Below are positions 1 through 64,000 of a DNA stretch of 64,000 bases, in pieces. The notes below the pieces were generated by a model that made no database searches, was not told the origin of the DNA, and worked only from the letters and a program-made list of their open reading frames with translations. Source of the stretch: Candidatus Falkowbacteria bacterium (GTDB lineage: Bacteria; Patescibacteriota; Patescibacteriia; CAIXNZ01). How positions within the stretch are numbered: position 1 is the stretch's first letter; each line of letters starts with the position of its first letter. Location of the stretch: contig CAVZGV010000003.1 of NCBI GenBank assembly GCA_963774955.1, positions 386,981 through 450,980 of the forward strand, given 5' to 3'. Both the position numbers and the translations under genes were made by a program.

Positions 1-311
1 TCGCTGGCGCCTGTAAAGAACTGGCTAATTATGCACTCGGTACCTGTGAAGCAAATAATCTCATGGCCATGATCACGTTGGCTTATGAAAAGCACGGAGT
101 CAGGAATATTATTTTAACCCAGCACGAAGACTGCGGCGCTTATGGCGGTAAAACCGCATTTGCCAGTGATGAAGCGGAATTAGCCAAAACAATAGGGGAT
201 ATGAAAAAGGCTAAAATGGCTTTGATGGAAAAATTCAAGGATATTCATGTGGAAATGTTCAGGATTACGGTGAAAGGTGAGGGGTGGGAGTTTGAGGCGG
301 TTAGTGATTAG
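1..311 (+). CDS. 3' part of a hypothetical protein; ORF is open to the 5' window edge
   Basis: Reading frame continues upstream of the ORF-track ATG at 63 (…AGACKELANYALGTCEANNLMAM…). Contains an HEDCGAYGG motif weakly reminiscent of the beta-carbonic-anhydrase HxxCG signature. Confidence 0.4.
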   Translation, partial: AGACKELANYALGTCEANNLMAMITLAYEKHGVRNIILTQHEDCGAYGGKTAFASDEAELAKTIGDMKKAKMALMEKFKDIHVEMFRITVKGEGWEFEAVSD

Positions 312-428
312 AGTTTTAGGTTTTAAAGTCGCCGATTCAAAATGAGGTCTTTTTTAATTGAAGATTTAATAATTTTGATAATTTAGAATTAAATCGGTTC
401 CTGTTTTTTAAATTTAGGAGGTGGAGAA

Positions 429-1139
429 ATGTTAGATATAGGTGTCTTTATCGTCTTAATGTTGATTGCAGCTTTTTGCCTGTTATGTTCCGTTATGGTA
501 ATTTTTCAAGAAGGCCAGGGCGGAGAATATGACAGAAGTGGTAAAGTCGTTGCCTTTTTGTTTTTCCTGATTATTGGCACAGCCTTGCCGATTTTTCTCG
601 GTTTTTCCAAGTGCGATACGGGCAAAAAGGTGGTCAAATGGAAATTCGGTCAGGAAGCCAAAATTGAAAAAAAGGTTAAGGAACTTAACGATCTCTATTT
701 CACACTTTCTCAAAAACAGAAAGAAATCGTTAATTTGAGAGCTGATTACGGACGTAGCATTAAAGAGCTGGAAAAGGAGATCCGACAGGATAAAAAGAAA
801 TATAAGGTTAGTACGTATGCTCAGGCAAGCCAAAATTCCCGTATCAGCTATGATCTTTCCTTGATTCAGCGCAAACAAGCTTACATAACCAAACTTGATG
901 AAGTGACTGAGCGTTTGCAGTCAGGCACTCTGGAATTGGAATTTTTAAGGCGTCAGTCTGAGGATGATCTAAAAATGATCAAAGTCATGGATCAGGAACA
1001 AATTGATCAGCTGGCCAGCCAGATAAATACGGTGATTGAAAAGTATTTGCCGGAATCAGGCAAATTGGTAATTGAAGTCGATGAAAATTCGCTGGAATCA
1101 CCGGAGAATATCTGGGAAAGGATTAACCTGGGTAAATAA
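429..1139 (+). CDS. membrane-anchored coiled-coil protein carrying the conserved C-terminal module (…KYLPExGxLxIEVDxxSxESPxxIWxRI…)
   Basis: RBS AGGAGGTGGAG upstream of the ATG. N-terminal TM helices, then a K/E-rich coiled coil. The last ~95 aa are paralogous to ORF 2265-2561 and to fragment 1252-1416. Confidence 0.55.
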   Translation: MLDIGVFIVLMLIAAFCLLCSVMVIFQEGQGGEYDRSGKVVAFLFFLIIGTALPIFLGFSKCDTGKKVVKWKFGQEAKIEKKVKELNDLYFTLSQKQKEIVNLRADYGRSIKELEKEIRQDKKKYKVSTYAQASQNSRISYDLSLIQRKQAYITKLDEVTERLQSGTLELEFLRRQSEDDLKMIKVMDQEQIDQLASQINTVIEKYLPESGKLVIEVDENSLESPENIWERINLGK

Positions 1140-1146
1140 TAAGTTA

Positions 1147-1178
1147 AGCCGTCCCGCTAGGTGGGACGGCTTTTATAC
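1147..1178 (+). terminator. rho-independent terminator
   Basis: GCCGTCCCGCTAGGTGGGACGGC hairpin followed by TTTTAT. Confidence 0.7.
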
Positions 1179-1251
1179 TTTTAGAATTGACAGCAGTTAA
1201 ATAATTTGATAATTTTATTGTAATTGGAATAACTGATAGGAGGGATGAAGA

Positions 1252-1416
1252 TGCCAATTTGCAAAAAGATACGAGGTAGAAAAACTTATTGGCGATATTA
1301 ACAAGGTTATTGCCAAGTATCTGCCTGAAGCAGGGGAGTTGGCAGTTGAGGTAGATCCAAAATCAATGCAAACCCCGGAACAGATTTGGCAGCAGATTAC
1401 TTCGGGCAACTGTTAA
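1252..1416 (+). pseudogene. orphan 3' fragment of the C-terminal-module gene family, with no start codon
   Basis: Translates to …YEVEKLIGDINKVIAKYLPEAGELAVEVDPKSMQTPEQIWQQITSGNC*, about 70% identical to the end of ORF 2265-2561. An in-frame TGA lies immediately upstream, so the N-terminal part is missing. Confidence 0.6.
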
Positions 1417-1445
1417 AAAGTCGCTTGGAAGGGCGACTTTTTGGT
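1417..1445 (+). terminator. rho-independent terminator
   Basis: GTCGCTTGGAAGGGCGAC hairpin followed by TTTTT. Confidence 0.6.
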
Positions 1446-1534
1446 CCCTTGACTTGACGTAAAATTACATATAAGTTAAGATTAGGCGAAAATCGTAAAT
1501 TGACAATTAAGCTAATAAGACAGGAGGATATGTC

Positions 1535-2296
1535 ATGACCATATTCATATTAAGTATCGCTGCTGTTGGTTTTCTGGTTTCTTTAATTTTGCTGGTAAGG
1601 CAATTATTACCCAAGGATAAGCCCGCTGATCAGGTGTTTAAGGATCTGGGTAAAAAGGGACAGGATCAATATGCTAAAACATTTAAAAAGGGACAGGAAT
1701 ATGTTGCCAAAACGTCCAAGGCAGTTTTAGTCGCAGAGGCTTTCAGTGACGTCGTGGTGCTGCCAAATTCATTTGGCGGTCGCCTTCGGGGCTTGATTGG
1801 TCAGCTGCGGAATTCAGTGGATTCAGCTGATGCTTTTGTTAAAAACCCTGATATTTTCAAAATGCTGTCCTTGGTCAGTCCTGCGAGTGCTGATGCTTAC
1901 GGTCAAACCAGTGATAATTACACTTTTATTATCACCGAGGATGTTGATGAGCCTTTTCAAGTCAATCAGGAGATTGTTCAGGTGGCTAATAAAATAGTGG
2001 CCGAACAAATTTTCGATGAAGATAAGGCCAGGGCTTTGTTTGACTGGTGCGTCAAAAATATTCCATACGGCACAACCGGCTGGAAAAAACATCAGCGTAG
2101 TATGCGTCATGCTAAAGAGATTTTTGAAGATAAGGAAGGTGTTTGCGCTGAAATGGCTATTCTCTACATTGCCATGGCCAGGGCAGTTGGCTTGGAAGCT
2201 AATTATGCCAGACTTCAGGGCCATGCTTGCGCAGCAGTGAAACTAAACGGCAAATATACAGGCGTTGAGCTTTCAGGTGGCCTTAATTCAGCGTAA
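1535..2296 (+). CDS. membrane-anchored transglutaminase-like cysteine peptidase domain protein
   Basis: RBS CAGGAGGA. N-terminal TM helix. Transglutaminase-core-like pattern …DWCVKNIPYG…GVCAEMAILYIAMARAVGL…GHACAAV (Cys…His). Ends 30 nt inside the next ORF. Confidence 0.55.
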   Translation: MTIFILSIAAVGFLVSLILLVRQLLPKDKPADQVFKDLGKKGQDQYAKTFKKGQEYVAKTSKAVLVAEAFSDVVVLPNSFGGRLRGLIGQLRNSVDSADAFVKNPDIFKMLSLVSPASADAYGQTSDNYTFIITEDVDEPFQVNQEIVQVANKIVAEQIFDEDKARALFDWCVKNIPYGTTGWKKHQRSMRHAKEIFEDKEGVCAEMAILYIAMARAVGLEANYARLQGHACAAVKLNGKYTGVELSGGLNSA

Positions 2297-2561
2297 GGGA
2301 GCCTACATTAGCAAGCTTGAAGAAATATTGCCCAAACTGGATAATGGCGCTAATGAGCTGGAATTTTTACAGCGCCAGACCGAAGATGACATCAAGATGG
2401 AGCGGGTCTTGGGTGACAAGGAAATCGAAAAGCTGGCTAATCAAATCGAGCAGACCATTGCCAAGTATTTGCCTGAAGCGGGTGAACTGGCAATCTCGGT
2501 TGATGAAAGCAAAATGGAGTCACCCCAGCAAATCTGGCAAAGAATTGCCGCAGGAAATTAA
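2265..2561 (+). CDS. third copy of the C-terminal module; possibly a frameshifted 3' extension of 1535-2296
   Basis: TTG start as called by the ORF track. Sequence LIQRKGAYISKLEE…ELEFLQRQTEDDIKM…KYLPEAGELAISVDESKMESPQQIWQRI is paralogous to residues ~140-236 of ORF 429-1139. It overlaps the end of the upstream gene in a different frame. Confidence 0.45.
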   Translation: MSFQVALIQRKGAYISKLEEILPKLDNGANELEFLQRQTEDDIKMERVLGDKEIEKLANQIEQTIAKYLPEAGELAISVDESKMESPQQIWQRIAAGN

Positions 2562-2592
2562 AAGAAAGGAAAAACTTTTCTTAAATCAAATA

Positions 2593-2624
2593 ACGCGTCT
2601 CAGACATTCTGGGACGCGTTTTGC
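2593..2624 (+). terminator. rho-independent terminator
   Basis: ACGCGTCTCAGACATTCTGGGACGCGT hairpin followed by TTTT. Confidence 0.7.
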
Positions 2625-2630
2625 TTGGTC

Positions 2631-2659
2631 TTGACAGTAATTATTTGTTAGTGTAATGT
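2631..2659 (+). promoter_or_regulatory. sigma70-like promoter
   Basis: TTGACA, 17-nt spacer, TAATGT, about 35 nt before the 2696 start. Confidence 0.5.
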
Positions 2660-2695
2660 GAAATGAGCATTAAAATTTTATATGGAGGTAAGTAA

Positions 2696-3007
2696 ATGTC
2701 AGTAGTCTCAGTTGCAAAAGATACCGAGGTTGAGGTAATGACTGGTAAGACAATAATTCAGTTTTGGATTTGTCAGCCGGTCGATCAATTCAGGCAAGGA
2801 CAGCACGTCTATGAAATTAGCGGCAAGAAGTACGTGGTCATTGCCTATTGCAGCGAAAAAAGAATTGCGTTTGGTATGTGCAGTCAGGATCGGATAGTCG
2901 CTAAAATGGAAGTTCATGATTACCATGAAGCTGACAGGTTGGCTCATAAGAAAAATTGGACTTTTTCTGCCTGGATATTACCTTACAAATCCAAGCGCCT
3001 CCGCTGA
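2696..3007 (+). CDS. hypothetical protein
   Basis: RBS GGAGGTAAG. 103 aa, no recognisable motif. Hairpin AAGCGCCTCCGCTGAGGCGCTTTTT overlaps the stop. Confidence 0.5.
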   Translation: MSVVSVAKDTEVEVMTGKTIIQFWICQPVDQFRQGQHVYEISGKKYVVIAYCSEKRIAFGMCSQDRIVAKMEVHDYHEADRLAHKKNWTFSAWILPYKSKRLR

Positions 3008-3036
3008 GGCGCTTTTTATTTAAATCAGTATGGTCC

Positions 3037-3065
3037 TTGACAAAATAACGCAAAGATGTTATTAT
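3037..3065 (+). promoter_or_regulatory. sigma70-like promoter
   Basis: TTGACA, 17-nt spacer, TATTAT. Confidence 0.5.
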
Positions 3066-3195
3066 TAAGAATTAATGAGAGTCTGAAATGTAGTAGGGCT
3101 CTGTTAGAAACAGCTGATTTGAGAAGTTCCGCTTCTCGTCTGGTCCGCCAGAGATCAGCCAAATGTGTATTTCCGAATACAATGAAAAGGAGGCA

Positions 3196-3690
3196 ATGGA
3201 AATGGAATGGTTGAAAATGAATTGGAATTTGTTGGTTGTAGTCATCTTGGGATTGCCGATTCTCCTGGTTTATTCCTCGACACTTCTTAACAAGTTGTAC
3301 AGAGCAAAAAAGGAAAGGCAGTTAAATTTGTGGGAGCAAATTGCTGATTTCGAAGAAGGCCTGGAAAAGGCTTCCAAACAAAATCTCAAAGATGCAACCC
3401 AAACACTTTCTGAACTCGGTTTTTCCATCGGCTATAAAGTGTATAGCCTTCCCGAATTTTTATGGCAGGTAAATCCACATACAATCGCCAAAGCTTTGGT
3501 TACCTACGCTAAAGCATGTGACAAAATCGTCGGGGATGGTACCCTTAATCCTGAAACATATGCCGCAATTGCTAAGGAACTCAGCAAATTGGCAAAGAAA
3601 AAACCTCGGCTGGCTATGATGATTATTTCATTGATGTGTAGGGCTGGAATGCTCCCATGGGGCGGTTATCATTTAGCTTGTTCATTGTGA
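3196..3690 (+). CDS. hypothetical membrane protein
   Basis: RBS AAGGAGG precedes ATG 3196 (MEMEWLKMNWNLLVVVILGLPILLV…). One N-terminal TM helix. The ORF-track start at 3163 is probably too far upstream. Confidence 0.5.
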   Translation: MEMEWLKMNWNLLVVVILGLPILLVYSSTLLNKLYRAKKERQLNLWEQIADFEEGLEKASKQNLKDATQTLSELGFSIGYKVYSLPEFLWQVNPHTIAKALVTYAKACDKIVGDGTLNPETYAAIAKELSKLAKKKPRLAMMIISLMCRAGMLPWGGYHLACSL

Positions 3691-3779
3691 CAAAATTTTC
3701 ATAGTTATTTAATAAAAGCGCATCCGCAGGGAAGCGCTTTTCATTTTACAATTAATTGAATTTAAGATAAAATTTAAAT

Positions 3780-4784
3780 ATGAATATTACAAAATTACCA
3801 ACAATTTTAAAGCAGGAGCCTGCTTTTCGGCTGAAACAGGCTAAAGAGGCAATATATAAGCAACTAATTACTGATTGGTCGCAGGCTTTGAATTTTCCGA
3901 AAGAATTACGGGATAAATTAAATAAGAAGTGCTCTTTGGACATTGACGCACAGGTGCTGGAGTCCAACGATAAAAAATCAGTCAAAGCCGCTATAACTTT
4001 GACTGACGGAATGAAAATTGAAACAGTCTTATTGCGCCATGGTTATAGAAATACGGTTTGCCTGTCTTCACAGGTTGGCTGTCCCTTAGGTTGTTTATTT
4101 TGTGCCACTGGTCAGGCCGGGTTTAAGCGTAATTTAGAAATAGAGGAAATTATTGAGCAGGTTTTATTTTTTAACCGTTATTTAAAGCTCAGAGGTGAAA
4201 AGGTTGATAATTTAGTTTTTATGGGCATGGGTGAACCGTTTTTAAATTATGATAATGTTATGGGGGCAATTAAGCAATTAAATTCAGAGGAGACATTTAA
4301 TATCGGTGCCCGTCATATCTCCATTTCCACCATCGGTATTATTCCGGGTATACTAAAATTGGCGGCTGAAAAACTGCAAATAAATCTGGCTATTTCTTTG
4401 CATGCAGCTGATGATCAAGTCAGGTCAAGAATAATCCCAATTAACGATAGATATAAAATTACAAATTTAATTGATGCAGCCGGTGATTACCTGAAAAAGA
4501 CTAAAAGACAGCTGATGTTTGAGTATATTATGCTTGAACACTATAATGATTCAAAACTTCAGGCCGCGGAATTAGCAGATCTGCTTAAGCATTTGCCCAA
4601 ACATCTGTATATGGTTAATCTCATCCAATATAATACCACTAAGGGTTTCAGACCATCAGCAACCATGGCCATTAAAAAATTTCAGCAGGTTCTAGTACAA
4701 AACGGCATTAAAACCACGGTTCGCCTGCGTTTAGGCAGGGAAGTTAAAGGTGCCTGCGGGCAGTTGGTGGGTAATGTTGAATAA
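3780..4784 (+). CDS. rlmN: 23S rRNA (adenine2503-C2)-methyltransferase RlmN, radical SAM
   Basis: CPLGCLFCATG radical-SAM CxxxCxxC motif in the RlmN/Cfr family context (…FRLKQAKEAIYK…, MGMGEP, second conserved Cys region). Confidence 0.85.
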   Translation: MNITKLPTILKQEPAFRLKQAKEAIYKQLITDWSQALNFPKELRDKLNKKCSLDIDAQVLESNDKKSVKAAITLTDGMKIETVLLRHGYRNTVCLSSQVGCPLGCLFCATGQAGFKRNLEIEEIIEQVLFFNRYLKLRGEKVDNLVFMGMGEPFLNYDNVMGAIKQLNSEETFNIGARHISISTIGIIPGILKLAAEKLQINLAISLHAADDQVRSRIIPINDRYKITNLIDAAGDYLKKTKRQLMFEYIMLEHYNDSKLQAAELADLLKHLPKHLYMVNLIQYNTTKGFRPSATMAIKKFQQVLVQNGIKTTVRLRLGREVKGACGQLVGNVE

Positions 4785-4859
4785 TGATATAATTTGTTTA
4801 ATGATTGGCTTAGAGTTCTAAGTCCACAGCCCTAAGTTCAATGCAAATAATTTATACTA

Positions 4860-5915
4860 ATGCTCTATAAAGAAAAATACAAACCTCTTAAATTTCCCCG
4901 CGACGAGCAAAAGCATGACCACATTATTGAATGGTGGTATTTTAACGGTAATTTAAAAAGTGAAGACGGCCGTTTGTTTTCCTATATGAACACTTTGTTT
5001 GCGACTAAGCCGAATCTGGTAAAAATTCCGTTTTTGAAAAATATTCCCTTAAAAACTTTGTTTTTCTCCCATTATTTATTAAGTGATAATAATAAACATA
5101 AATTCTGGGAAAAGGTTAACCCTCTATGTTTTTTGGATGCCAATAGTTTTACCAAACCGCTTTTATGGGCTGAATATGATAATTCCTGCTTGATTGAAGA
5201 ATACAAATTGTTTAATTTCCATATTACCAATGATTTTGTGGATCTAAATTTAAAAGCTATAAAAAAGCCTTTACTAATTAATAACAAGGGATTTATTGAC
5301 CTGGGTGTAAAAACAACTTATTATTATTCGTTGCCTCGTTTGCAGACCAGCGGTTTGATTAGGATTAATGATGAGTGGTTGTCAGTTAAAGGCTTAAGTT
5401 GGATGGACCATCAGTGGGCGCAGACTCCAATGACCAAGGATGACAAATGGACCTGGTTTTCTCTGCAATTAAATAATGGCTGGGATATAATGGCGGTAAT
5501 TTACGGTGATCAGGCTAAACTAGCCCATGCCAGCCTTATGGATAAGGGCAATAGGATCAAAACAACAAATAATGTTTTTTTAAAAAATTTACCGATTAAA
5601 TATGCCAGTAAAGAAACCGGCGCCGAATATCAGCTGGGCTATGAAATTTTCTTGCCTGACTGGAATCTCAAAGTTACAGCCAAACCCTATAATAAAGCTC
5701 AGGAAATGGTTTTCGGCACTATAAATTATTGGGAAGGCGGTCTGAAAATCGAAGGTAAAATAGGTGAAAAAAATATCAGCGGCCAGGGATTTTTGGAACT
5801 GGTCGGCAGCCCCATGAAAAAGAGCCTGATGCGGGTATATTTGAATAAATTTGAAAAAAACGGGTTTAAGGGCTGGAAAGCTGAGGTGCTTGACAAAATT
5901 AAAATATATAGGTAA
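4860..5915 (+). CDS. CrtC/AttH-like (hydroxyneurosporene-synthase-type lipocalin fold) protein
   Basis: N-terminal FPRDEQKHDHIIEWWYFNGNL motif is characteristic of the CrtC/AttH family. Assignment rests on this motif only. Confidence 0.45.
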   Translation: MLYKEKYKPLKFPRDEQKHDHIIEWWYFNGNLKSEDGRLFSYMNTLFATKPNLVKIPFLKNIPLKTLFFSHYLLSDNNKHKFWEKVNPLCFLDANSFTKPLLWAEYDNSCLIEEYKLFNFHITNDFVDLNLKAIKKPLLINNKGFIDLGVKTTYYYSLPRLQTSGLIRINDEWLSVKGLSWMDHQWAQTPMTKDDKWTWFSLQLNNGWDIMAVIYGDQAKLAHASLMDKGNRIKTTNNVFLKNLPIKYASKETGAEYQLGYEIFLPDWNLKVTAKPYNKAQEMVFGTINYWEGGLKIEGKIGEKNISGQGFLELVGSPMKKSLMRVYLNKFEKNGFKGWKAEVLDKIKIYR

Positions 5916-5944
5916 GTTAAGTTATTAAAGATTTATCGACTCAT

Positions 5945-7813
5945 ATGGCTATTAACCGCATAAAACTGAATAGCCAGTCACTTAAAAAGGAATTCGCTAA
6001 GGATTACCAGGATTTTTTTTCCAGATCAATGATTATCACCTCGGCTCCGGGGACCATAACCTGGGCTGGTGATTATGCGGTCATGGAGGGCGGATTTGCC
6101 ATTCTGCAAAAAATTCCCCTGAGAGTCTATATCGGTTTGGAACTTAATACTAATGACAAAACTGAAATCGGAGACTTTAAGTATTTTTCAAAGTCCAAGG
6201 GACAGTTTAAAAATTGCGAATTGGAACTGCCGGTAAAAAATAACCTGGTAAGATTTGTCGACCATTACCTGGAAGATGTGGAAAAGGATATTCATCTGAA
6301 AATAAATATTTTAAGTGAAGTATCTCCAGGCAGGGGACTTAATCTCTCGGGTGCCTTATCAGCCAGTTTAGCTTTGGCTTTGGAATTGTATTTCAAAAAA
6401 ATAAAAATCAAGGAGATGGAAAAATGGAAACAGACTGACTTGACCACTTTAACCAGAAAAATCGACCTTAAATTCGATCAGGTCTTTCGTTTGTCATGGA
6501 AGATGAACGCTATCTTTCACGGTAATGTCTCTTCGGGCGGTTCTTCATTTGCCCCATTTATTTATACGCCTTTTCCGGTGGTCTATTTTTCCGAAAAAAG
6601 AGCAGAAATAAACGATAAGGAGAATTTTTCTAATATTAGATTCCCCAAGTATTTGGACGGAGATTGGCGGGGGTATGAGCAGATATTTTATGGGGCCATT
6701 AAGTTTGAAGAATTATTTAATTATAAATCATTACCCAATTGGCCGATTGATTTCGGGGCAATATATTCCGGGGATGAAAGAATGACGGCGACAACACATG
6801 GAACGATCGGCGAAATCAGAGATATCCTGAAGACAACAACTGATTTGGTTAAGGAAGATTTCGCGCCTTATATGGCGAATTTGCCGGTAACTCCCTATTT
6901 TTATAAATTAGCGACCAAACACGGCTGGCGCGGACTGTGGAATATTTACGTGGATCCGACTATTGTTTCCAGTATGGAAGTCTTAAATGCTTTTCGTGAT
7001 TTATTTGAAAAAGGTTTGGCCGATAAATCAATTAAAAATCTTTTTGCCGCTTTGAACAGAATGTCTGCAATTTATCAGGTTTTGGAATTATCTTCGCCGT
7101 TATTCCAATATATTCAGAAATATCTTAATGATGATATGATAAGGTTGGGAGACCCTCACGGCGCGGCTACCAAGCCGTTGGGGTGCGGTAAAAAGGGGGA
7201 TTTGTTATTTGTTTTGCCTTATCATGGACTCCGCGATCAGATTGATAGGGTCATTAACGAGATGATTGAAGAAACCAAGGAACATATGTATCTGGATTAT
7301 GCTTCATGGTATGACGGTATTGAAGAGGAAGGGGCTAAACTCGAGCAATTTCTGGAAGGCAAAATATATTCTGAGTTTATTTCACGTGGGGCTGTTTTGA
7401 TCAAACATTTAAATTATAAAGGATTTATTCATAAAGATTTGTATACTCAGGAGGAGTTTCATAAAATGATACCCGACGCGGATTTACTGATGGATGAAAT
7501 CGACGGTAAAATTTATATTAAAGGTACACAACTGACATCTAAAGAATTGCATTCCGCAACGGCTACTATAAGTATTCTTAAGGAGCTAATTAATAAGCCG
7601 GGTGAAGCCGTGGCCAATGCTACTTTACCAATCAGTAGTTATACTCAGGACAGAAATGAACTGCAAAGCAAGATTATTACGCCCCTATGCAAAATTATCC
7701 AAAAGAATACTGGCCGTAAACTGTCATTTAAAATTAACGGCGGTATCACTAATTTCACCGTTAAATTGGGTAGCACAGGTGTGGATATCCTTTTGGTAAA
7801 AAGAATTTTTTAA
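5945..7813 (+). CDS. GHMP-kinase-family-like protein, unusually long (622 aa)
   Basis: N-terminal SAPGTITWAGDYAVMEGG resembles the GHMP APG…GEH motif. SPGRGLNLSGALSASLALAL resembles the PxGSGLGSSAA phosphate-binding loop. The C-terminal ~300 aa are unassigned. Confidence 0.45.
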   Translation: MAINRIKLNSQSLKKEFAKDYQDFFSRSMIITSAPGTITWAGDYAVMEGGFAILQKIPLRVYIGLELNTNDKTEIGDFKYFSKSKGQFKNCELELPVKNNLVRFVDHYLEDVEKDIHLKINILSEVSPGRGLNLSGALSASLALALELYFKKIKIKEMEKWKQTDLTTLTRKIDLKFDQVFRLSWKMNAIFHGNVSSGGSSFAPFIYTPFPVVYFSEKRAEINDKENFSNIRFPKYLDGDWRGYEQIFYGAIKFEELFNYKSLPNWPIDFGAIYSGDERMTATTHGTIGEIRDILKTTTDLVKEDFAPYMANLPVTPYFYKLATKHGWRGLWNIYVDPTIVSSMEVLNAFRDLFEKGLADKSIKNLFAALNRMSAIYQVLELSSPLFQYIQKYLNDDMIRLGDPHGAATKPLGCGKKGDLLFVLPYHGLRDQIDRVINEMIEETKEHMYLDYASWYDGIEEEGAKLEQFLEGKIYSEFISRGAVLIKHLNYKGFIHKDLYTQEEFHKMIPDADLLMDEIDGKIYIKGTQLTSKELHSATATISILKELINKPGEAVANATLPISSYTQDRNELQSKIITPLCKIIQKNTGRKLSFKINGGITNFTVKLGSTGVDILLVKRIF

Positions 7814-7840
7814 ACGTAAAATATAATAAGTTTTTGAAAA

Positions 7841-7866
7841 AACCGGGTTTTGTCCCGGTTTTTTCT
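7841..7866 (+). terminator. rho-independent terminator
   Basis: AACCGGGTTTTGTCCCGGTTTTTT. Confidence 0.65.
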
Positions 7867-8169
7867 TTTTGTGTCCTTAGACTGTATGGCTCCTGATGAT
7901 TTATGATCAAGGCAGAGAATCAAAAATAGATCTTTACAACCAAATATATTAAGAAGTTTGCAATCAGCCAGTTTAACCTTAAATTACTTTTTATCGGTCT
8001 ACTTATTATCATTTTCTTTGTTTTGATTTTAAAGGTCAATATTATATCGACCTATATGAACATACATAAATAAAATCAACAAAGGATATAAATAGATTGA
8101 TAACAATTAAGATAAACCGGCTGTTTCCAGATTTTTTGCTGATAAACAATGTAACAAGGAGGTCTTGTC

Positions 8170-8484
8170 ATGGCAACGGAAATTGTTATTTTATCGGTTC
8201 ATACTGAAGGCAATGACAGCTGGGAAACTCCCCATGCTCACTGTCCCAAACATGGGTCAAAAATTTATGCCCATGACGGAAGGGTTAACAAGATTACCTG
8301 CGATTTTTGCGGGTCTATCATTGTTTATGGGGGTTGCAGCAAATGTACCGGGAGTGTAAATCATCCTTTCTGTGACGAGTGCGGCCGAGATTTTTGCCCC
8401 AATTGTGCCGGCAGATCCAGGTTGGGCGGTTATAGCCCCGGTGGCGGTTTGTGTGCCAGTTTTTTGTGCAAGAAGTGCGGTTAG
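8170..8484 (+). CDS. small Cys-rich (multi-CxxC zinc-ribbon-like) protein
   Basis: RBS AAGGAGG. 104 aa with seven or more CxxC/CxxxC pairs (CPKHG…CDFCG…CSKCTG…CDECG…CPNCAG…CKKCG). Confidence 0.55.
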   Translation: MATEIVILSVHTEGNDSWETPHAHCPKHGSKIYAHDGRVNKITCDFCGSIIVYGGCSKCTGSVNHPFCDECGRDFCPNCAGRSRLGGYSPGGGLCASFLCKKCG

Positions 8485-8587
8485 AACTTATTGACTGAAA
8501 AAAAGGGGGTGGTAAAAACAAGTTAGTGTAAATTAGGCGGGTAATGCTTTTCTCCGAATAATCAAACTCAAAACAGGGAGGGGCAAA

Positions 8588-8797
8588 ATGCCTTGTATCA
8601 ATTGTCCTATGCTCGGCGGATCGAGTGGGGCGGATCTTTTCAACCGTGAAATGGATCGGCTGAGAGACCCGCTCAATTTTTCAGGATTGATGAATCGTAT
8701 TAACGATCCTACAGGGTTGCAACGTACAGGAAGTCTTTTTCGTTATCAACCTTCGACTGCGCTCTTGCGTGCATGGGAAGATGCGAAGAAGCCTTAA
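8588..8797 (+). CDS. hypothetical small protein
   Basis: RBS GGGAGGGG. 69 aa. Sits in a locally GC-richer patch. Confidence 0.35.
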   Translation: MPCINCPMLGGSSGADLFNREMDRLRDPLNFSGLMNRINDPTGLQRTGSLFRYQPSTALLRAWEDAKKP

Positions 8798-8860
8798 AGA
8801 CGCGTCGGTCCTTAACCAAACAACTTAACATCAAACAAAAAACAAAAAGGAGACTTCAAA

Positions 8861-9054
8861 TGAGCGGCATCGCACCCATCAACCCCGGCCAGACGTTCAA
8901 TATTTTCGAAAACGATCATCTCACGCAGATCCAGCATCATGAAACTTACGTGGATGTGGTCGACCATTTCGATCATGGCGATCTGGAGGTCGATTGCCAT
9001 CTGGTCCACAAGATTGACCGTCTCGGCAACATCGACCTCGACATCTTGCCGTAA
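8861..9054 (+). CDS. hypothetical small acidic His/Asp-rich protein
   Basis: RBS AAAGGAGA precedes ATG 8861. Preferred over the overlapping minus-strand ORF 8812-9117, which lacks an RBS. Confidence 0.35.
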
Positions 9055-9228
9055 GGCAAAACCAAAATCAGGGTTTTCAAAAAAACTCGTTGAATCAAAA
9101 AAATTCCGCGAGACCATGGATCCACAGGATCCATAAAGGGGTTGCTTAAAAAACAGCCCCTTTTCTATAAAATTTGCCTTATTAATATATTTATGTTAAA
9201 TTTCAGCATCAATCTCAAGGAGGCTAAA

Positions 9229-9870
9229 ATGACTGAAAAAGAACTGCTGGAGAAACTGGCCACTTTTTCGTTGATTGAAGAATTGAAGTACCTTTTTATT
9301 TACGGCAGCAACAGCGATCTGGAAGCCGATGACAAGGATATTGATTTACTGGCTGTTGTTAATAATCCCAGAGGATATCTTTATTACAAGGTTGAAAAGA
9401 CCGATCAGGTTGATTTAATCATTGTAAATGAGGATTACTTCCAGCGGGCTATCAGCAACTTCGAACCATTGGTGCTAGAACCGTTGCTTAAAGGCCGACT
9501 TTTGCGAAGTTTTGCTTCAGTAGAAGTGGATTTCAGACAAAAGATATGGCAGCAGGAATTTCACAAGAAAAATCTGGTTTATCTGACCAGCTTTGCCTTT
9601 ACCCTCCTGTGCTGGGCTTTTGAACGCTGGGACAAGAAGAACTATGAAGAATGCCTGATGAACCTGACCTATGTTTTTAGCTATGCAGCCATGGCTGAAA
9701 ATTTAAGCAAATACAAAGAACCGGTTTTTTACTGGCAACTTTTGGCTCATCCTGATTATGGCTGTCTGAGAAAAATCAGGGCGAGTTTGAAACTTAAACA
9801 GTTTGATCAGACAGAAGAATTGCTAAACGAAACTTTTGCCTGGTTAAAGGGTCAGCTGAGTAAATTATAA
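9229..9870 (+). CDS. nucleotidyltransferase-fold (MNT-like) domain protein
   Basis: RBS AAGGAGG precedes ATG 9229 (MTEKELL…). YGSNSDLEADDKDIDLLAVV fits the minimal nucleotidyltransferase GS…[DE]x[DE] motif. A helical C-terminal half follows. Confidence 0.5.
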   Translation: MTEKELLEKLATFSLIEELKYLFIYGSNSDLEADDKDIDLLAVVNNPRGYLYYKVEKTDQVDLIIVNEDYFQRAISNFEPLVLEPLLKGRLLRSFASVEVDFRQKIWQQEFHKKNLVYLTSFAFTLLCWAFERWDKKNYEECLMNLTYVFSYAAMAENLSKYKEPVFYWQLLAHPDYGCLRKIRASLKLKQFDQTEELLNETFAWLKGQLSKL

Positions 9871-9905
9871 GTTTAAGCCGTTCCGACATGTCGGAACGGC
9901 TTTTT
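9871..9905 (+). terminator. rho-independent terminator
   Basis: GCCGTTCCGACATGTCGGAACGGC followed by TTTTT. Immediately followed by the TTTTTGTCC x2 motif. Confidence 0.75.
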
Positions 9906-9976
9906 GTCCTTTTTTGTCCTTAGTCAGTTGCAGGGTAATTAAATTATGATAAAAGTATTATTATTAATCTAGTTTT

Positions 9977-12142
9977 ATGAAAAAATTAATTAGAGTTACA
10001 TTTTTTCTGGGGATCCTGGTGATTTTAGGTTTTAGTAGTCACAGTTCCTTTGCCGCTCAAAGCAATTTAACCTCCAGGGTTAAAGGCTATATTGTACTCA
10101 GCGTTGAAGAACACGGGGAAGCATATTATGTTGATCCCGTAACTTTAAAAGCGTATTACATGCAAAGTCCTGACAAGGCTTTTGAAATAATGAGAACTTT
10201 CGGCTTGGGGATTACTGATGAAAATTTGGCAAAAATTCCTTTGGCTGGAACTAGTCAAACAGGGGATTGGCAATTACGTAATAAATTAGCCGGGCGGATA
10301 TTATTACAGGTGCAAAAAAACGGGGAAGCCTGGTATGTCTACCCTGGCGATTTAAAAAGATATTATTTGGGTAGCCCGTTTGGAGCCTTTAATTTAATGA
10401 GAGCAAAAGGTTTGGGTATTTCCCACACTGATTTGTCTGATTTAACTGTTTGGAATGTTACAAATCCCATTAAATATAGTAACTCAGTGGAGACCATGAA
10501 AATGCTGACCGCCAAGGCAATTGAAAGTAGATATATAAGCTATACTTTGTCAGGTGACTATGAGAAATATGCTGAAAATAAATATTATGCCTATGGCGGA
10601 CTTGATTTAACATTTTATTGTCCACCACCACAAAGCTCTTTTCCTAATGCTTATTTGATTACTGGATATGGCGCTAGTGTGCCGTATGAGTGGGAACCAA
10701 TCAATCCCGTAGCGACCTATTGGCAATCGGTAAACAAGCTTTCTATGGTAGCCTATTCTCAGGATTTTACCATGGTCTGTCAAAAAAATGATGGTAGTTT
10801 GTATAAGAAAACTATTACTATCACCGAAAAAACAAGACCGCTTAGCACTCTTACTCAGTCAAAAGAAAATATTTGGGATTTTACCAAATGGCATGATGAA
10901 TCATCCGGCCCAGGTTTGGACAGCGGCTTAGCAGAGACTTATTATGACGGTACAGGAAAAAAAGTCATTAAATTAAATTCCATGAAAGGTGGTAATTATT
11001 ATATGGAAAAGTCATATTATTTAACGGTTGATAACAGTAGTGACCTGAATAATATTGTCAGTTGGGATTGGAAACAAGATTCGATTGATTCTCCTTACGG
11101 TTATGTCGGGGTGTATATTCAGTTTATGAATGCCCAAAAATTTACTAACCGCAGTACAGAATCATCTTATGTTCTTGGTACATATGATCTGTTTCGCCAT
11201 ACCGGTGATTTCTACAAATATAGCTGTGACAATCGCTATGCCGAATCAACTTTAGGCCCCAGTAAATATAACTGCAATGAGGAAATCGGAGCCAAAGACA
11301 GCTGGCAAAATGTGCAGTTAAATCTTCAGAATATCCTAAACAATAAGCTTTATGGGGTAGCCAAAGATCAGATTAAAGCTGTAAAAATAAAAATTGTATC
11401 ATACAATAATGCAGGCAGCGGTGCTGTGGCGTATTGGCGTGATTTTCAGATTAATTCAACCTCAGCCGGGACTTTGCAATCTGCTGACTATTTCAAGTTA
11501 AGCCCATATAATTTTAGCGTTAAAAAAGGCGGCGATCTTATTACTACCGACGGCGAGTATGTTAGCCCGTGGGATGGTAACTATTCATTTGGTTATAACG
11601 GTGATTATCTTTTCAAAGGAGTTAATTCAAAGCCTGCGGAAGGGTGTAATATACGTAAGTTTATTTATAATTTTCAGGATTTTGAAAATAAAACCGTGGA
11701 AATTACTTTTAAACGAAGTGCTTATGGGGCTTTGGATTTTTCTTTACAAAACGAGGCCGGTCAGTTTGTAGATTTTGACAGCGATTCAAATGATGTGCCG
11801 TCTAATCTGGTTCGGGCCTGTAATAATTATTTTAAATGTGATTATACCTGTAATGATTATGCCGGCGGCTGGATAGGCAGTGAATATGACTGGGGTCAGC
11901 TGACCAATGACAATCAGTGGCATACTTTATCAATCAGTAAATTTCCGGATAAATTTATTTTTAACCTCGATAATGGTAAAAAGATTAAAGAGGTTAGCTC
12001 AGTCTTCGGCTGTAATTTGGCCGGTAATGTCAGGGGGATGGATTATTCCGGCCAAGTCAGTTTAATGGTTAGCGGCTGGAGCTGTAAATGGAAAAGCGAT
12101 GATTTGAATTATGAAGTCAAGGAAATTAAAATAAGCCGATAA
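9977..12142 (+). CDS. large secreted protein with two ~50-aa 'ILLQVxxxGEAWYVYPxxxxRYYL…GLGI' repeats
   Basis: Signal peptide MKKLIRVTFFLGILVILGFSSHSSFAAQ. Repeats at ~aa 35-90 and 105-160. The same repeat pair occurs in ORF 29443-30405. Confidence 0.6.
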   Translation: MKKLIRVTFFLGILVILGFSSHSSFAAQSNLTSRVKGYIVLSVEEHGEAYYVDPVTLKAYYMQSPDKAFEIMRTFGLGITDENLAKIPLAGTSQTGDWQLRNKLAGRILLQVQKNGEAWYVYPGDLKRYYLGSPFGAFNLMRAKGLGISHTDLSDLTVWNVTNPIKYSNSVETMKMLTAKAIESRYISYTLSGDYEKYAENKYYAYGGLDLTFYCPPPQSSFPNAYLITGYGASVPYEWEPINPVATYWQSVNKLSMVAYSQDFTMVCQKNDGSLYKKTITITEKTRPLSTLTQSKENIWDFTKWHDESSGPGLDSGLAETYYDGTGKKVIKLNSMKGGNYYMEKSYYLTVDNSSDLNNIVSWDWKQDSIDSPYGYVGVYIQFMNAQKFTNRSTESSYVLGTYDLFRHTGDFYKYSCDNRYAESTLGPSKYNCNEEIGAKDSWQNVQLNLQNILNNKLYGVAKDQIKAVKIKIVSYNNAGSGAVAYWRDFQINSTSAGTLQSADYFKLSPYNFSVKKGGDLITTDGEYVSPWDGNYSFGYNGDYLFKGVNSKPAEGCNIRKFIYNFQDFENKTVEITFKRSAYGALDFSLQNEAGQFVDFDSDSNDVPSNLVRACNNYFKCDYTCNDYAGGWIGSEYDWGQLTNDNQWHTLSISKFPDKFIFNLDNGKKIKEVSSVFGCNLAGNVRGMDYSGQVSLMVSGWSCKWKSDDLNYEVKEIKISR

Positions 12143-12155
12143 ATTAAAAATTAAA

Positions 12156-12190
12156 AAACTGCCAAGATACTTCTGCGGCAGTTTTTTAAA
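12156..12190 (+). terminator. rho-independent terminator
   Basis: ACTGCCAAGATACTTCTGCGGCAGT followed by TTTTTT. A second hairpin AAGATCCCGCGTGGCAGGATCTT follows at 12197-12219. Confidence 0.6.
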
Positions 12191-12224
12191 TAAAAAAAGA
12201 TCCCGCGTGGCAGGATCTTGGGGG

Positions 12225-12450
12225 TGTAAGGAGTGGGCGGCGCCTGCATAAAGGAGGAGTTACTGACTCGAAGGGAAAAAGGGGCAGGCGCCGCCCGTGG
12301 GTTGGTTAAAGAACTAAAAGATTTTAGAGAGGGGCCGTTCCTGCTTAACAATTTGATCAGAAGCTTTGCTTTGGAAGTTCTGAATAATTGGTCGCTGCTT
12401 ATCCGAGGGATTTGGTCTCAGCATTAGGACTAAGCAGGAACGGCCCGAAG
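12225..12450. ncRNA. candidate structured RNA or structured element of unknown class
   Basis: GC-rich island between convergent genes. A perfect 13-bp stem GGGCGGCGCCTGC (12233-12245) pairs with GCAGGCGCCGCCC (12284-12296). A perfect 16-bp stem GGGCCGTTCCTGCTTA (12332-12347) pairs with TAAGCAGGAACGGCCC (12431-12446). Extra internal pairing AGAACT/AGTTCT. Only short overlapping ORFs are present on both strands. Confidence 0.35.
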
Positions 12451-12507
12451 TAAATTCGATATTACTAGTCTAACAAAACTTTTTAGTTGAGTCAATTAAA
12501 TAAATAA

Positions 12508-12534
12508 AGCCTTCCGCATAGCGGAAGGCTTTTT
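12508..12534. terminator. bidirectional rho-independent terminator
   Basis: AAGCCTTCCGCATAGCGGAAGGCTTTTT, with A/T runs on both sides. Serves the minus-strand operon ending at 12539. Confidence 0.65.
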
Positions 12535-12538
12535 GTCA

Positions 12539-12739
12539 TCATTTGATGGTGATTTCAGTCTGGCAATTGGGGCAGGTAATTGTTGCCCCTTTGCTGACAA
12601 CCAAAATGTTGTTTGTGGTCAGTGCATGTTTTTGATCTTCGTTTAAATCTGCTTCAAGCACATGGAACCTGATTTCGGTTTTGCACCGGCAGATAAACGA
12701 TTCGACTATTAACGGCGCAGGCTGGTCATTCGTATCCAT
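12539..12739 (-). CDS. small zinc-ribbon-like protein
   Basis: 66 aa with CRC…CPNC. Lies 17 nt downstream of the 12757-13722 gene on the same strand, so probably operonic. Confidence 0.45.
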   Translation of the reverse strand: MDTNDQPAPLIVESFICRCKTEIRFHVLEADLNEDQKHALTTNNILVVSKGATITCPNCQTEITIK

Positions 12740-12756
12740 GATTACCTCCTTGGGTT

Positions 12757-13722
12757 TTAGTTTTGCTTAAGAAAGGTTTCAATGCGGTCAAAAAGTTGTT
12801 CTTGATCGAACTGGCTGCTTCCATTACGAGGGGAACCGCCAATGGAATCAGAGCCGTCCCAACGGTCAGTGTTGTCCGGGGCAATGCCTTCAAGTTCGTT
12901 GAGATAGTTAAAAAGTGTTTTGGGATCAAAGTCCGGAGCGACCAGATTGGAACGCTTGCCAATGACAAAGCGATGTTTAGCTTTGGAGTTTTGACCCAGA
13001 TAAATGACATAACAATTGATGCCGTCTTTGAACAGACCGTAACGAGCCTGGCGTCCGATTTCTTTGACCATGGCCCAGCCAGTTCCTGATTTGATCAGTT
13101 CATAGCGCATGTCAGCACCGATTGTTTGGCCCTGACCAATGGCATATTTCATGATGTTGTCCATCAGCGCCTGAAGCAGAATCAGCATTTCGGATGCAGA
13201 CAGTACGGCCAGCTTGCCTTCGGTGCGCAACTGGTCATATGGCTGAAAGATCCAGAAAATCGATTCCATGACATGCAGGTTGGGGAAGTATGGATATGAT
13301 CCGGCTGTGGCATCCAGGTTGCCTTCGACATTGACCAGCGCGTTAAGCGGTGCGCCGGCAGAATGGCTGGGGTTTAAAAGCAGCCAGATGGCCAGGGCAG
13401 TATCCTGGTCAATGTCATTGACCCAGATATGGCCTTTGATCTGGCCCTTGTCCCGGAAATTATCCAGTAAGCCCAGGTTTAGCGCGACCTGAACTTGGCC
13501 GCAGGTGGCTCGGGCAGCCAGACGCAGAATGCCGTCATGATGGTCAAAGTTGTATTTGCCGGCACGAGTTTCTGTAAACGGACCTCCGTTACAAAAACCG
13601 TCCAGGGCAATTGAATTTTTAGGGAACTTATTACTTAAAAATTCTTCCCGGGTCACAACTTTGCCAGGGATGATGTGAACTTCAAAAGTTCCGCTGTTAA
13701 ATATGATTTCATTCTCCATTCT
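12757..13722 (-). CDS. hypothetical protein (321 aa)
   Basis: RBS AAGGAGGAAG precedes ATG at 13722 (MENEIIF…). The upstream extension in the ORF track lacks an RBS. No confident family; the FDHHDG motif was noted but the other DHH-family motifs are absent. Confidence 0.5.
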   Translation of the reverse strand, partial: RMENEIIFNSGTFEVHIIPGKVVTREEFLSNKFPKNSIALDGFCNGGPFTETRAGKYNFDHHDGILRLAARATCGQVQVALNLGLLDNFRDKGQIKGHIWVNDIDQDTALAIWLLLNPSHSAGAPLNALVNVEGNLDATAGSYPYFPNLHVMESIFWIFQPYDQLRTEGKLAVLSASEMLILLQALMDNIMKYAIGQGQTIGADMRYELIKSGTGWAMVKEIGRQARYGLFKDGINCYVIYLGQNSKAKHRFVIGKRSNLVAPDFDPKTLFNYLNELEGIAPDNTDRWDGSDSIGGSPRNGSSQFDQEQLFDRIETFLKQN

Positions 13723-13774
13723 CTTCCTCCTTGTAAAGAACCCTGTGATATTTATGAAATTACTACTTTTTGTG

Positions 13775-13850
13775 AATTTTGTCAAGTAAGATTAATCCTG
13801 AAATTTTAACTAATTTCAGCTTGACAAAATTGGGTAGTTTTGCTTAAATA
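13775..13850. promoter_or_regulatory. divergent promoter region with inverted TTGACA-containing repeats
   Basis: AATTTTGTCAAG … CTTGACAAAATT inverted repeat. Each copy supplies a -35 box for one of the divergent genes (13722 minus strand, 13906 plus strand). Confidence 0.4.
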
Positions 13851-13905
13851 TATTGATGGATAGAACCTTTAAAATTAGAGGAAAATAAAGATGAAGGAGG
13901 AAGAA

Positions 13906-14937
13906 ATGTCCAAGAAAATTCAGGTACCCACTACTGATTATTACGCCTTGTTGGGCGTACATGCCTGCGCCAGAGAGGAAGTTATTCAGGCGGCTCAAAA
14001 AGCACTGCAGAAAATTTATCATCCTGATAATATTAAAACCGGTGACGAAAAAATGTCACAACAGATCAATGAAGCTGCTACGGTGCTTTTGACTCCCAAG
14101 AAGCGTTCCGAATATGATCGCGAGCGCCTCAAAGCAGCTGAACAGCCGATTGTCGGCTATCGCTTGCTTAAAGAAATCGCCGAAGGCGGGTTTGGGACGA
14201 CATATCTGGCTGAACATCTTTTAACCGGAGAATATGTCTGCATCAAACACTGTCATCGCATTTCTGCTGCGGATAATGAGATTATTCTGCAGGAAGCCAA
14301 GGCTATCTGGAATCTGCGTCATTTTGCGATTCCGATTGTCCGTGATCTAATCAAAATGGCCGACGGCAGCCTGGCTCTGGTTATGTCCTATATTGAAGGA
14401 CCGACATTGGAACAGGTTGTCAAAAAGAAGGGCGCGCTGCATCCTGAAAATGTCTGCTGGATTACCCAGCGGATTTTGAATGCTCTGAAGTACATGCATT
14501 TTCACGGGGTGATTCACGGCGATGTCAAGCCGGCGAATACGATTGTTCAGCCCAAAGAGCACCTGATTACCTTGGTTGATTATGGCCTGGCCATGATCCG
14601 GCCGCGAGTTGATTCTGAAAGTCTGGGGTATACGCCTTACTTTGCTCCTCCGGAGCAGGAGAGAGGCGAGACCCTGCTGCCGGAATCTGATTTCTATGCG
14701 CTGGGTATGACCATGATTTTCGCCTTAAGCGGGGATATTGATCTGGTCGTAAAAAAGGAAGTGCCGGAAGACACGCCTGAGCCACTGTGCAAGTTTATCA
14801 GTAAACTGATTGTGCGCGATGTGCTGGGCCGTCCCAATTGGCAAAAGCTCGACCTCTTTGAAGAAATTCAAAAGGTCAGGGAACAATGTTTTGGACGTAA
14901 AGAGTCCAATCTTAAAGACTTGTTTGACGACAAATGA
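13906..14937 (+). CDS. J-domain (DnaJ N-terminal) fused to a Ser/Thr protein kinase domain
   Basis: RBS GAAGGAGGAAG precedes ATG 13906. J domain DYYALLGV…KIYHPDN (HPD motif). Kinase Gly loop EGGFGTTY, VCIKH (Lys), catalytic loop HGDVKPANT, DYG (DFG-like), PYFAPPE (APE). Confidence 0.75.
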   Translation: MSKKIQVPTTDYYALLGVHACAREEVIQAAQKALQKIYHPDNIKTGDEKMSQQINEAATVLLTPKKRSEYDRERLKAAEQPIVGYRLLKEIAEGGFGTTYLAEHLLTGEYVCIKHCHRISAADNEIILQEAKAIWNLRHFAIPIVRDLIKMADGSLALVMSYIEGPTLEQVVKKKGALHPENVCWITQRILNALKYMHFHGVIHGDVKPANTIVQPKEHLITLVDYGLAMIRPRVDSESLGYTPYFAPPEQERGETLLPESDFYALGMTMIFALSGDIDLVVKKEVPEDTPEPLCKFISKLIVRDVLGRPNWQKLDLFEEIQKVREQCFGRKESNLKDLFDDK

Positions 14938-14965
14938 ACAAGTAGAAAAAGAAAGGAGCAAGAAA

Positions 14966-15970
14966 ATGTCTGAAAGCGGTGATTACAGTCCCGGTGTATG
15001 GAAAGGTCATGATTTTAATAGCGCTCGCAAGCGTTATGATAATCATGTCGGCCGCAGTTATGCTGATGCTAAGGTAGAAAAAAAGACTCAAAAGGACATG
15101 ATTCCCAAGTCAATGGAAACCAAGAGTCAATCGCCTTTGGTAATCGTCTGCGATCAGACCGGTTCCATGGGCGACTGGCCGGCAACCATGTTTTCCAAAT
15201 TGCCTTATCTGGAACTGGAAGGCCAGGAATATCTGGGTAAGGACATGGAAATCAGCTGGGCCGCCATTGGCGATGCCCACAATAACGAGGATTATCCGCT
15301 TCAGGGCCGTCCCTTTACCAAGGGGACGACGCTGAAAACCGAACTTGAAAAATTAGTCATCGAAGGCAAGGGCGGGGGGCAGTATCATGAAACCTATGAA
15401 CTGGCAGCCTTGTATTATGCCCGCAATGTCAGCATGCCCAAAGCCATTCGTCCGATAATCATATTTATCGGTGATGAGATGCCCTATGACACAGTAACGG
15501 AAGACGATGCCCAAACCTATTCATTGGTCAAGACCGAAAAAAGTCTTTCAGTTAAAGAAATCTTCCAGGAACTGCAGGCCAAATTCGCAGTTTACGTCAT
15601 TCTCAAGCCATATAATCTTGATAGCGGCGATAATGACAGCATGAATCAGCAGGTTTACAAAACCTGGCTCGAATTGGTAGATGGTGATCATATCGCTGTC
15701 TTGCCTGATCCTCAACGCGTCGTGGACATCATATTCGGCATCCTCGCCAAGGAAACCGGCCGAGTCGAATACTTCCGCGAGGAAATCGAAGGTCGGCAAA
15801 AACCCGACCAGATAAAGGTGGCTTATAAGGCGTTAACCACCATCCATACGGAGACGGATGACAAGGGCAAAAAGCAACCGGCGCTACCTGAACACAAATC
15901 AGTGATGCGCAAGTCAACCGGCGGCAAGAAAAGCAAAAAGCTCCTGGTCAGTGACAGTGATGACGAGTAA
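14966..15970 (+). CDS. vWA (von Willebrand factor A-like) domain protein with a Lys/Asp-rich C-terminal tail
   Basis: RBS AAAGGAG precedes ATG 14966 (MSESGDY…). MIDAS-like LVIVCDQTGSMGD, then further downstream T and D residues. The ORF-track 5' extension overlaps the kinase gene and is rejected. Confidence 0.55.
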   Translation: MSESGDYSPGVWKGHDFNSARKRYDNHVGRSYADAKVEKKTQKDMIPKSMETKSQSPLVIVCDQTGSMGDWPATMFSKLPYLELEGQEYLGKDMEISWAAIGDAHNNEDYPLQGRPFTKGTTLKTELEKLVIEGKGGGQYHETYELAALYYARNVSMPKAIRPIIIFIGDEMPYDTVTEDDAQTYSLVKTEKSLSVKEIFQELQAKFAVYVILKPYNLDSGDNDSMNQQVYKTWLELVDGDHIAVLPDPQRVVDIIFGILAKETGRVEYFREEIEGRQKPDQIKVAYKALTTIHTETDDKGKKQPALPEHKSVMRKSTGGKKSKKLLVSDSDDE

Positions 15971-15984
15971 GGAGGCGACTGACA

Positions 15985-16944
15985 ATGTTTTGGCAAAGAA
16001 AAAAGCTTAAACAAAAATCAATCCCTCTGACCCTGATGGCTACGCTCTGGCCGAGCTTTCCGCATTTTAGCCGCTTTGCGCAGGATGATAGACTGGAGGC
16101 AATCAGGCTCAATAGTGCCATGATCACCAACGCCCAGCTTGATCAGGAACTGGATTTGGCTTTAAAGCCTGAAATAACTGTGCCTTTGTACTTTGATGTC
16201 AAAGGTCGGCAGCTGAGGGTGACAGAAGTCCATCTTAATGACAACTATCTGGATCTGACGTTGAATCATCCGATCAAAGTCAAGACGCCGACCATGGTGT
16301 TGTTCAAAGCCGGTGAAGACAGGTGTTTACTCAAAGAGGTCAGAGAAGACGGACGTAGACTGATTTTCGACGGCGGGCCTGACTTCATGGTCATTGCCGG
16401 AGAATCAATTCATATCCGTGATTCAAGCCTGCAGGTTTTTGGCTCGGTCTTTACGGATTCGGAAAAAGCCAAGATCGACAAGGTCTACAACGCCGGTTTT
16501 CGCAAGTTTTTTCTGTCTTATGTTCAGGCTCAGCGTGATATCGACGAATTCATGGAATTGGTCGGTTCTGACGTTGAGATTATGCTCAAGATAGAAAATA
16601 AGCAGGGCCTGGCTTTCGTAGCCAACGGCTTCAAGAAAAAGGAAAACCACAGACTGGTGGCAGCCCGGGGTGACATGTACGTGGAGATTGATCGTCCCCA
16701 TCAGATCATGGCCGCCCTGAAGCTGATCATTGCCAAAGATCCGCAGGCCAATGTGGGGTCGCGGATGCTTTTATCCATCGTGCATGAACCAGTGCCGTCC
16801 TGCGCTGACTTTCTGGAGTTGGCCTGGCTTTATGACATCGGTTATCGATCCATGATGCTCTGCGATGAGCTTTGCCTGAAAGAAGATTTGCTGGCAACAG
16901 CAGTCAATGCCTGGCACAGTTTCAAAGAAGAGTATACAAGTTAA
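15985..16944 (+). CDS. pyruvate-kinase-like TIM-barrel (A-domain only) protein
   Basis: RBS GGAGG. Matches three PK A-domain signatures: DVKGRQLRV (cf. DTKGPEIR), KIENKQGL (cf. KIENQEG), VAARGDMYVEI…AALKLII (cf. MVARGDLGVEIP…QK.II). Lacks the B (cap) and C domains of canonical PK. Confidence 0.5.
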   Translation: MFWQRKKLKQKSIPLTLMATLWPSFPHFSRFAQDDRLEAIRLNSAMITNAQLDQELDLALKPEITVPLYFDVKGRQLRVTEVHLNDNYLDLTLNHPIKVKTPTMVLFKAGEDRCLLKEVREDGRRLIFDGGPDFMVIAGESIHIRDSSLQVFGSVFTDSEKAKIDKVYNAGFRKFFLSYVQAQRDIDEFMELVGSDVEIMLKIENKQGLAFVANGFKKKENHRLVAARGDMYVEIDRPHQIMAALKLIIAKDPQANVGSRMLLSIVHEPVPSCADFLELAWLYDIGYRSMMLCDELCLKEDLLATAVNAWHSFKEEYTS

Positions 16945-16952
16945 CCAAACAA

Positions 16953-16974
16953 GGGAGCAGCAATGCTCCCTTTT
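16953..16974 (+). terminator. rho-independent terminator
   Basis: GGGAGCAGCAATGCTCCC followed by TTTT. Confidence 0.7.
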
Positions 16975-16989
16975 ATAATAGGTTTAATC

Positions 16990-17018
16990 TTGACAGCACG
17001 GGTTATTTTTGTTATAAT
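16990..17018 (+). promoter_or_regulatory. consensus sigma70 promoter
   Basis: TTGACA, 17-nt spacer, TATAAT. Both hexamers are perfect consensus. About 58 nt upstream of the 17077 start. Confidence 0.7.
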
Positions 17019-17076
17019 AGATTGAAGCTTAGTTCTTTACATTAAAAAAGGTATTAGATAGTTTAAGGAGGCATAG

Positions 17077-17886
17077 ATGAGGAAATTTTGGTTGTTTGCA
17101 GTCATCGTCTTTATTTCTTTTTCAATGGTAATGAGCTGCGCTCAAGAGCCTGAAGAAAAGGACAAAATCAAAGTTACTCTGCCAGACAAACATTCTGATT
17201 CACCCGACTGGCAAAGCATCTATGAAGACAATATCAGATCAATCCCACAAATAGTCATTGAACAATGTTTTTTGAGCACTCATTATTGCCAGGAGTATTC
17301 CCAGGGCACAGCCTTTGTGGTTGATCAGGGAGTAGTGGCTACCAATTACCATCTGGCAGAATATTATTCTCTGACTGAGAAATCCAGTTCAGAGACGATT
17401 TTCTATCAGCTTTATCTTCGCTATCCTGCAACTAACACTCGCGAGGACAATTACTTTTTACCGGACAGATATTATGTCACAGGTTCTTATGGGTTAATTA
17501 ATCGGGACATGGCTCTGCTTCAAGTCAATACCTTGGGTAATGTTCCGGTTAAAATCACTGCTGCTGACTTTTGGTCATTGCAGACGGGCGACAAGATATT
17601 TATTGTCAGTTATCCCGGCAGCAGGGAATTTGTCGGGTCTGAAGGTAAAATATACGATATTTTTCGTAATGATGGCCTGGCTGACTGGATCGCCAATGAC
17701 ACCAAACTGATTGAGCACACAGCCGACACCTATTACGGCAGCAGCGGCGGACCAATTTTTAATGCCAAAGGTGAAGTCATTGGTATTCATTTTGCCGGTT
17801 TTGGCGACGGTTCGCCAACATCCCTGGCACTTTCGATTACCTATCTGCAAGGGATAGATTTCGAAAATGTACCTTTCGATTTTTGA
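17077..17886 (+). CDS. secreted/lipoprotein trypsin-like (S1 family) serine protease
   Basis: Signal peptide ending in Cys (…FSMVMSCAQ). Catalytic triad context GTAFVV…ATNYHL (His), DMALLQV (Asp), YYGSSGGPIF (Ser). Confidence 0.7.
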   Translation: MRKFWLFAVIVFISFSMVMSCAQEPEEKDKIKVTLPDKHSDSPDWQSIYEDNIRSIPQIVIEQCFLSTHYCQEYSQGTAFVVDQGVVATNYHLAEYYSLTEKSSSETIFYQLYLRYPATNTREDNYFLPDRYYVTGSYGLINRDMALLQVNTLGNVPVKITAADFWSLQTGDKIFIVSYPGSREFVGSEGKIYDIFRNDGLADWIANDTKLIEHTADTYYGSSGGPIFNAKGEVIGIHFAGFGDGSPTSLALSITYLQGIDFENVPFDF

Positions 17887-17891
17887 ATCAC

Positions 17892-17920
17892 AAAAGACAG
17901 AATCCAATTCTGTCTTTTTT
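17892..17920 (+). terminator. rho-independent terminator
   Basis: AAAAGACAGAATCCAATTCTGTCTTTTTT. Confidence 0.75.
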
Positions 17921-18004
17921 CTTTTTTAAAAATTAACTTCGTTGCGTTATGTTTTTAGGTCAGATGAACTATAAAAAAAGATCGCACAACTTAGCGCGAT
18001 CTAA

Positions 18005-18631
18005 TTAATTTTGATTTATTTTTAGTTTGTTTTTTGTCCAGGTACGTTTCCAATGGTCATCTGTTTGTACATGACCTTGCCGTACCCATTTGGCAATTGA
18101 TACATTGAATTCAGACAGTGGGAATGAATCAACCAGTCTGACAACATATCCTTCAATCTGATTTCCAAAATTTGACTTGGGTGGCAAATCGAACTTTTGA
18201 GGAAAAATTCCTTCATATAAAATCGGCACATAGGCCAATCCGAGCTGACAACAGAGAGTTATCGTCTCTTCAACTGACAGGACCATTTTTTTGTTTAAAT
18301 CAATGGCAGAAAACACGAAATACCATTGAGTTAATTGGTCATAAAAAATTGAATGTTTGGCATAAAGATATTCTCCGGAAATTTGGATATTAGCCGGAAT
18401 GTGATATCTAATTTGAGCATGCAAAGACTTGATAAAGCTTTGAGACTGATGGTTCATGTTGTTCTGGCTACGAGCATGGATCCTATCTCTATATAAAGAG
18501 ATATTTTCGCCGTCAAGTTTTTCCATGATGACAACATTTTTACCATTAAAACATGCTTTGGATTTTAATACTTTGTCATCACGAGTAATGCCTGGGGAAT
18601 TGGGCAGATGGTATATTTTGGGCCATTTCAT
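18005..18631 (-). CDS. ATP-dependent RNA ligase (Rnl-type nucleotidyltransferase)
   Basis: Motif I KxDG in VIMEKLDGENISLY. Downstream nucleotidyltransferase motifs: ISGEYLY, EGYVVRL (motif IV-like), KWVR (motif V-like). Terminator hairpin GATCGCGCTAAGTTGTGCGATC plus T-run on the minus strand at ~17980-18004. Confidence 0.6.
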   Translation of the reverse strand: MKWPKIYHLPNSPGITRDDKVLKSKACFNGKNVVIMEKLDGENISLYRDRIHARSQNNMNHQSQSFIKSLHAQIRYHIPANIQISGEYLYAKHSIFYDQLTQWYFVFSAIDLNKKMVLSVEETITLCCQLGLAYVPILYEGIFPQKFDLPPKSNFGNQIEGYVVRLVDSFPLSEFNVSIAKWVRQGHVQTDDHWKRTWTKNKLKINQN

Positions 18632-18852
18632 TATAATAACCTCCTGAAATTTTAAGGTTCATACTGATTATTTAATTTAGCATAGTAATTGTATTTTGTC
18701 AATTATGATTGATTGGTCAAACTGTTAAAATTCGTGTAAAATAACATTATATTTTAATATGATCGAAAATAAAGAAAAATTTAATATGCAGCCCGCCTTC
18801 GCTCTTCATGCTTCAGAGCTACGGCGGACTCCTTGGTTAAGAAATCAAAGTT

Positions 18853-21819
18853 ATGAAAGAAAATAGCAAATTTAATTTGCAGCAGCAAAAGGCCATTACC
18901 TTTGGTAACGGGCCGCTTTTGATTGTGGCCGGAGCCGGCACAGGCAAGACTATGGTTATTACCCAAAGGATTTCTCATTTGATTTTGGATAAAAAAGTAA
19001 ATACAGACGCGATTTTGGCTTTGACTTTTACTGAAAAAGCAGCCGGAGAAATGCAGGAACGCGTGGATAAACTTATGCCGATCGGCTATGTTGATCTGTG
19101 GATTTCCACCTTTCATTCTTTTTGTCAGAAAATGCTGGAACAGCATGCTTTGGATATTGGCATACCCAATGATTTTAAATTACTGGATCAGACTGCAGCC
19201 TGGCTTTTGGTCCGTCAAAATTTGGACAAGTTTAATTTGGATTATTATAAACCCTTAGGCAATCCGACTAAATTTATTCATGCGCTTTTGACTCATTTTT
19301 CCCGCTGTAAAGACGAGGAAATTTATCCGGCTCAATATTTGGAGTATGCGGAAAAACAGGAATTGGATCTGGATAGTAAACAAGGTGATGAAAGTTTAGT
19401 TGACGAAGTTAGGCGGCTGAAAGAAATTGCTAATGCTTATCATGTGTATCAACAATTACTTTTGGATAATAATGCTCTGGATTTTGGCGATCTGATAAAT
19501 TATACCTTGAAATTGTTCAATCAGCGCAAAAATATTTTAAAAAAATATCAGGAGCAGTTTGAATATATTTTGGTTGATGAATTTCAGGACACAAATTTTG
19601 CTCAATACAATCTGGTTAAACTTTTGGCAGGGGACAAGAAGAATTTGACAGTGGTGGCTGATGATGATCAGTCCATCTATAAATTCCGCGGGGCTTCGGT
19701 GTCCAATATTTTACAGTTTAAAAAAGATTATCCGGAGGCTGTCGATATTGTGCTGACCGAAAATTACCGTTCCTGTCAGGAGATTCTGGACTTAGCCTAT
19801 AATTTTATCCAGCAGAATAATCCCAATCGGCTGGAAGCGCAAAAAGGTTCTAAGATTAAGAAAAAACTTAAGGCCAATAAAGATTGTTCAGCGCAAATTG
19901 AACATCTGCATTTTACGGCGCTTGATGATGAAGTCAGGGGAGTGATTCAAAAGATATTAGATATTAAAAAGAAAGATAAGGATGTTTCTTGGCAGGATTT
20001 TGCTATTTTAGTGCGCGCCAATGACAGCGCCACCAGTTTTATTAATTTTTTGCGCAAAACTAATGTGCCTTATCAGTTTGTGGCCATGCGCGGTCTGTAC
20101 GCTAAAGCGATTATTCTGGATATTATTAATTATTTTAAACTGCTTGATAATTATCATGAAAGCGCCGCTGTTTTTCGGTTACTGCGTTCACCGATAGTAA
20201 ATATTACTGACGAGGAATTAACGAAACTGTGTCATTTTGCTAATAAGAAAAATTTCTCTTTATATGAAGCTTTAAAAATTGCCTCTACGGTTTTTGGCGT
20301 TTCAACCGAAACAATTTCTCAGATTAATTTCTTTTTATCTCTGATTGAAAAGCATACCGCGTTATCCCGGGAAAAAACAGTCGGGGAAGTCATGCTGGCC
20401 TTTATGCAGGATTCCAAGTATCTGGAAAAAATTCTTCAGGCTGATGAGGCAATTGCCAAACAAAATGCGGATTATTTAAACCAGTTTTATAACCGCATTA
20501 AAAAATTTGAAGAAAGTACTAATGACCCATCTTTGCAAAATTTTATGGCGGAAATGGAACTGGAATTGGAATCAGGTGAAGCCGGTTCATTGAAGTTTGA
20601 TCTTGAACTCGGTCCTGATGTGATCAAAATTATGACCGTGCATGCGGCTAAGGGTTTGGAATTTGAATATGTGTTTATTCCCAATATGGTGGATCAGCGT
20701 TTTCCGACCAATAAAAGGGGAGAGCCGATTGAAATTCCTGAGCCTTTGATTAAGGATATTTTGCCTGAAGGCGATTTTCATATCCAGGAAGAAAGACGTT
20801 TATTTTATGTGGCCATGACTCGCGCCAAAAAAGGTTTATTTTTTACCTCGGCTGATGATTACGGCGGTGCCAGAACCAAAAAATTATCGCGGTTTCTGGT
20901 GGAACTGGAAGAAACCAATAAAGGCTTCAAATTGGACAAGAAAGTTACCAAGCAAGAAAAGGAAGTTCAAGCAGTGGCCGAACCGGTTGCGGCTAAAAAA
21001 ATTAAAGCCGGTTTTGAAATTCCCAAACAGTTTTCTTTTTCCCAGATCGCGGCTTTTCAAAAATGTCCTTATCAGTATAAATTGTCATTTATTTATAAAA
21101 TCCCGGTTTTTGGCAAGGGAGTTTTTTCCTATGGCAAAAGCATGCACTCGGCTTTACAGAAGTTTTTTGTTTTAGCCAATCAGAGAGTTACCACAAATCA
21201 GGCTGATTTGTTTAGCCCCAAAGATAAAGTTAAATCCAAAAAAATCGGGGCCCTGGTCAGTTTGGAAGAATTTAAAAAGATTTTTGAGGAATCCTGGCTG
21301 GATGAATGGTACAACAGTAAAGAAGACAAGGAAAAATACTGGCTCAAGGGTCGGGAATTTATCAAATTGTTTTATGACGCCAATAAAGATAAGGACTTGA
21401 TGACCCTAGCCTTGGAAAAAGGCTTTAATATCAAGTTGGCCAAGGAATACACCATTCGCGGGTTTATTGACCGTTTGGATTTACTGCCTGATCAGACCGT
21501 TGAATTAATTGACTATAAAACCGGAAATCCCAAGGAAAAATTAACTGCGGAAGAAAAGACTCAGTTGCTCTTATATCAATTGGCTTGTTTGAATTTACCG
21601 GAAATTACCGGCGGGCATAAGGTTTCCAAATTGACTTTTTATTATATTGATAATAATTCTCAGTTGTCATTTCTGGGCACAGACAAGGAACTGGATAAGG
21701 TTGAGGCTGAATTCAGTCAGGCCATTAAGGCCATTAAAACCAGTAAGTTTGAAGCCCAGCCAGAACAGCATAAGTGTAATTTCTGTGATTTTAAGAATAT
21801 CTGCGAATTTCGGGTCTAA
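18853..21819 (+). CDS. UvrD/PcrA-family SF1 helicase fused to a C-terminal PD-(D/E)XK nuclease with a Cys cluster (AddA/Cas4-like architecture)
   Basis: Walker A GAGTGKT. UvrD motifs FQDTN, VVADDDQSIY, TVHAAKGLEF, ends of domain at YVAMTRAK. C-terminal block …CPYQYKL…IDRLD…LIDYKTG…QLLLYQL…CNFCDFKNIC. Confidence 0.75.
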   Translation: MKENSKFNLQQQKAITFGNGPLLIVAGAGTGKTMVITQRISHLILDKKVNTDAILALTFTEKAAGEMQERVDKLMPIGYVDLWISTFHSFCQKMLEQHALDIGIPNDFKLLDQTAAWLLVRQNLDKFNLDYYKPLGNPTKFIHALLTHFSRCKDEEIYPAQYLEYAEKQELDLDSKQGDESLVDEVRRLKEIANAYHVYQQLLLDNNALDFGDLINYTLKLFNQRKNILKKYQEQFEYILVDEFQDTNFAQYNLVKLLAGDKKNLTVVADDDQSIYKFRGASVSNILQFKKDYPEAVDIVLTENYRSCQEILDLAYNFIQQNNPNRLEAQKGSKIKKKLKANKDCSAQIEHLHFTALDDEVRGVIQKILDIKKKDKDVSWQDFAILVRANDSATSFINFLRKTNVPYQFVAMRGLYAKAIILDIINYFKLLDNYHESAAVFRLLRSPIVNITDEELTKLCHFANKKNFSLYEALKIASTVFGVSTETISQINFFLSLIEKHTALSREKTVGEVMLAFMQDSKYLEKILQADEAIAKQNADYLNQFYNRIKKFEESTNDPSLQNFMAEMELELESGEAGSLKFDLELGPDVIKIMTVHAAKGLEFEYVFIPNMVDQRFPTNKRGEPIEIPEPLIKDILPEGDFHIQEERRLFYVAMTRAKKGLFFTSADDYGGARTKKLSRFLVELEETNKGFKLDKKVTKQEKEVQAVAEPVAAKKIKAGFEIPKQFSFSQIAAFQKCPYQYKLSFIYKIPVFGKGVFSYGKSMHSALQKFFVLANQRVTTNQADLFSPKDKVKSKKIGALVSLEEFKKIFEESWLDEWYNSKEDKEKYWLKGREFIKLFYDANKDKDLMTLALEKGFNIKLAKEYTIRGFIDRLDLLPDQTVELIDYKTGNPKEKLTAEEKTQLLLYQLACLNLPEITGGHKVSKLTFYYIDNNSQLSFLGTDKELDKVEAEFSQAIKAIKTSKFEAQPEQHKCNFCDFKNICEFRV

Positions 21820-21822
21820 AAG

Positions 21823-21848
21823 TCAGCGCCTTAGCCGCTGGCTTTTTT
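21823..21848 (+). terminator. rho-independent terminator
   Basis: CAGCGCCTTAGCCGCTGGC followed by TTTTTT, then the TTTTTGTCC x2 motif. Confidence 0.55.
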
Positions 21849-21911
21849 GTCCTTTTTTGTCCTTAGGCAAGAAATCCGCAAAAAGCTATGATTTAAGCAT
21901 AATCAAATAAC

Positions 21912-23306
21912 TTGAATAGTATGAAAAAATGCTATCTTTTAATTTTGTTTTTGCTGGTTATTTTGGCTGGTTGCCAATCTCCCGAAGAACCGTTGAGTCA
22001 GAATTTAAAATCCGTCGAAAAGAAAGATGCGCCAGCAGTTGTTAGCGCTAATAAAGATATTGGTCCTGATAAAGAGGAGTCGTTAAGTAAAATAATCTCA
22101 AATTTTTACGATGTTTATAATAATAAGGACTTTGATAAATTGGCTGTTTTTTTTGCCCCGCAGGTCAAGCAGTATATAAGTTTAAAGAACACTACGCCCG
22201 AGGCTATTGTCAGTGACGCCAAGGAGTTTTTTAAAGACAAAGATCCCGTCAAATACGAACCTTTTTTAAAGGCCATGGAAATAAATGGTAAGAACGTACG
22301 TTTAGGTTTGCATATGTCTTCGAGTTGGATAAAGAAAGCCTCGGGAGATGTCGGATATGATACACTGACTGATTCCAGCGTTTATGTGGTAGTCAGTCTG
22401 GATTTTGATGAAAATAATAAAATTGACAACTATACTGAAGAATATATTGTCAGACCGCAGATAAAATTAATTAAGGCCCAGGAACTTGAACCGGTTGCGG
22501 CTGGCGATGACAAGATTAAAGTTCCTGCCGGCACAATTGTATCCAGTAATTTTCAAAGTAGGACGTTTGAGACTGTTTCCTGGTGGAAGATGTATCAGAC
22601 GATGGTAGTTTACAAGGGTGAAAAATATTGGGCGACTTCTTTTACTTATCATGCTGCTGATTATGACAATACGGCTGAATATTATTTAGAAGATTCCACG
22701 GTCAGCTTGCCCGATAATTACAAAAAGTATTTTAAATATAATTATTACCTAGACAAAGAGATCAAAGACGAGAAGGAAAATTATTCTTTGATGGTATTTG
22801 ATCCTGATACTTTCGCACCCAAAGAAGTCTATGCTTTTAGCAATTCCGAAGGCGACCGTTTTGAATTGGGCGATCTGTTCGGAGGTAAAATTTTGGAAAT
22901 AGCTGTCATCTGGGTCCCGTCTTATATCAACCCAAGATGCTTTAACGTGGAGACTCGAGAATTTTTACCCATCGAACACTCCCGGGGAGTGACCTTGGTC
23001 GGTAACAACTTTTATTTTCTGCAGTTTCATGATGCTCCGTTTAACGTCCATTATTACTACGGCGATGAGGTTGACCGGGGCGGATATTATGATGAACTAC
23101 TGATGATAAACATTAAGGACAATAAAATTAAAGATGTATACAAGGCGAATTTCGGGACCTTGGGAATTAAGGCAATTACTGATACCCAAATTGTTTTAAC
23201 AGAAACATTATTTGATAATGCTAAAGAATTAAATTACCAATCGACACCTGAGGAGGTTAACTCTGTGTTTTTGGGGGAGAAAGACGTTGTTATACCTTTA
23301 GATTAA
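21912..23306 (+). CDS. hypothetical lipoprotein
   Basis: Lipobox LVILAGCQSP. 464 aa, no assignable domain. Confidence 0.55.
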   Translation: MNSMKKCYLLILFLLVILAGCQSPEEPLSQNLKSVEKKDAPAVVSANKDIGPDKEESLSKIISNFYDVYNNKDFDKLAVFFAPQVKQYISLKNTTPEAIVSDAKEFFKDKDPVKYEPFLKAMEINGKNVRLGLHMSSSWIKKASGDVGYDTLTDSSVYVVVSLDFDENNKIDNYTEEYIVRPQIKLIKAQELEPVAAGDDKIKVPAGTIVSSNFQSRTFETVSWWKMYQTMVVYKGEKYWATSFTYHAADYDNTAEYYLEDSTVSLPDNYKKYFKYNYYLDKEIKDEKENYSLMVFDPDTFAPKEVYAFSNSEGDRFELGDLFGGKILEIAVIWVPSYINPRCFNVETREFLPIEHSRGVTLVGNNFYFLQFHDAPFNVHYYYGDEVDRGGYYDELLMINIKDNKIKDVYKANFGTLGIKAITDTQIVLTETLFDNAKELNYQSTPEEVNSVFLGEKDVVIPLD

Positions 23307-23324
23307 TATTTATAAAATAAGTTT

Positions 23325-24473
23325 ATGAAAAAATTATATTTACTTTCATTAATTGTCCTGACCCTGGTTTTAACCGGTTGTCTGAATGATAAAGTTGGTC
23401 AGCCTTTAGCAGTCGGAGATTCCCTGAATTTTGATCAGTCATTGGTTATTAATCAGCAGCCGGCCGAGAATGTAGAAATTCCCAGCGTTTTTAAGCCGGG
23501 TGACAAGGCTAAGGTTTTTCCCGAATTAATTAACGGACCCGAAGATATTAGCCAGTTTGACAAGATTGGAGATTATTATATTTTACAGACTGAAAAAATC
23601 GGCGAGCGCAATATTTATCTTTTGGCGCAGAATTATAAGATCGAAAAAGTTGAAGCCTGGTTCGGGGCGCCTACGGGCATAACCCAGACAGGAACATTTT
23701 ATTTTTATCAGGGTGATATCAATCAGTTTAATCAGGATAAGGTTGTTAAGATAGGGGACTTTAATTTTACCGGCAGAAAAATATATTCTAGTCTGAATCA
23801 GCTTAAAAGCAGCAAGTATCAGAATGAACATTTTGTTATGATTGAACAGTATGAAATGAATAATTTTTCCAGATTTTATTTTTGGCTGGTGAAAGCCGAT
23901 TCAATAACGCCGGTTAAATTTAACGACTATAATTCAGTGATGTCGGGTTGGACATTCAATAGTATTGAATTTAATGATTTGTATATTACAACATATGGTT
24001 ATTGGGGTGGCCAGCCTTTTGATTACAGCGAAACTTTTGATGACTGGTACTGGGATGGCAGTAATTTTGAACTGATTATGCGCAAAACTATCATCAGCAA
24101 ATTAGAACATAAATATTCATTCTTTACTTCCCAAGATAAGCAAAAACCTACCTGGGAAGTAACCTGGCCTTTTGACAGCATTATTGTTGACTACTTTTTA
24201 ACTTCCGACCGAAATAAGCTGGTCTATGTAGAGACAGTAGCAGGCGGTGATGCCATTAAAATTCGCAATCTGAAGACTGGTTTAGAACAGCCTATAATTT
24301 CGGAGCCGGAAACAGTCTATGAGTTTATTAATGATAAATGTACTGATAAGCTTATATATTATGCGGCAACAGGATTTGACAGCCCGCCCTTTGAGTATCA
24401 ATACAATCTGGAGACTGGGGAGATTATTTATACGCATAATCTTGATCAATATTTTGAAAGATTTAAATTTTAA
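23325..24473 (+). CDS. hypothetical lipoprotein
   Basis: Lipobox LVLTGCLND. 382 aa. Terminator GCCCCGCGTCGCGGGGC plus T7 at 24488-24511. Confidence 0.55.
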   Translation: MKKLYLLSLIVLTLVLTGCLNDKVGQPLAVGDSLNFDQSLVINQQPAENVEIPSVFKPGDKAKVFPELINGPEDISQFDKIGDYYILQTEKIGERNIYLLAQNYKIEKVEAWFGAPTGITQTGTFYFYQGDINQFNQDKVVKIGDFNFTGRKIYSSLNQLKSSKYQNEHFVMIEQYEMNNFSRFYFWLVKADSITPVKFNDYNSVMSGWTFNSIEFNDLYITTYGYWGGQPFDYSETFDDWYWDGSNFELIMRKTIISKLEHKYSFFTSQDKQKPTWEVTWPFDSIIVDYFLTSDRNKLVYVETVAGGDAIKIRNLKTGLEQPIISEPETVYEFINDKCTDKLIYYAATGFDSPPFEYQYNLETGEIIYTHNLDQYFERFKF

Positions 24474-24576
24474 ATTATAGCCTAATAGCCCCGCGTCGCG
24501 GGGCTTTTTTTGTACGACACCTTGACAAATACTTTGTTTTTGCTAAGATCAAATATCAGGTAAAGGAGGTGCCAAA

Positions 24577-24843
24577 GTGAACAACGGCAAACAGCGGAAA
24601 AGGCATGGTATGGCCAATCTGGTAAAATATAGTTTAACAGTAGATGGCAAAAGGCTGCTGCTGACTTCTGATGAGCTGGCTGAAATTCAGTCGGTCAAAA
24701 ATGAAATGGAAGAGAATAACCCCAGCATGACTCTGGCCATCGAAAATTTCGGGGTCAGGCCGGATCCCAAAACATCTTTCGGCTGTCAATATCGTGATTT
24801 TAAAAAAGTCAGGGGCTATTCGCTCTGGCAGGTGCTCAAATAA
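24577..24843 (+). CDS. hypothetical small protein
   Basis: RBS AAAGGAGG then GTG start (per ORF track). TTGACA-type promoter at ~24521. Terminator at ~24842-24870. Confidence 0.4.
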   Translation: MNNGKQRKRHGMANLVKYSLTVDGKRLLLTSDELAEIQSVKNEMEENNPSMTLAIENFGVRPDPKTSFGCQYRDFKKVRGYSLWQVLK

Positions 24844-24993
24844 AGCGTTCCGAGGTACGGAATGCTTTTTATTTTAATTTATAATAAAAGCGGTTGACTA
24901 AGGCCATGAAATAGTATAAATTAATTTCCAGTACCTTCTACAAAATCAGGCTACACTTTTTAGCAGCTTTAGTGGACGAAAGGAGATAATATT

Positions 24994-25779
24994 ATGAGTG
25001 AGACGGAATATACCCGTGTAAGTAATTTTGAAATCGTTGATAAGTGGGGCAGTTTCACAACCCTGGAAGAACGGCGTTTTTATCTGAAACGTCTGGTCAG
25101 ATTCGAGTCGGATAATATGATCAGAAATTCTGAAATTATTCCCGGCGGTTACGACCTGCACACTTCCAACCTTTTTAGCGTGAATGAGAACTCTATTGAC
25201 ACCTTGGTCAGATATCAGCTTGATGTTTTGGATGAAGTCTGGGCTTTGCCGCCCAATATCAGGTTTCAATCCGAAGCATGGCAGATTTTACAGGCAGCGA
25301 TGATCCCTATGTCGCGGGAATTCAAAATTCATCTGCAGCCAAGAGAAGACTTTGTGCCCGTGGTTGTCAGTCGCCTGGTGGAACTGATTATGTCTGACAG
25401 TTTTTTACAGCAAAACATCATTGCTTTCAAATGCAAGGTTATTTTTCAGAGCCGTGAACCAGAGTATAACCGGGCAATTATCATCATCTATTTGTCTTTG
25501 CTGGAAAAACGCAAAATGGCCAGACAAATGTGCGCTCTGGTTCTGCGCAAACTTAAGGACGGACTGGCTGAATATGAAGCTTACTCCAACGGCAAGTTGC
25601 CGATTATAAATTTTCCGGTAACAGATCTGATGTCTTTTATTCAGATCGGCACTGACACTAAGTTTCGGCTGTACAAGATTTTGGGCGAAAAAAGGTTTAA
25701 TCAGCTTTTTCCGGTCGAATTTCATCAGGCGTTATTGATGGATGAAAAACCGGAATATTTTTTGGGACAGGATCCCTAA
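24994..25779 (+). CDS. hypothetical protein
   Basis: RBS AAAGGAGA. 261 aa, no recognisable motif. Confidence 0.5.
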   Translation: MSETEYTRVSNFEIVDKWGSFTTLEERRFYLKRLVRFESDNMIRNSEIIPGGYDLHTSNLFSVNENSIDTLVRYQLDVLDEVWALPPNIRFQSEAWQILQAAMIPMSREFKIHLQPREDFVPVVVSRLVELIMSDSFLQQNIIAFKCKVIFQSREPEYNRAIIIIYLSLLEKRKMARQMCALVLRKLKDGLAEYEAYSNGKLPIINFPVTDLMSFIQIGTDTKFRLYKILGEKRFNQLFPVEFHQALLMDEKPEYFLGQDP

Positions 25780-25840
25780 ACACCTGCAGAGGAACATTGA
25801 TTAATGTCGGGCGTTTTTCTTTCTTGAAAAGGAGGTAACC

Positions 25841-26179
25841 ATGGCTACTGAAGAAGAAGATAAAAGTGCATTTGATCTTTTAATGGCTTATCATGAAGGT
25901 GAAAAAACTCAAGCCCAGCTGAAAAAAATCGTTTTACAGCTGGCTGAACTTTTAGCCTTGTTCCCTGACTGGCCGGAAAATTTGGACTGGCTGACTTGTG
26001 ATGCTGCCTTGACTTATGTTAAGTCAAAAAACCGGGAAGATCATGAATTAGCCGTCTTTGAAGCTCATTGCGGAGACTGCAAATTTTGCCGGCAACATCA
26101 GAAGGAAATTTTTTTCCTTGTTTACAGGCAAAGCCCCCAGGAACTGGCTTTATTAGCCAAGATGATCATGAACGAATAA
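25841..26179 (+). CDS. hypothetical protein with a C-terminal HCGDCKFC…H cluster
   Basis: RBS AAAGGAGG. Terminator CAAGCGCCCAGTA…TACTGGGCGCTTTTT at 26183-26218. Confidence 0.5.
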   Translation: MATEEEDKSAFDLLMAYHEGEKTQAQLKKIVLQLAELLALFPDWPENLDWLTCDAALTYVKSKNREDHELAVFEAHCGDCKFCRQHQKEIFFLVYRQSPQELALLAKMIMNE

Positions 26180-26219
26180 CCAAGCGCCCAGTACCATAAT
26201 GATACTGGGCGCTTTTTAT

Positions 26220-26612
26220 AATATTTATGGTACAGGGTGTGTGCGTTTAGATCGAAGCTATCGGGACAACGCGTTATAATACATTAAATATAAAAAAATT
26301 GGTTAACAAAGAAAATAGTATTTAAACCAAAATTCAATAAATTACGCCTTCGGCGACTTACTTTTTTATAACTAAAAAAGTAAGCAAAAAAGTTTTGGGG
26401 GTCCTCAATGCGCTAGTTCTTATAGCTCGTTTGTAGTATTAATAGCGACGCTTATTCGGCCCCCCAAACCCCCAGGGAGGGTTGAAATACGTCAGTGCAA
26501 TTATATTAATCAAAACGTTTAGCTCCGCGATTCGGGGCAAGATAAATACCCACGGCTATTTTGCCGGCGGTAGCTTATTGACATAAAGTAGGGCTTATGA
26601 TAATTTATTATA
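26220..26612. other. ~390-nt non-coding structured region; candidate ncRNA or leader
   Basis: No ORF with an RBS. Perfect hairpin CTTACTTTTTT-ATAACT-AAAAAAGTAAG (26358-26390). UUCG-tetraloop hairpin CGCCTTCGGCG (~26341-26351). Long-range pairing TTTGGGGGTCC (26392-26403) with GGCCCCCCAAA (26457-26467), then CCCCCAGGGAGGG. Confidence 0.3.
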
Positions 26613-26642
26613 TTGATTCAAGTATTTAAGGAGGACATTGAA

Positions 26643-27092
26643 ATGAAAGATGAAGGCTTTCGTCCATTTGTAAATTCAGCCGTGGTTGGCGGCATATTGT
26701 GGCTAATCAGTGGCGGGATTGTCCATGCCTATTTAGTCTGTCTTGACTGGACTGCAATGGGGCAGAATGCAACCATTATCATTACCAGCCAGCAAATTTG
26801 TTTCGTCATCCTGTGCGGATTTGTTCTGGGCTTGGCAGTGGAAATCGGAAAGTTTATCGGCGCACTTTTTGAATCACCGGGTTCAGTACTTTTACTGCCT
26901 GGTATTGCCGGTGCCATAATCGGCGGTTTGCAGGGAAAATATATTGCCGCTGATTGGCTGAACTCTTCTGGGAATTTGCTGTTTCGGCCGGAAAATATCC
27001 GCATTTTATCCGGGGCAATCATCGGTTTTATTATCAGTTATCCCATTGTCATTGGGGGTATTATCAGCCGGCAGAAGGGACGTCCTTATTAA
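26643..27092 (+). CDS. hypothetical polytopic membrane protein
   Basis: RBS AAGGAGG precedes ATG 26643 (MKDEGF…). About four Gly-rich TM helices. Confidence 0.5.
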   Translation: MKDEGFRPFVNSAVVGGILWLISGGIVHAYLVCLDWTAMGQNATIIITSQQICFVILCGFVLGLAVEIGKFIGALFESPGSVLLLPGIAGAIIGGLQGKYIAADWLNSSGNLLFRPENIRILSGAIIGFIISYPIVIGGIISRQKGRPY

Positions 27093-27102
27093 GGAGGGAA
27101 CA

Positions 27103-27405
27103 ATGGCTAAAAAAAGTTTACCGAACTGCCATAACTGGCCCTTGGTTGAATGGGGAGAAATTCCTGAAGCCTGCTATCATGATATTACTGTCAGTTACTG
27201 GGTTTGTCCTAAATGCAAGGACATTCTGGCTGAAATTAATTGCCCGGGCGGTCAGCGTTTTCATTGCGATGATTGTCGTCGAAAAAGAAAATGCCGACGC
27301 CTTTTGACCAAACAGGGCAAAATTACCATCTTTACCTGTGCCAATGACCATGAATGCCGGCAGCCGCTGACAGATGAAGAACATCGTAAGGTTTTTGAAT
27401 ACTGA
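27103..27405 (+). CDS. small Cys-rich (zinc-ribbon-like) protein
   Basis: RBS AAGGAGGG precedes ATG 27103 (MAKKSLPNCHNWP…CPKCKD…CPGGQRFHCDDCRRKRKCRR…CANDHEC). Terminator at 27412-27440. Confidence 0.5.
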   Translation: MAKKSLPNCHNWPLVEWGEIPEACYHDITVSYWVCPKCKDILAEINCPGGQRFHCDDCRRKRKCRRLLTKQGKITIFTCANDHECRQPLTDEEHRKVFEY

Positions 27406-27585
27406 ATTTAAGCCGTCCCTGAATACAGGGGCGGCTTTTTAATATGCTTGACAACATATTGTCCATATAGTAAATTACTATATCAGTTATTTGATAATTC
27501 ATTCAAGGGGAATTTATATAGAGGAGCAAGGGTGGGTATTGGGTCAAGTTAAAACAGTCGTACGCAAACCGCAAAGGAGTCAGTT

Positions 27586-28362
27586 ATGAAAAGACGGGTT
27601 ATTTTCGGCAAGGTTTTGGTCTTGGGCTTGGTTTTGGTCCTGCTGGCCATCTCGAGCTGCATCAAGAATGACCAGCCAGTTTCCACAGAGCCCATTAAAG
27701 TGGCTTTTGTGCCACAAGGGGTGATTCCGGACATGAACAGTATCCGGAGGCCGAGTAATGCAAAAGTCATTTTCAGCTGGAGTGCCGGTGGCGGAAACAT
27801 TTATAATGAAACCAGTCGGAATACCGGAAGCGATATCGTCGCCTATCCTGGTTCGGCTAAGCCGATTCAGGTGACCACTCCGGGCGGACAAGCTATGCTT
27901 ATCCGGGCAGTAACTGGTAAGGATTCCAATTTCGGGATGCCGAAAAACATCGAAGTGCCTGCAGGTTATCGGCTTGAAGTCATCGCCTGCTATGCCACTC
28001 AGCCCAATGGACGTGGCCCGTCGTTCCGTTTAGGCGCGGACTGGCGTACCTGTGACAATTGCCAGTCAACCTCATTCAAAGGTTCCACTCATTTGGATGT
28101 TTTTGGCGACAGTCTGCGCAGTCAAAATGGTGACTGGAGAGTGCTCAAATTGTCAGAATCGCCGAATTTATATTCTGGCAAGCCCGATGAATGGTGGAGA
28201 GTTTACAATTCCGGTCCGAGCATTACGTCACCACCGAATCACCGCTGGGTAGTGGGCTGGTGCCAGTTCCTGGGCCAGCAGTATCCGGGCGTCAATGACA
28301 TCTGGGAAGGCGGCGATGCCTATCTGGCCTGGATGATAGTCTGGTACGAGCCGGTCAATTAA
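27586..28362 (+). CDS. hypothetical lipoprotein (GC-richer than the surrounding genes)
   Basis: Signal peptide plus lipobox LLAISSCIKN. Terminator ACGTCCTTATAGAAATATAAGGACGT plus T6 at 28380-28410. Confidence 0.5.
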   Translation: MKRRVIFGKVLVLGLVLVLLAISSCIKNDQPVSTEPIKVAFVPQGVIPDMNSIRRPSNAKVIFSWSAGGGNIYNETSRNTGSDIVAYPGSAKPIQVTTPGGQAMLIRAVTGKDSNFGMPKNIEVPAGYRLEVIACYATQPNGRGPSFRLGADWRTCDNCQSTSFKGSTHLDVFGDSLRSQNGDWRVLKLSESPNLYSGKPDEWWRVYNSGPSITSPPNHRWVVGWCQFLGQQYPGVNDIWEGGDAYLAWMIVWYEPVN

Positions 28363-28479
28363 AAAAGCTCAGGCAAATAACGTCCTTATAGAAATATAAG
28401 GACGTTTTTTAATACTTGCTTAATTAAACCAATTGCTTTATCCTACAAAAGGAATGAAAATTTCTTAAGGAGGTGTCAA

Positions 28480-28707
28480 ATGATTGAAATCATTGGAATC
28501 TTATTTCTCTGCCTGTTATTTTGCGGTCTAATTTATCACGAGTATAAGAAAAACAATCATTGTCCGCAGTGCGGCAGTAAATTAGACTGGCAGGACAGAG
28601 GCAGGGTGGATTCACCACTGGGCTCTTATGCCCTTAAGCAGGCGGGTTATTGTCCTTTATGTCAAAAAGACAGGGGAGAACGGTACCAGGATGATAGGTA
28701 CTATTGA
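28480..28707 (+). CDS. small membrane-anchored zinc-ribbon protein
   Basis: RBS AAGGAGG. N-terminal TM helix, then CPQCGS…CPLCQ. Confidence 0.45.
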   Translation: MIEIIGILFLCLLFCGLIYHEYKKNNHCPQCGSKLDWQDRGRVDSPLGSYALKQAGYCPLCQKDRGERYQDDRYY

Positions 28708-28809
28708 AAAAATGCTAGCCGTTATAGGGTAGTATTTTTTTAATATTTACTCTCTTGATTTTAACGGCTAATAGGATTAAAATTAGAATATAAATAATAA
28801 TTTTTATAA

Positions 28810-29136
28810 ATGGAGACTCCAATTAATATTCTAAAACATAAAATCGTCAGAATTCGCTGTAATAAGTGTCAGCGTGACATGGAACCGCAGCAGCCTGGGC
28901 AGGGCTGTCCGTTTTGCGGGGAAAAAAATAATCTGACCTTTATCTATGATAACGGTCAGGAACTTAACCTGGGGATAAAAAAGCCCAAATATCCACCAAT
29001 AGTGTACGCGGCGACCCTGGTTAGTACCATAATTTTATTTGCTGCCTACAAACTTTTACCGTTTAATCTGGTTGCTTTTGTTTTTGTGGCCGTCGTAGCC
29101 TTTGATTTGATTATAGCCTATAAATATAAAAAATAA
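28810..29136 (+). CDS. small zinc-ribbon protein with a C-terminal TM anchor
   Basis: CNKCQR…CPFCGE followed by two hydrophobic helices. Confidence 0.45.
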   Translation: METPINILKHKIVRIRCNKCQRDMEPQQPGQGCPFCGEKNNLTFIYDNGQELNLGIKKPKYPPIVYAATLVSTIILFAAYKLLPFNLVAFVFVAVVAFDLIIAYKYKK

Positions 29137-29140
29137 TTGT

Positions 29141-29419
29141 ATGAAAAAAACAGCCTTAATTTTATTTTTATTGTTATTTGTTTTAGGCGGTTGCGGAGCC
29201 AAAGGTTATGTCCAGCTGCAAAATGAGTGCGAAAGTAACAATGCTATCTGGCAGGCTGATTATCATGAATGCGATGACGGCGGTATCTCTTCAGCCTGGG
29301 ATATGAAAGACTGGTGCGATAAAAATGGCGGCGCCTATAATAACTGTGCTTCGCCCTGCAGACATTTTGAGAATAAAGGCGCCTGTATTCAGGTATGTTA
29401 TCGCATGTGCTCATATTAA
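29141..29419 (+). CDS. small secreted Cys-rich lipoprotein
   Basis: Lipobox FVLGGCGAK. 10 Cys in 92 aa. Confidence 0.45.
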   Translation: MKKTALILFLLLFVLGGCGAKGYVQLQNECESNNAIWQADYHECDDGGISSAWDMKDWCDKNGGAYNNCASPCRHFENKGACIQVCYRMCSY

Positions 29420-29442
29420 ATAAACTAAATATTTTTTAAGCT

Positions 29443-30405
29443 ATGAAAAAACTATTACTTTTTTTTCTGCTGGTTATTTTTGTTTTTCCGACAACTGCCA
29501 AGGCAGCAATTAGCGATACTGTCCGGGGCATGATTTTGCTTCAGGTGGAGTCCAATGGTGAAGCCTGGTATGTTTATCCGGCTGATAATAATCGTTATTA
29601 TATGAAAGATGGACAGGTGGCGTATCAGATGATGCGTAATTTTGGACTGGGTATTACTGATACTGATTTGGCCAAAATACCGACCGTGGCCGATACTGCA
29701 GCTATGAAGAATTCAAGTAGTGTTTGTGCCGCAAATGCTTTAGCTAATAAACTCAAGGGTAAGATTTTACTGCAGGTACAGCAGCACGGTGAAGCCTGGT
29801 ATATATATCCGCAAACCTGCCGTCGAATTTATCTGAAAGACGGCGCTGCAGCTTATGAAATTATGCGTTTTCTAGGGCTGGGCATTACCAATCTTAATTT
29901 GGCTTTGGTACCGGTAGTGCCGGTGCCTTCAACTCAGTTTACCAGCTGTTTGGATTCGAAAAAATATCTGGATAAAGTCAACACTGATGTGGCTTTAGCT
30001 AAAAGTCTGGGGGTTGAAGCTACGCCGACCTCATTTTTAAATGACAATAAGTATCAGGGTGCTATGGATCAGACTACCTGGGAAAGCATTGTTAAATTAG
30101 CTGAGCAGACCAACCCCGGCCAGCCCATTGTCATCCAGACTTTCTCAGATTTTCAATGTCCTTATTGCAGTCGTCAGGCAGCGGTTTTTGATCAGTTGGC
30201 AGCCAAACATAGTAATGTTTCTCTTGATTTCCATCATTTCCCTTTATTTTTTCATGCCTTGGCTGAAACTGCGGCCTTGGCGGCTGAATGCGCCAGAGAA
30301 CAGGGTAAGTTCAAAGCCATGCACGATGCTTTATTTGTCCTGACAGATACCGGGAAAATGTCTTATAATAATATTCTCAAAGCTGCGGCTGAATTGGGAT
30401 TATAA
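29443..30405 (+). CDS. secreted DsbA-like thiol:disulfide oxidoreductase with two N-terminal GEAWYVYP-type repeats
   Basis: Signal peptide. Two repeats GMILLQVESNGEAWYVYP… and GKILLQVQQHGEAWYIYP…. C-terminal thioredoxin-fold block IQTFSDFQCPYCSRQ (CPYC active site) …FHHFPL…. Confidence 0.6.
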   Translation: MKKLLLFFLLVIFVFPTTAKAAISDTVRGMILLQVESNGEAWYVYPADNNRYYMKDGQVAYQMMRNFGLGITDTDLAKIPTVADTAAMKNSSSVCAANALANKLKGKILLQVQQHGEAWYIYPQTCRRIYLKDGAAAYEIMRFLGLGITNLNLALVPVVPVPSTQFTSCLDSKKYLDKVNTDVALAKSLGVEATPTSFLNDNKYQGAMDQTTWESIVKLAEQTNPGQPIVIQTFSDFQCPYCSRQAAVFDQLAAKHSNVSLDFHHFPLFFHALAETAALAAECAREQGKFKAMHDALFVLTDTGKMSYNNILKAAAELGL

Positions 30406-30480
30406 ATAATTTTTCAGCAATAAATGTTTTATCAGCGCCCCCTGATCCCGCATTGCGGGGCTCGGGGCGTTTTGTTTAAA

Positions 30481-30516
30481 ATAAAAAAACGGAGCCGGTT
30501 AAAGCTCCGTTGGTTT
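30481..30516. terminator. bidirectional terminator hairpin
   Basis: AAAAAAACGGAGCCGGTTAAAGCTCCGTTGGTTTT. Serves the minus-strand genes ending at 30535. A further GC hairpin at 30425-30470 follows the + gene. Confidence 0.55.
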
Positions 30517-30534
30517 TGTTAATAAGAGTCAGTG

Positions 30535-30975
30535 TTAGTTAGAACGTCCGAAGCCTATTTGAATGACTTGGATACCGGATCTTTGATCCTGCATCCGTTC
30601 CGCAGCCTCGTCGTTGATGACCACGATCTGAAAGCCTTCACGGACACCCAGACTGCTTTCGTGCCTGTTGAGCCGATCTTCGAGCAGCTGCCAAAAAAGC
30701 GCGTGCAGGGTTTCAGCTTGCTTGCCGATCATTTTCACTCTGGCGCATTTGTCACTGGCTCTGTCTTCGATCGTGTCGTCACAAGCATCGCAAGTGGCTT
30801 GGCACTCGGCAATTTTTTGATGGGAAAGAGTAAAGACAGCTTTTTCCAGAGCCGTGCATTCGCCGATGACTTCTTCACTGTCTTCGTCGACAGCGGTTTC
30901 GGGATCAGTGAAATTTGCGCCGGTTAGCTGATCGTCGATTTCCTGAAAAATAGTTCCCTTGAAAGTTTCGTTCAT
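30535..30975 (-). CDS. hypothetical protein; tandem paralog of 31005-31466
   Basis: RBS AAGGAGAAAAG precedes ATG at 30975 (MNETFKGTIFQEIDD…GECTALEKAVFTL…FWQLLEDRLN…REGFQIV…). GC-richer than the surroundings. Confidence 0.55.
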   Translation of the reverse strand: MNETFKGTIFQEIDDQLTGANFTDPETAVDEDSEEVIGECTALEKAVFTLSHQKIAECQATCDACDDTIEDRASDKCARVKMIGKQAETLHALFWQLLEDRLNRHESSLGVREGFQIVVINDEAAERMQDQRSGIQVIQIGFGRSN

Positions 30976-31004
30976 TCTTTTCTCCTTGTCTTGATTTTGT
31001 TGGT

Positions 31005-31466
31005 TTATTCCAGGTCCAAAAGCTTGGCCAGTCCGCTGCCGCCGAGACCAATGATTTGGATTCTCGAACCACGGTGGTGCAGCCGTTCAGCAGCCTGCTT
31101 GCTGAGTTCCACGATCCGGAAACCCTCGCGAATGCTCATTTCTGCATTGGGTTCATTCAGCCGGTCCATAATGAGCTGCCAGAACATCCGTCTCAGGACA
31201 TTGACCTGCGATTCGAGCTTGTTTTTACGTTCGTGCGCGGCCTGAGAGCCGTCCTTGCAGAGCTCGGACAGGGCCTGATGAATGGTAGCGATTTCCTTGG
31301 CCTTGTTGAGAAAAAGGGTGAAAACTGCCTTTTCCAGGTCAGTGCATTCGCCGAGAAGCAAATCGTCTGCTTCAGGCGGAGGAGCTGACTCCGTCTGGCT
31401 AAAATTACCACTGGTTACGATGGCATCGATTTCCTCAATCAATGTCCCTTGGTACGCTTCGTTCAT
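31005..31466 (-). CDS. hypothetical protein; tandem paralog of 30535-30975
   Basis: RBS AAGGAGG precedes ATG at 31466 (MNEAYQGTLIEEIDA…GECTDLEKAVFTL…FWQLIMDRLN…REGFRIV…). The ORF-track extension to 31520 lacks an RBS. Confidence 0.55.
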   Translation of the reverse strand: MNEAYQGTLIEEIDAIVTSGNFSQTESAPPPEADDLLLGECTDLEKAVFTLFLNKAKEIATIHQALSELCKDGSQAAHERKNKLESQVNVLRRMFWQLIMDRLNEPNAEMSIREGFRIVELSKQAAERLHHRGSRIQIIGLGGSGLAKLLDLE

Positions 31467-31694
31467 TCTTTGCCTCCTTGTGTCTGTTGGTTTAAAGTCC
31501 AGAACTTCAATTTCCTTCAATAATGTAGTAATTTAGCAGAATTGAAATGAATTGTCAAGCGGTGATTTGCTTCGTTGTCCCTCCTTTTTCTAGCTTGATT
31601 TTTCGTGGTAAAAATTGTAAAATTAAATCAGAATATAGACAAATATAACAGTGTAAATAATAAATTCTAAACGGTTTAAGCTGGATTTATTTAT

Positions 31695-34600
31695 ATGAAA
31701 AAATCATTTGAACAAATGAAAGCCCAGACTAAAGCAGTTGAATTGCATCAGAAACTTAAGGGCAGAGAGGGAGCTCTCGGAAATTTTGGTTATCAAGAAC
31801 TTAATTATAAGGAAATAATTCAGGCTTTAAGCGGACCCCAGCCGGGTGAACATTGGCTTTTTTATAAAAAATATCTTGAGGACCTCAGGGCCATGCGCCG
31901 GGAAGAAAGAAAAAAATACCGTCAGGCTGGTAAAAGTTTTAAAGAGCCGACCATCGATGCTCTGGCGGAAAAGCTGAGTTTTGGCAGTCTGAGGCTGAAA
32001 CAACTGGAAAGGCTGCAGCAAGATAATGGCCTGGGGCAAGTGACCAGAATTTTTACTGATGAACAGGTTCTTGAAGCTAGTAAAGATCAGGCGGCTTTTA
32101 AACGGACTATAGATGATGTCCTGGCTAAGCGACCAGAGACGATTTTTAAAATTTTAACTAATTTGCCTAATTTGATCCCGGTAGAACAGGCCAAGCAGTT
32201 AGTACTTAAGGAGATCAAAGATTCGTCACACGTTGGTTTGGGGGAATTGGATGCCTGTGTTGGAATTTTTTCACCCGGTGAAGTCAGGCAAATCATCACT
32301 GAAGCTATTACAGATAAAAAGCTCGATCCTTTTTCATTGTTTTCTTATAAAGATTATAAAAAATATTTGCCCAAAGATGAGGTCACGATCCTTTTGAAAA
32401 ATGATTTACTGACACAGGATTATGTTTATTTTTACGATTTTGAGAAATATATAGCTGACGGCTATCTGACTTTTGAGGATCAGACCGCTTATATTATGAC
32501 TAAGCTGAGTCAGACTGAAATTAATAATGATTTTATAAGCAAATTATCCGAGCAGAATATGGCTGAAATGGTTTATAATAAATTGGCAGCAGAAGACCTG
32601 CAAAAAATCGGCGGACTTTTAGTCAAATATTTTTCCGGTGATCCGGCCGGTTTGTATCATTTGCCTGCTTTTGTCAGAATGAATCTGACCAGTCATGAGC
32701 AGGCGGTTGATATTGTCAGACAGTGTATTAAAAATGAAAAATTTCCGCTCTGGAATCTGGATACGGCTTTAAAATTTTTAGCTGCTGATGAAATCCAGCC
32801 GCTGTTAGCTCGCGCCATTACTGCAAACCCCGATGAGATAATCAGAAATTTTCGCACTTACAGCAAATATATGACTGCAGAACAGGCGACCACGGCGATT
32901 ATGGAAGCGGTTTCGTCCCGGCCGACGGTAGTGGCCGAGAATTCGGATTTAATTAATGAGCATATCAAAGATCCGGATGTGCGCCAAAAATTGTTAAATC
33001 AGGTTATTGGCAGTATCAGTCCAAATGCATTTTGTCGGAACGCAGATGAGTTGTTTGAGGCTTTAAAAATTAGCGATGCCACTGAACAGAAAACCATGAT
33101 TACCAAAAAATTGTTTGAAGAGCCGAGCTTTGAATATTTAAGTAACAGTAAGATCGTCTCACGTTTCAGCCCCCAGGAAATTGAAGAGATTGTGGCTAAA
33201 CAGCTAGAGCTGGGGCTGGGCAATATGCTGGAAAATTTGGAAAGCGTCCGCCAGGTAGTCGGTGGGGATAAGGAGCTAAAAAAGATTATTCTGGACGGGG
33301 TAGACAAGGATCCTTCGGGATTTTTTACGGGTATTGAAAAAATTCAGTATCTTTTTTCGACTGCTGATTTTGAATTTCTGATCAAACGGGCGACCAAGAC
33401 CCCTCAGGGTATCCACAGCGGTATTTTTGGCTTTGATAAATGGGTACCGCTGGTCAATCCGGAATTTACGGCTGATTTTCTCAGAGAGAGCAGCCCGTAT
33501 TCAGTGGAGTTTTTGTTTTATCAGATCGGTAAATTTTGGAATTATCTGCCTGAAGCTGAGCGGCGTGATTTTTATCTGAAATTGATTGAATATCAGCCGC
33601 TGCTGGCGCTTGATAACGAAAAACAGCTGGCCACGAAATTGCCGGATATCAGCCGAAAAAAAATAATTGAAATTGCCTATCAAAGTGAAAATATGGCTTT
33701 TGCGCCCAAAAGTCTGGATGAAATTTTTCAGCAATTGGACAAAGAAACAGATGATGAAACCAGAATTAATCTGATCGGGCAGGGAGCTCATATTCATCTG
33801 GCCATCAGTCAGATTAAAAAAAATAATTTGAGCCAGAGTTATTTGAAATTATTAAATCAGGAAAGTCTGGGCGTCAAGCGTGAAGCTGAATTGCTGTCAA
33901 CGTTTGAGTGCCTGTCCATGCTGAAGGAAAACAATCCCAAACTGGGTGCGCAGCTGGATAAAATTGAAAATCAGGAGGCGGCTCAGAAAATAATTTTTAA
34001 AGAACTGGCAGCGCTGACAGGACTCAAGGAAAAAATTTCCGACCAGCAGATTGTAAGTTTTTCCCGGGCCATGGAATCGCCGGTGCCCTTTACTATTTAT
34101 TTTTTGCAATACAAAGATTCACCTGAACATGCACAGATTCTGAAGGAAATTTTCCTGTCACTTTTAGACGGAAATTTTAGCGACTGGAAATACGGTGAAC
34201 TGGAAGTCCAAAAAGCCCATAATTATCTGCCGCATAATTTGACGCCGGAGCAATACCAGGCCTGGCAGCAGGATGACAGTCTGACTTTGTTTGAAAGTCT
34301 GGCTTTGAGCACTCATGAAGCGGCTGTGGCTATCCGACAGGAAATAGTCAATAATGCCTTTCATTTTAAGATTGAAGGCTTGGAAGATCAGGAATTGGCT
34401 GTAGATCTGTTGCCCGACATTGCCAAGGAAGCTGTCGTTATCGGCCAGGAACTGGCCAAAACCAATAAGGCGATTGCGGAACTGAAAAAGAGCGGTCAGG
34501 CTGAGTCGGACCAGATGAAAGAACTCCTGGTTTCCCGCGACCAGCTGCAGGCCAATCGTCAGATGCTTTTGACTATCCGCAGTCTAGTCCGTCTGGCCAA

Positions 34601-35327
34601 TCTCAACCCAGAGGAAGTCGCCAGCGGTTATCTGCTTGAGGGTAAAGACAAGAAGAAAAAAGGTGAGACTTTAAAACAGGTGCTTACCGGGATTCGCCGC
34701 GGCACAGCAGCGGAGGGCGCTTTTGTTTTAGATAATATTGAAAGGAAATTAGCCGGATTTCGAAGTCAGAACCAGTCTAAACAAAATTTAATCTGTACTG
34801 ATTCGGGCACGGCCGAAGATTTTCTGCTGGTCGGTGCCAGACCGGTCAATTCCTGCCAGCATTATGCCGATGGCGGTTATAATGATTGCCTGCTGGGTTA
34901 TAGCGGACCGGAAGTCAAGATTCTGATGCTTAAAAATGAAAAGGACAAGCCGGTGGCCCGGGCTATTTTCCGGATACTAAGCGATGAGAAAGGCAATCCC
35001 TGTCTGCATGTGGAACATATTTATTCAGCCTCTATGAACAGCGGAGTTTACCGTTCAATTTACAGCCAGGCTCTGAAAAAAGCCGAAGCTCTGGGTATCC
35101 CGCTTTTTGTCAGCGCCGTTGATGTTGAAGAAATGACTGAAGGCAAGGATAATCAGCTGGCTAAAGCTTTTAATTTCAGGTCCAGTGACACGGTTTTATA
35201 CTCGCAGATCATTCGTGCGCCCAAAATTTATGTTGATTCAGCCGGTGGCGCCAAATCATTCGGCAAGTATCAGCTGTCAAGGCTGCGACAGGTTGAAAAA
35301 ATTGAGGCCGAAGAGCCAAAATCATAA
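31695..35327 (+). CDS. giant (1210 aa) predominantly alpha-helical hypothetical protein
   Basis: Single uninterrupted ORF. No recognisable catalytic motif. The C-terminal ~200 aa are Cys/His-containing and globular-looking. Confidence 0.55.
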   Translation: MKKSFEQMKAQTKAVELHQKLKGREGALGNFGYQELNYKEIIQALSGPQPGEHWLFYKKYLEDLRAMRREERKKYRQAGKSFKEPTIDALAEKLSFGSLRLKQLERLQQDNGLGQVTRIFTDEQVLEASKDQAAFKRTIDDVLAKRPETIFKILTNLPNLIPVEQAKQLVLKEIKDSSHVGLGELDACVGIFSPGEVRQIITEAITDKKLDPFSLFSYKDYKKYLPKDEVTILLKNDLLTQDYVYFYDFEKYIADGYLTFEDQTAYIMTKLSQTEINNDFISKLSEQNMAEMVYNKLAAEDLQKIGGLLVKYFSGDPAGLYHLPAFVRMNLTSHEQAVDIVRQCIKNEKFPLWNLDTALKFLAADEIQPLLARAITANPDEIIRNFRTYSKYMTAEQATTAIMEAVSSRPTVVAENSDLINEHIKDPDVRQKLLNQVIGSISPNAFCRNADELFEALKISDATEQKTMITKKLFEEPSFEYLSNSKIVSRFSPQEIEEIVAKQLELGLGNMLENLESVRQVVGGDKELKKIILDGVDKDPSGFFTGIEKIQYLFSTADFEFLIKRATKTPQGIHSGIFGFDKWVPLVNPEFTADFLRESSPYSVEFLFYQIGKFWNYLPEAERRDFYLKLIEYQPLLALDNEKQLATKLPDISRKKIIEIAYQSENMAFAPKSLDEIFQQLDKETDDETRINLIGQGAHIHLAISQIKKNNLSQSYLKLLNQESLGVKREAELLSTFECLSMLKENNPKLGAQLDKIENQEAAQKIIFKELAALTGLKEKISDQQIVSFSRAMESPVPFTIYFLQYKDSPEHAQILKEIFLSLLDGNFSDWKYGELEVQKAHNYLPHNLTPEQYQAWQQDDSLTLFESLALSTHEAAVAIRQEIVNNAFHFKIEGLEDQELAVDLLPDIAKEAVVIGQELAKTNKAIAELKKSGQAESDQMKELLVSRDQLQANRQMLLTIRSLVRLANLNPEEVASGYLLEGKDKKKKGETLKQVLTGIRRGTAAEGAFVLDNIERKLAGFRSQNQSKQNLICTDSGTAEDFLLVGARPVNSCQHYADGGYNDCLLGYSGPEVKILMLKNEKDKPVARAIFRILSDEKGNPCLHVEHIYSASMNSGVYRSIYSQALKKAEALGIPLFVSAVDVEEMTEGKDNQLAKAFNFRSSDTVLYSQIIRAPKIYVDSAGGAKSFGKYQLSRLRQVEKIEAEEPKS

Positions 35328-35344
35328 TTCGATAATATAAAAAT

Positions 35345-36319
35345 ATGAAAGACCAAATTTTGCCGGAACAGGATCAGGCAAAAATAGCTGACTTGAAAAA
35401 ACAGCTGACCATAGTTGACGGCTGGATTTATTTTGTGATTACGATTTTTCTGGCTTTTATCTGTCTGATATTTTTAATAGATTCTTTCAGTGAAGACAAA
35501 GATTCTATGCTGATGAGTTTTGGATTTAATCAGGCGACCAGCGCCGCCATCTGGAACAATCTGCAGATTGTTGCGGTTTTATTCTTTTTTGTCAGCTTGC
35601 TAACAATCATTGGTTTATTCCAGCGTCATTTTTGGTTACGAAAGAAAATCGGGCTTAAAGGCGTGGATAATCTGACGGATTTATTAATGACTGATATGGT
35701 CAATGTAGCCAAAATTACCACTGGCGAGTCGCCCAATCTTAACGGCAAACCCCGCGTCTTTATCATTCACGGCTGGGGTGGTAAACCCGAAGAAGCCTGG
35801 TTTCCCTGGCTCAAGAAAAAGCTGGAAGCCAAAGGCATCAGCGTCTATGTGCCGGCCATGCCTGACACTGAACATCCGGCTATAGATAAATGGGTGCCGT
35901 ATTTAGCCGCCCAAGTCGGCTGGCCTGACACCAATACTTATTTAGTCGGTCATTCCATTGGCGTGCAGACAATTTTACGCTATTTACAGACACTTGATCG
36001 GCCGGTTGGCGGGGTAGTGGCCGTGGCCGGGTTTTTCACTTTAATCCCAGGATCTTTAGACGGTCCTGGAGAAGAAAAACAAGCCAAGCCCTGGCTGGAA
36101 ACTCCGATTGACACTGACAAAGTTAAGCAAAATACTAATAAAATAATCGCCATTTTTTCTGACACAGATAAGTTTGTGGGATTGGAAAACGTTGATTATT
36201 TTAAAAAACGACTGGGGGCTCAGACATTTGTCTTAAACAAAAAGGGACACATGGGTTCAAGTGACGGCATTCAAGAATTGCCGGAGATTTTGGAGGCAGT
36301 TGAGGAAATAATGAAATAA
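35345..36319 (+). CDS. membrane-anchored alpha/beta hydrolase (YdeN/RBBP9-like serine hydrolase)
   Basis: N-terminal TM helices, then VFIIHGWGGKPEEAWFPWL…VGHSIG (GxSxG nucleophile elbow). Confidence 0.55.
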   Translation: MKDQILPEQDQAKIADLKKQLTIVDGWIYFVITIFLAFICLIFLIDSFSEDKDSMLMSFGFNQATSAAIWNNLQIVAVLFFFVSLLTIIGLFQRHFWLRKKIGLKGVDNLTDLLMTDMVNVAKITTGESPNLNGKPRVFIIHGWGGKPEEAWFPWLKKKLEAKGISVYVPAMPDTEHPAIDKWVPYLAAQVGWPDTNTYLVGHSIGVQTILRYLQTLDRPVGGVVAVAGFFTLIPGSLDGPGEEKQAKPWLETPIDTDKVKQNTNKIIAIFSDTDKFVGLENVDYFKKRLGAQTFVLNKKGHMGSSDGIQELPEILEAVEEIMK

Positions 36320-36429
36320 TAAATTATATAATAAAAGATTTTGGCCGCCCGTTTAGTAGAGACGCATTGCAATGCGCCTCTACCGTCCGCAACCCCATAA
36401 TTAATAGCCAAAATCATAGGTTCAAATAT

Positions 36430-37251
36430 ATGAAACAAATACTATTTTTCTTTGGAACCGTTTTATTCCTGGCCAGTTGCGCGAAGCAAGCGCCGGTTCA
36501 GGTTAATTCTAATCAGCCGGTCAGCCAGAATTGTGAACTCGGGGTAAGTTATGAAAATACAGCGGTCAAACATGTTGGTTGCCAGTGCCCGGAAAACTAT
36601 GAGTTTAAGACCCTGGATATGGGCTGGGGGCCGTGTCCTGAGCCGACAATGAGTGATTGTGCGGCCTCGACTTTAATCTGTGTGAAAAAAGTCGGTACTT
36701 ATCCGCCGATTACAGCTAAAGATTTAACTGATTTATTGGCAGCCGGGGCTGAACTTAATGACACTGATTTGCCGGCTGTTAATTTGCCGGCTGAAATTAA
36801 TTATTACCAGATCGACCGGAAATTTTTTAAACTTGGTGATATTTATCTGGCCTTGGTGAAACAACCATCAATGAATATTAATTTATCCGGGCTGCCTAAT
36901 AATTTTAGTGTCAGTTATGTCGGTCTGATTGCCACCAAAGCCGATCAACAGACCTGGACTGAACTCTTAAAGCTTGAGGACGAAAATCAGACTGACAAAA
37001 ACAATCCCTATTATCTATGGGTTAAAGATAGTAAAATATATTTAAGTGTGGTTGATCAAAACGGCGCTGGCAGCGGCGAAGGCCTGATGAAGGTTTTAAC
37101 TCTCAATGAGCAAAATCACTGGGTTTTGACAGGCTGTTATTATTTTTCTGATACTTTTAATGACGGCGATTATTATCAGCTCAGTCGAGAGCTTGATAAA
37201 TTTGCAGCCAAACCACTGACAGAATGCAGTAATTTACAGTGGCAGGAATAA
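36430..37251 (+). CDS. hypothetical lipoprotein
   Basis: ATG 36430 (MKQILFFFGTVLFLASCAK) gives a signal peptide plus lipobox. The ORF-track start at 36367 is upstream of it. Confidence 0.5.
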   Translation: MKQILFFFGTVLFLASCAKQAPVQVNSNQPVSQNCELGVSYENTAVKHVGCQCPENYEFKTLDMGWGPCPEPTMSDCAASTLICVKKVGTYPPITAKDLTDLLAAGAELNDTDLPAVNLPAEINYYQIDRKFFKLGDIYLALVKQPSMNINLSGLPNNFSVSYVGLIATKADQQTWTELLKLEDENQTDKNNPYYLWVKDSKIYLSVVDQNGAGSGEGLMKVLTLNEQNHWVLTGCYYFSDTFNDGDYYQLSRELDKFAAKPLTECSNLQWQE

Positions 37252-37252
37252 A

Positions 37253-37522
37253 GTGAATTTTATGAAAAAACTTATTCTACTTATAGTCTTAATCTCGGTC
37301 TCGTCGACCCTAACAGCCTGTAATTCTTCGGCAGAATGTGTTAATGATTCTGATTGTAAAATTCTTTTTAGCAATTGTGGTTGCGAGGCCATGTCCGCCA
37401 GCGATCCCAGGACGAAATTGGAAGATGATGATAGAATCTGCGTTATTAATTCGTGCCAAGGGGCCAAGGCCATTTGTGATCAGGGGCGATGTCAGGCGGA
37501 TAAATTTTTAAATAGTAAATAA
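37253..37522 (+). CDS. small Cys-rich lipoprotein
   Basis: Lipobox STLTACNSS. 10 Cys in 89 aa. Confidence 0.45.
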   Translation: MNFMKKLILLIVLISVSSTLTACNSSAECVNDSDCKILFSNCGCEAMSASDPRTKLEDDDRICVINSCQGAKAICDQGRCQADKFLNSK

Positions 37523-37585
37523 TTTTTTAACCAAAATTTTATGTCTAATAAAATTAGATCCGCCTTTGGCGGGAAAAAACATTTT
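37520..37585 (+). repeat. conserved ~45-nt 5' cassette AAATTTTATGTCTAATAA(A/C)ATTAGATCCGCCTTTGGCGGGAAAAA (copy 1 of 3)
   Basis: Near-identical copies at 38075-38140 and 39870-39935. Spans the RBS region, the start codon and the first 13 codons. Contains hairpin CCGCCTTTGGCGG. Confidence 0.65.
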
Positions 37586-38089
37586 TTATTATTAATAATT
37601 TTCGCTTTACTTATATTAAGTGCTGGTTGTGGTGCGCCCACGACTGGGTCTAAAACTCCTGCTGTTCAGGTTGAGTTAACACCGGTTTCCAGTCCTAAAA
37701 CAGGCACAGTCACGTTTTTAGTCCCGACTGCTGATGCCTTAACATATTGTGACGGAGCAAAGATGGATAGTCAGGGTTTTAAAAAAACGATTACTAAGGA
37801 GGTGACTGAAAATCTTGAGGTCACAAATTTGTCAGCCACAGAATTAATAAATAAAACTATGGTTTTAGCGGCCCAAAAAGCTAATTTGACTTCAGTCACT
37901 GATTTGGATCAGGACTTTATCAGAATCAGTAATGGCACTGCCTATATTAAGCCGCTTGATGGCTGGGCAGGCGTCTCGATTTTTTTATGCGCCTGGAAAC
38001 CGTTAGTTGAGACTAATCTTTTATATTTAGCCGATATAACTAAGGTTGTCTGGTTGGATGATTATCAGCAATGGGAGGAATTAAAATAA
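37541..38089 (+). CDS. lipoprotein with the conserved MSN(K/N)IRSAFGGK N-terminus (family member 1)
   Basis: Begins inside the conserved ~45-nt 5' cassette. Lipobox LILSAGCGAP. Confidence 0.55.
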   Translation: MSNKIRSAFGGKKHFLLLIIFALLILSAGCGAPTTGSKTPAVQVELTPVSSPKTGTVTFLVPTADALTYCDGAKMDSQGFKKTITKEVTENLEVTNLSATELINKTMVLAAQKANLTSVTDLDQDFIRISNGTAYIKPLDGWAGVSIFLCAWKPLVETNLLYLADITKVVWLDDYQQWEELK

Positions 38090-38094
38090 ATTTT

Positions 38095-38253
38095 ATGTCT
38101 AATAACATTAGATCCGCCTTTGGCGGGAAAAAATTATTAATCCCAAATCAAGAAAGTTACTCTGCGTTGTTGAAAAGATTTCCTTCTCAATTTCTTGCAT
38201 TTATTCCATATTTAATGAGAGAAATTATCTATAAAAAGAAAAGAACCCCGTAA
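38095..38253 (+). pseudogene. truncated member of the MSNNIRSAFGGK lipoprotein family (52 codons, no signal peptide or lipobox)
   Basis: Carries an identical 5' cassette, but the ORF terminates after 52 aa (MSNNIRSAFGGKKLLIPNQESY…). Confidence 0.4.
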
Positions 38254-38355
38254 GGACAAGCCTTAAAGGGCGCTTTTCGTAGTGATTATATTTATATAAT
38301 CTAGCAATTTATCAGCTTTGTCAGTAGTGTTATACACGTTACCAATCTTAAAAAT

Positions 38356-39867
38356 ATGTCAGAAATAAAACAATTTACTCCTGAAATCAGAGATGAAAAT
38401 AAAGGTCTTGATTCAAATGTGTTTTTTGATCAAAAAGAAGTATTAGAGAAACTGAATCTTGAAAAACTGCCGAAAATGCAGGAATTATATCAGGCTTATG
38501 GTTATGAACAGCCGGAAACTGAAATGGTGGAACAAGAAACTGTAAATTTGAAAACTAATATGGATCAAATTTTTCAGATTTCCCATCAGGCGGCTAGGTT
38601 TGCTTTCAAAGAAATTGCACCGCTGGAAAATATTGCTGAGACTACACCGTTAGGTGAGTTGGAAATGGGTATTAATGTTTATCGAGGGAGTGAGAGCGGT
38701 TTAAGAACTATCAGGTTTAATCTGAATAAAGCCGGGGCTAAAGATAGAGTCGCTAGTTTTTTTATTCAGCAAGACAGTGAAAATGAAAATAACTGGGATC
38801 TGGGGCATCGGTTGATTGAACCCCAGTATCGTAATCAGAATTTAGGTACTAAGATGCTTGAATTAGTAGAGTCAGGTGTTCAGCAAATGGCTGATTTGAA
38901 AAATGAAAATCAGGAGTTAAGTCTGGAAGCCAGTCAGATCGGTGTTATTCTTTTTGCTTTAAAAAACGGTTATCAACCGGCGGAGCCGGAAGACTTGGCG
39001 AGACTCAAAGAAGTTTTAAAAGGTGATAAAGATAAATATTTCCTTACTACTGGTAAAGGGTATCAGCGCGATGGCCGGCAGGTTCCTGGTTATATATATG
39101 AAAGACAAAAGATAACTGAAGCCGTCAAAGAAGCTGGTCAAGAGGTTAGTCCTCAGGAATTGGAAAAATTTAATCTGGATAATATTTTTTACGGTGATCC
39201 TGATGCTTATTTTAATAATTCTGTTAAAATAAAATTAGTCAAAAATTTTACTCCGATCGGTCCGCCTTGGTCGTTAGCAGGGGATGGTAAAACAATAGAA
39301 AAATATTCAGATTTCAATAGGAATGCTTACCTTGAAATGAAATATCCTGATAATCCGTTATTCAAACCTGAATTTTCCAAGGAGATTCCGAAAAATTTTG
39401 TCAGTGTCTATCGTTTAGTGCCGGAAGAAATGCTTAAACAGATCGGGCAGGAGGGGATTAAGGATATTAAAGAAGCCCAGAATCCTTATAGGCAAAAATA
39501 CGACCGGCTGATTGACAGTGTAGCTCCGGCTGGTTTTCACCGAGTAGGCGCAATTTATGCTTATCCTGAATTGAGCAGCCAGCCTGTTCTTGAAGGTGGA
39601 GATTTTATTTTGTTGGAAATAAAAATTGATCCTGATAAGGTCTTGGTTGCTGACGGGGAATGTGCTTTAAGTGTCGGCGATAAACTTTTTAGAAAATGGG
39701 ATGATTCAGCGCTTAAATCTGCGAAAGAATACTGGCAAAAAGCTAAGACTTTGACTGAATATAATAAACAAAGAGGTACTTATCAGTTTAATGCCCCGGA
39801 AATTATTATACCGTTTGATTTGGATGAAAAATATATTAGAGTGCATGATATGACTAATCAATCATAA
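38356..39867 (+). CDS. hypothetical protein with a possible GNAT-like segment
   Basis: 503 aa. IEPQYRNQNLGTKMLELVE resembles GNAT motif A. Weak. Confidence 0.4.
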   Translation: MSEIKQFTPEIRDENKGLDSNVFFDQKEVLEKLNLEKLPKMQELYQAYGYEQPETEMVEQETVNLKTNMDQIFQISHQAARFAFKEIAPLENIAETTPLGELEMGINVYRGSESGLRTIRFNLNKAGAKDRVASFFIQQDSENENNWDLGHRLIEPQYRNQNLGTKMLELVESGVQQMADLKNENQELSLEASQIGVILFALKNGYQPAEPEDLARLKEVLKGDKDKYFLTTGKGYQRDGRQVPGYIYERQKITEAVKEAGQEVSPQELEKFNLDNIFYGDPDAYFNNSVKIKLVKNFTPIGPPWSLAGDGKTIEKYSDFNRNAYLEMKYPDNPLFKPEFSKEIPKNFVSVYRLVPEEMLKQIGQEGIKDIKEAQNPYRQKYDRLIDSVAPAGFHRVGAIYAYPELSSQPVLEGGDFILLEIKIDPDKVLVADGECALSVGDKLFRKWDDSALKSAKEYWQKAKTLTEYNKQRGTYQFNAPEIIIPFDLDEKYIRVHDMTNQS

Positions 39868-39888
39868 CTAATTTTTAAAATAAATTTT

Positions 39889-40392
39889 ATGTCTAATAAC
39901 ATTAGATCCGCCTTTGGCGGGAAAAACATAATCATTTTACTTTTATTGACTTTAAGTCTAAGTTTTTTGACGGGTTGTAAAAAACCGAGTACTGACACTG
40001 TGCCATCGTCCATGACCTATATTGGCACAAAATATGTCAATTGCCGATTAAGTCCGGATTTTCCTGCAGTTGCCGCTAAGGTCACTGAATTATCAGGTTT
40101 AGTCAGCCGTCCTGGTGTTTCTAGGCAGTCGGTATTATTAAACAGCGTAGCCATTGATAATAATGTTTTGTATAATCCGGTTACCAACGATTCTTTTACA
40201 TCTTATAGCGGTTTTCGGGCAGCATTGAATAAACATATTACAGTTAAAGGTTATACTGGCGATAAAATTGATGGCTATAATATATTCTATGTCACTGATG
40301 TTCCTGGCTGGCATTATGTTTGTTGTGATGCGACTTTGGAAGATACCGGGCAAATATCTACGCCCAATGTCTGCCATTGGTTTGAAAAATAA
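39889..40392 (+). CDS. lipoprotein with the conserved MSNNIRSAFGGK N-terminus (family member 3)
   Basis: Same 5' cassette. Lipobox SFLTGCKKP. Confidence 0.55.
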   Translation: MSNNIRSAFGGKNIIILLLLTLSLSFLTGCKKPSTDTVPSSMTYIGTKYVNCRLSPDFPAVAAKVTELSGLVSRPGVSRQSVLLNSVAIDNNVLYNPVTNDSFTSYSGFRAALNKHITVKGYTGDKIDGYNIFYVTDVPGWHYVCCDATLEDTGQISTPNVCHWFEK

Positions 40393-40577
40393 TTATATTT
40401 TCAGCCATTTTCGCCTCGGCTATGATTTTTTTATAAAATATGATATTTTTTAAATAACAAAGTTAATAATGTCTGCCTTGTGCAGGCCAGGAATAAACAA
40501 TTTAACAAAGGCCGCTTAGGCATGAAACTTCCTTCTACGCTTAGGAGGACATGTCAGTGGCCGAAGGGAGGCAGGAA

Positions 40578-40947
40578 AATGTTGAGAATTTCGCGGTTAA
40601 TGGGAGTCCTGTTGTGGCTGTTTTCGTTCCAGGTCTTTGCCTTGATCAGTCAGAGCATGCCGGCGCAGAACTTTTGGCTGGATGTGGGCACGGCCTTGGG
40701 CATGTTCGTGGTCGCCGCCTTCGTGCTCGGTCTCAGCCTCACGGACAATTCGGATTTGTCGTACGTCAGCACCTTGTTTCTGGTCGTGGTGGCCAGTGCT
40801 GTGATGACTTTTCGATTCCTTGGCCAGACGCCCTATGTCTGGTACGACCTGATGATCATCATGGCTGCGCCTCAGGTCATGGCCCTGGCCATTGGTTTTA
40901 GCTTAACCACGCGACAATCCCGGGCCGACTTGCAGTCCAGCCCCTGA
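40578..40947 (+). CDS. hypothetical membrane protein (GC-rich)
   Basis: RBS GGGAGG precedes ATG 40578 (MLRISRLMGVLLWLFSF…). Strong terminator GCGGCACTCTTTCGAAAGAGGCCGC plus T8 at 40968-41000. Confidence 0.45.
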
Positions 40948-41097
40948 CATCCGCACCATCTCAAACAAGCGGCACTCTTTCGAAAGAGGCCGCTTTTTTT
41001 TGTCTCAAAAATCAAATAAAGCCTGTCTTGACTTTTATAAAAATATGCGTTATTATTAAGTGTTCTTTATATTTCAACAAAAACAGGAGGATTGACC

Positions 41098-42189
41098 ATG
41101 AACTGGATAGATTTGCATTTGCATACGGCCTATAGTCGGGAAGCGGATAATTTTTTACCGGAGCGCTTGGCCAGTATTGCTGAGGCCAAGGTCAAGCGGC
41201 CTGGTTTGAAGGTTGCCGGGGTGGTTGATCATGACACGATTAACCACTGGGAACCCATGTACCGGGCCCAGCAAAAATTCGCACCCGGCCAATTACCGAT
41301 TATTTTGCCCGGAGTTGAAATCTCATCTTGTTTTACTTTTCTGGGTAAGGTAATTCAGACTCATGTTTTGGGGTTTTTCCCCAAGCTGATTCGTTATGAC
41401 CGGGAAAAATTGGTGCGGGTGGACAAGATTTTCCGTCAACCTTTAACCGATATTCTCAACGGTCGTTGGGCCAAGAATGTCGAGATCCGCATTCAATATC
41501 TGCTGAAAAACAACCTTCTGCCTGCGGGCTATGATGTCCAAAACATGATTGCCCGAGTCAAAGCCAAGAATCAGCACGATCTTGATTTCGTCAGCCAGGA
41601 ATCGCCCAAAGACGGCGATGTTATCAATCTGCCCCTGACGACTTCGCATCTTTTCGTCCTCGAAGTAATGCTCGAAGACGGCTTGATTGAAAGCATTGAA
41701 GAGGGCATGTTGTACCTTGACCGGCACTATGAAGACAAGGTCGCGAAATTGGCCAAGATTCTGGCCCGACGCGAGCAGATTTCTGACGAACAGGCTTATG
41801 CCAAGGCCAGGGTCCTTCAGGGGAGCTGTCACGGCAGTTATGGCGATGACTGGTTCAAGCTGTCGACTCAGGACGCTTTGAGTCTGATTCGTCTGGCCGG
41901 TGGTGTGGCCATCCTGGCTCATCCCATGGTTTCTTTCAAGAAATTCCCGGGCGGGATAACAGCCTTCTTTGAATTTTGCCGCCAGGAATTAATCATTGCC
42001 GGACTGATGGGCCTGGAAGCTTATTATCCTCGGCAAGACGAATATCAGCCGGCAATTATTGAATTTTGCCGTCAAAACGGCCTGATTATCACCGGTGGTT
42101 CAGACGATCATCAGGATGGTCGCAATCACATCGGCGAAGTCATTTGTCCCTATGAAAATGTGGAGCAAATGATCAGCGCGCATCTGTAA
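41098..42189 (+). CDS. PHP-domain metal-dependent phosphoesterase
   Basis: RBS AGGAGG precedes ATG 41098. N-terminal IDLHLHTAYS (PHP motif I). His/Asp-rich motifs downstream (…VVDHDT…, GGSDDH). Confidence 0.6.
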   Translation: MNWIDLHLHTAYSREADNFLPERLASIAEAKVKRPGLKVAGVVDHDTINHWEPMYRAQQKFAPGQLPIILPGVEISSCFTFLGKVIQTHVLGFFPKLIRYDREKLVRVDKIFRQPLTDILNGRWAKNVEIRIQYLLKNNLLPAGYDVQNMIARVKAKNQHDLDFVSQESPKDGDVINLPLTTSHLFVLEVMLEDGLIESIEEGMLYLDRHYEDKVAKLAKILARREQISDEQAYAKARVLQGSCHGSYGDDWFKLSTQDALSLIRLAGGVAILAHPMVSFKKFPGGITAFFEFCRQELIIAGLMGLEAYYPRQDEYQPAIIEFCRQNGLIITGGSDDHQDGRNHIGEVICPYENVEQMISAHL

Positions 42190-42259
42190 AGATGCGCGCT
42201 TTTTTATATCTAGATTTCAATTGACTTGTCTGCTCTTTGGCTGTAAAATTAGAGTAAAT

Positions 42260-43264
42260 ATGACCAAACAAACCGAAAAATTCAATAAAGGCGAAATCAT
42301 CATTTATCAGCCCAAAACCGGCGGGCCCAGGTTTGAGGTTGAGTTAGAAAAAGAATCAGTATGGCTAACCCAAGATCAAATGGCTCATTTGTTTGATAAA
42401 GGAAGATCTACAATTACTGAACATATTAATAATGTATTCAGAGAGAAAGAATTAAATGAAAAGTCAGTATGTCGGTATTTCCGACGTACTGGTTCTGATG
42501 GCAAAGTATACGAGGTTAAATATTATAATCTTGATGTAATTATATCTGTTGGTTATCGTGTGAAATCTAAACGAGGTACCGACTTCCGCATTTGGGCTAC
42601 TAATGTTCTTAGGACTCACTTAATCAAAGGTTATACTTTGAATCAAAAGCGTCTTAGAGAGACTCAATTAACAGATTTGGAACAGGCAGTGGCTCTGGTT
42701 AAAAATGCCTTGGAAACTAAAAAGCTCAAAGGCGCAGAAGCTAAGGGTTTGCTTGAAGTTATCACCAAATACGCTCAATCCTGGTTATTATTGCAAAAAT
42801 ACGATGAAGATAAATTGGTTTTGCCGGTTAAGCAGGCCAAACCCAAATATGAATTGGATTATAATCAGGCGATTAGTGCAATTTCTGATTTAAAGAACAA
42901 TCTGCTGGCCCAAAAGCAGGCTACTGATATATTTGGCAATGAAAGGGGGGAGGCATTAGCCGGGATTATCGGCAATCTTTACCAGACTTTTGGCGGTAAG
43001 GTCTTATATCCGTCAATTGAAGCCAAGGCTGCTCATCTGCTTTATTTCATCATCAAGGATCATCCGTTTAGCGATGGCAACAAGCGCATCGGCTCGTTTT
43101 TGTTTATCGTATTTTTGAGCAGAAATAATTATTTGCTGGATAAAAAGGGAGAGAGTAAGATAAATGATAATGCCTTGGTTGCTTTAGCTTTACTGATCGC
43201 CGCCAGCGACCCCAAACAAAAAGATGTCTTGGTCAAGCTGGTTATGAACTTTTTGACAAACTAA
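42260..43264 (+). CDS. RhuM-family protein with a C-terminal Fic/Doc domain
   Basis: RhuM N-terminal signature …VWLTQDQMAHLF…TITEHINNVF…YNLDVIISVGYRVKS…FRIWATNVL. Fic motif HPFSDGNKRIG (HPFx[DE]GNxR). Confidence 0.7.
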   Translation: MTKQTEKFNKGEIIIYQPKTGGPRFEVELEKESVWLTQDQMAHLFDKGRSTITEHINNVFREKELNEKSVCRYFRRTGSDGKVYEVKYYNLDVIISVGYRVKSKRGTDFRIWATNVLRTHLIKGYTLNQKRLRETQLTDLEQAVALVKNALETKKLKGAEAKGLLEVITKYAQSWLLLQKYDEDKLVLPVKQAKPKYELDYNQAISAISDLKNNLLAQKQATDIFGNERGEALAGIIGNLYQTFGGKVLYPSIEAKAAHLLYFIIKDHPFSDGNKRIGSFLFIVFLSRNNYLLDKKGESKINDNALVALALLIAASDPKQKDVLVKLVMNFLTN

Positions 43265-43417
43265 AAATTCCGCAAACGGAGCTAAGCTCCGAAGCGTCGG
43301 AGCTTAGCTCCGTCTTTCCCACTAACCAATAACCCCGCCCTCTACTTGCCCTCCGTAGCAATAGCGGAAAATGGGCGAAGGCAAGTAATCCCGCTACGCG
43401 GGAAAACTCTTAAATAT

Positions 43418-44095
43418 ATGGAAAAACAATTAATCATAAAATTACATAAAAATTTTGAAGATTGCGCTCATGAAAACGATGGGGTCGAATTTTGGTATGC
43501 TCGGGAATTGCAGTCTCTTTTAGGCTATGATCGTTGGGAAAATTTTGCCAATGCTGTAGAAAAAGCTAAAATTGCCTGTAAAAATTCTAAACAAAGCCTG
43601 TTAGACCATTTTCGTGACGTTACGAAGATGGTTAATATTGGTTCAGGCGCGAAAAAGGAGGTATCTGATATTATGTTGACCCGTTACGCCTGTTATCTTA
43701 TTGCGCAAAATGGCGACCCGAGAAAAGATGAAATAGCTTTTGCCATGACATATTTTGCGGTCCAGACCAGGAAGCAGGAACTTGTGGAACAGCGAATTGA
43801 AGCCTGGGAAAGATTGCAGGCCAGAGAAAAGCTATCATTATCTGAAAAGGAGTTGTCAGGAGTTTTATTTGAACGGGGAGTCGATGGCGTGGGATTTGCC
43901 AGAATTCGCAGCAAAGGCGACACGGCTTTATTTGGCGGCTATAATACTCAAGAGATGAAAAGCAAGCTTGGCGTATCAGAAAAAAGGCCTCTGGCTGATT
44001 TTCTGCCCAGAATAACCATCAAGGCCAAGGATTTAGCTAACGAGATAACGAGTTTCAATGTACACCACACACCATTCACCAAACCAACATCCTAA
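43418..44095 (+). CDS. DinD-like (DNA-damage-inducible protein D family) protein
   Basis: ATG 43418 (MEKQLII…). …GVEFWYARELQSLLGYDRWENFANAVEKAKIACKNS…DHF… matches the DinD-family core. Confidence 0.5.
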   Translation: MEKQLIIKLHKNFEDCAHENDGVEFWYARELQSLLGYDRWENFANAVEKAKIACKNSKQSLLDHFRDVTKMVNIGSGAKKEVSDIMLTRYACYLIAQNGDPRKDEIAFAMTYFAVQTRKQELVEQRIEAWERLQAREKLSLSEKELSGVLFERGVDGVGFARIRSKGDTALFGGYNTQEMKSKLGVSEKRPLADFLPRITIKAKDLANEITSFNVHHTPFTKPTS

Positions 44096-44124
44096 CCCAA
44101 TCACTATTCACCAACCAATAACCA

Positions 44125-45132
44125 ATGCCAAAATATTTACTTACAATTTCGTGCCTAGTCTTCGCTGGTATCGGCCTGACCACTGCCAGCGCCTTGGCGC
44201 AGGCAACCCGGGACATCTTTTTCCCGACTGAGCAGTCAGTGACTTTTACTGACAGTTTTGGTGATGCCCGAAGCGGGCATTTGCATGAAGGCATTGATCT
44301 GATGGGCACAAAAATGATGCCGTTATACTCGGCCATAGACGGACGAGTGCGTTACACGGTGGATCCTGAAGCAGATTATGGCTACTCAGTTGTTTTGGAA
44401 GACAGTGACAATTACACTTATCATTATTTACATATTAACAATGACACGCCCGGCACAGATGATGGTTTAGGCGGGACAGCCAATGCTTATGCGCCGGGTA
44501 TTGTCCGGCGCGCTGCTGTGACCAAAGGTCAGTTAATCGGCTGGATGGGTGACAGCGGCAATGCTGAGAACGTGGGGCCGCATCTGCATTTTGAGATTCG
44601 TTTGCCTGACGGCACTGCTATTAATCCTTATTTAAGTTTAATCGATGCGCGTTATCCCGGCAGTTACAGTCTGACTGACGCGCTCAACGCCAGTCCTGAC
44701 ATTAATACTGACAAAAGTTTAGTCATTGGTTCAACGCCGGCAACTTGTGTTTCCGGTTCCAGAATCAAGCTCAAAGGCGCCACCACTGTTTATTATTGCG
44801 GGGCTGACTGTAAGCGTTATGTTTTTCCCACTGACAAGGTTTATTATTCCTGGTTTACCAGTTTTACCGGGGTGACTATTGTCACGGCCGAGCAGATGGC
44901 AGCTTTACCGCTTGGCGGCAATGTGACTTATCGTCCGGGCAGCAAGATGGTCAAGATTCAATCTGACACCAATGTTTATGCGGTGGAACAAGGCGGTGTT
45001 TTACGCTGGATGGTGTCAGCTGAGACTGCGACAGCGCTTTACGGCTCCACCTGGAAAAACAAGATAGACGATGTTTCCGATGCTTTTTTTATTAATTATA
45101 AAATGGGGGAGCCGGTTTTATCGGCGAGGTAA
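44125..45132 (+). CDS. secreted M23-family (LytM-type) metallopeptidase
   Basis: Signal peptide. HEGIDL (HxxxD) and GDSGNAENVGPHLHFEI (HxH) motifs. Confidence 0.7.
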   Translation: MPKYLLTISCLVFAGIGLTTASALAQATRDIFFPTEQSVTFTDSFGDARSGHLHEGIDLMGTKMMPLYSAIDGRVRYTVDPEADYGYSVVLEDSDNYTYHYLHINNDTPGTDDGLGGTANAYAPGIVRRAAVTKGQLIGWMGDSGNAENVGPHLHFEIRLPDGTAINPYLSLIDARYPGSYSLTDALNASPDINTDKSLVIGSTPATCVSGSRIKLKGATTVYYCGADCKRYVFPTDKVYYSWFTSFTGVTIVTAEQMAALPLGGNVTYRPGSKMVKIQSDTNVYAVEQGGVLRWMVSAETATALYGSTWKNKIDDVSDAFFINYKMGEPVLSAR

Positions 45133-45141
45133 GGTTGAAAA

Positions 45142-46524
45142 TTGATTGATTCGAAAACTTTTTCACTTGTCTCGGCTTTAGACGGAAAAAAAGTTTCACA
45201 AAAACTTGATTTGTTAATTATATTAGCTATGTGGCCAATATTTAAAAATGAAATTATAGAGGTGGTAAGACTTCTAGAAAATGAGAAATGGTTTGTTTTT
45301 GGTGGCTATACTATATATTTACAAAATATTAATCACAATCCCAAGGATATAGATATAATAACTACGTTAGAAGGTTTGACTAATTTAAAAACTAAGATTG
45401 GTAAGTATTCTAACGAGAAAGGAGATAATTGGATTGGGATAACATTTAAGTTAGGAGATGTGGAATTTGAAGTTATTACTGAAGAGAGTTCGGATTTACA
45501 ATATTATCAAGAATTTTTAGAGAATAGCGAGTATATTTTTATAACCTTGACTACGGCAGATGGTATACAAATACCCTGCTTATCTTTGTTAAAACAGGCT
45601 CAGGGTTATTATAATGTATACTGTGATGGTAAGGGTAGCCAAGACCCAATGATTAAAATAAAATTGATTGCAAATTTTTTAAATTTAGATCCCAATAAAT
45701 TTTTCGAATCATTAGAAAGAGAGTATAAAATTAAAAAGATAAAGTATTATATAAATAAAGGGCTTTCGTATGAACAGATTGGAAAAATACTGAATATTTC
45801 CCGGGCCAGGGTTCATCAATTGTATAAAAAATATTATCCCAAAAGAATAAATAATAATTTGAAGAAAATAGTTTTTGCTAGCGATAATATGCAGTGTCAA
45901 TGGCACAATATTTGCAGGGATAAGAAAGTTTTGAGATCTGATTTAGTGATTCATCATCTTGATGGAGACAATACCAATAATAATTTAGATAATTTAGTAA
46001 CTCTTTGTCGGTTTTGCTCAGCAGCATTTAATAAAATTAGAGATAAAGGGTATAAAGAATATATTTGTGATATATGCCAAAAAAAGTATAATCTTAAAGA
46101 AGGTAAGCTAATTAAAGATAAGTTTATCTGCAAATCATGCATAGAGGTGCGGAAAAATAAGAAAAATATATATTGGTGTGAAAAGTATAAACTTTCAAAA
46201 TGTGTCATCTGTGGAGAAAATAAAATAAGACATTTTGGGAATGGATTGTGTAGAAGATGTTATGGTAAGTTGAGATTTAGTGATACTGAAAATAAAATAA
46301 AACACAAAGAATCAATGAGAAAATGGCGAATTAAAAATTTAGAAAAAATAAAGTCAAAACAAAGGAAATATCATAAGAAATATTATTCAAAAAACAGGGA
46401 GATGTTATTGCGACAACAGAAAGAAAGAATGCAGGATATAAAGTTGAATGACCCCATTAAATATAAAGAGTTAAAAGAAAAGTGGACATTATATAACAAA
46501 AATAAATCCAAGCTTGCTCATTAG
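45142..46524 (+). CDS. AT-rich multidomain protein: NTase-like N-terminus, sigma70-region-4-like HTH, HNH endonuclease, multiple zinc ribbons
   Basis: TTG start per ORF track. FGGYTIYLQ…KDIDII (NTase-like). GLSYEQIGKILNISRARVHQLYKK (HTH). LVIHHLDGDNTNNNLDNLVTLCRFC (HNH). Then repeated CxxC pairs. Markedly lower GC than its flanks. Confidence 0.55.
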   Translation: MIDSKTFSLVSALDGKKVSQKLDLLIILAMWPIFKNEIIEVVRLLENEKWFVFGGYTIYLQNINHNPKDIDIITTLEGLTNLKTKIGKYSNEKGDNWIGITFKLGDVEFEVITEESSDLQYYQEFLENSEYIFITLTTADGIQIPCLSLLKQAQGYYNVYCDGKGSQDPMIKIKLIANFLNLDPNKFFESLEREYKIKKIKYYINKGLSYEQIGKILNISRARVHQLYKKYYPKRINNNLKKIVFASDNMQCQWHNICRDKKVLRSDLVIHHLDGDNTNNNLDNLVTLCRFCSAAFNKIRDKGYKEYICDICQKKYNLKEGKLIKDKFICKSCIEVRKNKKNIYWCEKYKLSKCVICGENKIRHFGNGLCRRCYGKLRFSDTENKIKHKESMRKWRIKNLEKIKSKQRKYHKKYYSKNREMLLRQQKERMQDIKLNDPIKYKELKEKWTLYNKNKSKLAH

Positions 46525-46650
46525 GTAAATGGCCATATATGATGTTAAAGTTAATTTATAAATTAAGATAAAAAGTCCTCTGGCGGAAGAGGATTTTTTG
46601 TGGATAACTTATATTGACTACTGACTAAACAGTCAGTACAATATAAGTAT

Positions 46651-47274
46651 ATGAAAACCTCAATTATCACCCCCAGGCAAAAGCAATTACTTCAAATTAT
46701 CCATGACTGGTTAAAAACTGAAGGTAATATTCCTTCATTTGAAGAAATGAAAAATGAACTTGGCGTAAACTCAAACCAAGCAGTTTTGGATTTATTAGAG
46801 AAATTGGAGGAGAAGAAAATGATTAAAAGAAACGAAGGACTAGCAAGATCAATAAATATTTTACAAAAGGGTTATGAATCACTTGAAGTTGCGCCTTTAG
46901 TAAATGTTGTTGGATTGGGTTCATGCGGACCTTTAGTTGAATTATTTGAGCAGAAAGATGTTTGGATGGAATTATCTCCGGAAGTTCATCAGTTTTCACA
47001 TGAGTTAATTATTATTAGGGCATTTGGCGATTCCATGATTGGGGCTGGTATTATTGATGGCGATTTGTTGCTTTTTACTAAAGCTAAAGAATTTAAGGAT
47101 AATGAAATTGTATTAGCCAGAACTATGGATGGTACAACCGTTAAACGATTAATAAATCGCGATAAAAAAACATATTTTCAGCCTGAAAATCCTAAATATG
47201 AAAGAATACCCGTGACTGAAGAAACTTATATTTTAGGTAAATTAATTAAAAATTTATCAAGAAATTATGCTTAA
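46651..47274 (+). CDS. lexA: LexA-like repressor (wHTH plus S24 peptidase)
   Basis: N-terminal LTPRQKQLLQIIHDWL…PSFEEMKNELG…NQAVLDLLEKLEEKKMIKR. C-terminal S24 block AFGDSMIGAGIIDGDLLL…TVKRL (Ser/Lys dyad). Stop overlaps the next gene start by 8 nt. Confidence 0.75.
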   Translation: MKTSIITPRQKQLLQIIHDWLKTEGNIPSFEEMKNELGVNSNQAVLDLLEKLEEKKMIKRNEGLARSINILQKGYESLEVAPLVNVVGLGSCGPLVELFEQKDVWMELSPEVHQFSHELIIIRAFGDSMIGAGIIDGDLLLFTKAKEFKDNEIVLARTMDGTTVKRLINRDKKTYFQPENPKYERIPVTEETYILGKLIKNLSRNYA

Positions 47275-49210
47275 AAAAGAATTATCTAGCCAAATCATAA
47301 ATAAAATCTTCAAAGATCCCGAAGTGCAGTATGGGCTAAAAGAATTTAAGGGCATTAAGCTTGCTGATGTCTTGGAAATTTTTGAAATTGAAAAAGGTAA
47401 GTATTATATAAAGGATCCTGTACGCGCTAAGGATATTTTAGTTTATAATGAGGAAAAAAATTTAAGCAAACCGGAGGAAATTATCCGTCAGCTTTGGCTT
47501 CATAAGATTATTAAAGATTATGGCTACCCGATAGATCGTATTGGGATTGAAAAAGACATCCATTTTGGCAGAGAAATTCATGGCAAAGCCGCTGATATTG
47601 TCATTTATCAAAAAGACAAGGAAACACCTTGGGTAATTATTGAATTAAAAAGTCCTGATGAGAAAAAAGGGTTGGAACAGTTAAAAAGTTATGTTAATTC
47701 CGAAGGAGCACCAATCGGCGTTTGGTCAAACGGCAACGAAAGAGTGATTTTATACCGATCACACCCTCATGAATTTGAAAATACTTTAAGGGATATCCCC
47801 AGAGCCGATCAATCAATTGAAGATGTGTTGGCAGAAGATGTGACCTTATCTGACTTGGAAAGCGATTTTGATTTGGTGGATATTATTAAAATTTTGGAAG
47901 AATTGGTTTTGGCTAATTCCGGGATGGATAGTTTTAATGAGATTTTTAAGCTGATATACGCAAAACTTTTTGATGAAAAAGAAGCTAAGAAGCGCGAAAA
48001 AAAGATTTTATATTTTAGACAATATAAGGATCCTGAATTGACCATGGCGCAAGTCAGCAAATTATTTGATTCAGCCAGGAAAGAATGGCCGGGAATCTTT
48101 AATGATTATGAGAAGATAGAATTGTCTCCCAATCATCTGGACGTCTGCGTGGGGCAATTGGAAAGAATTAAATTATATGATGCTAATCTGGAAGTTATTG
48201 ATTCCGCTTTTGAATATTTATTGCCTGATGTTGCTAAGGGCAAGAAGGGACAGTATTTTACGCCTCGCCATGTAATTAATATGGCGGTAAAAATGTTAAG
48301 TCCTCAGCCAAATGAATATGTCATTGACCCAGCCTGCGGTTCCGGCGGATTTTTAATTCACGCCATGCGTTATGTGTATGATAATTATTTGCATTTGGAT
48401 AGGGAGGCAATGAGTGATTACGCCAAAAAATATTTATTCGGCATTGATTTTGACGACAAATCAGTTAAGATTTCCCGCGCGCTCATGCTGATTGCCGGTG
48501 ATGGCAAATCTCATATTTTTAAATTAAATTCTTTAAATCCTAGGGATTGGATGGGGAATGAGGCGGAAAAGGAAAGAGCCAGAGGCGAATTAAGAAATTT
48601 GCTGCATAAATTTGATGATTATGATAAAAATAAAGACAATCAGGAAAATTTTAGATTCTTTGATTACGACATTTTACTTTCCAACCCTCCCTTTGCCGGA
48701 GAAATAATTGAAAAGTCGCTTTTAAACCAATATGAATTGTCAAAAAATGAAGCCGGTAAATTAAAAAATAAAATGGAACGCCATATTTTATTTATTGAGC
48801 GTTCATTGCAATTGGTCAAACCAGGCGGCAGATTGGCAATAGTTTTACCGCAAGGCGTTTTTAATAATACCAACATGCAGCAGATAAGGCAGTTTTTAAT
48901 GGACAAGGCAAGAATTTTAGCGGTAGTCGGGCTGAATGTGAATACTTTTAGACCTCATGCAGGAGTGAAAACATCAGTCCTATTTTTACAAAAATTTAAG
49001 GATAAGGAAAAACAGCCCAAAGATTATAATATTTTTATGGCCGTCTCCAAAAAGTCAGGCAAGGACAATTCAGGGGATTATGTTTATAAAAAAGATGCTG
49101 AAGGCAAGTTGGCGGTTGACATGAAAGGTAAGAAGGTTTTAGATCATGATTTGGACGAAATTGCGGAAGAATTTTTAAAGTTTGCGAAAAAGGAGGGTTT
49201 TAATTTTTAA
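47267..49210 (+). CDS. fused PD-(D/E)xK endonuclease / gamma-class N6-adenine DNA methyltransferase (Type IIB BcgI-A-like or Type IIG-like RM subunit)
   Basis: N-terminal AADIVIY…VIIELKSP (D…ExK). MTase motif I VIDPACGSGGFL and motif IV LSNPPF. 647 aa. Followed by a separate HsdS-like gene. Confidence 0.65.
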   Translation: MLKKELSSQIINKIFKDPEVQYGLKEFKGIKLADVLEIFEIEKGKYYIKDPVRAKDILVYNEEKNLSKPEEIIRQLWLHKIIKDYGYPIDRIGIEKDIHFGREIHGKAADIVIYQKDKETPWVIIELKSPDEKKGLEQLKSYVNSEGAPIGVWSNGNERVILYRSHPHEFENTLRDIPRADQSIEDVLAEDVTLSDLESDFDLVDIIKILEELVLANSGMDSFNEIFKLIYAKLFDEKEAKKREKKILYFRQYKDPELTMAQVSKLFDSARKEWPGIFNDYEKIELSPNHLDVCVGQLERIKLYDANLEVIDSAFEYLLPDVAKGKKGQYFTPRHVINMAVKMLSPQPNEYVIDPACGSGGFLIHAMRYVYDNYLHLDREAMSDYAKKYLFGIDFDDKSVKISRALMLIAGDGKSHIFKLNSLNPRDWMGNEAEKERARGELRNLLHKFDDYDKNKDNQENFRFFDYDILLSNPPFAGEIIEKSLLNQYELSKNEAGKLKNKMERHILFIERSLQLVKPGGRLAIVLPQGVFNNTNMQQIRQFLMDKARILAVVGLNVNTFRPHAGVKTSVLFLQKFKDKEKQPKDYNIFMAVSKKSGKDNSGDYVYKKDAEGKLAVDMKGKKVLDHDLDEIAEEFLKFAKKEGFNF

Positions 49211-49236
49211 GCATTTAATTATTAATAATTAGGAAT

Positions 49237-50052
49237 ATGAAAGATCTTATATCTCAAATTAAACAAAGTACCATATTTCTCGGGTTTATGAGAAATAATG
49301 AACCTGTCTATGTTGGAACTGGGTTTCTTATTCAGGTTGATGATGTTTTTTATGTTGTTACGGCAAAACATGTTGTTGAAAAAAAATATAGTCAAATGTA
49401 TATATTCCTAAATAATAAAAATTTTGGTGTAAATTTTAAGTCTATTCAAGAAATACTTAATCAGGGCTGGTCATGGAAAAAACATGGTGACAATGATGTT
49501 GACATCGCTTTATTGCCATTCCCGTTAGCTCCAACTGATAAATCAAAATTTATTCCACATACTTTATTTATTCAAGAAATAGCTGACATATCAGAACTTG
49601 TAAATTTATTTTTTTTATCGTATCAGCCAGGCATCAATGAGCTAAAAAATGATTCATCAATAAATCCTATAATTAGGAAGGGCGTAATATCAAGAATTAA
49701 TTACGATAAAACTTTTTTTATGGATGGGTTTGCATTCCCTGGAAATAGCGGCAGTCCCGTATTTTTGTTGCCAACGCCTATAAAAATTCAAAATGGTTTA
49801 ATGCAAATTGGAGGGCCGGTAGAAATTAAATTGGCAGGAATAATTGGGGCATATATTCCATACAGAGATGTAGCAGTAAGTGAGCAAACCGGAGAAGTTA
49901 GAGCTATTTTTACTGAAAACACTGGGATAGCACTTGTTCACTCAACAGCTCTTCTCCAGGAGATTATTAAGGGTGAAGATTTTCAAGAACAACATAAAAA
50001 ATTGACAAAAATAAAATTGATTCCTCAGGCGGAAAAAGAGCATTCTTCTTAG
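49237..50052 (+). CDS. cytoplasmic trypsin-like (S1/chymotrypsin fold) serine peptidase
   Basis: No signal peptide. His in VVTAKHVV, Asp in VDIALLPF, Ser in FPGNSGSPVFL. Confidence 0.55.
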   Translation: MKDLISQIKQSTIFLGFMRNNEPVYVGTGFLIQVDDVFYVVTAKHVVEKKYSQMYIFLNNKNFGVNFKSIQEILNQGWSWKKHGDNDVDIALLPFPLAPTDKSKFIPHTLFIQEIADISELVNLFFLSYQPGINELKNDSSINPIIRKGVISRINYDKTFFMDGFAFPGNSGSPVFLLPTPIKIQNGLMQIGGPVEIKLAGIIGAYIPYRDVAVSEQTGEVRAIFTENTGIALVHSTALLQEIIKGEDFQEQHKKLTKIKLIPQAEKEHSS

Positions 50053-50129
50053 TAGTTGGTATCTTTATTGATATTTTATCCCTATCTGTAGCCGTAAGTG
50101 GATAATCAAAATTAACTTAATTTTATTAT

Positions 50130-50966
50130 ATGGATGAGCGATTAAATAAAATGATTCTCGATATGGGAAAGCAATATGGCGAACATGCTAAAATTTTGAG
50201 CGAAAAAGTCAATGCGGAAATGAAAAAAAATTTTAAGGTAATCCATGAGATTACAGAAAGTTTAAAAAAACAAATTGAAGATATCAGCCCCGCAATTTTA
50301 ATGGTTCAAGAATCTATTCGGCAATTTGAGGAATCTAAGGAGTTTCATAAATTTGAGCAGCAAGCGTTTAATAATAGTGGTTGGTGGATAACCCCTTCAT
50401 TAATGGAAGTTCCAGTATACAAATTCCGTAATGCTGTAATTAAATACAATAAGGGTCAAAAAATTGCTATAACTAATTTGTATATATCGATTTATCAAAA
50501 GAATAATTGTAAATATTTGGGGCAGGTATTAAATAGTTGGGATAGTAATAAATACTTTAAACCATGGATGAAAATTATAAGGCAAGCATTAGAAGCTCAT
50601 GTGGATAAAAAATATTTTCTGTCAGTACCCGCATTATTGTTAGTAGCCGAGGGTATTTCAACTAATTATTGTAAAAAAAATAAGATTAAAATTCCCTATA
50701 AAGAAAATTCAAAAGGAGGTGAGAAAATCAAAAAAGCATTAAATTATATTAAAAATAATAAAGAAATTGAATTTTTAAATGCAGATTTTTTTATACTTGC
50801 TCTTGATAATATTATCTATGCTCAGACTTATAAAATTAATAAAAAAACTTTTAAATATTTCCTTAATCGCCATGCGGTTTTGCATGGTGGAACTACAGAC
50901 TATGGCACTTTGAAGAATTCATTAAAGTGTTTTATGTTGTTAGATTTTTTAAGTATTTTAAAATAA
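50130..50966 (+). CDS. hypothetical protein (278 aa), partner of the trypsin-like peptidase
   Basis: No recognisable motif. AT-rich. Its stop abuts the HsdS start (50966/50967). Confidence 0.5.
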   Translation: MDERLNKMILDMGKQYGEHAKILSEKVNAEMKKNFKVIHEITESLKKQIEDISPAILMVQESIRQFEESKEFHKFEQQAFNNSGWWITPSLMEVPVYKFRNAVIKYNKGQKIAITNLYISIYQKNNCKYLGQVLNSWDSNKYFKPWMKIIRQALEAHVDKKYFLSVPALLLVAEGISTNYCKKNKIKIPYKENSKGGEKIKKALNYIKNNKEIEFLNADFFILALDNIIYAQTYKINKKTFKYFLNRHAVLHGGTTDYGTLKNSLKCFMLLDFLSILK

Positions 50967-52292
50967 ATGACTTACTCAATAATCCCCAAATCCCACTTGG
51001 AAGGCGCTCTGCGTCTAGACCCGGAATACTATCAGCCGGAGTATTTGGAATTGATAAAAAAACTCGAGAAGTTGACTGATAAAAAATTGAAAGATTATGC
51101 TATTAACATTTCCAGGGGGTTTAAACCAATCAAGGGCGACTTTTTTAATTATATTGAAATATCAGAAATTGATTTAGGGAATGGTACTTTTAATGAATCT
51201 AAAATTCTAGGTGAGGAAGCACCGGATAGGGCGCAAAAAGTTGTAAAAGAGGGCGACGTTATTGTGTCTACTGTCAGGCCTAATAGAAATGCTGTTTCTT
51301 TGATCAGGGCAGAGCATAACAATTTTGTTGCTTCGAGCGGTTTTTGCAATATTGAACCTCGAAAAGTTTCTTCAGAGTATTTATTCGCTTATCTAAAAAC
51401 TAATCATGTTATAAAGCTATTGGACAGATTGACTTCCGCAAGCATGTATCCCGCGGTAACAGAGGAAGACATAATGAATTTACCTTTTTATGTTAAAAAT
51501 GAGCAAGCTATTATTAAATTAGTAAAAGAAGTTTTTGAGCAAATTGAGAAATCGAAATCGCTTTACGCCCAAGCCGAAGATTTACTGCTTGAAGAATTGG
51601 GTATTAATGATTTGGAATCAGAAGAAGATTTAACTTTTACAGCTACTTTAAAGGATTGCCTGCAAGCTGTTCGTATTGATGCTGATTTTTTTCAGCCGAA
51701 GTATGAGAGGATTTTAAGTAAAATAAAAGTTAAAAGGGAGAAATTAAGTAATTTAGTTTCTTTACAAAAGGGGATTGAGCCAGGCAGTGAAGAATATGCG
51801 GAAGAAGGCAAGCCGTTTATTCGCGTATCCAATATGTCCAAGTTCGGCTTAAATGATAATAATCAGCAATATTTGAGCGAGAAAATGTATAATGAATTGA
51901 AAGATAAATATCAGCCTCAAAAGGGAGATATTTTATTAAGTAAGGATGCGACTCCTGGCATTGCGGTTTTACTAGAAAAAGATGTTGAGGGTATTATCTC
52001 TGGCGGTACTTTACGATTAAAAATAAAAGATAAAACTTTAGTTCCTCAATACTTATCTTTAGTTTTAAATTCTGTAATTTGCCAAATGCAAATCGAAAGA
52101 GATGCTGGTGGGTCAATTATTATTCACTGGAGACCTGATCAAGTGGAAAATACAATTATTCCTATTTTACCCATCAAAATCCAGCAAAAAATTGCTGATT
52201 TGGTCAGTGAATCTTTTAAGTTAAGAAAAGAGGCCAAGGAACTACTAGAAGAAGCGAAAAAGAGGGTGGAGGAGGAGATTGAGAAGAAATAA
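50967..52292 (+). CDS. hsdS: restriction-modification specificity subunit (HsdS-like, two TRDs)
   Basis: GDVIVSTVRPNRNAV, YPAVTEEDIMNLPFYV, IPILPIKIQQKIADLV and a C-terminal coiled-coil spacer. 441 aa. Confidence 0.7.
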   Translation: MTYSIIPKSHLEGALRLDPEYYQPEYLELIKKLEKLTDKKLKDYAINISRGFKPIKGDFFNYIEISEIDLGNGTFNESKILGEEAPDRAQKVVKEGDVIVSTVRPNRNAVSLIRAEHNNFVASSGFCNIEPRKVSSEYLFAYLKTNHVIKLLDRLTSASMYPAVTEEDIMNLPFYVKNEQAIIKLVKEVFEQIEKSKSLYAQAEDLLLEELGINDLESEEDLTFTATLKDCLQAVRIDADFFQPKYERILSKIKVKREKLSNLVSLQKGIEPGSEEYAEEGKPFIRVSNMSKFGLNDNNQQYLSEKMYNELKDKYQPQKGDILLSKDATPGIAVLLEKDVEGIISGGTLRLKIKDKTLVPQYLSLVLNSVICQMQIERDAGGSIIIHWRPDQVENTIIPILPIKIQQKIADLVSESFKLRKEAKELLEEAKKRVEEEIEKK

Positions 52293-52295
52293 ATA

Positions 52296-52320
52296 AAAAT
52301 CTCATCTAAAATATTTTTTA
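52296..52320. repeat. REP-like intergenic motif AAAAATCTCATCTAAAATATTTTTTA (copy 1)
   Basis: Variants at 54369-54395, 54714-54740, 55689-55715, 59652-59688 (CCCCTAAGGGG variant), 60718-60745 and 62154-62181. Always sits between a stop and the next start. Confidence 0.6.
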
Positions 52321-52336
52321 AAATAACTAAAAATCT

Positions 52337-53923
52337 ATGGAAGCAGGTAAGAGAAACATCTCAGATATATTTAATCGCGCGCATAAATTATCAGTCCCTC
52401 ATTTTCAGCGAGCGTATGTTTGGGATGAGGAACAGTGGGAAAGATTTTTGGAGGATGTGGACTATGCTTCACGGGCAAATCCCCCTTATTTTATGGGGTC
52501 TATTATCTTGAAACAGCAAGAGACTACAATTAAGCAAGGCGATATACGTACAATTATTGATGGCCAGCAAAGATTGACGACATTTATTTTATTCTTTAAA
52601 GTACTCTATGATAAGCTAGGATTACCCGAAAAATTTAAGGAAATTTTCACCACTTTTGGCGGTGATATAATTCTGGAACATAATTATTCCGACAGGCCAA
52701 TCTTTGAAAAAATTTTACTGGGTGATGAATTGGGTAAAAAGGAAAAGAAGACAAGAATTTATAAATGTTATGATTATTTTTTGAATAATATTGATGAAAA
52801 AGTAATTAGCCCCAATAACTTACTGTCAAATATATTATTTGTGGGTATTGAGTTGCAATATCATGAAGATGAGCAGCAAATTTTTGATACTATTAATTCA
52901 TTGGGTGTTAGACTGACAACTGCCGAATTGTTGAAGAATTATTTATTTAAGGATGATCTTGATTTTTATAATAAGAATTGGCGCGATGTATTTGAAAAAG
53001 AGGATGAAATTAAGGAATACTGGGACCAGGGAGTAACTTCCGGCCGAAATATTAGAAATAATATTGACCTATTCTTGCAGTCTTATTTATTTATTAAGAT
53101 TCAAGAGAAAGACATTAATGTGAGCTCTGAGGATAAAGAACGTTATTTTAAGATTGATTCCGTTTTTAATTCGTATAAGGAATTCATGAATAAATACAAA
53201 CAGGATAGGGATTCGATCATCAATGAGTTAAAGGATTATGCGCTTATTTATAAGGATACTATTAATCCCGAAATTGTTGAGCAAGATTTAAATGCAGATG
53301 ATTATGTGCAGCGGATAAACTTGGTAATGTTTGGATTAGATACTGCAACGATTATTCCATATGTGCTGTATGTATCCAAAAAAGTGAGAGATGAGGAGGA
53401 AAAAAATAAGATTTTTAGATATCTTGAAGCGTATTTGATGAGACGGCTTGTTTCGAAAAAAACTACTAAAAATTACAATCAATTATTTAGGGGTTTTATT
53501 AATAATGAGATTGATACATTGGAAAAATTAAAGGATGCAATTGAGAAAAAGGGCGAAAAGATTAATAATATGCCAACAGACAATGATGTAATGGAGGGCG
53601 TAAATAAATCCCAGCTAACTAATAAACAAGCAAGGGGCATCCTTTATTTGATTGAGAGGTCAATCAGAAGCGATCTAAACGCTACTGAGCTAAAATTTCT
53701 TAATGAATATAGTCTTGAACACGTAATGCCAAAGAAATGGAGGAATAATTGGGGAGGTAATGAATTAACTGATGAACAGAAAAAAGAGCGAGATGATATA
53801 TTGTTGACATTGGGTAATTTGACATTAATTACTAAAAAATTAAATTCGTCAATTAGAGATTCTGACTGGCAGAAAAAGAAAAAGGGTAGGGGAAGCCATA
53901 AAGGATTGCTAGAGTATGCTTAA
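52337..53923 (+). CDS. GmrSD-like Type IV restriction enzyme (DUF262 ParB-like N-domain plus DUF1524 His-Me C-domain)
   Basis: N-terminal …HFQRAYVW…IIDGQQRLTT (DGQQR). C-terminal …LEHVMPKKW…LGNLTLI (His-Me finger-like). Confidence 0.6.
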   Translation: MEAGKRNISDIFNRAHKLSVPHFQRAYVWDEEQWERFLEDVDYASRANPPYFMGSIILKQQETTIKQGDIRTIIDGQQRLTTFILFFKVLYDKLGLPEKFKEIFTTFGGDIILEHNYSDRPIFEKILLGDELGKKEKKTRIYKCYDYFLNNIDEKVISPNNLLSNILFVGIELQYHEDEQQIFDTINSLGVRLTTAELLKNYLFKDDLDFYNKNWRDVFEKEDEIKEYWDQGVTSGRNIRNNIDLFLQSYLFIKIQEKDINVSSEDKERYFKIDSVFNSYKEFMNKYKQDRDSIINELKDYALIYKDTINPEIVEQDLNADDYVQRINLVMFGLDTATIIPYVLYVSKKVRDEEEKNKIFRYLEAYLMRRLVSKKTTKNYNQLFRGFINNEIDTLEKLKDAIEKKGEKINNMPTDNDVMEGVNKSQLTNKQARGILYLIERSIRSDLNATELKFLNEYSLEHVMPKKWRNNWGGNELTDEQKKERDDILLTLGNLTLITKKLNSSIRDSDWQKKKKGRGSHKGLLEYA

Positions 53924-54065
53924 GGAATTGAGATATTTTCAAAATATTTACAGAAGGAGTCATGGGGTGAGGAGGGAATAAAGGAACGCGCAAATGAACT
54001 TTATGATTATATGGTTAAGAATGTTTGGAACTTGAAGTTTTAAAAAACAGAGGAATTTTATATTT

Positions 54066-54365
54066 ATGATAAAAGCTATCAGTATGAATGATGAGGGCAG
54101 GGTTAAGAATTTTATTCAAAGCAACCATTGGATTTTCGCTAAAACTTATGCTAAGACTGCTCCTCACGAATATGTCTGTCGGGATTATCTTGATGACTCA
54201 ATGAAAAATGAATTTGTTTGGTTTGTTGAATTTATCAGAAAAAACGGAAACCCGGAAAAGTTTTTCAATTCAGAATATATTTATTTTCCTATCGACGGAT
54301 ATAAATACTGGACTATGGGTAATCCAATTGACGAAACTACTATTATAAATAGAGCGATTGTTTAA
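54066..54365 (+). CDS. hypothetical small protein
   Basis: 99 aa. Flanked on both sides by the REP-like motif. Confidence 0.4.
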   Translation: MIKAISMNDEGRVKNFIQSNHWIFAKTYAKTAPHEYVCRDYLDDSMKNEFVWFVEFIRKNGNPEKFFNSEYIYFPIDGYKYWTMGNPIDETTIINRAIV

Positions 54366-54397
54366 AATAAAAATCACATCTAAAATATTTTTTAGAT

Positions 54398-54715
54398 ATG
54401 TCGAAAAATCCTAATAAACAATTCATTGTTAATTTACAGGAGATGCAACTCGAGCGGGTTTGTTTTATAAAAATATCAGTCAGTAAGTCTCAGATTATTA
54501 AAAGAATCGGAGCCAAGCTTAGTGCGGAGATTTTAAGCCATGTCAAACCAATGAAGCTTTATGGCGTGAGCCGATATTTATACGCGGATATTAAAAAATA
54601 TTTAAATAAGACCAGTCAGGGCAGGGATTTGTTTATAGAACTCGTCGGCGGACAATCGTGTTTTTTGCCTCCAATCAATAAACATAGACAGGGGAAGCTA
54701 TTTATTAAGTCATAA
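54398..54715 (+). CDS. hypothetical small basic protein
   Basis: 105 aa. Flanked on both sides by the REP-like motif. Confidence 0.4.
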   Translation: MSKNPNKQFIVNLQEMQLERVCFIKISVSKSQIIKRIGAKLSAEILSHVKPMKLYGVSRYLYADIKKYLNKTSQGRDLFIELVGGQSCFLPPINKHRQGKLFIKS

Positions 54716-54737
54716 AAATTTCATCTAAAAAATTTTT

Positions 54738-55340
54738 ATGAAAAAACTCTCCCATCTCCTCATCCTCACCACCCTCATCCTCACCCTCACCGCCTGTTCT
54801 GAAGCGGGGACACTGGTTGTTAATACTAACCAGTGTCGGGATGTGGAATTGGCCAAACCAAATATTAATCAAATAGTTGCGCCTGAAAATAATGTTCCGG
54901 AACCTGTTTCTGATTTATACCCTGTGACCAAAGTCGTTGACGGCGATACCATCGATGTAAATATTGACGGCACAGTTGAGAGGATCAGGTTGATCGGCAT
55001 TGATACTCCGGAAATAGTTGATCCCAGAAAACCCGTGGAATGTTTCGGACTTGAGGCTTCCAATAAAGCCAAGGCAGTTTTGACCGGCCAACAAGTCAGA
55101 TTGGAAAAAGATAATTCTCAGGCCAATCGGGATGTTTATAATCGTTTGTTACGATACGTCTTTTTGGCTGACGGTATAAATTTTAATAAGATGATGATTG
55201 AACAGGGTTATGCTTATGAATATACTTATGACCTGCCCTATAAATACCAGACAGAATTTAAACAAGCGCAAAAATATGCGCAGGACAATAAATTAGGGCT
55301 TTGGCAGGATAATGTTTGCCCGGGTACGACATTAAAATGA
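54738..55340 (+). CDS. lipoprotein thermonuclease (SNase-like)
   Basis: Lipobox LTLTACSEA. VVDGDTIDVNIDG…RIRLIGIDTPE SNase active-site region. Confidence 0.7.
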   Translation: MKKLSHLLILTTLILTLTACSEAGTLVVNTNQCRDVELAKPNINQIVAPENNVPEPVSDLYPVTKVVDGDTIDVNIDGTVERIRLIGIDTPEIVDPRKPVECFGLEASNKAKAVLTGQQVRLEKDNSQANRDVYNRLLRYVFLADGINFNKMMIEQGYAYEYTYDLPYKYQTEFKQAQKYAQDNKLGLWQDNVCPGTTLK

Positions 55341-55395
55341 GGTTTGACGTATTTAAAATAATTTTAAAGATAAAAATCTGCCTTTTCATGTTATT

Positions 55396-55714
55396 TTTCA
55401 TTGAAAGAGAATGATGATTTTGGCCAATCGGAAGGTAGAGACACGGTTAACCGTGTCTCTACAGAACGTAAATTCGGTTCAGTCCCGCCAAAATCATTGT
55501 CATCAATTGTTAATACATTTAAAGGCGGCGTAACCCGTCGTTGTCATGAAAATAAATTGGATTTCAAATGGCAATCAAATTATCACGAACATATCATCCG
55601 CGACGAGGACGATTATGCCCGGATCTGCGAATATATCCGCTGTAACCCGGGTAAATGGTCTGAAGATCGAAATAATCCTTTAAATATAAAAAATCTCATC
55701 TAAAATATTTTTTA
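55396..55714 (+). mobile_element. 5'-truncated copy of the IS200/RAYT-type HuH transposase gene, about 99% identical to the 3' ~320 nt of copy 61600-62181
   Basis: Encodes …DFGQSEGRDTVNRVSTERKF…WQSNYHEHIIRDEDDYARI… (catalytic-Tyr region) but lacks the HVH motif. Ends in the REP-like motif. Confidence 0.6.
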
Positions 55715-55754
55715 AAATTTCAGTCAGCTATTTTAGGTCTGTTGATAAAAAATT

Positions 55755-55795
55755 TGACACTATATTTAAGTGTGGTATAATAATACCACACCTTT
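55755..55795 (+). promoter_or_regulatory. strong sigma70 promoter with an operator-like inverted repeat overlapping -10
   Basis: TTGACA, 16-nt spacer, TATAAT. GTGTGGTA…TACCACAC 8-bp inverted arms span the -10 box. Directly upstream of the XRE-family gene. Confidence 0.55.
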
Positions 55796-55815
55796 AATTT
55801 ATAAAAAAAATCGCT

Positions 55816-56196
55816 ATGCCAAACGCTAATTTAAAAAAATTCGGCGAGCTTTTGAAAGCTTTAAGAATGAAGCAGGATTTAAGCTTGCGGGACGTATGCA
55901 AAAAGGTTAATTATGACCCCAGCAACTGGAGCAAGATTGAAAGAGGTATGATTTCTCCGCCCAGCGAGGAGGTTGTTTTAGGCCAATGGGCATTGGCCTT
56001 AGGTCTGGCCAAAGAGAGCAAAGAGTATTATGAATTTATTGATTTGGCCAATATTGCCCAGGGCATTATTCCGGATTACATTATGCAGGAAAAAGACTTG
56101 GTCAGAGCTTTGCCGGCTTTTTTCAGGACGGTTAGAAATGAAAAACCGACCAAAAAAGAGATTGACGATTTAATCAATCTGATTAAGAATAATTAG
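55816..56196 (+). CDS. XRE-family HTH transcriptional regulator
   Basis: LKALRMKQDLSLRDVCKKVNYDPSNWSKIERG (HTH_3). Confidence 0.65.
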   Translation: MPNANLKKFGELLKALRMKQDLSLRDVCKKVNYDPSNWSKIERGMISPPSEEVVLGQWALALGLAKESKEYYEFIDLANIAQGIIPDYIMQEKDLVRALPAFFRTVRNEKPTKKEIDDLINLIKNN

Positions 56197-56203
56197 GAAA
56201 TTA

Positions 56204-56779
56204 ATGCAAACACCTTATTTCAAAAATCAGGAGCTTAAGCACAAAGCTGATGAGTTCAGAATTAAGCATTGGGGCAATGATGTGCCGGTAGATATTGAGC
56301 AGATTATTGAAGTTAAGCTGGGTATGGATATTATTCCGGTTCCCGGTTTATATAAACAATGCAATACCGATGCTTTGATTTCTTCGGACTGGAAGACGAT
56401 TTATGTGGATAATGATAATTATATTGATGACAGATGTTATAACCGCATTCGTTTCTCTTTGGCGCATGAAATCGGCCATTTTATTTTGCATCAGGAGCTT
56501 TATGCATCTTTTGGCATTATGAGCGTTGAGGATTTTTATAATATAATTGATGGGTTAAATAATGATTATGGGATAATTGAAGGCCATGCCAATCGCTTTG
56601 CCAATTTTTTGCTGGTACCGAGAGAAAAATTGGAAATTGAAAAGGTCAAAGCCTTGCAAGCCCACCCCGAAATAAAGGAATTGGAAGCTGCAACTGTAAA
56701 TTCCTACATTGCTATTCCCTTAAGTAAAATATTTGAGGTTAATGAAGGAGTCGTGGAAATTAGCCTAAATAACAAATAA
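56204..56779 (+). CDS. ImmA/IrrE-family metallopeptidase
   Basis: HExxH in SLAHEIGHFILH. Immediately downstream of the XRE gene, the classic ImmR/ImmA arrangement. Confidence 0.65.
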   Translation: MQTPYFKNQELKHKADEFRIKHWGNDVPVDIEQIIEVKLGMDIIPVPGLYKQCNTDALISSDWKTIYVDNDNYIDDRCYNRIRFSLAHEIGHFILHQELYASFGIMSVEDFYNIIDGLNNDYGIIEGHANRFANFLLVPREKLEIEKVKALQAHPEIKELEAATVNSYIAIPLSKIFEVNEGVVEISLNNK

Positions 56780-56802
56780 AGAGTTTATTTTAAAATACCC
56801 CT

Positions 56803-57553
56803 ATGACCCAATACTATAACCCCAACCGCGCCCCAGACTGGAACTATGGCGGGAAAAATTGGAAACTGTCACGATCAAAAATTGACCTTTTTGTAGAGTG
56901 TCCCAGATGTTTTTATGTTGATAATAAACTTGGCACCAAACGACCACCAGGATTTCCGTTTAATATAAATTCAGCAGTTGATAAATTATTGAAGCAAGAA
57001 TTTGATGTTCATCGCTCCAATGGCACTCAGCACCCATTGCAAAAAAAATATAAAATTGACGCAGTACCTGCCCCGCATGAAAGCATTGATATTTGGCGGG
57101 ATAATTTTAAAGGCGTTTCAATATTTGCATAAAGCTACCGGCATGACCATCTCCGGCGCGATTGATGATCTTTGGATTAATTCAAAGGGCGAATATATGG
57201 TGGTTGATTATAAAGCCACTGCAAAGGAAGAGGCCGTGACAGAACTTGATCAGGAATGGCAAGATGGTTATAAACGCCAAATGGAAGTTTATCAGTGGTT
57301 ATTGCGTAAAAATAAATTAAAAGTCTCTAATACCGGCTATTTTGTTTATTGTACCGGCCGTACAGACGTTGAGGCATTTGACGGTAAAATAGAATTTAAT
57401 GTAAATGTGATTCCTTATACAGGTTCTGATAAATGGGTTGAAAAAACCATTAAAGAAACTCATAAATGTTTGGAAAATAATAAAATCCCTTCTTCAGGCG
57501 CTGATTGTGATTATTGTAAATATGTGGATGCGAGGAATAAGTATGTTAAGTAG
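56803..57553 (+). pseudogene. Cas4/RecB-like PD-(D/E)xK nuclease with Cys cluster, split by a frameshift (ORFs 56803-57132 and 57002-57553)
   Basis: N-terminal …FVECPRCFYVD. Core IDDLWINSKGEYMVVDYK (D…E.K) plus QMEVYQWLL (QxxxY). C-terminal C-x12-CDYC. The two ORFs overlap in different frames; the frame switch falls between ~57060 and 57130, downstream of an A8 run at ~57043. Confidence 0.45.
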
Positions 57554-57629
57554 AAATCTCATCCCCAAAGCCAATCCCAATTGCGCTTATTGCAATTATC
57601 GGTCAGAGGCAAGGGAAGTGGAGGAATAA
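57543..57629 (+). CDS. candidate 28-aa Cys-containing peptide (MLSRNLIPKANPNCAYCNYRSEAREVEE)
   Basis: ATG preceded by GAGGAATAAGT. Overlaps the stop of the Cas4-like gene. Lies ~40 nt upstream of the rSAM/SPASM gene. Contains CAYC. Confidence 0.25.
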   Translation: MLSRNLIPKANPNCAYCNYRSEAREVEE

Positions 57630-57667
57630 AAATTTTATTTAAAATATTTTCAAAACAATTTTTTAAG

Positions 57668-59653
57668 ATGAATAATGATGATCCAAAATTAAAATTTCTC
57701 TCGCTAGAACTCTCGCCCGAATGCGACCAGAACTGTAAGCATTGTTATGCTAATTCATTGAAGTCTCAGGTTGAAAATATACTTACCTTTGAACAATGGC
57801 TTGACGTTATTAAGGCTGCTAAAAAAATAGGTTGTGAAGAAATACGCTTAACCGGTGGGGAGCCAACACTTAGTCCTTATTTTTTTAAAATAATAAAAGC
57901 CGCTCATCAAATAGGTCTTAAAATTGGCTTTAATACTCACGGCGTTCTTAGTAATGCAATTTTGGCTAAAATAGTCAGCGCTGCGCCTGAGAGGATTTTT
58001 ATCAGTTTTGAGGGCTCGCCAAAGACTGATGCGGAAATAAGGGGCAAGAAACATTTTCAGCGGGCGTTTAATAGTGCAAAGTTTTTAAAACAGGCGGGGC
58101 TTGAGGTGTTGATGAATGTACATTTAAGAAAGAGTAATTATCGAGAAATTGAAAAGTTGTCCAAAATAGCGGTTGAAAATAATTTTATTCTCAAATTGCC
58201 ATTTCTTCGTCCAATTGGGCGAGCCGCAGAATGCCTGACTGAAGAAATATTAAATCCAGATCAAACCTTGGTTGTTGCTAAGGAAACAGAAAGAGTTAAA
58301 ATTAAATATCCTGCTTTAAAAATAACAAGCGATTACCAACTGCTAGGTGATGTTCAGCAGCATATGCTGAATCATTGTCCTGCCGGGATAGTTTCTATCC
58401 ATATTAATCCTGATGGCACTGCTTTCCCCTGTGGTTTTATGAGAGCAGATGATTTTAAGTTGGGAAATATTAAAAAAATTTCTTTGAAACAAATTTGGTT
58501 TAAATCGCCACTGTTAATTAAAATGAGAAAGGTTACGGGGGCACCAAAATGTCAGCATTGTGAATATTTTAAAAGTAAATGTTCTGGACCTGCTAGATGC
58601 TTTTCTTATTACCTTAATGGTAAGTTATTCAGCGATGATCCAATTTGTTTTGCCAAAAGTAAGAGTGAAGAAATTGGACTTGAATTTTTAAAGAAGAAAG
58701 TAGGCAGGTTGCCCAAAAAAGAAAGGGAATTATTTAATAAAATATTTGATTTGAAAATAGATAAATCTGAAAAAGGGGATAACATTATAAGTTTAAGAAA
58801 CAAAATTGAAATGACTCAAGGGATTTATAATGTAGCTTCAAGACAGGGGAGACCCATTGATCCTGTAAAGTTAAAAAAAATCAGAAAACTTTGTGACCAG
58901 GTATCTGATTGTAAGATTTGTAAAAAAGGCCGGGGGAAACAGCAGTTTTTAGATGCTTTGCCCGGAGCTTATACCAAACATCATAAGGTTTTGTTTTTTG
59001 ACAAACACAATCCCACCAATATAACGCCATCATTGGTTACTGCTTGTTTAAAGGCATCCGTTTGCTGGTCTCAAAAAGAAGCTTTTCAAAAGAAGAAATA
59101 TTATCCTTATATATTTTGGAATACGTTAATCGGGTCTGAAATCCATGGCCATGCGCATTTGATTTTAGCGGAAGATCTGCAATTTGCTGAAGTTGAAGAT
59201 CTTTCAATCAAAGCCAAATCGTTTGGTGAAATTAAAGGCAAGAATTATTGGGAATCTTTATTTAAAGCCCATTTATTAGTCGGTTTGGCAAAACAAGTAG
59301 GGCGATTTAAATATTTTATGAATCTTGTCCCTAAATCGTCAAGGGAAATTTTTATCTTTGGCAAAACCGGCTTGGATGAAATGGCAATAACTAGTTTATC
59401 GCTGCTAGTTTCAAAAATTTGTCAGAATTGGATTAATCGAACACCCTTTAGGGTGCCGGCGCTAAGTATTTTTATAAGTTATCCTTTGCCCCAGAAAGTA
59501 AACAAGGACAAATTAACTATTGTCCGAATTGTTGATAGAAGATATCCGTTATTGGGAAAGACTGACAGAGGTACGGTTGAAGAATTTGCTTTTAAGGTTG
59601 TGACACATGATCCCTTTGAGGAATGGAAACAATTAGAAAAAACGCTTAAATAA
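57668..59653 (+). CDS. radical SAM/SPASM-domain protein fused to a C-terminal HIT-like (His-triad) domain
   Basis: ATG 57668 (MNNDDPK…). CDQNCKHC (CxxxCxxC), LTGGEPTL. SPASM Cys pattern CPAGIVSIHINPDGTAFPCGF…CQHCEYFKSKCSG…C. C-terminal …GSEIHGHAHLIL (HxHxHxx). Confidence 0.6.
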   Translation: MNNDDPKLKFLSLELSPECDQNCKHCYANSLKSQVENILTFEQWLDVIKAAKKIGCEEIRLTGGEPTLSPYFFKIIKAAHQIGLKIGFNTHGVLSNAILAKIVSAAPERIFISFEGSPKTDAEIRGKKHFQRAFNSAKFLKQAGLEVLMNVHLRKSNYREIEKLSKIAVENNFILKLPFLRPIGRAAECLTEEILNPDQTLVVAKETERVKIKYPALKITSDYQLLGDVQQHMLNHCPAGIVSIHINPDGTAFPCGFMRADDFKLGNIKKISLKQIWFKSPLLIKMRKVTGAPKCQHCEYFKSKCSGPARCFSYYLNGKLFSDDPICFAKSKSEEIGLEFLKKKVGRLPKKERELFNKIFDLKIDKSEKGDNIISLRNKIEMTQGIYNVASRQGRPIDPVKLKKIRKLCDQVSDCKICKKGRGKQQFLDALPGAYTKHHKVLFFDKHNPTNITPSLVTACLKASVCWSQKEAFQKKKYYPYIFWNTLIGSEIHGHAHLILAEDLQFAEVEDLSIKAKSFGEIKGKNYWESLFKAHLLVGLAKQVGRFKYFMNLVPKSSREIFIFGKTGLDEMAITSLSLLVSKICQNWINRTPFRVPALSIFISYPLPQKVNKDKLTIVRIVDRRYPLLGKTDRGTVEEFAFKVVTHDPFEEWKQLEKTLK

Positions 59654-59789
59654 AAATCTCATCCCCTAAGGGGCAGGCTAAAAAATTTACTTGTGGATAA
59701 GGCAGCTTGTATTCGGTTTTTGTTCGGGTTATAATTAATCATGGAATGTACTAACATTCTATTGTTAATTATTTAAAATCAGAAAGTAT

Positions 59790-60236
59790 ATGAAAATAAA
59801 TGATAAAATCGCCTTGTTTGAAGGCAAAACAATACGACGACATTGGGATGAGGAAAAAGAAAAATGGTATTTCTCGGTGGTGGATATTGTTGGGATTTTA
59901 AGTGAAAGCGCTGATCCGAGAAATTATTGGAAAGTTCTTAAAAATCGCCTTAAAGCAGAAGGTAGTGAGTTGGTTACAAAATGTAACCAACTGAAATTTT
60001 TGGCTAATGACGGTAAATATTATCTTTCCGATGCCGCTGATACCGAAACCTTGTTGCGTCTTATCCAGTCTGTGCCTAGTCCCAAGGCCGAGCCGGTTAA
60101 ACTATGGCTGGCAAAAGTCGGCTATGAAAGAATTCAAGAAACATTAGACCCTGAAAAATCTATAAATAGAGGTCGAGTAACTTGGCAAAGAATGGGTCAT
60201 AGTCAAAAATGGATCTTGGCAAAGATCGTAAATTAG
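59790..60236 (+). CDS. Bro-N-domain (phage antirepressor-like) protein
   Basis: IALFEGKTIRRHWDEEKEKWYFSVVDIVGIL fits the Bro-N pattern. Confidence 0.45.
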   Translation: MKINDKIALFEGKTIRRHWDEEKEKWYFSVVDIVGILSESADPRNYWKVLKNRLKAEGSELVTKCNQLKFLANDGKYYLSDAADTETLLRLIQSVPSPKAEPVKLWLAKVGYERIQETLDPEKSINRGRVTWQRMGHSQKWILAKIVN

Positions 60237-60366
60237 ACCGTTGGCAGGGACATGATGATAAAATAACAAAAAACAAATTCCAAATAACAAATAAATCTCA
60301 AATAACAAATATATAAATAACAAACGTTTGGTATTTGAGGTTTGGCTAATGTAATTTATTTGTGAT

Positions 60367-60745
60367 TTGATGCTTGAAATTTGGGATTTCAATATCATGC
60401 CCAATCATGTACACGTTGTTTTTTTATTGAAAGAGAATAATGATTTTGGCCAATCGGACGGTAGAGACACGGTTAACCGTGTCTCTACAGAACGTAAATT
60501 CGGTTCAGTCCCGCCAAAATCATTGTCATCAATTGTTAATACATTTAAAGGCGGCGTAACCCGTCGTTGTCATGAAAATAAATTGGATTTCCAATGGCAA
60601 TCAAATTATTACGAACATATCATCCGTGATGAAGACGATTATGCCCGCATTAAGGAATACATTTTCTGTAATCCCGGCAAATGGGCAGAAGACCGCAATA
60701 ATCCCATTAATATTAAATAAAAATCTTATCTGAAATATTTTTAAA
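60367..60745 (+). mobile_element. diverged, 5'-truncated copy of the IS200/RAYT-type transposase gene
   Basis: Retains MPNHVHVVF (HuH) and …WQSNYYEHIIRDEDDYARI. Lacks the first ~70 codons. Ends in a variant REP-like motif. Confidence 0.55.
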
Positions 60746-60777
60746 TATTATAACGTGAAATTATGTTGAATAAGACT

Positions 60778-61581
60778 ATGTCCAGCGAAGCGGAATCCCG
60801 CGTCTCGGGAAAAAAACTCGGATTGATCATATTGCCAATGTTGATCTTAATTATTTCAGGTTGCAGTCTGCCTTGGCAGGCGCCGCAACAGGTTGGCTGC
60901 GACCTGGACGCCAAACTTTGTCCGGATGGATCAGCTGTCGGCCGTAGCGGACCAAACTGCGAGTTTGCGGCTTGCCCGCAGATTGATATCAACCCTGCGA
61001 TTACTGATTTTAATTCCTGTTCCGCGGCCGGTTATCCGATTATGGAAAGTTATCCCCGACAATGCCGGGCTAATGGCCGGACTTATACGGAAAGATTGAT
61101 TGATAATAACAGCTCTAGTTGCACGATTAGTCCTAATTGCCAGCTGCCAATGGATTATGCGGTTCGTTCTAATTGTCCATACCAAGCTTATTGTTATAAT
61201 CAAAAATGCGTAGTCGGCTGTCCGTTATGGGATGAACCAACAAATTCTTGGGAGGTAAAATGTTCGGTTGATAAAGATTGTAATTGTGCTGCCTGGAATG
61301 AACAGGAAAATTATACTTGCGCTTGTGTGGACGGCCAATGCGCTTCTATTGTCTCCGGTCCAAGTTCTGAACAACCTGGTCCGGCCGCAGGCGATTATGC
61401 TGCTGATTGTCTCAAAAACAATGGTAATTGGCTGGAACAATATCGTGAGTGTGAATATAGCAGCCAAACCTGGTGTGATCAGGCTGGCGGTGTGTTTAAA
61501 GAATGTGAATCAGCTTGCCGCCATGATCCGCAGGCACAAATGTGCACCTTGCAATGCGTGCCCGTGTGCCAGTTGAAATAA
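60778..61581 (+). CDS. secreted Cys-rich lipoprotein
   Basis: ATG 60778 (MSSEAE…LILIISGCSLP). More than 30 Cys. Confidence 0.5.
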   Translation: MSSEAESRVSGKKLGLIILPMLILIISGCSLPWQAPQQVGCDLDAKLCPDGSAVGRSGPNCEFAACPQIDINPAITDFNSCSAAGYPIMESYPRQCRANGRTYTERLIDNNSSSCTISPNCQLPMDYAVRSNCPYQAYCYNQKCVVGCPLWDEPTNSWEVKCSVDKDCNCAAWNEQENYTCACVDGQCASIVSGPSSEQPGPAAGDYAADCLKNNGNWLEQYRECEYSSQTWCDQAGGVFKECESACRHDPQAQMCTLQCVPVCQLK

Positions 61582-61599
61582 AAACCTCAAAAAATAAAA

Positions 61600-62181
61600 A
61601 TGGATCGTGAATATTTTAAAAATCAATACCGTACCTCAACCAATCGGTTAAATTGTTGGGATTATAATTTGGCGGCAAAGTATTTTGTGACCATTTGCAC
61701 CCATGACCGCCAATGTTGCCTCGGTGAAGTCAAGAACGACAAGGTTATTTTGTTGGAGATTGGGAAGATGGTTTTTGAGGATTTGATGAATATACCCAAA
61801 TTACGCCCATATGTGTTGGTGGATGATTATGTCATCATGCCGAATCATGTACACATTGTTTTTTTATTGAAAGAGAATAATGATTTTGGCCAATCGGACG
61901 GTAGAGACACGGTTAACCGTGTCTCTACAGAACGTAAATTCGGTTCAGTCCCGCCAAAATCATTGTCATCAATTGTTAATACATTTAAAGGCGGCGTAAC
62001 CCGTCGTTGTCATGAAAATAAATTGGATTTCAAATGGCAATCAAATTATCACGAACATATCATCCGCGACGAGGACGATTATGCCCGGATCTGCGAATAT
62101 ATCCGCTGTAACCCGGGTAAATGGTCTGAAGATCGAAATAATCCTTTAAATATAAAAAATCTCATCTAAAATATTTTTTAA
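61600..62181 (+). mobile_element. tnpA: intact IS200/IS605-family (RAYT-like, Y1 HuH) transposase gene (CDS 61600-62169) plus 3' REP-like motif
   Basis: 189 aa with HuH motif MPNHVHIVF and catalytic-Tyr region WQSNYHEHIIRDEDDYARICEYIRCNPGKW. Contains a perfect 28-bp palindrome GTAGAGACACGGTTAACCGTGTCTCTAC (61901-61928). Confidence 0.7.
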
Positions 62182-62198
62182 TAATTAATTTTATCAGT

Positions 62199-62444
62199 AT
62201 GCAAATTCCTTTTATTTTAATGGCAGTGATTGCGGTGACGATTATTGTCCTGCTGGTTGTTTTTTTAAAAAAAGGAAAACCTCAACCTTTGACACCCTTA
62301 ACCAGTCTGGCTTTTGTTTTAATTATTGCCGGAATAATCGGTAATTCCGTACTGGATAACAGATTTATCAGTTATGGGTTATTTGGTTTGGGCGTGGTTT
62401 TGGCGGTAATTGATATTGCGCTCAAGGCCAGAAAACAAAAATAA
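62199..62444 (+). CDS. small membrane protein
   Basis: Two TM helices. 81 aa. Confidence 0.4.
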   Translation: MQIPFILMAVIAVTIIVLLVVFLKKGKPQPLTPLTSLAFVLIIAGIIGNSVLDNRFISYGLFGLGVVLAVIDIALKARKQK

Positions 62445-62670
62445 ATATGGATTTGAAAAAATGTAAATTACAAGCCAGTCGAAGGGTGGTCCGAAGATCA
62501 GAATAACTCCCTCGTTATCCGAAGCTCCGTAGGAGCGAAGGATAAGCGAATATTTTGTAATTATTTTTCCCTTGACATTTTTAGATTTTTATGATAAGTT
62601 TGATTGAAATATTGTTATTTCAAACAAATCAAAACCATCCAAGCATAAAGCTTGAGATGGTAAGGAGGAG

Positions 62671-63885
62671 ATGATGTCGTATAAGTTGGAAATGAAAATG
62701 CGGCCGAATATGATCGAGCGTCTGGAAATCGTGCCTGATTATATGGGCAGGGTTTACGATGCCATCGATTATTGGGACAGCCAGCTGAAATGCGAGCTGA
62801 CCATTCCGCTTCGCGGTCGGGAACAGAGCATTAAGTTTGTCTATGCGCCGCCTTCTTTTCTCAACTATCTGGGCGAAGGCGAAGTTTTCGGCGTCTACCT
62901 GGGTGATATGATTTTCATCAATGCCAATATCGGCGAAAATCGGCCCAACTGGGTGCCCTATATCATCCTTAAACTCTGGTCTGAACGTTTCGTTGATCAG
63001 GGCCTGGATGAAACCGGCAGAGTCAAGCATCTTCAGTCGTTGTGGGCCACCATTCGTTTTGCCGGCACGCAAATGCAGGCCGACGAATTGCGGGAATTCC
63101 TCAGCGCGCTGATGAAGCATGAAAGTACGGGTTATTTCCGTCTTGACGAGGAAGTCCGTAATTTCATTGAGGACGGCGGCGGCGATCCCAAAGCAGCCAA
63201 ACGCAAGTATCTGGAAAACCACCATCAGAGCCGTTGGGTTGTACGCGGCCGGATCGAGGAAGATCTGGTTTCAGCTCTGGGCGTCACAGCCTTTGACGGC
63301 TATCGTAATCATGCCGAGGCTATCCTGTCAGTCATCGGCGAGCTTGACGAGAAAAATCTGTACGTCATGGCGGTCTTTTTGCATGAGCTGGCCAGACTGG
63401 AACCCGGACGGGAATTGATCATCCAGCCGCCGTTTACATCCCTGGCGTATACGCTGACCAAAGAGTGCAACGGGTTTGTCGACCTGATCAAATTTTTGGA
63501 TCAGCCTGATAATCCTCAGGCAGAAGATGTGATTTGCCGTTTACCGTCAAAGCGGACAACCTGGCAGGCCCTGGGCAAGCGCATTACCTATCGCATCAGC
63601 AAGGCTGAAGAAAAGGTCAAAGCTTTGATTGAAACCGAGCAAAAGCGCCTGGCTGAAACTCTGAGCACTGCCCAGCAGGTCAATCAGCAGTTTGAAGTCT
63701 CAATGGCCACAGCCAAAAGCGCCCTGGCCAGAGTCAATGGTTTTGACGAAGCCAAACAGCTGCTGCAAAAGACCGGTGTTCAATTCCAGGGTGACATTGA
63801 AGCCCTGAGTTTGCTCAGCCGGACCACGGCGCAGAATCTGGCAGACCTTTCTCATCTGCAGATGATTCTGTTCGAACAGATCTAA
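62671..63885 (+). CDS. hypothetical protein (GC-rich, ~50% GC)
   Basis: RBS AAGGAGGAG precedes ATG. 404 aa, no recognisable motif. The overlapping minus-strand ORF 62629-63225 is rejected. Terminator at 63889-63922. Confidence 0.55.
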   Translation: MMSYKLEMKMRPNMIERLEIVPDYMGRVYDAIDYWDSQLKCELTIPLRGREQSIKFVYAPPSFLNYLGEGEVFGVYLGDMIFINANIGENRPNWVPYIILKLWSERFVDQGLDETGRVKHLQSLWATIRFAGTQMQADELREFLSALMKHESTGYFRLDEEVRNFIEDGGGDPKAAKRKYLENHHQSRWVVRGRIEEDLVSALGVTAFDGYRNHAEAILSVIGELDEKNLYVMAVFLHELARLEPGRELIIQPPFTSLAYTLTKECNGFVDLIKFLDQPDNPQAEDVICRLPSKRTTWQALGKRITYRISKAEEKVKALIETEQKRLAETLSTAQQVNQQFEVSMATAKSALARVNGFDEAKQLLQKTGVQFQGDIEALSLLSRTTAQNLADLSHLQMILFEQI

Positions 63886-63948
63886 AATCTTTAACCGCTT
63901 AGGCCATCAGGCTTAGGCGGTTTTATAATTCAGCTGATTTTGTATTGA

Positions 63949-64000
63949 AAGAGCATGATGATTTTGGCCAACCGGAAGGTAGAGACACGGTTAACCGTGT
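63949..64000 (+). mobile_element. start of a further 5'-truncated IS200/RAYT-type copy (runs off the window)
   Basis: TTGAAAGAGCATGATGATTTTGGCCAACCGGAAGGTAGAGACACGGTTAACCGTGT begins at the same internal breakpoint as copy 55396. Confidence 0.5.

Follow-up and report, generated by a model that had tools for sequence, protein, structure and literature searches.

In the window, i.e., the whole 64-kb stretch of Candidatus Falkowbacteria DNA that was analyzed, a lexA gene heads a group of genes that encode a nuclease-methyltransferase fusion and its specificity (S) subunit. The direct link between lexA and a methyltransferase (MTase) gene was found to be a lineage-wide rule in Patescibacteria (CPR), which holds for other restriction-modification (RM) types and reaches well beyond this one locus. 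We regard it as fairly probable that these genes form a lexA-led operon under damage-responsive LexA control, in which the RM and S subunits carry out restriction and the cargo genes serve as a second line of defense.

According to the ORF list, all of these genes lie on the + strand: lexA (46651-47274, 207 aa), the fusion gene, hereafter the RM gene (47267-49210, 647 aa), a trypsin-like serine protease gene (cargo gene 1; 49237-50052, 271 aa), a gene of a family without match (cargo gene 2; 50130-50966, 278 aa), the S gene with two TRDs (50967-52292, 441 aa) and a GmrSD-type gene (DUF262/DUF1524; 52337-54043). The 8-nt overlap of the lexA and RM reading frames (ATGCTTAA) was as described in the sequence-only reading, and the stop codon of cargo gene 2 adjoins the start codon of S. 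Terminator prediction gave none at the junction of lexA and the RM gene. Inside the operon, promoter-like hexamers were about as frequent as in shuffled sequence, and internal promoters are thus possible. Upstream of lexA, a terminator-like hairpin with a T-run (AAAAAGTCCTCT...AGAGGATTTTTT; 46570..46599, + strand; inverted repeat I1, 12-nt arms, 92% complementary) is likely the terminator of the upstream 460-aa gene, shielding the lexA promoter. This layout suggests that lexA, the RM gene, the two cargo genes and S constitute one operon led by lexA, in which a truncated GmrSD gene is probably included.

The same arrangement was observed across CPR phyla. lexA was located upstream of a related MTase in 69/75 MTase-anchored Patescibacteria loci, and in 65/68 relatives the gap between the two genes lay between -29 and +25 nt. 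When the loci were anchored on LexA or on its operator, the MTase was fused to lexA or lay at most two genes downstream (7/7 LexA-anchored and 16/16 evaluable operator-anchored lexA loci). These 23/23 evaluable loci carried MTases of several families, six of them as LexA::MTase fusions, and LexA::N6_N4_Mtase fusions were found in more than 100 clusters. The interchangeable RM types downstream of lexA, together with the low GC of the region (0.28-0.37 vs. 0.40-0.48 upstream), could mean that RM cassettes preferentially integrate next to lexA, in which case the adjacency would have no regulatory meaning. Nevertheless, the reading frames overlap or abut in the 65 closely spaced loci, the repeated in-frame LexA-MTase fusions require co-expression and no terminator is predicted between the two genes in the window; we consider such an integration site very improbable.

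The assignment of the 207-aa protein as a LexA-type repressor was confirmed by Pfam profile search (LexA_DNA_bind, 2.8e-11; Peptidase_S24, 7.7e-19), which corresponds to a winged HTH with an S24 autopeptidase, and by NCBIfam TIGR00498, the lexA equivalog (117.3 bits vs. a cut-off of 110.95). By alignment to E. coli LexA structures, the cleavage site was placed at Cys92-Gly93 (46924-46929, + strand) and the catalytic dyad, whose loss would have spoken against that assignment, was kept as Ser128 (47032-47034, + strand) and Lys165 (47143-47145, + strand); the self-cleavage residues are thus intact as aligned. The Ser and Lys of the dyad and the Gly of the cleavage site were invariant in 70/70 related LexA proteins, in which the cleavage dipeptide was Ala-Gly in 62 and Cys-Gly in 6. 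The clade of the window has Cys-Gly, not Ala-Gly, and this was counted against the damage-triggered reading.

A sigma-70-type promoter (TTGACT, 17 nt, TACAAT; 46614..46642, + strand; 10/12 consensus match) precedes lexA, and its TTGAC...-10 arrangement recurs in related loci. The ATG of lexA begins 8 nt past the -10 box, and the lexA mRNA is therefore, judging by this spacing, probably leaderless. The sequence-only reading had proposed looking for a palindrome upstream of 46651. Indeed, a perfect 20-bp one, TACTGACTAAACAGTCAGTA (46619..46638; inverted repeat I5), with 8-nt arms, a 4-nt spacer and the core GAC-N6-GTC, fills the -35/-10 spacer and is a putative LexA operator. It was unique in the window when up to 3 mismatches were allowed, with none in 100 shuffles, and was kept at the same place in 68/70 related lexA promoters. 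Among related loci, the arm sequences change together with the recognition helix of LexA: SNQA..D pairs with CTGAC/GTCAG arms, SNQS..D with CCGAC/GTCGG and ..N with GTCAT, and the varying helix positions align with A42 and E45 of E. coli LexA. Six nt upstream of the -35 box there is a 9-mer, TGTGGATAA (46599..46607, - strand), the reverse complement of TTATCCACA, which resembles a DnaA box as judged from the canonical consensus. The TTATCCACA 9-mer was exact in 35/68 related lexA promoters and present with at most 1 mismatch in 49/68 (expected per 110 nt, 0.006 and 0.039, respectively), and it was found in LexA-anchored loci too.

No second operator was detected in the 64-kb window, in 1.2 Mb of flanking sequence or in scanned metagenomes; the sequences available included no CPR recA locus. 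This result is one point in favor of a reading in which LexA is not part of an SOS response and acts as a dedicated RM controller for establishment and homeostasis, analogous to a C protein. Once the genes have entered a new cell, LexA would then let RM rise with a delay and to a low steady-state level, and its self-cleavage would serve turnover or some other signal, not RecA*. The constant attachment of lexA to an MTase of whatever family agrees with this, as does the joint diversification of helix and operator, which is expected of insulated controllers. In addition, at least one MAG apparently has two LexA-type genes whose DNA-binding domains differ, each attached to its own, different MTase, and such a pair is more in line with a dedicated controller than with a global regulator of the SOS response. 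The LexA-less relatives L017 and L018 have an Xre-type HTH and a RadC-like gene in this slot. Nevertheless, the invariant Ser/Lys dyad and the Ala/Cys-Gly site point to signal-dependent cleavage, and the protein passes the LexA equivalog cut-off. This reading, which seems rather unlikely to us, overlaps the one that we prefer, and the signal is the sole difference between them.

In C-protein Type II RM systems, an autoregulated DNA-binding repressor heads the operon and has its operator within the promoter of its own gene. The window operon is likewise headed by a repressor with a putative operator inside its own promoter, but the regulator is a LexA-family winged HTH with a self-cleaving S24 domain and not a small Xre-type C protein. 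Moreover, LexA is sometimes fused to the MTase, and several RM types share this regulator and operator. Membership in the C-protein class was rejected on the family of the regulator; an Xre HTH occupies the slot only in L017 and L018.

The 647-aa RM subunit contains HSDR_N_2 (6.9e-21) and N6_Mtase (9.3e-40) in the Pfam profile search. The first falls in a PD-(D/E)xK nuclease domain (~residues 69-178; 47471-47800, + strand) with D110, E126 and K128, and the second in a gamma-class N6-adenine MTase domain (~residues 310-600; 48194-49066, + strand) with the motifs DPACGSGGF (48326-48352, + strand) and NPPF (48683-48694, + strand). The motifs noted beforehand were all present, as KAADIVIY...VIIELK, DPACGSGGFL and NPPF, and the N-terminal module, taken then for a PD-(D/E)xK nuclease, was indeed of that type and not an HsdM N-domain. 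E95, D110, E126, K128 and NPPF were invariant in 76/76 RM relatives, and the catalytic residues of the nuclease were conserved among relatives down to 30% identity. The top solved relative by sequence was the Type IIB enzyme BsaXI (phmmer, E 1.7e-26), which also gave the top fold matches of an AF2 model (pLDDT 86.9) in Foldseek (E 5e-27, ~670 columns including the N-terminal domain). HsdM structures, all ranked below BsaXI, aligned to the MTase part alone (~400-500 columns). Regarding hsdR, none was found within the 64-kb window and none was conserved in the 80 related loci, where large ORFs within 10 kb were housekeeping and ResIII occurred in 3/54. The domain, the invariant residues, the BsaXI match and these hsdR results support the earlier proposal of a BcgI-like, Type IIB-like organization, with BsaXI as the Type IIB enzyme compared; RM and S are thus supported, by sequence and model, as a BsaXI/BcgI-type enzyme.

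Like BsaXI (PDB 8w0p/8w2p/8w2q) and BcgI, the system joins an N-terminal PD-(D/E)xK nuclease and a gamma-class N6-adenine MTase in a single chain; its two-TRD S subunit is encoded separately, and it has no motor subunit. In contrast, identity to BsaXI is ~20%, and the window protein (647 vs. 916 aa) is without the C-terminal extension of BsaXI. We know of no characterized Type IIB enzyme with lexA at its head or with cargo inserted between its two subunit genes. RM relatives at 43-48% identity are single chains of HSDR_N_2, N6_Mtase and Methylase_S (1093-1210 aa), the R-M-S architecture of the Type IIB/IIG enzymes AloI, TstI and CjeI, whereas the S of the window has a gene of its own, 1.76 kb farther downstream.

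A classical Type I system (HsdM and HsdS) with its HsdR gene at some other place, or part of a multi-gene system of the MADS type (methylation-associated defense system; Maestri et al., 2024, as cited in bioRxiv 10.64898/2026.09.23.753747), would account for the PADLOC match to MTase_I (610 bits) and for the best named NCBIfam matches, MAD2 for the RM protein (2e-99) and MAD5 for S (4e-40). However, both scores were far below their cut-offs (334 vs. 720 and 138 vs. 400 bits), and the other six mad genes were missing among the neighboring window proteins; membership in MADS was rejected on these grounds. In favor of a MADS fragment, MADS too has genes between its MTase and S, as its gene numbering indicates. 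The Type I class was rejected as well, on the lack of an HsdR in the 64-kb window and of a conserved one in the 80 loci, and on the HSDR_N_2 type of the N-terminus. This explanation is largely refuted and we find it hardly credible.

The S subunit, whose two TRDs had been recognized beforehand, matched Methylase_S in two stretches (Pfam) and Specificity_I over its full length (PADLOC). S lies downstream of the MTase in 62 relatives, varies strongly (25-78% identity) and swaps between strains; in other samples with an identical RM protein, it was replaced by a 380-aa allele. It is doubtful that M and S form a methylation-only epigenetic or housekeeping system within the SOS regulon, which would restore methylation after repair synthesis, with a PD-(D/E)xK domain that does not cut. 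The MTase is unusually conserved across CPR phyla (55-96% identity, median 59%), housekeeping genes flank the related loci and PADLOC classes the protein as a 'Type I methyltransferase', all in favor of this view. Against it stand the invariant nuclease residues, the diversity and exchange of S, typical of restriction arms races, and other lexA operons in which bona fide Type II endonucleases (HinfI, TdeIII, SfiI/BglI-like) follow the MTase.

A protease cassette between the two subunit genes had also been described. The protease is present (Trypsin_2, 4.1e-8, Pfam; PDC-S45, 1e-19, and the LmuA N-terminus, 4e-10, PADLOC), but it is one instance of a general feature, since the gap between M and S serves as a hypervariable slot for cargo, namely variable defense genes. 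A trypsin-like protease occupied the slot only in L002 among 80 relatives, and cargo gene 2 had no Pfam, NCBIfam or PADLOC match and no relative in the cargo of the 80 loci. The 90 cargo ORFs of related loci fell into 60 clusters, enriched in NYN, DUF3800, HEPN, PemK/MazF, OLD-like ATPases and proteases. A defense gene embedded in a Type I RM locus is known from prrC in EcoprrI. Abi-type effectors nested in an RM operon are common to both; the cargo of the window, however, sits in a Type IIB-like system, flanked by its RM and S genes.

The GmrSD-like enzyme reported downstream does have both of its domains, DUF262 and DUF1524 (GmrSD_N, 5.6e-36; GmrSD_C, 2.1e-16), but its first ORF (52337-53923) ends at an in-frame TAA (53921-53923). 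Read-through adds 39 codons (53924-54040) before a stop at 54041-54043 and extends the GmrSD_C match from 105/138 to 136/138; because this tail nearly completes the match, the gene reads as truncated by a nonsense codon with the loss of its last 39 residues. A sister contig has a GmrSD with the same 528-aa call, and GmrSD was absent from all 80 related loci. The gene is a locus-specific, truncated add-on.

In the preferred reading of damage-responsive control, LexA, which heads the operon and probably controls it, would bind as dimers to the operator at 46619-46638 and keep expression at a low basal level, at which there would be enough RM and S complexes for methylation of the host DNA and cleavage of unmodified invaders. 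ssDNA/RecA*, stemming from damaged DNA, replicating phage or restriction breaks that are being processed, would trigger self-cleavage at Cys92-Gly93 and derepress the operon. More RM would then be made, and the nested, probably toxic, cargo effector(s) would be expressed as the second line of defense. LexA would thus hold the position of the C protein in classical RM systems and add a damage input, and the conserved DnaA-box-like site beside the -35 box may add a replication input. With R and M in one polypeptide, induction would raise both activities, which was counted against this reading, and its benefit is a matter of argument; we infer that restriction would be inducible by SOS or damage here. 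In CapH/CapP-CBASS, defense is controlled by damage sensing through an HTH protein and a separate metallopeptidase. A cleavable repressor ties defense expression to DNA-damage signals there, as it would in the window, but in the window the regulator is LexA itself, without a separate metallopeptidase.

An SOS network has been reported in Patescibacteria (Sanchez-Osuna, Barbe, Erill 2017, Environ Microbiol 19:3465, as cited in PMC8565304). The window LexA shares with known LexA/SOS regulons the domain architecture, dyad, cleavage site and autoregulatory palindrome, whereas the targets found here were only lexA-RM promoters. If there are no targets beyond these promoters, LexA would govern the RM operon only and not a true SOS regulon.

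All of the open reading frames that the sequence-only reading had named in the lexA-led operon (46651-53923) were recovered on the + strand at the coordinates it gave. The first gene, lexA (46651-47274, +), encoded a protein of 207 aa with LexA_DNA_bind and Peptidase_S24 domains that scored above the cut-off of the NCBIfam LexA equivalog. Its reading frame overlapped by 8 nt (ATGCTTAA) that of the RM subunit, a nuclease-methyltransferase fusion of 647 aa with HSDR_N_2 and N6_Mtase domains (47267-49210, +), and the overlap noted for these two genes was confirmed. The cargo between the RM and S genes consisted of a trypsin-like protease (49237-50052, +; 271 aa, Trypsin_2) and an ORF for a protein of 278 aa (50130-50966, +) with no match in the Pfam, NCBIfam or PADLOC families. 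The stop codon of the latter directly abutted the start codon of the S subunit gene (50967-52292, +; 441 aa, Methylase_S in two stretches), which was followed by GmrSD (52337-53923, +; 528 aa, GmrSD_N and GmrSD_C). The host was a bacterium of the Patescibacteria radiation (CPR), and an RM gene of 96% identity was present on a Parcubacteria MAG contig (L001). The GC content of window positions 45001-54000, comprising the operon and the gene upstream, was 0.28-0.37 vs 0.40-0.48 in the preceding 5 kb, and a strong positive GC skew was observed in the same segment.

The N-terminal domain of the RM subunit was a PD-(D/E)xK nuclease (HSDR_N_2, E 6.9e-21), as had been proposed, and not an HsdM N-domain. 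Residues E95, D110, E126 and K128, together with methyltransferase motifs I (DPACGSGGF) and IV (NPPF), were invariant in 76/76 relatives of 55-96% identity; in a deeper alignment of 58 sequences, reaching down to 30% identity, D110 was still invariant and E126 and K128 were conserved in at least 90%. The closest solved relative by sequence was the Type IIB enzyme RM.BsaXI (E 1.7e-26), with the nuclease motif also aligned. A first AlphaFold model, built with 24 close homologues, was unusable (pLDDT 59.9), and a second one, built with the 58-sequence alignment, reached a pLDDT of 86.9 and a pTM of 0.76. When this second model was used in Foldseek, three BsaXI chains ranked first (E 5e-27 to 2e-25), with about 670 columns aligned, followed by HsdM structures (about 1e-18) that covered the methyltransferase part alone. 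The RM family comprised 879 clusters at 50% identity (E ≤1e-30), among them single-chain R-M-S proteins of 1093-1210 aa, which we take to be the architecture of the AloI/TstI-type Type IIB enzymes.

No hsdR gene was encoded in the 64-kb window. The 988-aa ORF of the window corresponded to a UvrD/AddA-type helicase-nuclease, and the large ORFs and downstream genes at the 80 loci related through the RM methyltransferase (L001-L080) were housekeeping genes (rpoB, tRNA synthetases, mraZ/mraW, EF-Tu). The best named NCBIfam matches of the RM and S proteins were MAD2 and MAD5, of the methylation-associated defence system (MADS), both of which scored far under the cut-off; NCBIfam and PADLOC profiles detected none of the remaining MADS genes among the neighbouring window proteins. 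Because of the HSDR_N_2 domain, the best match to BsaXI, the lack of HsdR and the low MADS scores, the enzyme was filed as putatively Type IIB-like, of the BsaXI/BcgI kind. Two other assignments were rejected: a classical Type I system, by the type of domain and the lack of a partner gene in the window or conserved at the 80 loci, and MADS, by scores below the cut-offs and partner genes missing from the window.

The promoter of lexA was formed by TTGACT, a spacer of 17 nt and TACAAT, and between its -35 and -10 elements a perfect 20-bp palindrome, TACTGACTAAACAGTCAGTA (46619-46638), was located as a putative LexA operator. This palindrome, whose presence upstream of lexA had been suggested as a check, was a single copy in the window even when 3 mismatches were allowed, and 0 copies appeared in 100 shuffles. 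The same position was occupied by a palindrome in 68/70 related lexA promoters, with the consensus ACCCGACTAAATAGTCGGGT and the core GAC-N6-GTC. The operator arms co-varied with the LexA recognition helix, both arms shifting together: the helix SNQA..D of the window's clade was accompanied by CTGAC/GTCAG, the helix SNQS..D of most loci by CCGAC/GTCGG, and the helix ..N of a minority clade by an arm GTCAT. The two varying helix positions matched A42 and E45 of Escherichia coli LexA in the alignment, presumably base-contacting residues. Such co-variation is what direct readout would predict, though phylogeny is a confounder. A perfect 10-nt inverted repeat (ACTTATATTG, 46607-46616; CAATATAAGT, 46639-46648) enclosed the operator together with both promoter elements (-35 and -10) and was shifted by 2 nt relative to the register of the inner palindrome.

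The Ser/Lys dyad of LexA was retained, with Ser128 and Lys165, and likewise Gly93, invariant in 70/70 relatives. The scissile pair was Ala-Gly in 62/70 and Cys-Gly in 6/70, the protein of the window being one of these 6; Cys-Gly is also the cleavage site of UmuD. The lexA ATG was placed 8 nt past the -10 and, in relatives, 31-33 nt past the operator start, and because of this proximity the lexA mRNA is probably leaderless.

A clear linkage between lexA and DNA methyltransferases was observed across Patescibacteria. Among the methyltransferase-anchored loci with enough upstream sequence, lexA was directly upstream in 69/75, and the gap between both genes was -29 to +25 nt in 65/68. In the reverse test, started from seven LexA homologues picked solely for their long contigs, a DNA methyltransferase followed lexA in 7/7: an HSDR_N_2-type enzyme with S in four of the seven, another N6_Mtase with S in one, an N6_N4_Mtase with a HinfI-family endonuclease and then SMODS/SLATT in one, and an N6_N4_Mtase with PemK in the last. 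The 19 lexA genes obtained from the metagenome operator scan had a methyltransferase adjoining or fused in all 16 cases with enough sequence, and D12-class and Eco57I-type enzymes were detected with Pfam downstream of other lexA genes.

In-frame fusions of LexA (HTH and S24) to an N6_N4-type methyltransferase, with the same operator upstream, were found at six loci. Four were confirmed with Pfam (L093, 4789-6282; L117, 1313-2746; L163, 2556-4403; L178, 969-2810), and two were recognized by ORF length, tblastn and motifs only (L135, 929-2392; L193, 2691-4151). The fusions of L093, L163 and L178 were followed by Type II endonuclease-like genes (SfiI/BglI-like, TdeIII or DUF6996/6997). When one fusion was used as the query, more than 100 distinct clusters combining LexA_DNA_bind, S24 and N6_N4_Mtase were retrieved. 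One of them, P0358 (L212, 4900-6467), had a different, Gram-positive-like recognition helix (SSLSTVHQH), and upstream of it the palindrome was replaced by a direct repeat, ATCTTCGGTA twice. P0358 was named from Woesebacteria GW2011_GWB1_39_10, the same MAG as locus L009 (9382-11947), where lexA preceded an HSDR_N_2 methyltransferase. Because both come from one MAG, at least some genomes appear to contain a pair of LexA-type genes, with a separate methyltransferase linked to each, provided that the binning is correct. Where methyltransferase relatives lacked lexA, the adjacent upstream gene appeared RadC-like, as judged by eye from its N-terminal sequence (L017, 9387-9948; L018, 299-839; L038, 9282-9962; L055, 103-789), and in L017 and L018 an Xre-type HTH preceded it.

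The regulatory circuit suggested by the anatomy and conservation of this operon would have LexA repress its own promoter, with basal read-through supplying the RM and S subunits. RecA*-triggered self-cleavage of LexA would then derepress the operon and increase the expression of RM and cargo. A plausible trigger would be ssDNA, from phage replication or from the processing of breaks made by basal restriction, so that the circuit would act as a feed-forward alarm. In the main rival explanation this circuit is retained, with LexA as a dedicated analogue of the C-proteins and not an SOS regulator. Pattern and PWM scans of the window, together with PWM scans of 1.2 Mb of flanks at ≥17 and ≥11 bits, revealed no further operator except for one additional site preceding lexA in L046. 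The metagenome scan with CCCGACYAAATRGTCGGG gave 120 matches, about 100 of them intrinsic-terminator hairpins of unrelated genomes; the promoter-type matches were every one a lexA promoter, and thus say nothing on the extent of the regulon. This lack of other operators favors the rival, as do the apparent coexistence of LexA paralogues in one genome and the LexA-less relatives, which carry an Xre HTH and/or a RadC-like gene in the position of lexA.

Among loci L081-L200, the operator consensus CCCGACCAAATGGTCGGG very often turned out to be an intrinsic-terminator hairpin of an unrelated genome, and exact-match scans for it therefore yield mostly false positives. A search for recA in the retrieved sequence, with an approximate E. 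coli RecA query, gave one partial match at the end of locus L110, which lacked LexA and had an operator match of the terminator type.

A second element of the promoter was the 9-mer TTATCCACA, located just upstream of the lexA -35 (46599-46607, inverted), which we take to be the canonical DnaA-box 9-mer, here a putative DnaA site. It was exact in 35/68 related promoters and present with ≤1 mismatch in 49/68 (expected 0.006 and 0.039 per promoter, respectively). About half of the exact boxes in 1.26 Mb were located at lexA promoters, and the 9-mer was also found upstream of the divergent P0358-type fusion (promoter set L001-L080, L201-L214).

In about 55/67 loci, one to five co-directional genes were situated between RM and S, and this cargo was highly diverse, with 90 ORFs falling into 60 clusters. 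The recurring domains were NYN (8), DUF3800 (8), Trypsin_2 (3), AAA_21/AAA_15 of OLD-like ATPases (3), the RnlA DNA-binding domain (3) and DUF4145 (2), together with Schlafen, PemK/MazF, two HEPN families and PBECR3. Among the 80 loci, the protease of the window recurred in L002 alone, the 278-aa protein had no relative in the cargo and GmrSD was absent from 80/80. The identity among relatives was 25-78% for S (median 35%) and 55-96% for the RM protein (median 59%). In two other samples (ERR12035938 and ERR15459710) the RM protein was 100% identical and was again followed by the protease and 278-aa genes, then by a different S gene of 380 aa starting 31 nt past the cargo gene, which indicates a putative S-allele replacement between close strains. 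Regarding the GmrSD-like enzyme proposed downstream, both domains were present, but the gene was cut by an in-frame TAA (53921-53923). Read-through into the next 39 codons (53924-54040, with a stop at 54041-54043) raised the GmrSD_C coverage from 105/138 to 136/138, while the score increased from 60.5 to 70.9 bits; these codons are predicted to be the genuine GmrSD C-terminus. The same 528-aa call was obtained in a sister contig.

Other defense- or mobile-element-like genes flanked the operon (55816-56779, 54738-55340, 42221-44095 and 57581-59653), namely an HTH_31 and Peptidase_M78 (ImmA/IrrE) pair, an SNc nuclease (PADLOC C3a212), RhuM/Fic, Bro-N and radical-SAM/SPASM genes. The 20-mer TACAGAACGTAAATTCGGTT occurred three times on the + strand (55460-55479, 60486-60505 and 61926-61945), so some repeat element is present at these sites.

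Taken one by one, LexA, the Type IIB-like RM, GmrSD and the Abi-type cargo are of already known kinds. RM systems are usually either under the control of small C-proteins or unregulated, and repair genes are the usual content of SOS regulons. In the literature searched, whose scope had outside it the 2017 Patescibacteria SOS paper, the likeliest to mention a lexA-methylase operon, no description was found of a lineage-wide cleavable LexA heading or fused into several RM types, nor of operator-helix co-variation, an RM-S cargo slot or the DnaA-box-like element. The overall reading is a tentative one, which we judge rather more apt to fail than to hold in full: self-cleaving LexA-family repressors of Patescibacteria would be near-universal dedicated RM controllers, placed ahead of, or physically joined to, methyltransferases from four or more families, with operator and helix diversifying together; RM and its nested abortive-infection-type cargo would be the principal LexA regulon of these reduced genomes, and perhaps the sole one, forming an SOS-wired immune operon that also has a DnaA-box input.

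The CPR is a huge and mostly uncultured radiation, largely without CRISPR. If LexA gates these RM operons, CPR defense would be tied to DNA-damage, and possibly replication, signals, and the gap between the methyltransferase and S genes would be a discovery site for new defense effectors under one known switch. The LexA::methyltransferase fusions would then offer a simple testable case, in which proteolysis of the repressor releases the enzyme. Additionally, a concrete operator and recognition-helix code is supplied for one LexA lineage.

What the first reader, a model, noticed from the sequence alone, without database searches (positions are those of the whole stretch)
49237..50966. Cytoplasmic trypsin-like peptidase plus 278-aa unknown protein inserted between the catalytic and specificity genes of the RM system
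ORF 49237-50052 has a complete His/Asp/Ser triad (TAKHVV, DIALL, GNSGSPVF) and no signal peptide. Its neighbour (50130-50966) has no recognisable domain and ends exactly at the HsdS start. Protease-plus-effector pairs inside defence loci are the hallmark of several abortive-infection systems (for example gasdermin-type or protease-activated toxins). The AT-rich composition suggests separate acquisition.
Basis: inference. Interest (0 to 1): 0.65.

Follow-up and report, generated by a model that had tools for sequence, protein, structure and literature searches.

The report
Swappable defence genes inside restriction operon
The two genes are real, but they are not a protease-plus-toxin pair: they are two independently mobile defence-type genes (a cytoplasmic serine protease of a known candidate family, and a predicted HEPN-type RNase of an undescribed family) in a swappable slot between the methylase and specificity genes of a restriction operon common in ultra-small (CPR) bacteria.

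Summary
Both ORFs exist as described. The 271-aa protein is a chymotrypsin-fold serine peptidase. Its triad H45/D89/S171 is invariant in 34 homologues, it has no signal peptide, and it matches PADLOC candidate family PDC-S45 over its full length.

The "pair" reading fails:
- None of 71 peptidase loci has a relative of the 278-aa protein within 6 kb.
- About 30 loci of the 278-aa family have no conserved partner.
- The nearest related operons carry other genes between M and S. With M 96% identical, the slot holds DUF4145/PD-T7-4 plus an unknown gene. With M 75% identical, it holds the peptidase plus four other genes and no 278-aa homologue.

DNA homology to the 96% relative stops 17 nt after the M stop codon and resumes exactly at the S start codon. 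So 49228-50966 is a cleanly bounded replaceable cassette.

This is "defence genes embedded in RM systems", a described phenomenon. Antiphage and RNase activities are inferred, not shown.

The parts
46614..46642 (+). Promoter-like site (TTGACT-17-TACAAT). It encloses a 20-nt palindrome, TACTGACTAAACAGTCAGTA (46619-46638), which is a candidate operator for the LexA-like repressor.
   Evidence: This is the best + strand consensus match in 46.4-54.2 kb. The palindrome was found, and it is conserved in L047 while the flanking sequence diverges. Function is inferred.
46651..47274 (+). LexA-like repressor (LexA DNA-binding domain plus S24 peptidase). First gene of the operon; it overlaps the M start by 8 nt.
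   Evidence: Pfam Peptidase_S24 8e-19 and LexA_DNA_bind 3e-11. NCBIfam lexA scores 117 bits against a cut-off of 111. The gene lies directly upstream of M in all 8 related loci.
47267..49210 (+). Bifunctional M subunit: an N-terminal PD-(D/E)xK nuclease-type domain (HSDR_N_2) plus an N6-adenine methyltransferase. It is MAD2-like but scores below the family cut-off.
   Evidence: Pfam N6_Mtase 9e-40 and HSDR_N_2 7e-21. PADLOC MTase_I 1e-184. NCBIfam MAD2 scores 334 bits against a cut-off of 720. Motifs D110, E126-x-K128 and NPPF473 are present.
49228..50966 (+). Variable cargo slot (cassette) between M and S.
   Evidence: blastn against L130 (M 96% aa identity): homology at 87.9% ends at 49227 and resumes at 50967 at 89.6%. 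The slot holds different genes in 8 related loci.
49237..50052 (+). Cytoplasmic S1/Trypsin_2 serine peptidase of PADLOC candidate family PDC-S45. Catalytic residues are H45 (nt 49369), D89 (nt 49501) and S171 (nt 49747).
   Evidence: The gene-sized DNA module 49214-50016 is shared with L047, L120, L122 and L124 at 72-76% identity.
50130..50966 (+). Coiled-coil plus HEPN-like protein. A long helix spans residues 3-83 and a helical bundle spans about 89-274. The Rx4H motif is R247-H248-x3-H252-G253 (nt 50868-50888). E174 and H157 are also conserved.
50967..52292 (+). Specificity (S) subunit with two target-recognition domains; MAD5-like but below the family cut-off.
   Evidence: Pfam Methylase_S. 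PADLOC mad5 2e-34 and Specificity_I. NCBIfam MAD5 scores 138 bits against a cut-off of 400. It is 77.5% identical to the L047 S subunit and 64% to the L130 S subunit; TRD1 has no detectable DNA homology with L130.
52337..53923 (+). GmrSD-type (DUF262/DUF1524) type IV restriction enzyme. It is an adjacent, separate insertion and is absent from the related operons.
   Evidence: Pfam GmrSD_N 6e-36 and GmrSD_C 2e-16. PADLOC Orf5 and HEC-06. No counterpart in L130-L135.

Best explanation
The locus is a five-gene operon: LexA-like repressor, nuclease-methylase fusion (M), two cargo genes, then the specificity subunit (S). This operon type has no HsdR and is common in CPR/Patescibacteria. The space between M and S is a hypervariable slot whose content is exchanged as gene-sized cassettes. 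The exchange probably occurs by homologous recombination in the conserved M and S flanks (inferred).

In this genome the slot carries two independent single-gene modules:
1. A cytoplasmic trypsin-fold serine peptidase of candidate defence family PDC-S45.
2. A member of a large, undescribed HEPN-like family. It most likely acts as a metal-independent RNase and dimerises through its N-terminal coiled coil. By analogy with PrrC, PD-T7-4/DUF4145 and other RM-linked HEPN proteins, it would serve as a second-line, abortive-infection-type effector when restriction fails.

Both cargo genes are transcribed with the RM genes, because transcripts from the LexA-gene promoter must pass through them to reach S.

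Shown: gene structure, conserved catalytic residues, folds, exact cassette boundaries, variable slot content, and absence of a conserved partnership.

Inferred: RNase activity, antiphage function, LexA control, the recombination mechanism, and functional independence of the protease.
For: Cassette:
- Homology with L130 (M 96% aa identity) stops 17 nt after the M stop and resumes exactly at the S ATG.
- Slot contents differ in 8 loci with M 67-96% identical. They are: Pep + 278-aa; DUF4145/PD-T7-4 + 302 aa; 120 + 233 aa; DUF3800/PDC-M04A + NYN + AbiU2-like + Pep + 169 aa; 285 aa; 236 aa; 207 aa. L023 has the 278-aa homologue + 175 aa.

Independence of the two genes:
- The family HMM of the 278-aa protein hits none of 71 peptidase loci. 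It does detect a 25%-identical member in L124 at 9e-45, so sensitivity is adequate.
- A Pfam census of neighbours shows no recurrent partner for either family.
- The peptidase gene alone is shared at DNA level with four other contexts.
- Relatives of the 278-aa protein on Bacillus, Cupriavidus, Burkholderia and Planococcus plasmids stand alone.

HEPN assignment:
- R247, H248, H252 and G253 are invariant in 16 close homologues. In 27 diverse C-terminal domains R, H252 and G253 stay invariant and H248 is at least 90% conserved. E174 is also conserved.
- The polar residue after R, the upstream acidic residue and the motif position before the last helix all match the published HEPN definition (PMC3710099).

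Defence context:
- PDC-S45 1e-19 over the full length.
- The same slot in the closest relative holds a PD-T7-4-family HEPN protein.
- At least 16 HEPN clades are linked to R-M systems (PMC3710099).
- Embedded genes in type I RM, BREX and DISARM are enriched for defence (bioRxiv 10.1101/2024.01.29.577857).

Operon:
- Short gaps or overlaps (-8, 26, 77 and 0 nt), all genes on one strand, no + strand terminator-like site in any intergenic gap, and the best promoter-like site just upstream of the LexA gene.
Against: - No experiment supports antiphage, RNase or protease activity.
- PDC-S45 is only a candidate family.
- Neighbours of more distant peptidase homologues include housekeeping genes, and about 10% of homologues look exported. 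The family may not be uniformly defensive.
- Three or four loci put a trypsin-like peptidase next to or near a HEPN-type gene: the window, L124, L003, and weakly L047. A functional link is therefore not excluded.
- The slot was occupied in all 8 loci sampled. The slot gene could be a required component rather than optional cargo.
Confidence: 0.62

Rival explanations
1. Protease-activated toxin pair. The peptidase senses infection and cleaves the 278-aa protein, for example removing its N-terminal coiled coil. This releases an active effector that kills or arrests the cell.
For: - The two genes are adjacent and probably co-transcribed.
- L124 has a 75%-identical peptidase one gene away from a member of the 278-aa family.
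- The Moranbacteria locus L003 has a 45%-identical homologue of the 278-aa protein directly followed by a different Trypsin_2 peptidase.
- In L047 a weak AbiU2-like HEPN gene sits 13 nt upstream of the peptidase.
Against: - No co-occurrence in 71 peptidase loci or in most of the roughly 30 loci of the 278-aa family.
- L047, L120, L122, L048 and L049 carry close peptidase homologues without the 278-aa family.
- The peptidases in the window and in L003 are barely related (BLASTP E 0.016).
- The peptidase is a bare catalytic domain plus one helix, with no sensor or repeat domain.
- The effector is HEPN-like, not gasdermin-like or pore-forming.
Confidence: 0.13
2. The slot genes are obligatory functional components of this HsdR-less RM family, as mad3/mad4 are in MADS, rather than optional cargo. 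The M-S core would provide methylation-based self/non-self marking, and whichever gene occupies the slot would provide the actual interference activity.
For: - The slot was never empty in 8 loci.
- M and S are the closest relatives of MAD2 and MAD5.
- In MADS the two genes between mad2 and mad5 are required for defence (bioRxiv 10.1101/2023.03.30.534895).
Against: - M carries its own intact PD-(D/E)xK motif, so it can plausibly restrict DNA by itself, as in type IIB/IIG enzymes.
- The slot genes are unrelated to each other and biochemically heterogeneous: protease, HEPN, NYN, DUF3800 and membrane proteins.
- The mandatory MADS genes mad6-8 are absent.
- Only 8 loci were sampled.
Confidence: 0.15
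3. One or both genes have no defence role. The peptidase could be a housekeeping or regulatory protease. The 278-aa protein could be a non-catalytic helical protein, for example a regulator like HEPN-derived MtlR, or a plasmid/phage accessory protein.
For: - Distant peptidase homologues lie next to housekeeping genes, and about 10% have signal peptides.
- Some members of the 278-aa family carry N-terminal wHTH domains.
- There is no sequence-level link to characterised HEPN proteins.
Against: - The patchy cross-domain distribution of the peptidase indicates horizontal transfer.
- All close CPR homologues sit among RM, MORC, Fic, HNH or DUF3800-type genes.
- Strict conservation of Rx4H across the family argues for catalysis.
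- Neighbours of the 278-aa family are rich in defence and mobile-element domains.
Confidence: 0.1

Closest known systems
Defence genes embedded within RM/BREX/DISARM/Hma systems ("guilt-by-embedding", Payne et al. 2024, bioRxiv 10.1101/2024.01.29.577857). Includes PADLOC candidate PDC-S45.
   Same: Uncharacterised small genes are nested between subunit genes of a methylation-based system. The peptidase matches the PDC-S45 model over its full length (1e-19). The slot in relatives holds other entries of the same catalogue: PDC-M04A, an HEC-09-like NYN protein and PD-T7-4.
   Different: The 278-aa family is not in PADLOC 2.0.0. The host system is an HsdR-less, LexA-headed M+S operon of CPR bacteria rather than a classical hsdRMS. 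PDC-S45 itself has not been tested.
PrrC/EcoprrI and other RM-linked HEPN RNases (Anantharaman et al. 2013, PMC3710099); the single-gene HEPN defences PD-T7-4 (DUF4145) and HEC-08.
   Same: A HEPN-type protein with an Rx4-6H motif is encoded inside an RM operon. The proposed logic is a latent RNase acting as a second line of defence. The closest relative's slot holds a DUF4145/PD-T7-4 protein.
   Different: There is no ABC-ATPase regulator as in PrrC. The N-terminus is a coiled coil, or a wHTH domain in relatives. There is no detectable sequence similarity to any Pfam HEPN family. Activity and trigger are unknown.
MADS (methylation-associated defence system; mad1-mad8)
   Same: The order is regulator, MAD2-like methylase, two extra genes, then MAD5-like S subunit. 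M and S give their best NCBIfam hits to MAD2 and MAD5.
   Different: Scores are far below the equivalog cut-offs (334 vs 720; 138 vs 400). mad3 (ATPase/Toprim) and mad4 (DUF4276) are replaced by unrelated genes. The mandatory mad6-8 (kinase, DptG-like, HerA-like) are absent.
Bacterial gasdermin/protease operons and other protease-activated toxins
   Same: A serine peptidase gene lies next to a gene of unknown function inside a defence locus.
   Different: The neighbour is all-alpha and HEPN-like, not a gasdermin fold. The peptidase lacks the repeat or sensor domains that, to my knowledge, are usual in gasdermin-associated proteases (not tested here). The gene pair is not conserved.
Type IIB (BcgI-like) / type IIG restriction-modification enzymes
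   Same: Nuclease and methylase motifs are in one polypeptide, a separate HsdS-like specificity subunit is present, and there is no HsdR motor. The BcgI architecture is from my own knowledge.
   Different: Membership was not tested. PADLOC files M under type I methyltransferases. The cleavage mode is unknown.

Membership tests
S1 / Trypsin_2 serine peptidases (chymotrypsin fold) | Double beta-barrel chymotrypsin fold | tested here: met
   AF2 model with pLDDT 88.8. Foldseek top hits are HtrA1, DegP, DegS, V8 and Spl proteases at E about 1e-7. Pfam Trypsin_2 scores above its cut-off.
S1 / Trypsin_2 serine peptidases (chymotrypsin fold) | His-Asp-Ser triad in that order, conserved in homologues | tested here: met
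   H45, D89 and S171 are invariant in 34 homologues. Spatial geometry in the model was not inspected.
PADLOC PDC-S45 (single-gene phage defence candidate) | Full-length match to the family HMM | tested here: met
   E 1e-19; residues 2-257 match profile positions 12-284 of 293.
PADLOC PDC-S45 (single-gene phage defence candidate) | Antiphage activity | not testable with these tools
   The family is a candidate only. One paper in the library mentions it, without functional data on it as far as I saw.
HEPN superfamily | Rx4-6H motif with a polar residue (N/D/H) after R, placed before the last core helix | tested here: met
   R247-H248-A-V-L-H252-G253. All four conserved residues are invariant in 16 close homologues. 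In 27 diverse C-terminal domains R, H252 and G253 are invariant and H248 is at least 90% conserved. The motif precedes helix 261-274. Definition from PMC3710099.
HEPN superfamily | Conserved upstream acidic residue (often Ex3[KR]) | tested here: inconclusive
   E174 is at least 90% conserved, but the x3[KR] spacing is not seen.
HEPN superfamily | Four-helix up-and-down HEPN fold | tested here: met
HEPN superfamily | Metal-independent RNase activity | not testable with these tools
   Needs biochemistry.
Gasdermin-type pore-forming effector with activating protease | Gasdermin fold (beta-rich pore-forming N-terminal domain) in the effector | tested here: not met
Gasdermin-type pore-forming effector with activating protease | Conserved protease-effector gene pair | tested here: not met
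   0 of 71 peptidase loci contain the family. One of about 30 loci of the 278-aa family has an adjacent, different trypsin-like gene.
MADS | mad6, mad7 and mad8 present (mandatory in the authors' detection model) | tested here: not met
   No PADLOC mad6-8 hits among the 9 neighbouring proteins.
MADS | M and S reach the MAD2 and MAD5 equivalog cut-offs | tested here: not met
   334 vs 720 bits, and 138 vs 400 bits.
Classical type I RM (hsdRMS) | Separate HsdR helicase-nuclease subunit | tested here: not met
   There is no ResIII/HsdR gene within about 8 kb in the window or in L047 and L130-L135. M carries the HSDR_N_2 nuclease-type domain instead.

The most novel reading that the evidence does not exclude
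In CPR bacteria the lexA gene heads a conserved, HsdR-less M-S restriction operon. Its M-S gap would be a dedicated plug-in socket that is always filled by a changing effector (protease, HEPN, NYN, DUF3800 or membrane proteins). This would make an SOS-wired modular immune platform: the methylation core marks self DNA and the socket gene supplies the interference or abortive activity. On this reading the 278-aa protein founds a large, uncatalogued family of coiled-coil or wHTH-HEPN defence RNases, and the peptidase may gate it.
Probability: 0.15. Interest if true: 0.7.

Novelty: new member of a known kind. Interest (0 to 1): 0.4.

Why it matters
- It replaces a speculative protease-toxin reading with a specific, testable picture. 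The picture is a precisely bounded cassette slot inside a very common CPR restriction operon (more than 4,000 M homologues at E ≤ 1e-50), and the slot samples many small defence-type genes.
- It nominates a large HEPN-like family as a new single-gene defence candidate. The family has at least 4,021 cluster representatives and no Pfam, NCBIfam or PADLOC model. It also occurs on plasmids of Bacillus, Cupriavidus and Burkholderia.
- It gives PDC-S45 a clean natural context.
- The constant lexA-M linkage suggests DNA-damage control of immunity in organisms with minimal genomes. I found nothing on this in the searchable literature.

Tried and rejected
- **Sequence searches of the 278-aa protein.** Pfam, NCBIfam and PADLOC gave nothing. 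PHROGs gave only an unknown-function family (phrog_28904, 3e-10).
- **PDB sequence searches.** A single-sequence search gave only coiled-coil noise. A full-length profile again gave coiled-coil noise. A C-terminal-domain profile gave no HEPN hit.
- **Structure libraries.** The afdb50 fold library was unavailable. BFVD gave one uncharacterised siphovirus protein.
- **Viral contigs.** No relatives of the 278-aa protein, and two distant peptidase relatives. The A2 alignment was too diverse for the pattern scan.
- **Slot genes as divergent members of the 278-aa family.** I tested whether the single slot genes of L132, L133, L135, L130 and L131 belong to that family, which would have made it the conserved third subunit. 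They do not.
- **L001 upstream gene as a peptidase.** It is a TPR protein.
- **MADS membership.** Considered and rejected.
- **Literature.** Searches for PDC-S45 function and for a LexA-RM operon in CPR found nothing useful.
- **Composition as evidence of separate acquisition.** It is weak compared with the direct comparative evidence.
Full report
**1. Observation**

Both are on the + strand, and the second ends one base before the ATG of the S gene at 50967.

The first protein is a genuine serine peptidase:
- Pfam Trypsin_2 scores above threshold.
- H45, D89 and S171 are invariant in an alignment of 34 homologues sharing 43-80% identity.
- A confident AF2 model (pLDDT 88.8) has Foldseek best matches to HtrA1, DegP, DegS, V8 and Spl proteases.
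- It lacks an N-terminal hydrophobic segment. By contrast, 12 of 120 homologues carry a signal-peptide-like extension. "Cytoplasmic" holds for this copy but not for the whole family.

The 278-aa protein has no Pfam, NCBIfam or PADLOC hit.

The two genes are more AT-rich than M and S. GC is 32.5% and 27.8% against about 35%, and GC3 is about 0.23 against 0.32-0.35. However, the whole block from 45.1 to 54 kb is AT-rich relative to the window mean of 39.6%.

**2. The host operon**

Upstream lies a LexA-like repressor gene (46651-47274). It scores above the NCBIfam lexA cut-off, and its end overlaps the M start by 8 nt.

M (47267-49210) joins an HSDR_N_2 PD-(D/E)xK domain (D110, E126-x-K128) to an N6-adenine methylase (NPPF at 473). 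S (50967-52292) is a two-TRD specificity subunit. No HsdR gene is present. The enzyme therefore looks like a nuclease-methylase fusion plus S.

M and S give their best NCBIfam hits to MAD2 and MAD5 of the MADS system, but far below the cut-offs. The mandatory mad6-8 genes are absent.

The best promoter-like site in the region (46614-46642) lies just upstream of the LexA gene. It encloses a 20-nt palindrome that is conserved in a relative. No + strand terminator-like site lies in any gap between the genes.

A GmrSD-type gene follows S.

**3. What the 278-aa protein is**

A word-indexed search found only 16 relatives, all in CPR-type metagenomes. A profile of these, scanned against 1.84 billion cluster representatives, found 4,021 at E ≤ 1e-3 and 1,876 at E ≤ 1e-10. 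The family is therefore large.

None of 78 diverse members matches a Pfam model over the conserved core. Some replace the N-terminal region with MarR- or XRE-type HTH domains.

The conserved core carries the following:
- N-R247-H248-x3-H252-G253. All four conserved residues are invariant in the close set. In 27 diverse C-terminal domains R, H252 and G253 stay invariant and H248 is at least 90% conserved.
- Near-invariant E174-G175 and H157.

The AF2 model (pLDDT 80) is entirely helical. It has one long helix (3-83) and a bundle (about 89-274).

The motif matches the published definition of the HEPN RNase site. That definition is Rx4-6H, a polar N/D/H residue after R, an upstream acidic residue, and a position just before the last helix (PMC3710099).

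Caveats:
- The motif segment has low pLDDT.
- Profile searches against PDB sequences give no HEPN hit.

I conclude that it is a coiled-coil plus HEPN-like protein and a predicted RNase. It is certainly not a gasdermin-like or beta-rich pore former.

**4. Is it a pair?**

*From the side of the 278-aa family.* I examined 46 loci, about 30 of them non-redundant.
- A peptidase-family HMM hits only the Moranbacteria locus (L003 and its duplicates). There the adjacent Trypsin_2 gene belongs to a different subfamily (HMM E 5e-5; BLASTP E 0.016).
- A Pfam census of 81 neighbouring proteins shows no recurrent partner. It shows many defence or mobile-element domains: MTES_1575, SLFN_AlbA_2, KAP NTPase, NERD, Macro, DUF2779, pYEATS and integrases.
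- Plasmid-borne relatives in Bacillus, Cupriavidus, Burkholderia and Planococcus are stand-alone hypothetical genes.

*From the side of the peptidase.*
- More than 574 homologues exist.
- The family is spread patchily over CPR, Planctomycetota, Chloroflexota, Omnitrophota and several archaeal phyla.
- In 71 genome loci, an HMM of the 278-aa family finds nothing within 6 kb.
- Among 123 neighbours, no domain recurs more than three times, and some neighbours are housekeeping genes.
- Close CPR homologues (63-83% identity) lie in different defence-like settings. These include an HNH/DUF2130/radical-SAM region, a MORC-like ATPase plus Fic, and a type III-like methylase plus DUF3800.

*One exception.* In L124 a 75%-identical peptidase lies one gene away from a member of the 278-aa family. 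That member is only 25% identical to the window protein. The locus is beside a type IIG enzyme.

Three or four juxtapositions of a trypsin-like gene with a HEPN-type gene exist: the window, L124, L003, and weakly L047. This is more than nothing. However, the partners are not orthologous. I cannot distinguish this pattern from co-residence in the small defence islands of CPR genomes.

**5. The decisive comparison**

The M protein has thousands of CPR homologues. In every related locus I could read, the order is LexA, M, one to five unrelated genes, then S.

| Locus | M identity | Slot content |
|---|---|---|
| L130 | 96% | DUF4145 protein matching the PADLOC PD-T7-4 model, plus a 302-aa unknown |
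| L131 | 79% | 120 aa + 233 aa |
| L047 | 75% | DUF3800/PDC-M04A, NYN, a weak AbiU2-like HEPN, the peptidase (81% identical), a 169-aa unknown; no 278-aa homologue |
| L132 | 71% | 285 aa |
| L135 | 70% | 207 aa |
| L133 | 67% | 236 aa |
| L023 (fragment) | not seen (contig cut upstream) | homologue of the 278-aa protein + 175 aa, before a 44%-identical S |

None of the other slot proteins belongs to the 278-aa family.

At the DNA level:
- Window and L130 align at 87.9% from the promoter to 17 nt past the M stop (46594-49227).
- They share nothing across 49228-50966.
- They align again from the first base of S (50967-51062, 89.6%). Detectable DNA homology is then lost across TRD1 and returns at 51544-52329.
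- The peptidase gene alone (49214-50016) aligns at 72-76% with L047, L120, L122 and L124. The 278-aa gene aligns with none of them.

The slot is therefore a cleanly bounded, rapidly exchanged cassette site. The peptidase and the 278-aa gene are separate modules that happen to share it here.

**6. Mechanism**

Most likely (confidence about 0.6), the operon is a LexA-repressed, HsdR-less RM system whose M-S gap carries interchangeable second-line defence genes. Because S lies downstream, transcripts that make a functional enzyme must include the cargo.

The HEPN-like protein probably dimerises through its coiled coil and cleaves RNA once triggered. This would resemble other RM-linked HEPN proteins such as PrrC and PD-T7-4/DUF4145.

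The peptidase is a member of PDC-S45. That family is a single-gene candidate derived from genes embedded in RM, BREX and DISARM systems (bioRxiv 10.1101/2024.01.29.577857). Its substrate is unknown.

The anatomy, the conservation and the cassette boundaries are shown. Enzymatic activities, antiphage roles, LexA control and recombination through the M and S flanks are inferred.

Rival explanations:
- A protease-gated HEPN pair (about 0.13).
- Slot genes as obligatory effectors of a MADS-like core, given that the slot was never empty in 8 loci (about 0.15).
- No defence role (about 0.10).

**7. Comparison with what is known, and novelty**

Genes nested in RM operons have been described before:
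- PrrC in EcoprrI.
- At least 16 HEPN clades linked to R-M systems (PMC3710099).
- TgvAB inside a Vibrio type I system (PMC11411939).
- The systematic "guilt-by-embedding" survey.

The peptidase belongs to a catalogued candidate family.

New here are:
- A large HEPN-like family with no existing model.
- A sharply defined cassette slot in a CPR-wide operon.
- The constant linkage of that operon to lexA, on which I found no literature.

I file the finding as a new member of a known kind, with interest 0.4.

Noticed in passing
window 46614-47274; L047 1127-1801; L130-L135: A lexA-like gene lies directly upstream of, and usually overlaps, the nuclease-methylase gene in all 8 related CPR loci. These loci are often set among housekeeping genes (ftsA/ftsZ, rpoD, dnaG, tRNA synthetases). 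A 20-nt palindrome, TACTGACTAAACAGTCAGTA, sits between the -35 and -10 hexamers and is conserved in L047. This suggests SOS/LexA control of a restriction operon in CPR bacteria. No literature was found.
   Followed up: partly
L130 9958-11434; L131 9952-11107; L132 9926-10783; L133 9944-10654; L135 6953-7576; L047 3754-7319; L023 3-797: The gap between M and S was never empty in 8 related operons, and it holds mostly unrelated genes. Several are small predicted membrane proteins (233, 236, 207 and 175 aa). One unknown family of 285-302 aa recurs in L130 and L132 at 28% identity.
   Followed up: partly
window 52337-53923: A GmrSD-type (DUF262/DUF1524) type IV restriction gene lies 44 nt after S. 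It matches PADLOC Orf5 and HEC-06. It is absent from L130-L135, so it is a further insertion at the 3' end of the operon.
   Followed up: partly
window 45142-46524: A 460-aa, very AT-rich gene (GC 28%) has a sigma-70 region 4 type HTH, a weak HNH_3 hit and many CxxC pairs. It lies between the M23 peptidase gene and lexA. L130 has other small ORFs at this position, although the M23 gene is 82% identical at DNA level.
   Followed up: no
window 40500-42000: GC jumps to 0.51-0.54 (window mean 0.40). Two overlapping ORFs lie in different frames (40480-40947 and 40551-40901), and a 365-aa ORF (41092-42189) has no Pfam hit. The compositional anomaly is unexplained.
   Followed up: no
window 42221-44095: A RhuM-Fic/DOC fusion protein (42221-43264) and a Bro-N domain protein (43346-44095) lie upstream of the operon. 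RhuM and DOC toxins are reported to accompany RM-linked HEPN genes.
   Followed up: no
window 55816-57553: An HTH protein and an ImmA/IrrE (Peptidase_M78) protein form a pair (55816-56779). They are followed by two overlapping ORFs (56803-57132 and 57002-57553). Read by eye, these look like one Cys-rich PD-(D/E)xK/Cas4-like gene split by a frameshift. A radical SAM/SPASM protein follows (57581-59653).
   Followed up: no
L013-L015, 5881-6708: In activated-sludge contigs the homologue of the 278-aa protein is split into two adjacent ORFs (5881-6285 and 6286-6708). This is probably a frameshifted or decaying copy.
   Followed up: no
L124/L125 1673-9626: A type IIG enzyme (903 aa) is followed by several unknown genes. 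These include a 351-aa member of the HEPN-like family (5961-7016) and, one gene later, a peptidase 75% identical to the window's (8001-8822). This is the only other locus found with both families.
   Followed up: partly
peptidase homologues P0063, P0070, P0072, P0081, P0085, P0092, P0105, P0112, P0115, P0117, P0123, P0132: About 10% of the listed peptidase homologues carry a typical signal-peptide-like N-terminal extension. Part of the PDC-S45-like family is therefore probably exported, which sits awkwardly with a uniform intracellular defence role.
   Followed up: partly

Follow-up and report, generated by a model that had tools for sequence, protein, structure and literature searches.

What is the short AT-rich repeat that recurs through a 10-kb cluster of anti-phage genes in an uncultured, ultra-small member of the Parcubacteria (Candidatus Falkowbacteria)? 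The repeat is 26–35 bases long, lies at the stop codon of about half of the genes in the cluster, and points in a single direction throughout. The original prediction for the 64,000-nt stretch of DNA analysed here (the window) had offered two readings, a REP/BIME-like element accompanying RAYT-type transposase genes or a compact terminator-promoter element. Our analysis suggests that the motif most likely marks seams where gene modules were joined.

The motif is real. The 26-mer occurs three times exactly (52295, 55689, and 62155), with one mismatch at 54369 and with three at 60719, while the number expected by chance is zero and none appeared in 100 shuffles. The earlier claim of a repeated motif is thus borne out, with coordinates correct to within 1 nt. 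The core AAATCTCATC, searched with at most one mismatch and followed by the AT-rich half or CCCC, was located at 52297, 54371, 54716, 55691, 57554, 59654, 60721, and 62157, in each case on the + strand. Repeat finding gave a family (D2) with a 35-nt unit and eight copies, one of which (57635) is a self-overlap shifted by 12 nt; the seven distinct copies include a diverged one at 57623. A position-weight scan recovered only its seven training copies (34.8–43.9 bits); the next-best match in the window, a − strand site, reached 17 bits, and 0–2 matches at ≥15 bits came from 20 local shuffles. The tally comprises seven short copies, one long variant, one solitary left half, and one weak copy (Table 1); all of these fall within 52.3–62.2 kb and on the + strand, and the scan gave no copy in the remaining 52 kb of the window.

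Table 1. Motif copies, RAYT-like genes, and the GTAG palindrome in the window.
Feature	Position	Strand	Remarks
Copy 1, short form	52290..52324	+	directly 3' of HsdS stop; GmrSD start 12 nt on; exact 26-mer; D2 reference copy; 43.9 bits
Copy 2	54364..54398	+	3' of 99-aa ORF stop; ATG 3 nt past motif; 1 mismatch; 40.7 bits
Copy 3, diverged	54709..54743	+	its TAA is the stop of 105-aa ORF; adjoins ATG of SNase lipoprotein gene; 36.1 bits
RAYT fragment A, 5'-truncated	55385..55703	+	repeat families D1, D3
Copy 4	55684..55718	+	3' end of RAYT fragment A; ORF stop is TAA within motif; exact 26-mer
Left half alone, TAG AAATCTCATC	57551..57563	+	at PD-(D/E)XK gene stop; 3' relic of second PD-(D/E)XK allele directly after
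Copy 5b, diverged	57623..57657	+	closes PD-(D/E)XK relic; 10 nt before radical-SAM ATG (57668); 34.8 bits
Long form	59651..59688	+	left half, CCCTAAGGGGCAGGC (4-bp GC hairpin), right half; begins with radical-SAM stop; upstream of Bro-N promoter
RAYT fragment B, 5'-truncated	60385..60720	+	identical to database protein P0012
Copy 7	60714..60748	+	begins with stop of RAYT fragment B; Cys-rich lipoprotein gene 14 nt on; 3 mismatches; 38.5 bits
Weak, diverged motif-like gap TAAAAACCTCAAAAAATAAAA	61579..61599	+	between lipoprotein gene and intact RAYT; read from sequence, below position-weight threshold
Intact RAYT-like Y1 HUH gene, 189 aa	61600..62169	+	Pfam, NCBIfam, PDB matches
Perfect 28-nt GTAG...CTAC palindrome	61901..61928		within RAYT coding sequence; repeat-finder entries I2–I4, I11–I13
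Copy 8	62150..62184	+	3' end of intact RAYT-like gene; stop is TAA within motif; exact 26-mer; 41.4 bits
RAYT fragment D, 5'-truncated	63929..64000	+	repeat family D3; runs off window end

The unit of ~35 nt is laid out as (AAA)TAA AAATCTCATC TAAAATATTTTTT(AA) and supplies stop codons in two to three reading frames, and the 26-mer contains no G. The variant noted earlier at 59652 was confirmed; this long form is built from the ordinary left and right halves with the 15 nt CCCTAAGGGGCAGGC inserted between them. The terminal inverted repeats that characterise MITEs are absent from the motif, and a direct repeat (TAAAAAT...TAAAAT) around CTCATC is suggestive only as a target-site duplication. Copies behind unrelated genes, namely those for HsdS, the 99-aa ORF, the 105-aa ORF, PD-(D/E)XK, radical SAM, RAYT, and the lipoprotein, are identical at 22–28 of 29 positions.

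All copies begin 0–5 nt from the upstream ORF's stop codon, which six of them supply with their own TAA or TAG. The spacing to the next start ranges from 0 to 130 nt; the next ATG lies within 0–18 nt in five copies and at 100–130 nt in two, with a separate canonical promoter between. Because the motif is anchored at the stop while its distance to the start varies, it belongs to the end of the upstream gene. The copies had been described as often abutting both neighbours, which holds for the stop codon at every copy but for the start codon only at 54716. The proposal that the motif fills nearly every intergenic gap of the island proved too strong: 8 of the 14 gaps in 52.3–62.2 kb hold a clear copy and one a weak copy, but none of the five gaps in the 46.6–52.3 kb part of the same low-GC island does, and no other tight operon junction of the window has the motif. 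A weaker idea, that of an island-specific punctuation at gene boundaries, survives, in that the motif is tied to the upstream 3' end and coincides with synteny breaks.

Such punctuation could act on RNA. In polycistronic operons lacking Shine-Dalgarno sites, its stop-codon cluster and its AU-rich, G-free spacer would favour termination and re-initiation, S1-type initiation, or RNase processing, and the copies would resemble one another through common descent or gene conversion. This fits a motif that is co-oriented with all genes and closes two to three frames, with five copies lying 0–18 nt from the next start, and it fits the distribution of GGAGG sites, which are found at many core genes and at none of the island genes. 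The 26-mer, moreover, can be regarded as unstructured, since it lacks G and its folding energies are no better than those of shuffled controls. We nevertheless consider this explanation rather doubtful. The motif is anchored to the stop codon and not to the start. Of the ~14 copies seen across the window and its relatives, five lack a nearby co-directional gene downstream and are followed instead by a promoter, a convergent gene, or a terminator. Two copies in the relative L071 lie between convergent genes, and therefore serve no downstream gene; a normal hairpin terminator directly follows one of them. The motif is also missing from the orthologous hsdS junction of the relative L202, as it is from the window's other tight operon junctions, and near-identical 26-mers behind unrelated genes are not explained by function alone.

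It is very unlikely that the motif is a compact sigma-70-type promoter and/or an intrinsic terminator, as the original prediction had allowed. The motif does hold a TAAAAT and a run of six T, and one copy scores 9/12 in the promoter scan (55679–55706), but this is a single weak match and no −35 element is conserved in the motif. None of the 19 terminator-like sites that the terminator scan returned in the window is a motif copy, and no stable hairpin was found. RNA folds of the canonical copies range from −0.5 to −2.6 kcal/mol with AT pairs only, and their z-scores (0.07 to 0.73) stay near zero; copy 3 alone has a significant hairpin, itself AT-only. Elsewhere the window uses canonical TTGACA-N16-17-TATAAT promoters and terminators made of a GC hairpin and a T-run, and it does so even directly after motif copies: separate promoters scoring 10–12 of 12 follow copies 4 and 6, the one after copy 4 being a canonical TTGACA (55754) ... 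TATAAT promoter that scores 12/12 at 55754–55781. The normal terminator behind one L071 copy points the same way.

The REP/BIME reading can draw on the four RAYT copies or fragments that share the same 10 kb, with three motif copies at RAYT 3' ends; the motif would then form a REP/BIME (REPIN) family mobilised by the neighbouring RAYT. The intact protein scores 22 bits against Pfam Y1_Tnp (cut-off 23) and 64.8 bits against NCBIfam REP_Tyr_transpos (NF047646; cut-off 80). Among PDB entries it resembles E. coli TnpA-REP most closely (4ER8, E=1.7e-5), and the alignment pairs up the HUH and Tyr motifs. With its HVH and YHEH motifs the protein is RAYT-like, though under the curated thresholds, and it is the only DNA-transaction enzyme found near the motif array. 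REPs carry a GTAG/GTGG (or CGTC) tag 0–2 nt from a GC-containing stem of 7–20 bp and commonly form inverted pairs (PMC6006769; PMC3733652; PMC2817692), and they are located mainly between unidirectional and convergent ORFs (PMC3733652). Like REP/BIME/REPIN sequences with a RAYT, our motif is short, intergenic, mostly 3' of coding regions, and near RAYT-like genes; unlike them, it is free of G, lacks a stable stem, keeps one orientation, and is locked to the stop codon.

All of the structural features of REPs are missing. The motif contains neither the GTAG/GTGG (or CGTC) tag nor a basal stem of 7–20 nt with a GC-rich base and a loop of 2–5 nt, and mismatch, core, and position-weight searches of the window gave no inverted pairs and no copies on the − strand. 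Nor is the REPtron arrangement, a RAYT gene flanked by the repeat, seen here: a weak copy precedes the intact RAYT gene and a full one follows it, and the two are in direct, not inverted, orientation. The truly REP-like sequence of the locus is a distinct one, the 28-nt GTAG palindrome of the RAYT family itself, which recurs at 55435–55462, 60461–60488, and 63979 to the end of the window, with a relic of one mismatch at 36356–36383. A link between the motif and the transposase copies likewise failed to emerge when it was checked: in motif-bearing genomes, about half of the RAYT 3' ends carry the motif (four of eight), as compared to ~40% of other island gene ends. Six of the 10 RAYT-family 3' ends examined lack it, as do two further RAYT genes in the relative L203 and most RAYT homologues in relatives, and in the JAPLYG genome it was found at none of the three RAYT genes seen, yet at three non-RAYT genes. 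We regard a REP/BIME origin as extremely improbable.

The comparison covered only ~130 kb of sequence from four genomes. In two related Parcubacteria MAGs the motif occurs at orthologous gene ends with different genes downstream, while a third relative (L202) has no motif. Shared blocks stop at the 3' edge of the motif at 52329, 55720, 57658, and 60751, and at 62194, 10 nt past the edge. At copy 1, the block shared with L048/L203 ends at 52329, and that shared with the motif-less L202 at the motif's 5' edge (52300). A BLAST block shared with L071 begins at 57561 and ends at 57658 after copy 5b; another ends at 60751 after copy 7. Between 57551 and 57657, the left half and a full copy enclose what is left of the 3' end of a second PD-(D/E)XK allele. 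In the window as in L203 the motif stands at the end of hsdS, and the genes that follow are unrelated. In L203 a two-gene insert separates hsdS from msrB, with a short-form copy on one side and a long-form copy on the other, both pointing the same way. Downstream genes differ at two junctions compared by protein and at the hsdS junctions read from called genes; among the junctions compared, none had identical neighbours both with and without the motif.

Alternatively, the copies may be relic ends of mobile DNA with no present function, a reading that we hold to be unlikely. The motif would be either the right end of a RAYT-carrying unit, left behind after deletion of the gene, or what remains, without its hairpin, of a tiny hairpin-bearing dispersed repeat (the long form) whose target would be TAAAAT just past stop codons. 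This is in line with the presence of the whole motif within the repeated RAYT unit, the A/C and B/L071 similarities ending just past it, and with the series of RAYTs that are truncated 5' and intact 3' (A, B, and D, a 45-nt 3' relic in L203, and three 3' ends in L204). However, solo copies show no RAYT coding remnant and their joint is exact at a foreign stop codon in six cases, unlike random decay. The RAYT counts given above also speak against it, the four of eight in motif-bearing genomes being much like other island genes and the JAPLYG motifs sitting at non-RAYT genes only. Also in its favour, comparing filled orthologous ends with motif-less ones (L202 hsdS, L071 P0001) shows a difference of ~12–13 nt, AAAAATCTCATCT, between TAAAA repeats. 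Four lineages have long forms whose hairpins differ while their position is the same; outside the window this architecture recurs in L048/L203 (twice), L071, and L077, the last having its own 22-nt version three times in 2.2 kb. The AT-rich alignments of "empty" sites are, however, ambiguous, and a unit of 13–22 nt has neither terminal inverted repeats nor end hairpins of the IS200 type.

Several known systems share features with this array. Integron attC sites, imperfect palindromes of 57–141 nt, adopt a single-stranded fold; they contain R''/L''-L'/R' boxes as well as a GTT crossover point and need the tyrosine recombinase IntI next to attI. As in integron cassettes, the motif stands at ORF 3' ends, often overlapping the stop, in one orientation and at variable distance to the next ORF, in an array of unrelated, mostly promoterless genes whose content differs between relatives. 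Unlike attC, its unit is unstructured and measures 26–35 nt, and the scanned ORFs of the window gave no Phage_integrase or recombinase match. In the dif-like (pdif) modules of Acinetobacter plasmids and in Xer-dependent integrated elements, sites of ~28 bp bracket one- or two-gene modules that are shuffled between replicons; pdif sites consist of two 11-bp Xer-binding arms and a 6-bp spacer and occur in alternating orientation. Our motif likewise consists of short sites bracketing discrete one- or two-gene modules, but lacks such arms and keeps a single orientation. IS200/IS605 ends require subterminal hairpins of ~8–10 bp at both ends (PMC6006769). The array resembles these ends and their miniature derivatives (PATEs) in encoding a Y1 HUH enzyme and in the small hairpin followed by ~5 nt in the long forms, and insertion of the IS200/IS605 type, which is orientation-specific and without inverted repeats, would fit the motif. 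In contrast to such ends, the short form has no hairpin, and that of the long form is limited to 4 bp of GC, with a sequence that varies from lineage to lineage.

We favour, tentatively, reading the motif as a junction sequence (a 3' tag) shared by gene modules that form a cassette-like array within a variable defence island. Every module would end with the ~35-nt unit described above, which would close the upstream frame and leave a G-free, unstructured AU-rich spacer before the next element. Modules would be gained, lost, and swapped by recombination at or beside the motif, either site-specific or by short homology between the repeats, and the copies would then be direct repeats because modules were exchanged there. 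We infer both the recombination at the motif and its role in multiplying it. The copies keep one orientation and are locked to stop codons, they are conserved at orthologous gene ends whose downstream genes differ, shared sequence stops at the motif edges, and gene relics are bracketed by motif halves. The near-identity of copies behind unrelated genes calls for a copying or joining process at the DNA level. The island itself is made up of independent defence systems, and the GC content of its genes (28–47%) fits a mosaic origin.

Other findings speak against the cassette-like array. No integrase or recombinase was found among ~50 window ORFs with Pfam, PADLOC, or PHROGs, and the motif shows no attC-like fold and no clear inverted binding arms. 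Motif-free island junctions (MTase to HsdS, M23 to LexA) also vary among relatives, which keeps synteny breaks at the motif from being specific proof. In two genomes the lipoprotein gene comes with the motif and in a third without, so gene and tag do not always move together. One orthologous pair of motif copies, that at the PD-(D/E)XK relic and its L071 counterpart, is more diverged (~73%) than the adjacent coding sequence (87%).

A bolder form of the proposal, which we consider quite improbable, is that CPR bacteria assemble defence islands much as integrons assemble cassettes, but without an integron integrase. The hairpin-less core of ~30 nt at each stop codon would be the site at which single-gene cassettes are inserted and excised, and the putative agent would be a single-strand HUH enzyme (Y1, RAYT-like) or an unrecognised recombinase. 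If true, this would give co-oriented arrays whose content differs between close relatives.

We found that the 26- to 35-nt AT-rich motif is a real, lineage-restricted and orientation-locked gene-end repeat, which adds a novel form to the short intergenic repeats of bacteria. A search of the window returned three exact copies of the 26-mer AAAAATCTCATCTAAAATATTTTTTA and two near-exact ones, dinucleotide shuffles of the window gave no match to it, and relaxed searches added four more copies (see table). A weight matrix trained on seven short copies scored these training copies at 34.8–43.9 bits and found no other site above 17 bits on either strand of the 64 kb; the repeat noticed in the original prediction stands. 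All copies lie on the + strand, in the interval 52.3–62.2 kb. The accompanying claim that they occupy nearly every gap is overstated, because the motif fills 9 of the 14 gaps in this interval, eight of them clearly and one weakly, and none of the five at 46.6–52.3 kb of the same low-GC block.

Aligned on its left half, the motif reads (AAA)TAA AAATCTCATC followed by a right half TAAAATATTTTTT(AA). In six copies the upstream ORF stops at the TAA (TAG once) that opens the left-half 13-mer, and in two the native stop lies 4–5 nt upstream of it; two RAYT copies that were recently duplicated have a small deletion that extends the ORF to the TAA of the right half. Every copy puts stops in two or three reading frames, and the 26-mer is free of G. 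Long forms carry a small hairpin of lineage-specific sequence and CAGGC-like bases between the halves. The next start codon follows within 0–18 nt in five copies and at 100–130 nt, with a separate canonical promoter between, in two; since this distance varies, the motif is tied to the upstream gene's end rather than to the downstream start.

A degenerate 23-mer had 53 single matches among 185,579 species genomes, all attributable to chance except L048, a locus in a relative. An exact 21-mer had 17 single matches in JGI metagenomes, essentially by chance, with locus L063 possibly related, and a 14-mer had single chance matches only in viral contigs. Because these scans gave essentially chance matches, the motif is confined to a narrow lineage. 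Bro-N homologues were uninformative as a guide to it, being too widespread (7,376 matches), and the closest contig lacks the motif. A more distant Parcubacteria contig, L077, carries within 2.2 kb three copies of a 22-nt repeat of its own, CCCCAAAGGGGTCTGTAAAGAC; of these, two directly follow stop codons, and two have TAAAAAT and T[AG]AAAT on their flanks, which is the layout of the long form.

The motif had been read as a possible REP/BIME-like element. REPs have a GTAG/GTGG tag 0–2 nt from a 7–20-bp stem with a GC-rich base, and inverted pairs are usual (PMC6006769, PMC3733652, PMC2817692). In contrast, the motif lacks the tag, the GC-rich-based stem and the inverted pairs, and folding its canonical copies yields −0.5 to −2.6 kcal/mol, not better than for shuffled sequences, so that this reading is poorly supported. 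The same is true of the proposed terminator–promoter element: no motif copy is among the terminator-like sites of the window, and promoter scanning matched just one copy, at 9/12. TTGACA/TATAAT promoters and hairpin/T-run terminators are clearly used by the organism elsewhere. Rfam gave no match at E<=1 over 46–64 kb. By eye, the motif loosely resembles an IHF site, an UP element, dif arms, Helitron CTRR ends and T7-type promoters, resemblances to which we give no weight as evidence. A punctuation role at the RNA level would suit a G-free, unstructured sequence rich in stops; we consider it rather doubtful, as some copies have no downstream gene, the motif is restricted to the island, and the copies are nearly identical.

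The source is an uncultured member of the Parcubacteria, with Parcubacteria MAGs as closest relatives. The block at 46.6–62.4 kb is a defence island with a GC content of 35%, as compared to 41% over the window's first 46 kb; single island genes range from 28 to 47%. Its genes are, in order, a LexA-like repressor, a type I methyltransferase (PADLOC E=1e-183), a trypsin-like protein, a 278-aa protein, HsdS, GmrSD (type IV restriction), two small ORFs, an SNase lipoprotein, HTH plus ImmA/IrrE, a PD-(D/E)XK nuclease, a radical SAM/SPASM protein, Bro-N and a Cys-rich lipoprotein; the island also holds one intact and three 5'-truncated RAYT-like genes. Scans of window ORFs detected neither an integrase nor any other recombinase, and a search of unannotated island ORFs against PADLOC and PHROGs gave none either. 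GmrSD (52337–54065) appears frameshifted, its C-terminus running on to 54050 in another frame, as does the PD-(D/E)XK nuclease (56803–57553), split into 56803–57132 and 57002–57553, and from these frames the island looks in part to be decaying.

GGAGG ribosome-binding sites accompany many genes of the first 46 kb and almost never occur in the island (46600–62400); GC-hairpin plus T-run terminators occur within the first 46 kb, and the island genes are packed without them. The expression "dialect" of the island is different from that of the core. The DnaA-box consensus TGTGGATAA is present four times in the window (0.63 expected), always on the + strand and in the island. Twice, at the LexA-like and Bro-N genes, a canonical promoter has its −35 hexamer 6–8 nt downstream of the box, and in three relatives island genes are likewise preceded by this layout. 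In the interval from the truncated Bro-N gene to RAYT fragment B there is an imperfect inverted repeat of 49 nt, 71% complementary, which includes several AAATAACAAA-like units.

For near-identical 26- to 35-mers to stand behind genes that are unrelated, DNA must have been copied or joined, and every junction that we compared has different downstream neighbours. At L048/L203 (JAPLYG01), the same short motif (23/23 nt) follows the orthologous hsdS end and is succeeded by unrelated genes, and a long-form copy closes a two-gene insert between hsdS and msrB. At L071 (JAPLYC01), diverged copies, two of them between convergent genes, stand behind hsdR, PD-(D/E)XK and one RAYT gene, and the long form marks the 5' limit of a Bro-N module (95% identical). 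L202, from another relative, has the LexA–methyltransferase–...–HsdS backbone in common, with merely an AT-rich spacer after hsdS, and the block shared with it ends at 52300, the 5' edge of the motif. Other shared blocks end at the 3' edge (52329, 55720, 57658, 60751) or 10 nt beyond it (62194). What remains at 57561–57658 is the 3' part of a second PD-(D/E)XK allele, a relic with a motif left half on one side and a complete copy on the other.

Because it is locked exactly to foreign stop codons, has a single orientation, coincides with homology end points and brackets gene relics with its parts, the motif may best be read as the junction, or 3' tag, of a cassette-like gene array, a best fit that comes from a small sample and that we put forward tentatively; the mechanism is one that we infer. 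The motif is like integron attC sites in position, but attC structure and an integrase are missing. Against a cassette array, the island also varies at motif-less junctions, and tag and gene do not always travel together.

A co-occurrence of the motif with RAYT-type transposase genes had also been noted. The intact RAYT-like protein (189 aa) has HUH and Tyr motifs and E. coli TnpA-REP as its best solved relative, and scores under the NCBIfam and Pfam cut-offs. We found no enrichment of the motif at RAYT-family 3' ends, as it is present at 4 of 10 (A, B and C in the window, RAYT1 of L071) and absent from six; L203 has two further RAYT genes without the motif and three non-RAYT genes with it. 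RAYT is therefore one island gene among others, with or without motif, and the motif as RAYT right end is rejected as the main explanation. It is unlikely that the motif is a relic of mobile-element ends: the 5'-truncated RAYT copies form a series and filled and empty sites apparently differ by 12–13 nt, but the joints are exact and RAYT ends are not enriched for the motif.

RAYT decay proceeds from the 5' side, and four copies or fragments lie within 10 kb of the 0.57-Mb genome. Fragments A and D have a common 5' limit about 45 nt upstream of a GTAG palindrome; fragment B extends upstream of that limit by about 30 nt. Site-specific cutting after ATC, considered for A, B and the PD-(D/E)XK relic, was dropped since MAFFT does not bear out the hand alignment of fragment A.

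Coordinates of the motif copies and associated features in the window and in loci of relatives
Feature	Locus	Position	Strand	Basis
Motif, exact 26-mer	window	52295, 55689, 62155	+	window search
Motif, 1 mismatch	window	54369	+	window search
Motif, 3 mismatches	window	60719	+	window search
Diverged motif copy	window	54713	+	relaxed search
Motif left half alone	window	57551-57563	+	relaxed search
Diverged full motif copy	window	57623-57657	+	relaxed search
Motif variant with CCCCTAAGGGG	window	59651-59688	+	relaxed search
Weakly motif-like gap	window	61579-61599	+	sequence comparison
22-nt repeat	L077	186-224, 1932-1970, 2172-2210		
RAYT fragment A	window	55385-55703		
RAYT fragment B	window	60385-60720		
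RAYT fragment D	window	63929-64000		
Further RAYT fragment	window	36334-36389		
Shorter RAYT 3'-end relic	L203	14322-14366		
Shorter RAYT 3'-end relics	L204	4597-4657, 9475-9535		
GTAG palindrome	window	55435-55462, 60461-60488, 61901-61928, 63979-64000		
GTAG palindrome, relic	window	36356-36383		
GTAG palindrome	L071	7816, 10302		
GTAG palindrome	L048	679, 3138		
GTAG palindrome	L073	4959		
GTAG palindrome	L074	10293		
GTAG palindrome	L077	10296		
GTAG palindrome	L018	2291		
DnaA-box consensus	window	46599, 50600, 56404, 59692	+	
DnaA box + promoter	L072	9236-9393		
DnaA box + promoter	L202	3669-3775, 7120-7238, 7896-8024, locus end		
DnaA box + promoter	L203	5850-5941		
Imperfect inverted repeat	window	60248-60402		
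Candidate riboswitch or leader	L071	7543-7916		

Every RAYT copy carries in its coding sequence the perfect 28-nt palindrome GTAGAGACACGGTTAACCGTGTCTCTAC, which is the cognate REP-like sequence of the RAYT-like protein and differs from the AT-rich motif. A perfect GTAG...CTAC palindrome lies between the HUH and Tyr motifs of every RAYT-like ORF of the clade, where it encodes GRDxVNRVST; the REP-like element is thus within its own transposase gene. Its inner arms vary among homologues (ACACGG/CCGTGT, ACGCGG/CCGCGT, ACAGGG/CCCTGT, GGGACAGGT/ACCTGTCCC), and since the palindrome is kept perfect with different inner arms, this amounts to compensatory change. Free-standing copies are also found in intergenic DNA. 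The RAYT papers that we read make no mention of a palindrome inside RAYT coding sequence. At L071, a long structured-looking leader with GC-rich segments, between a TTGACA/TATAAT promoter and a 149-aa ORF, ends in a GTAG palindrome with an outer inverted repeat on its flanks; it might be a riboswitch or leader.

If the motif were merely a lineage-specific spacer or relic, its interest would be local; even then, an AT-rich repeat beside a RAYT-type gene need not be a REP, and the REP-like GTAG palindrome lies within the transposase gene in this RAYT clade. If it is truly a recombination junction, it would show how the streamlined genomes of ultra-small Parcubacteria (~0.57 Mb here) build up and renew their sets of anti-phage genes with neither integron nor phage integrases of the usual kind, and it would provide a simple marker of variable cassettes in metagenome-assembled genomes.
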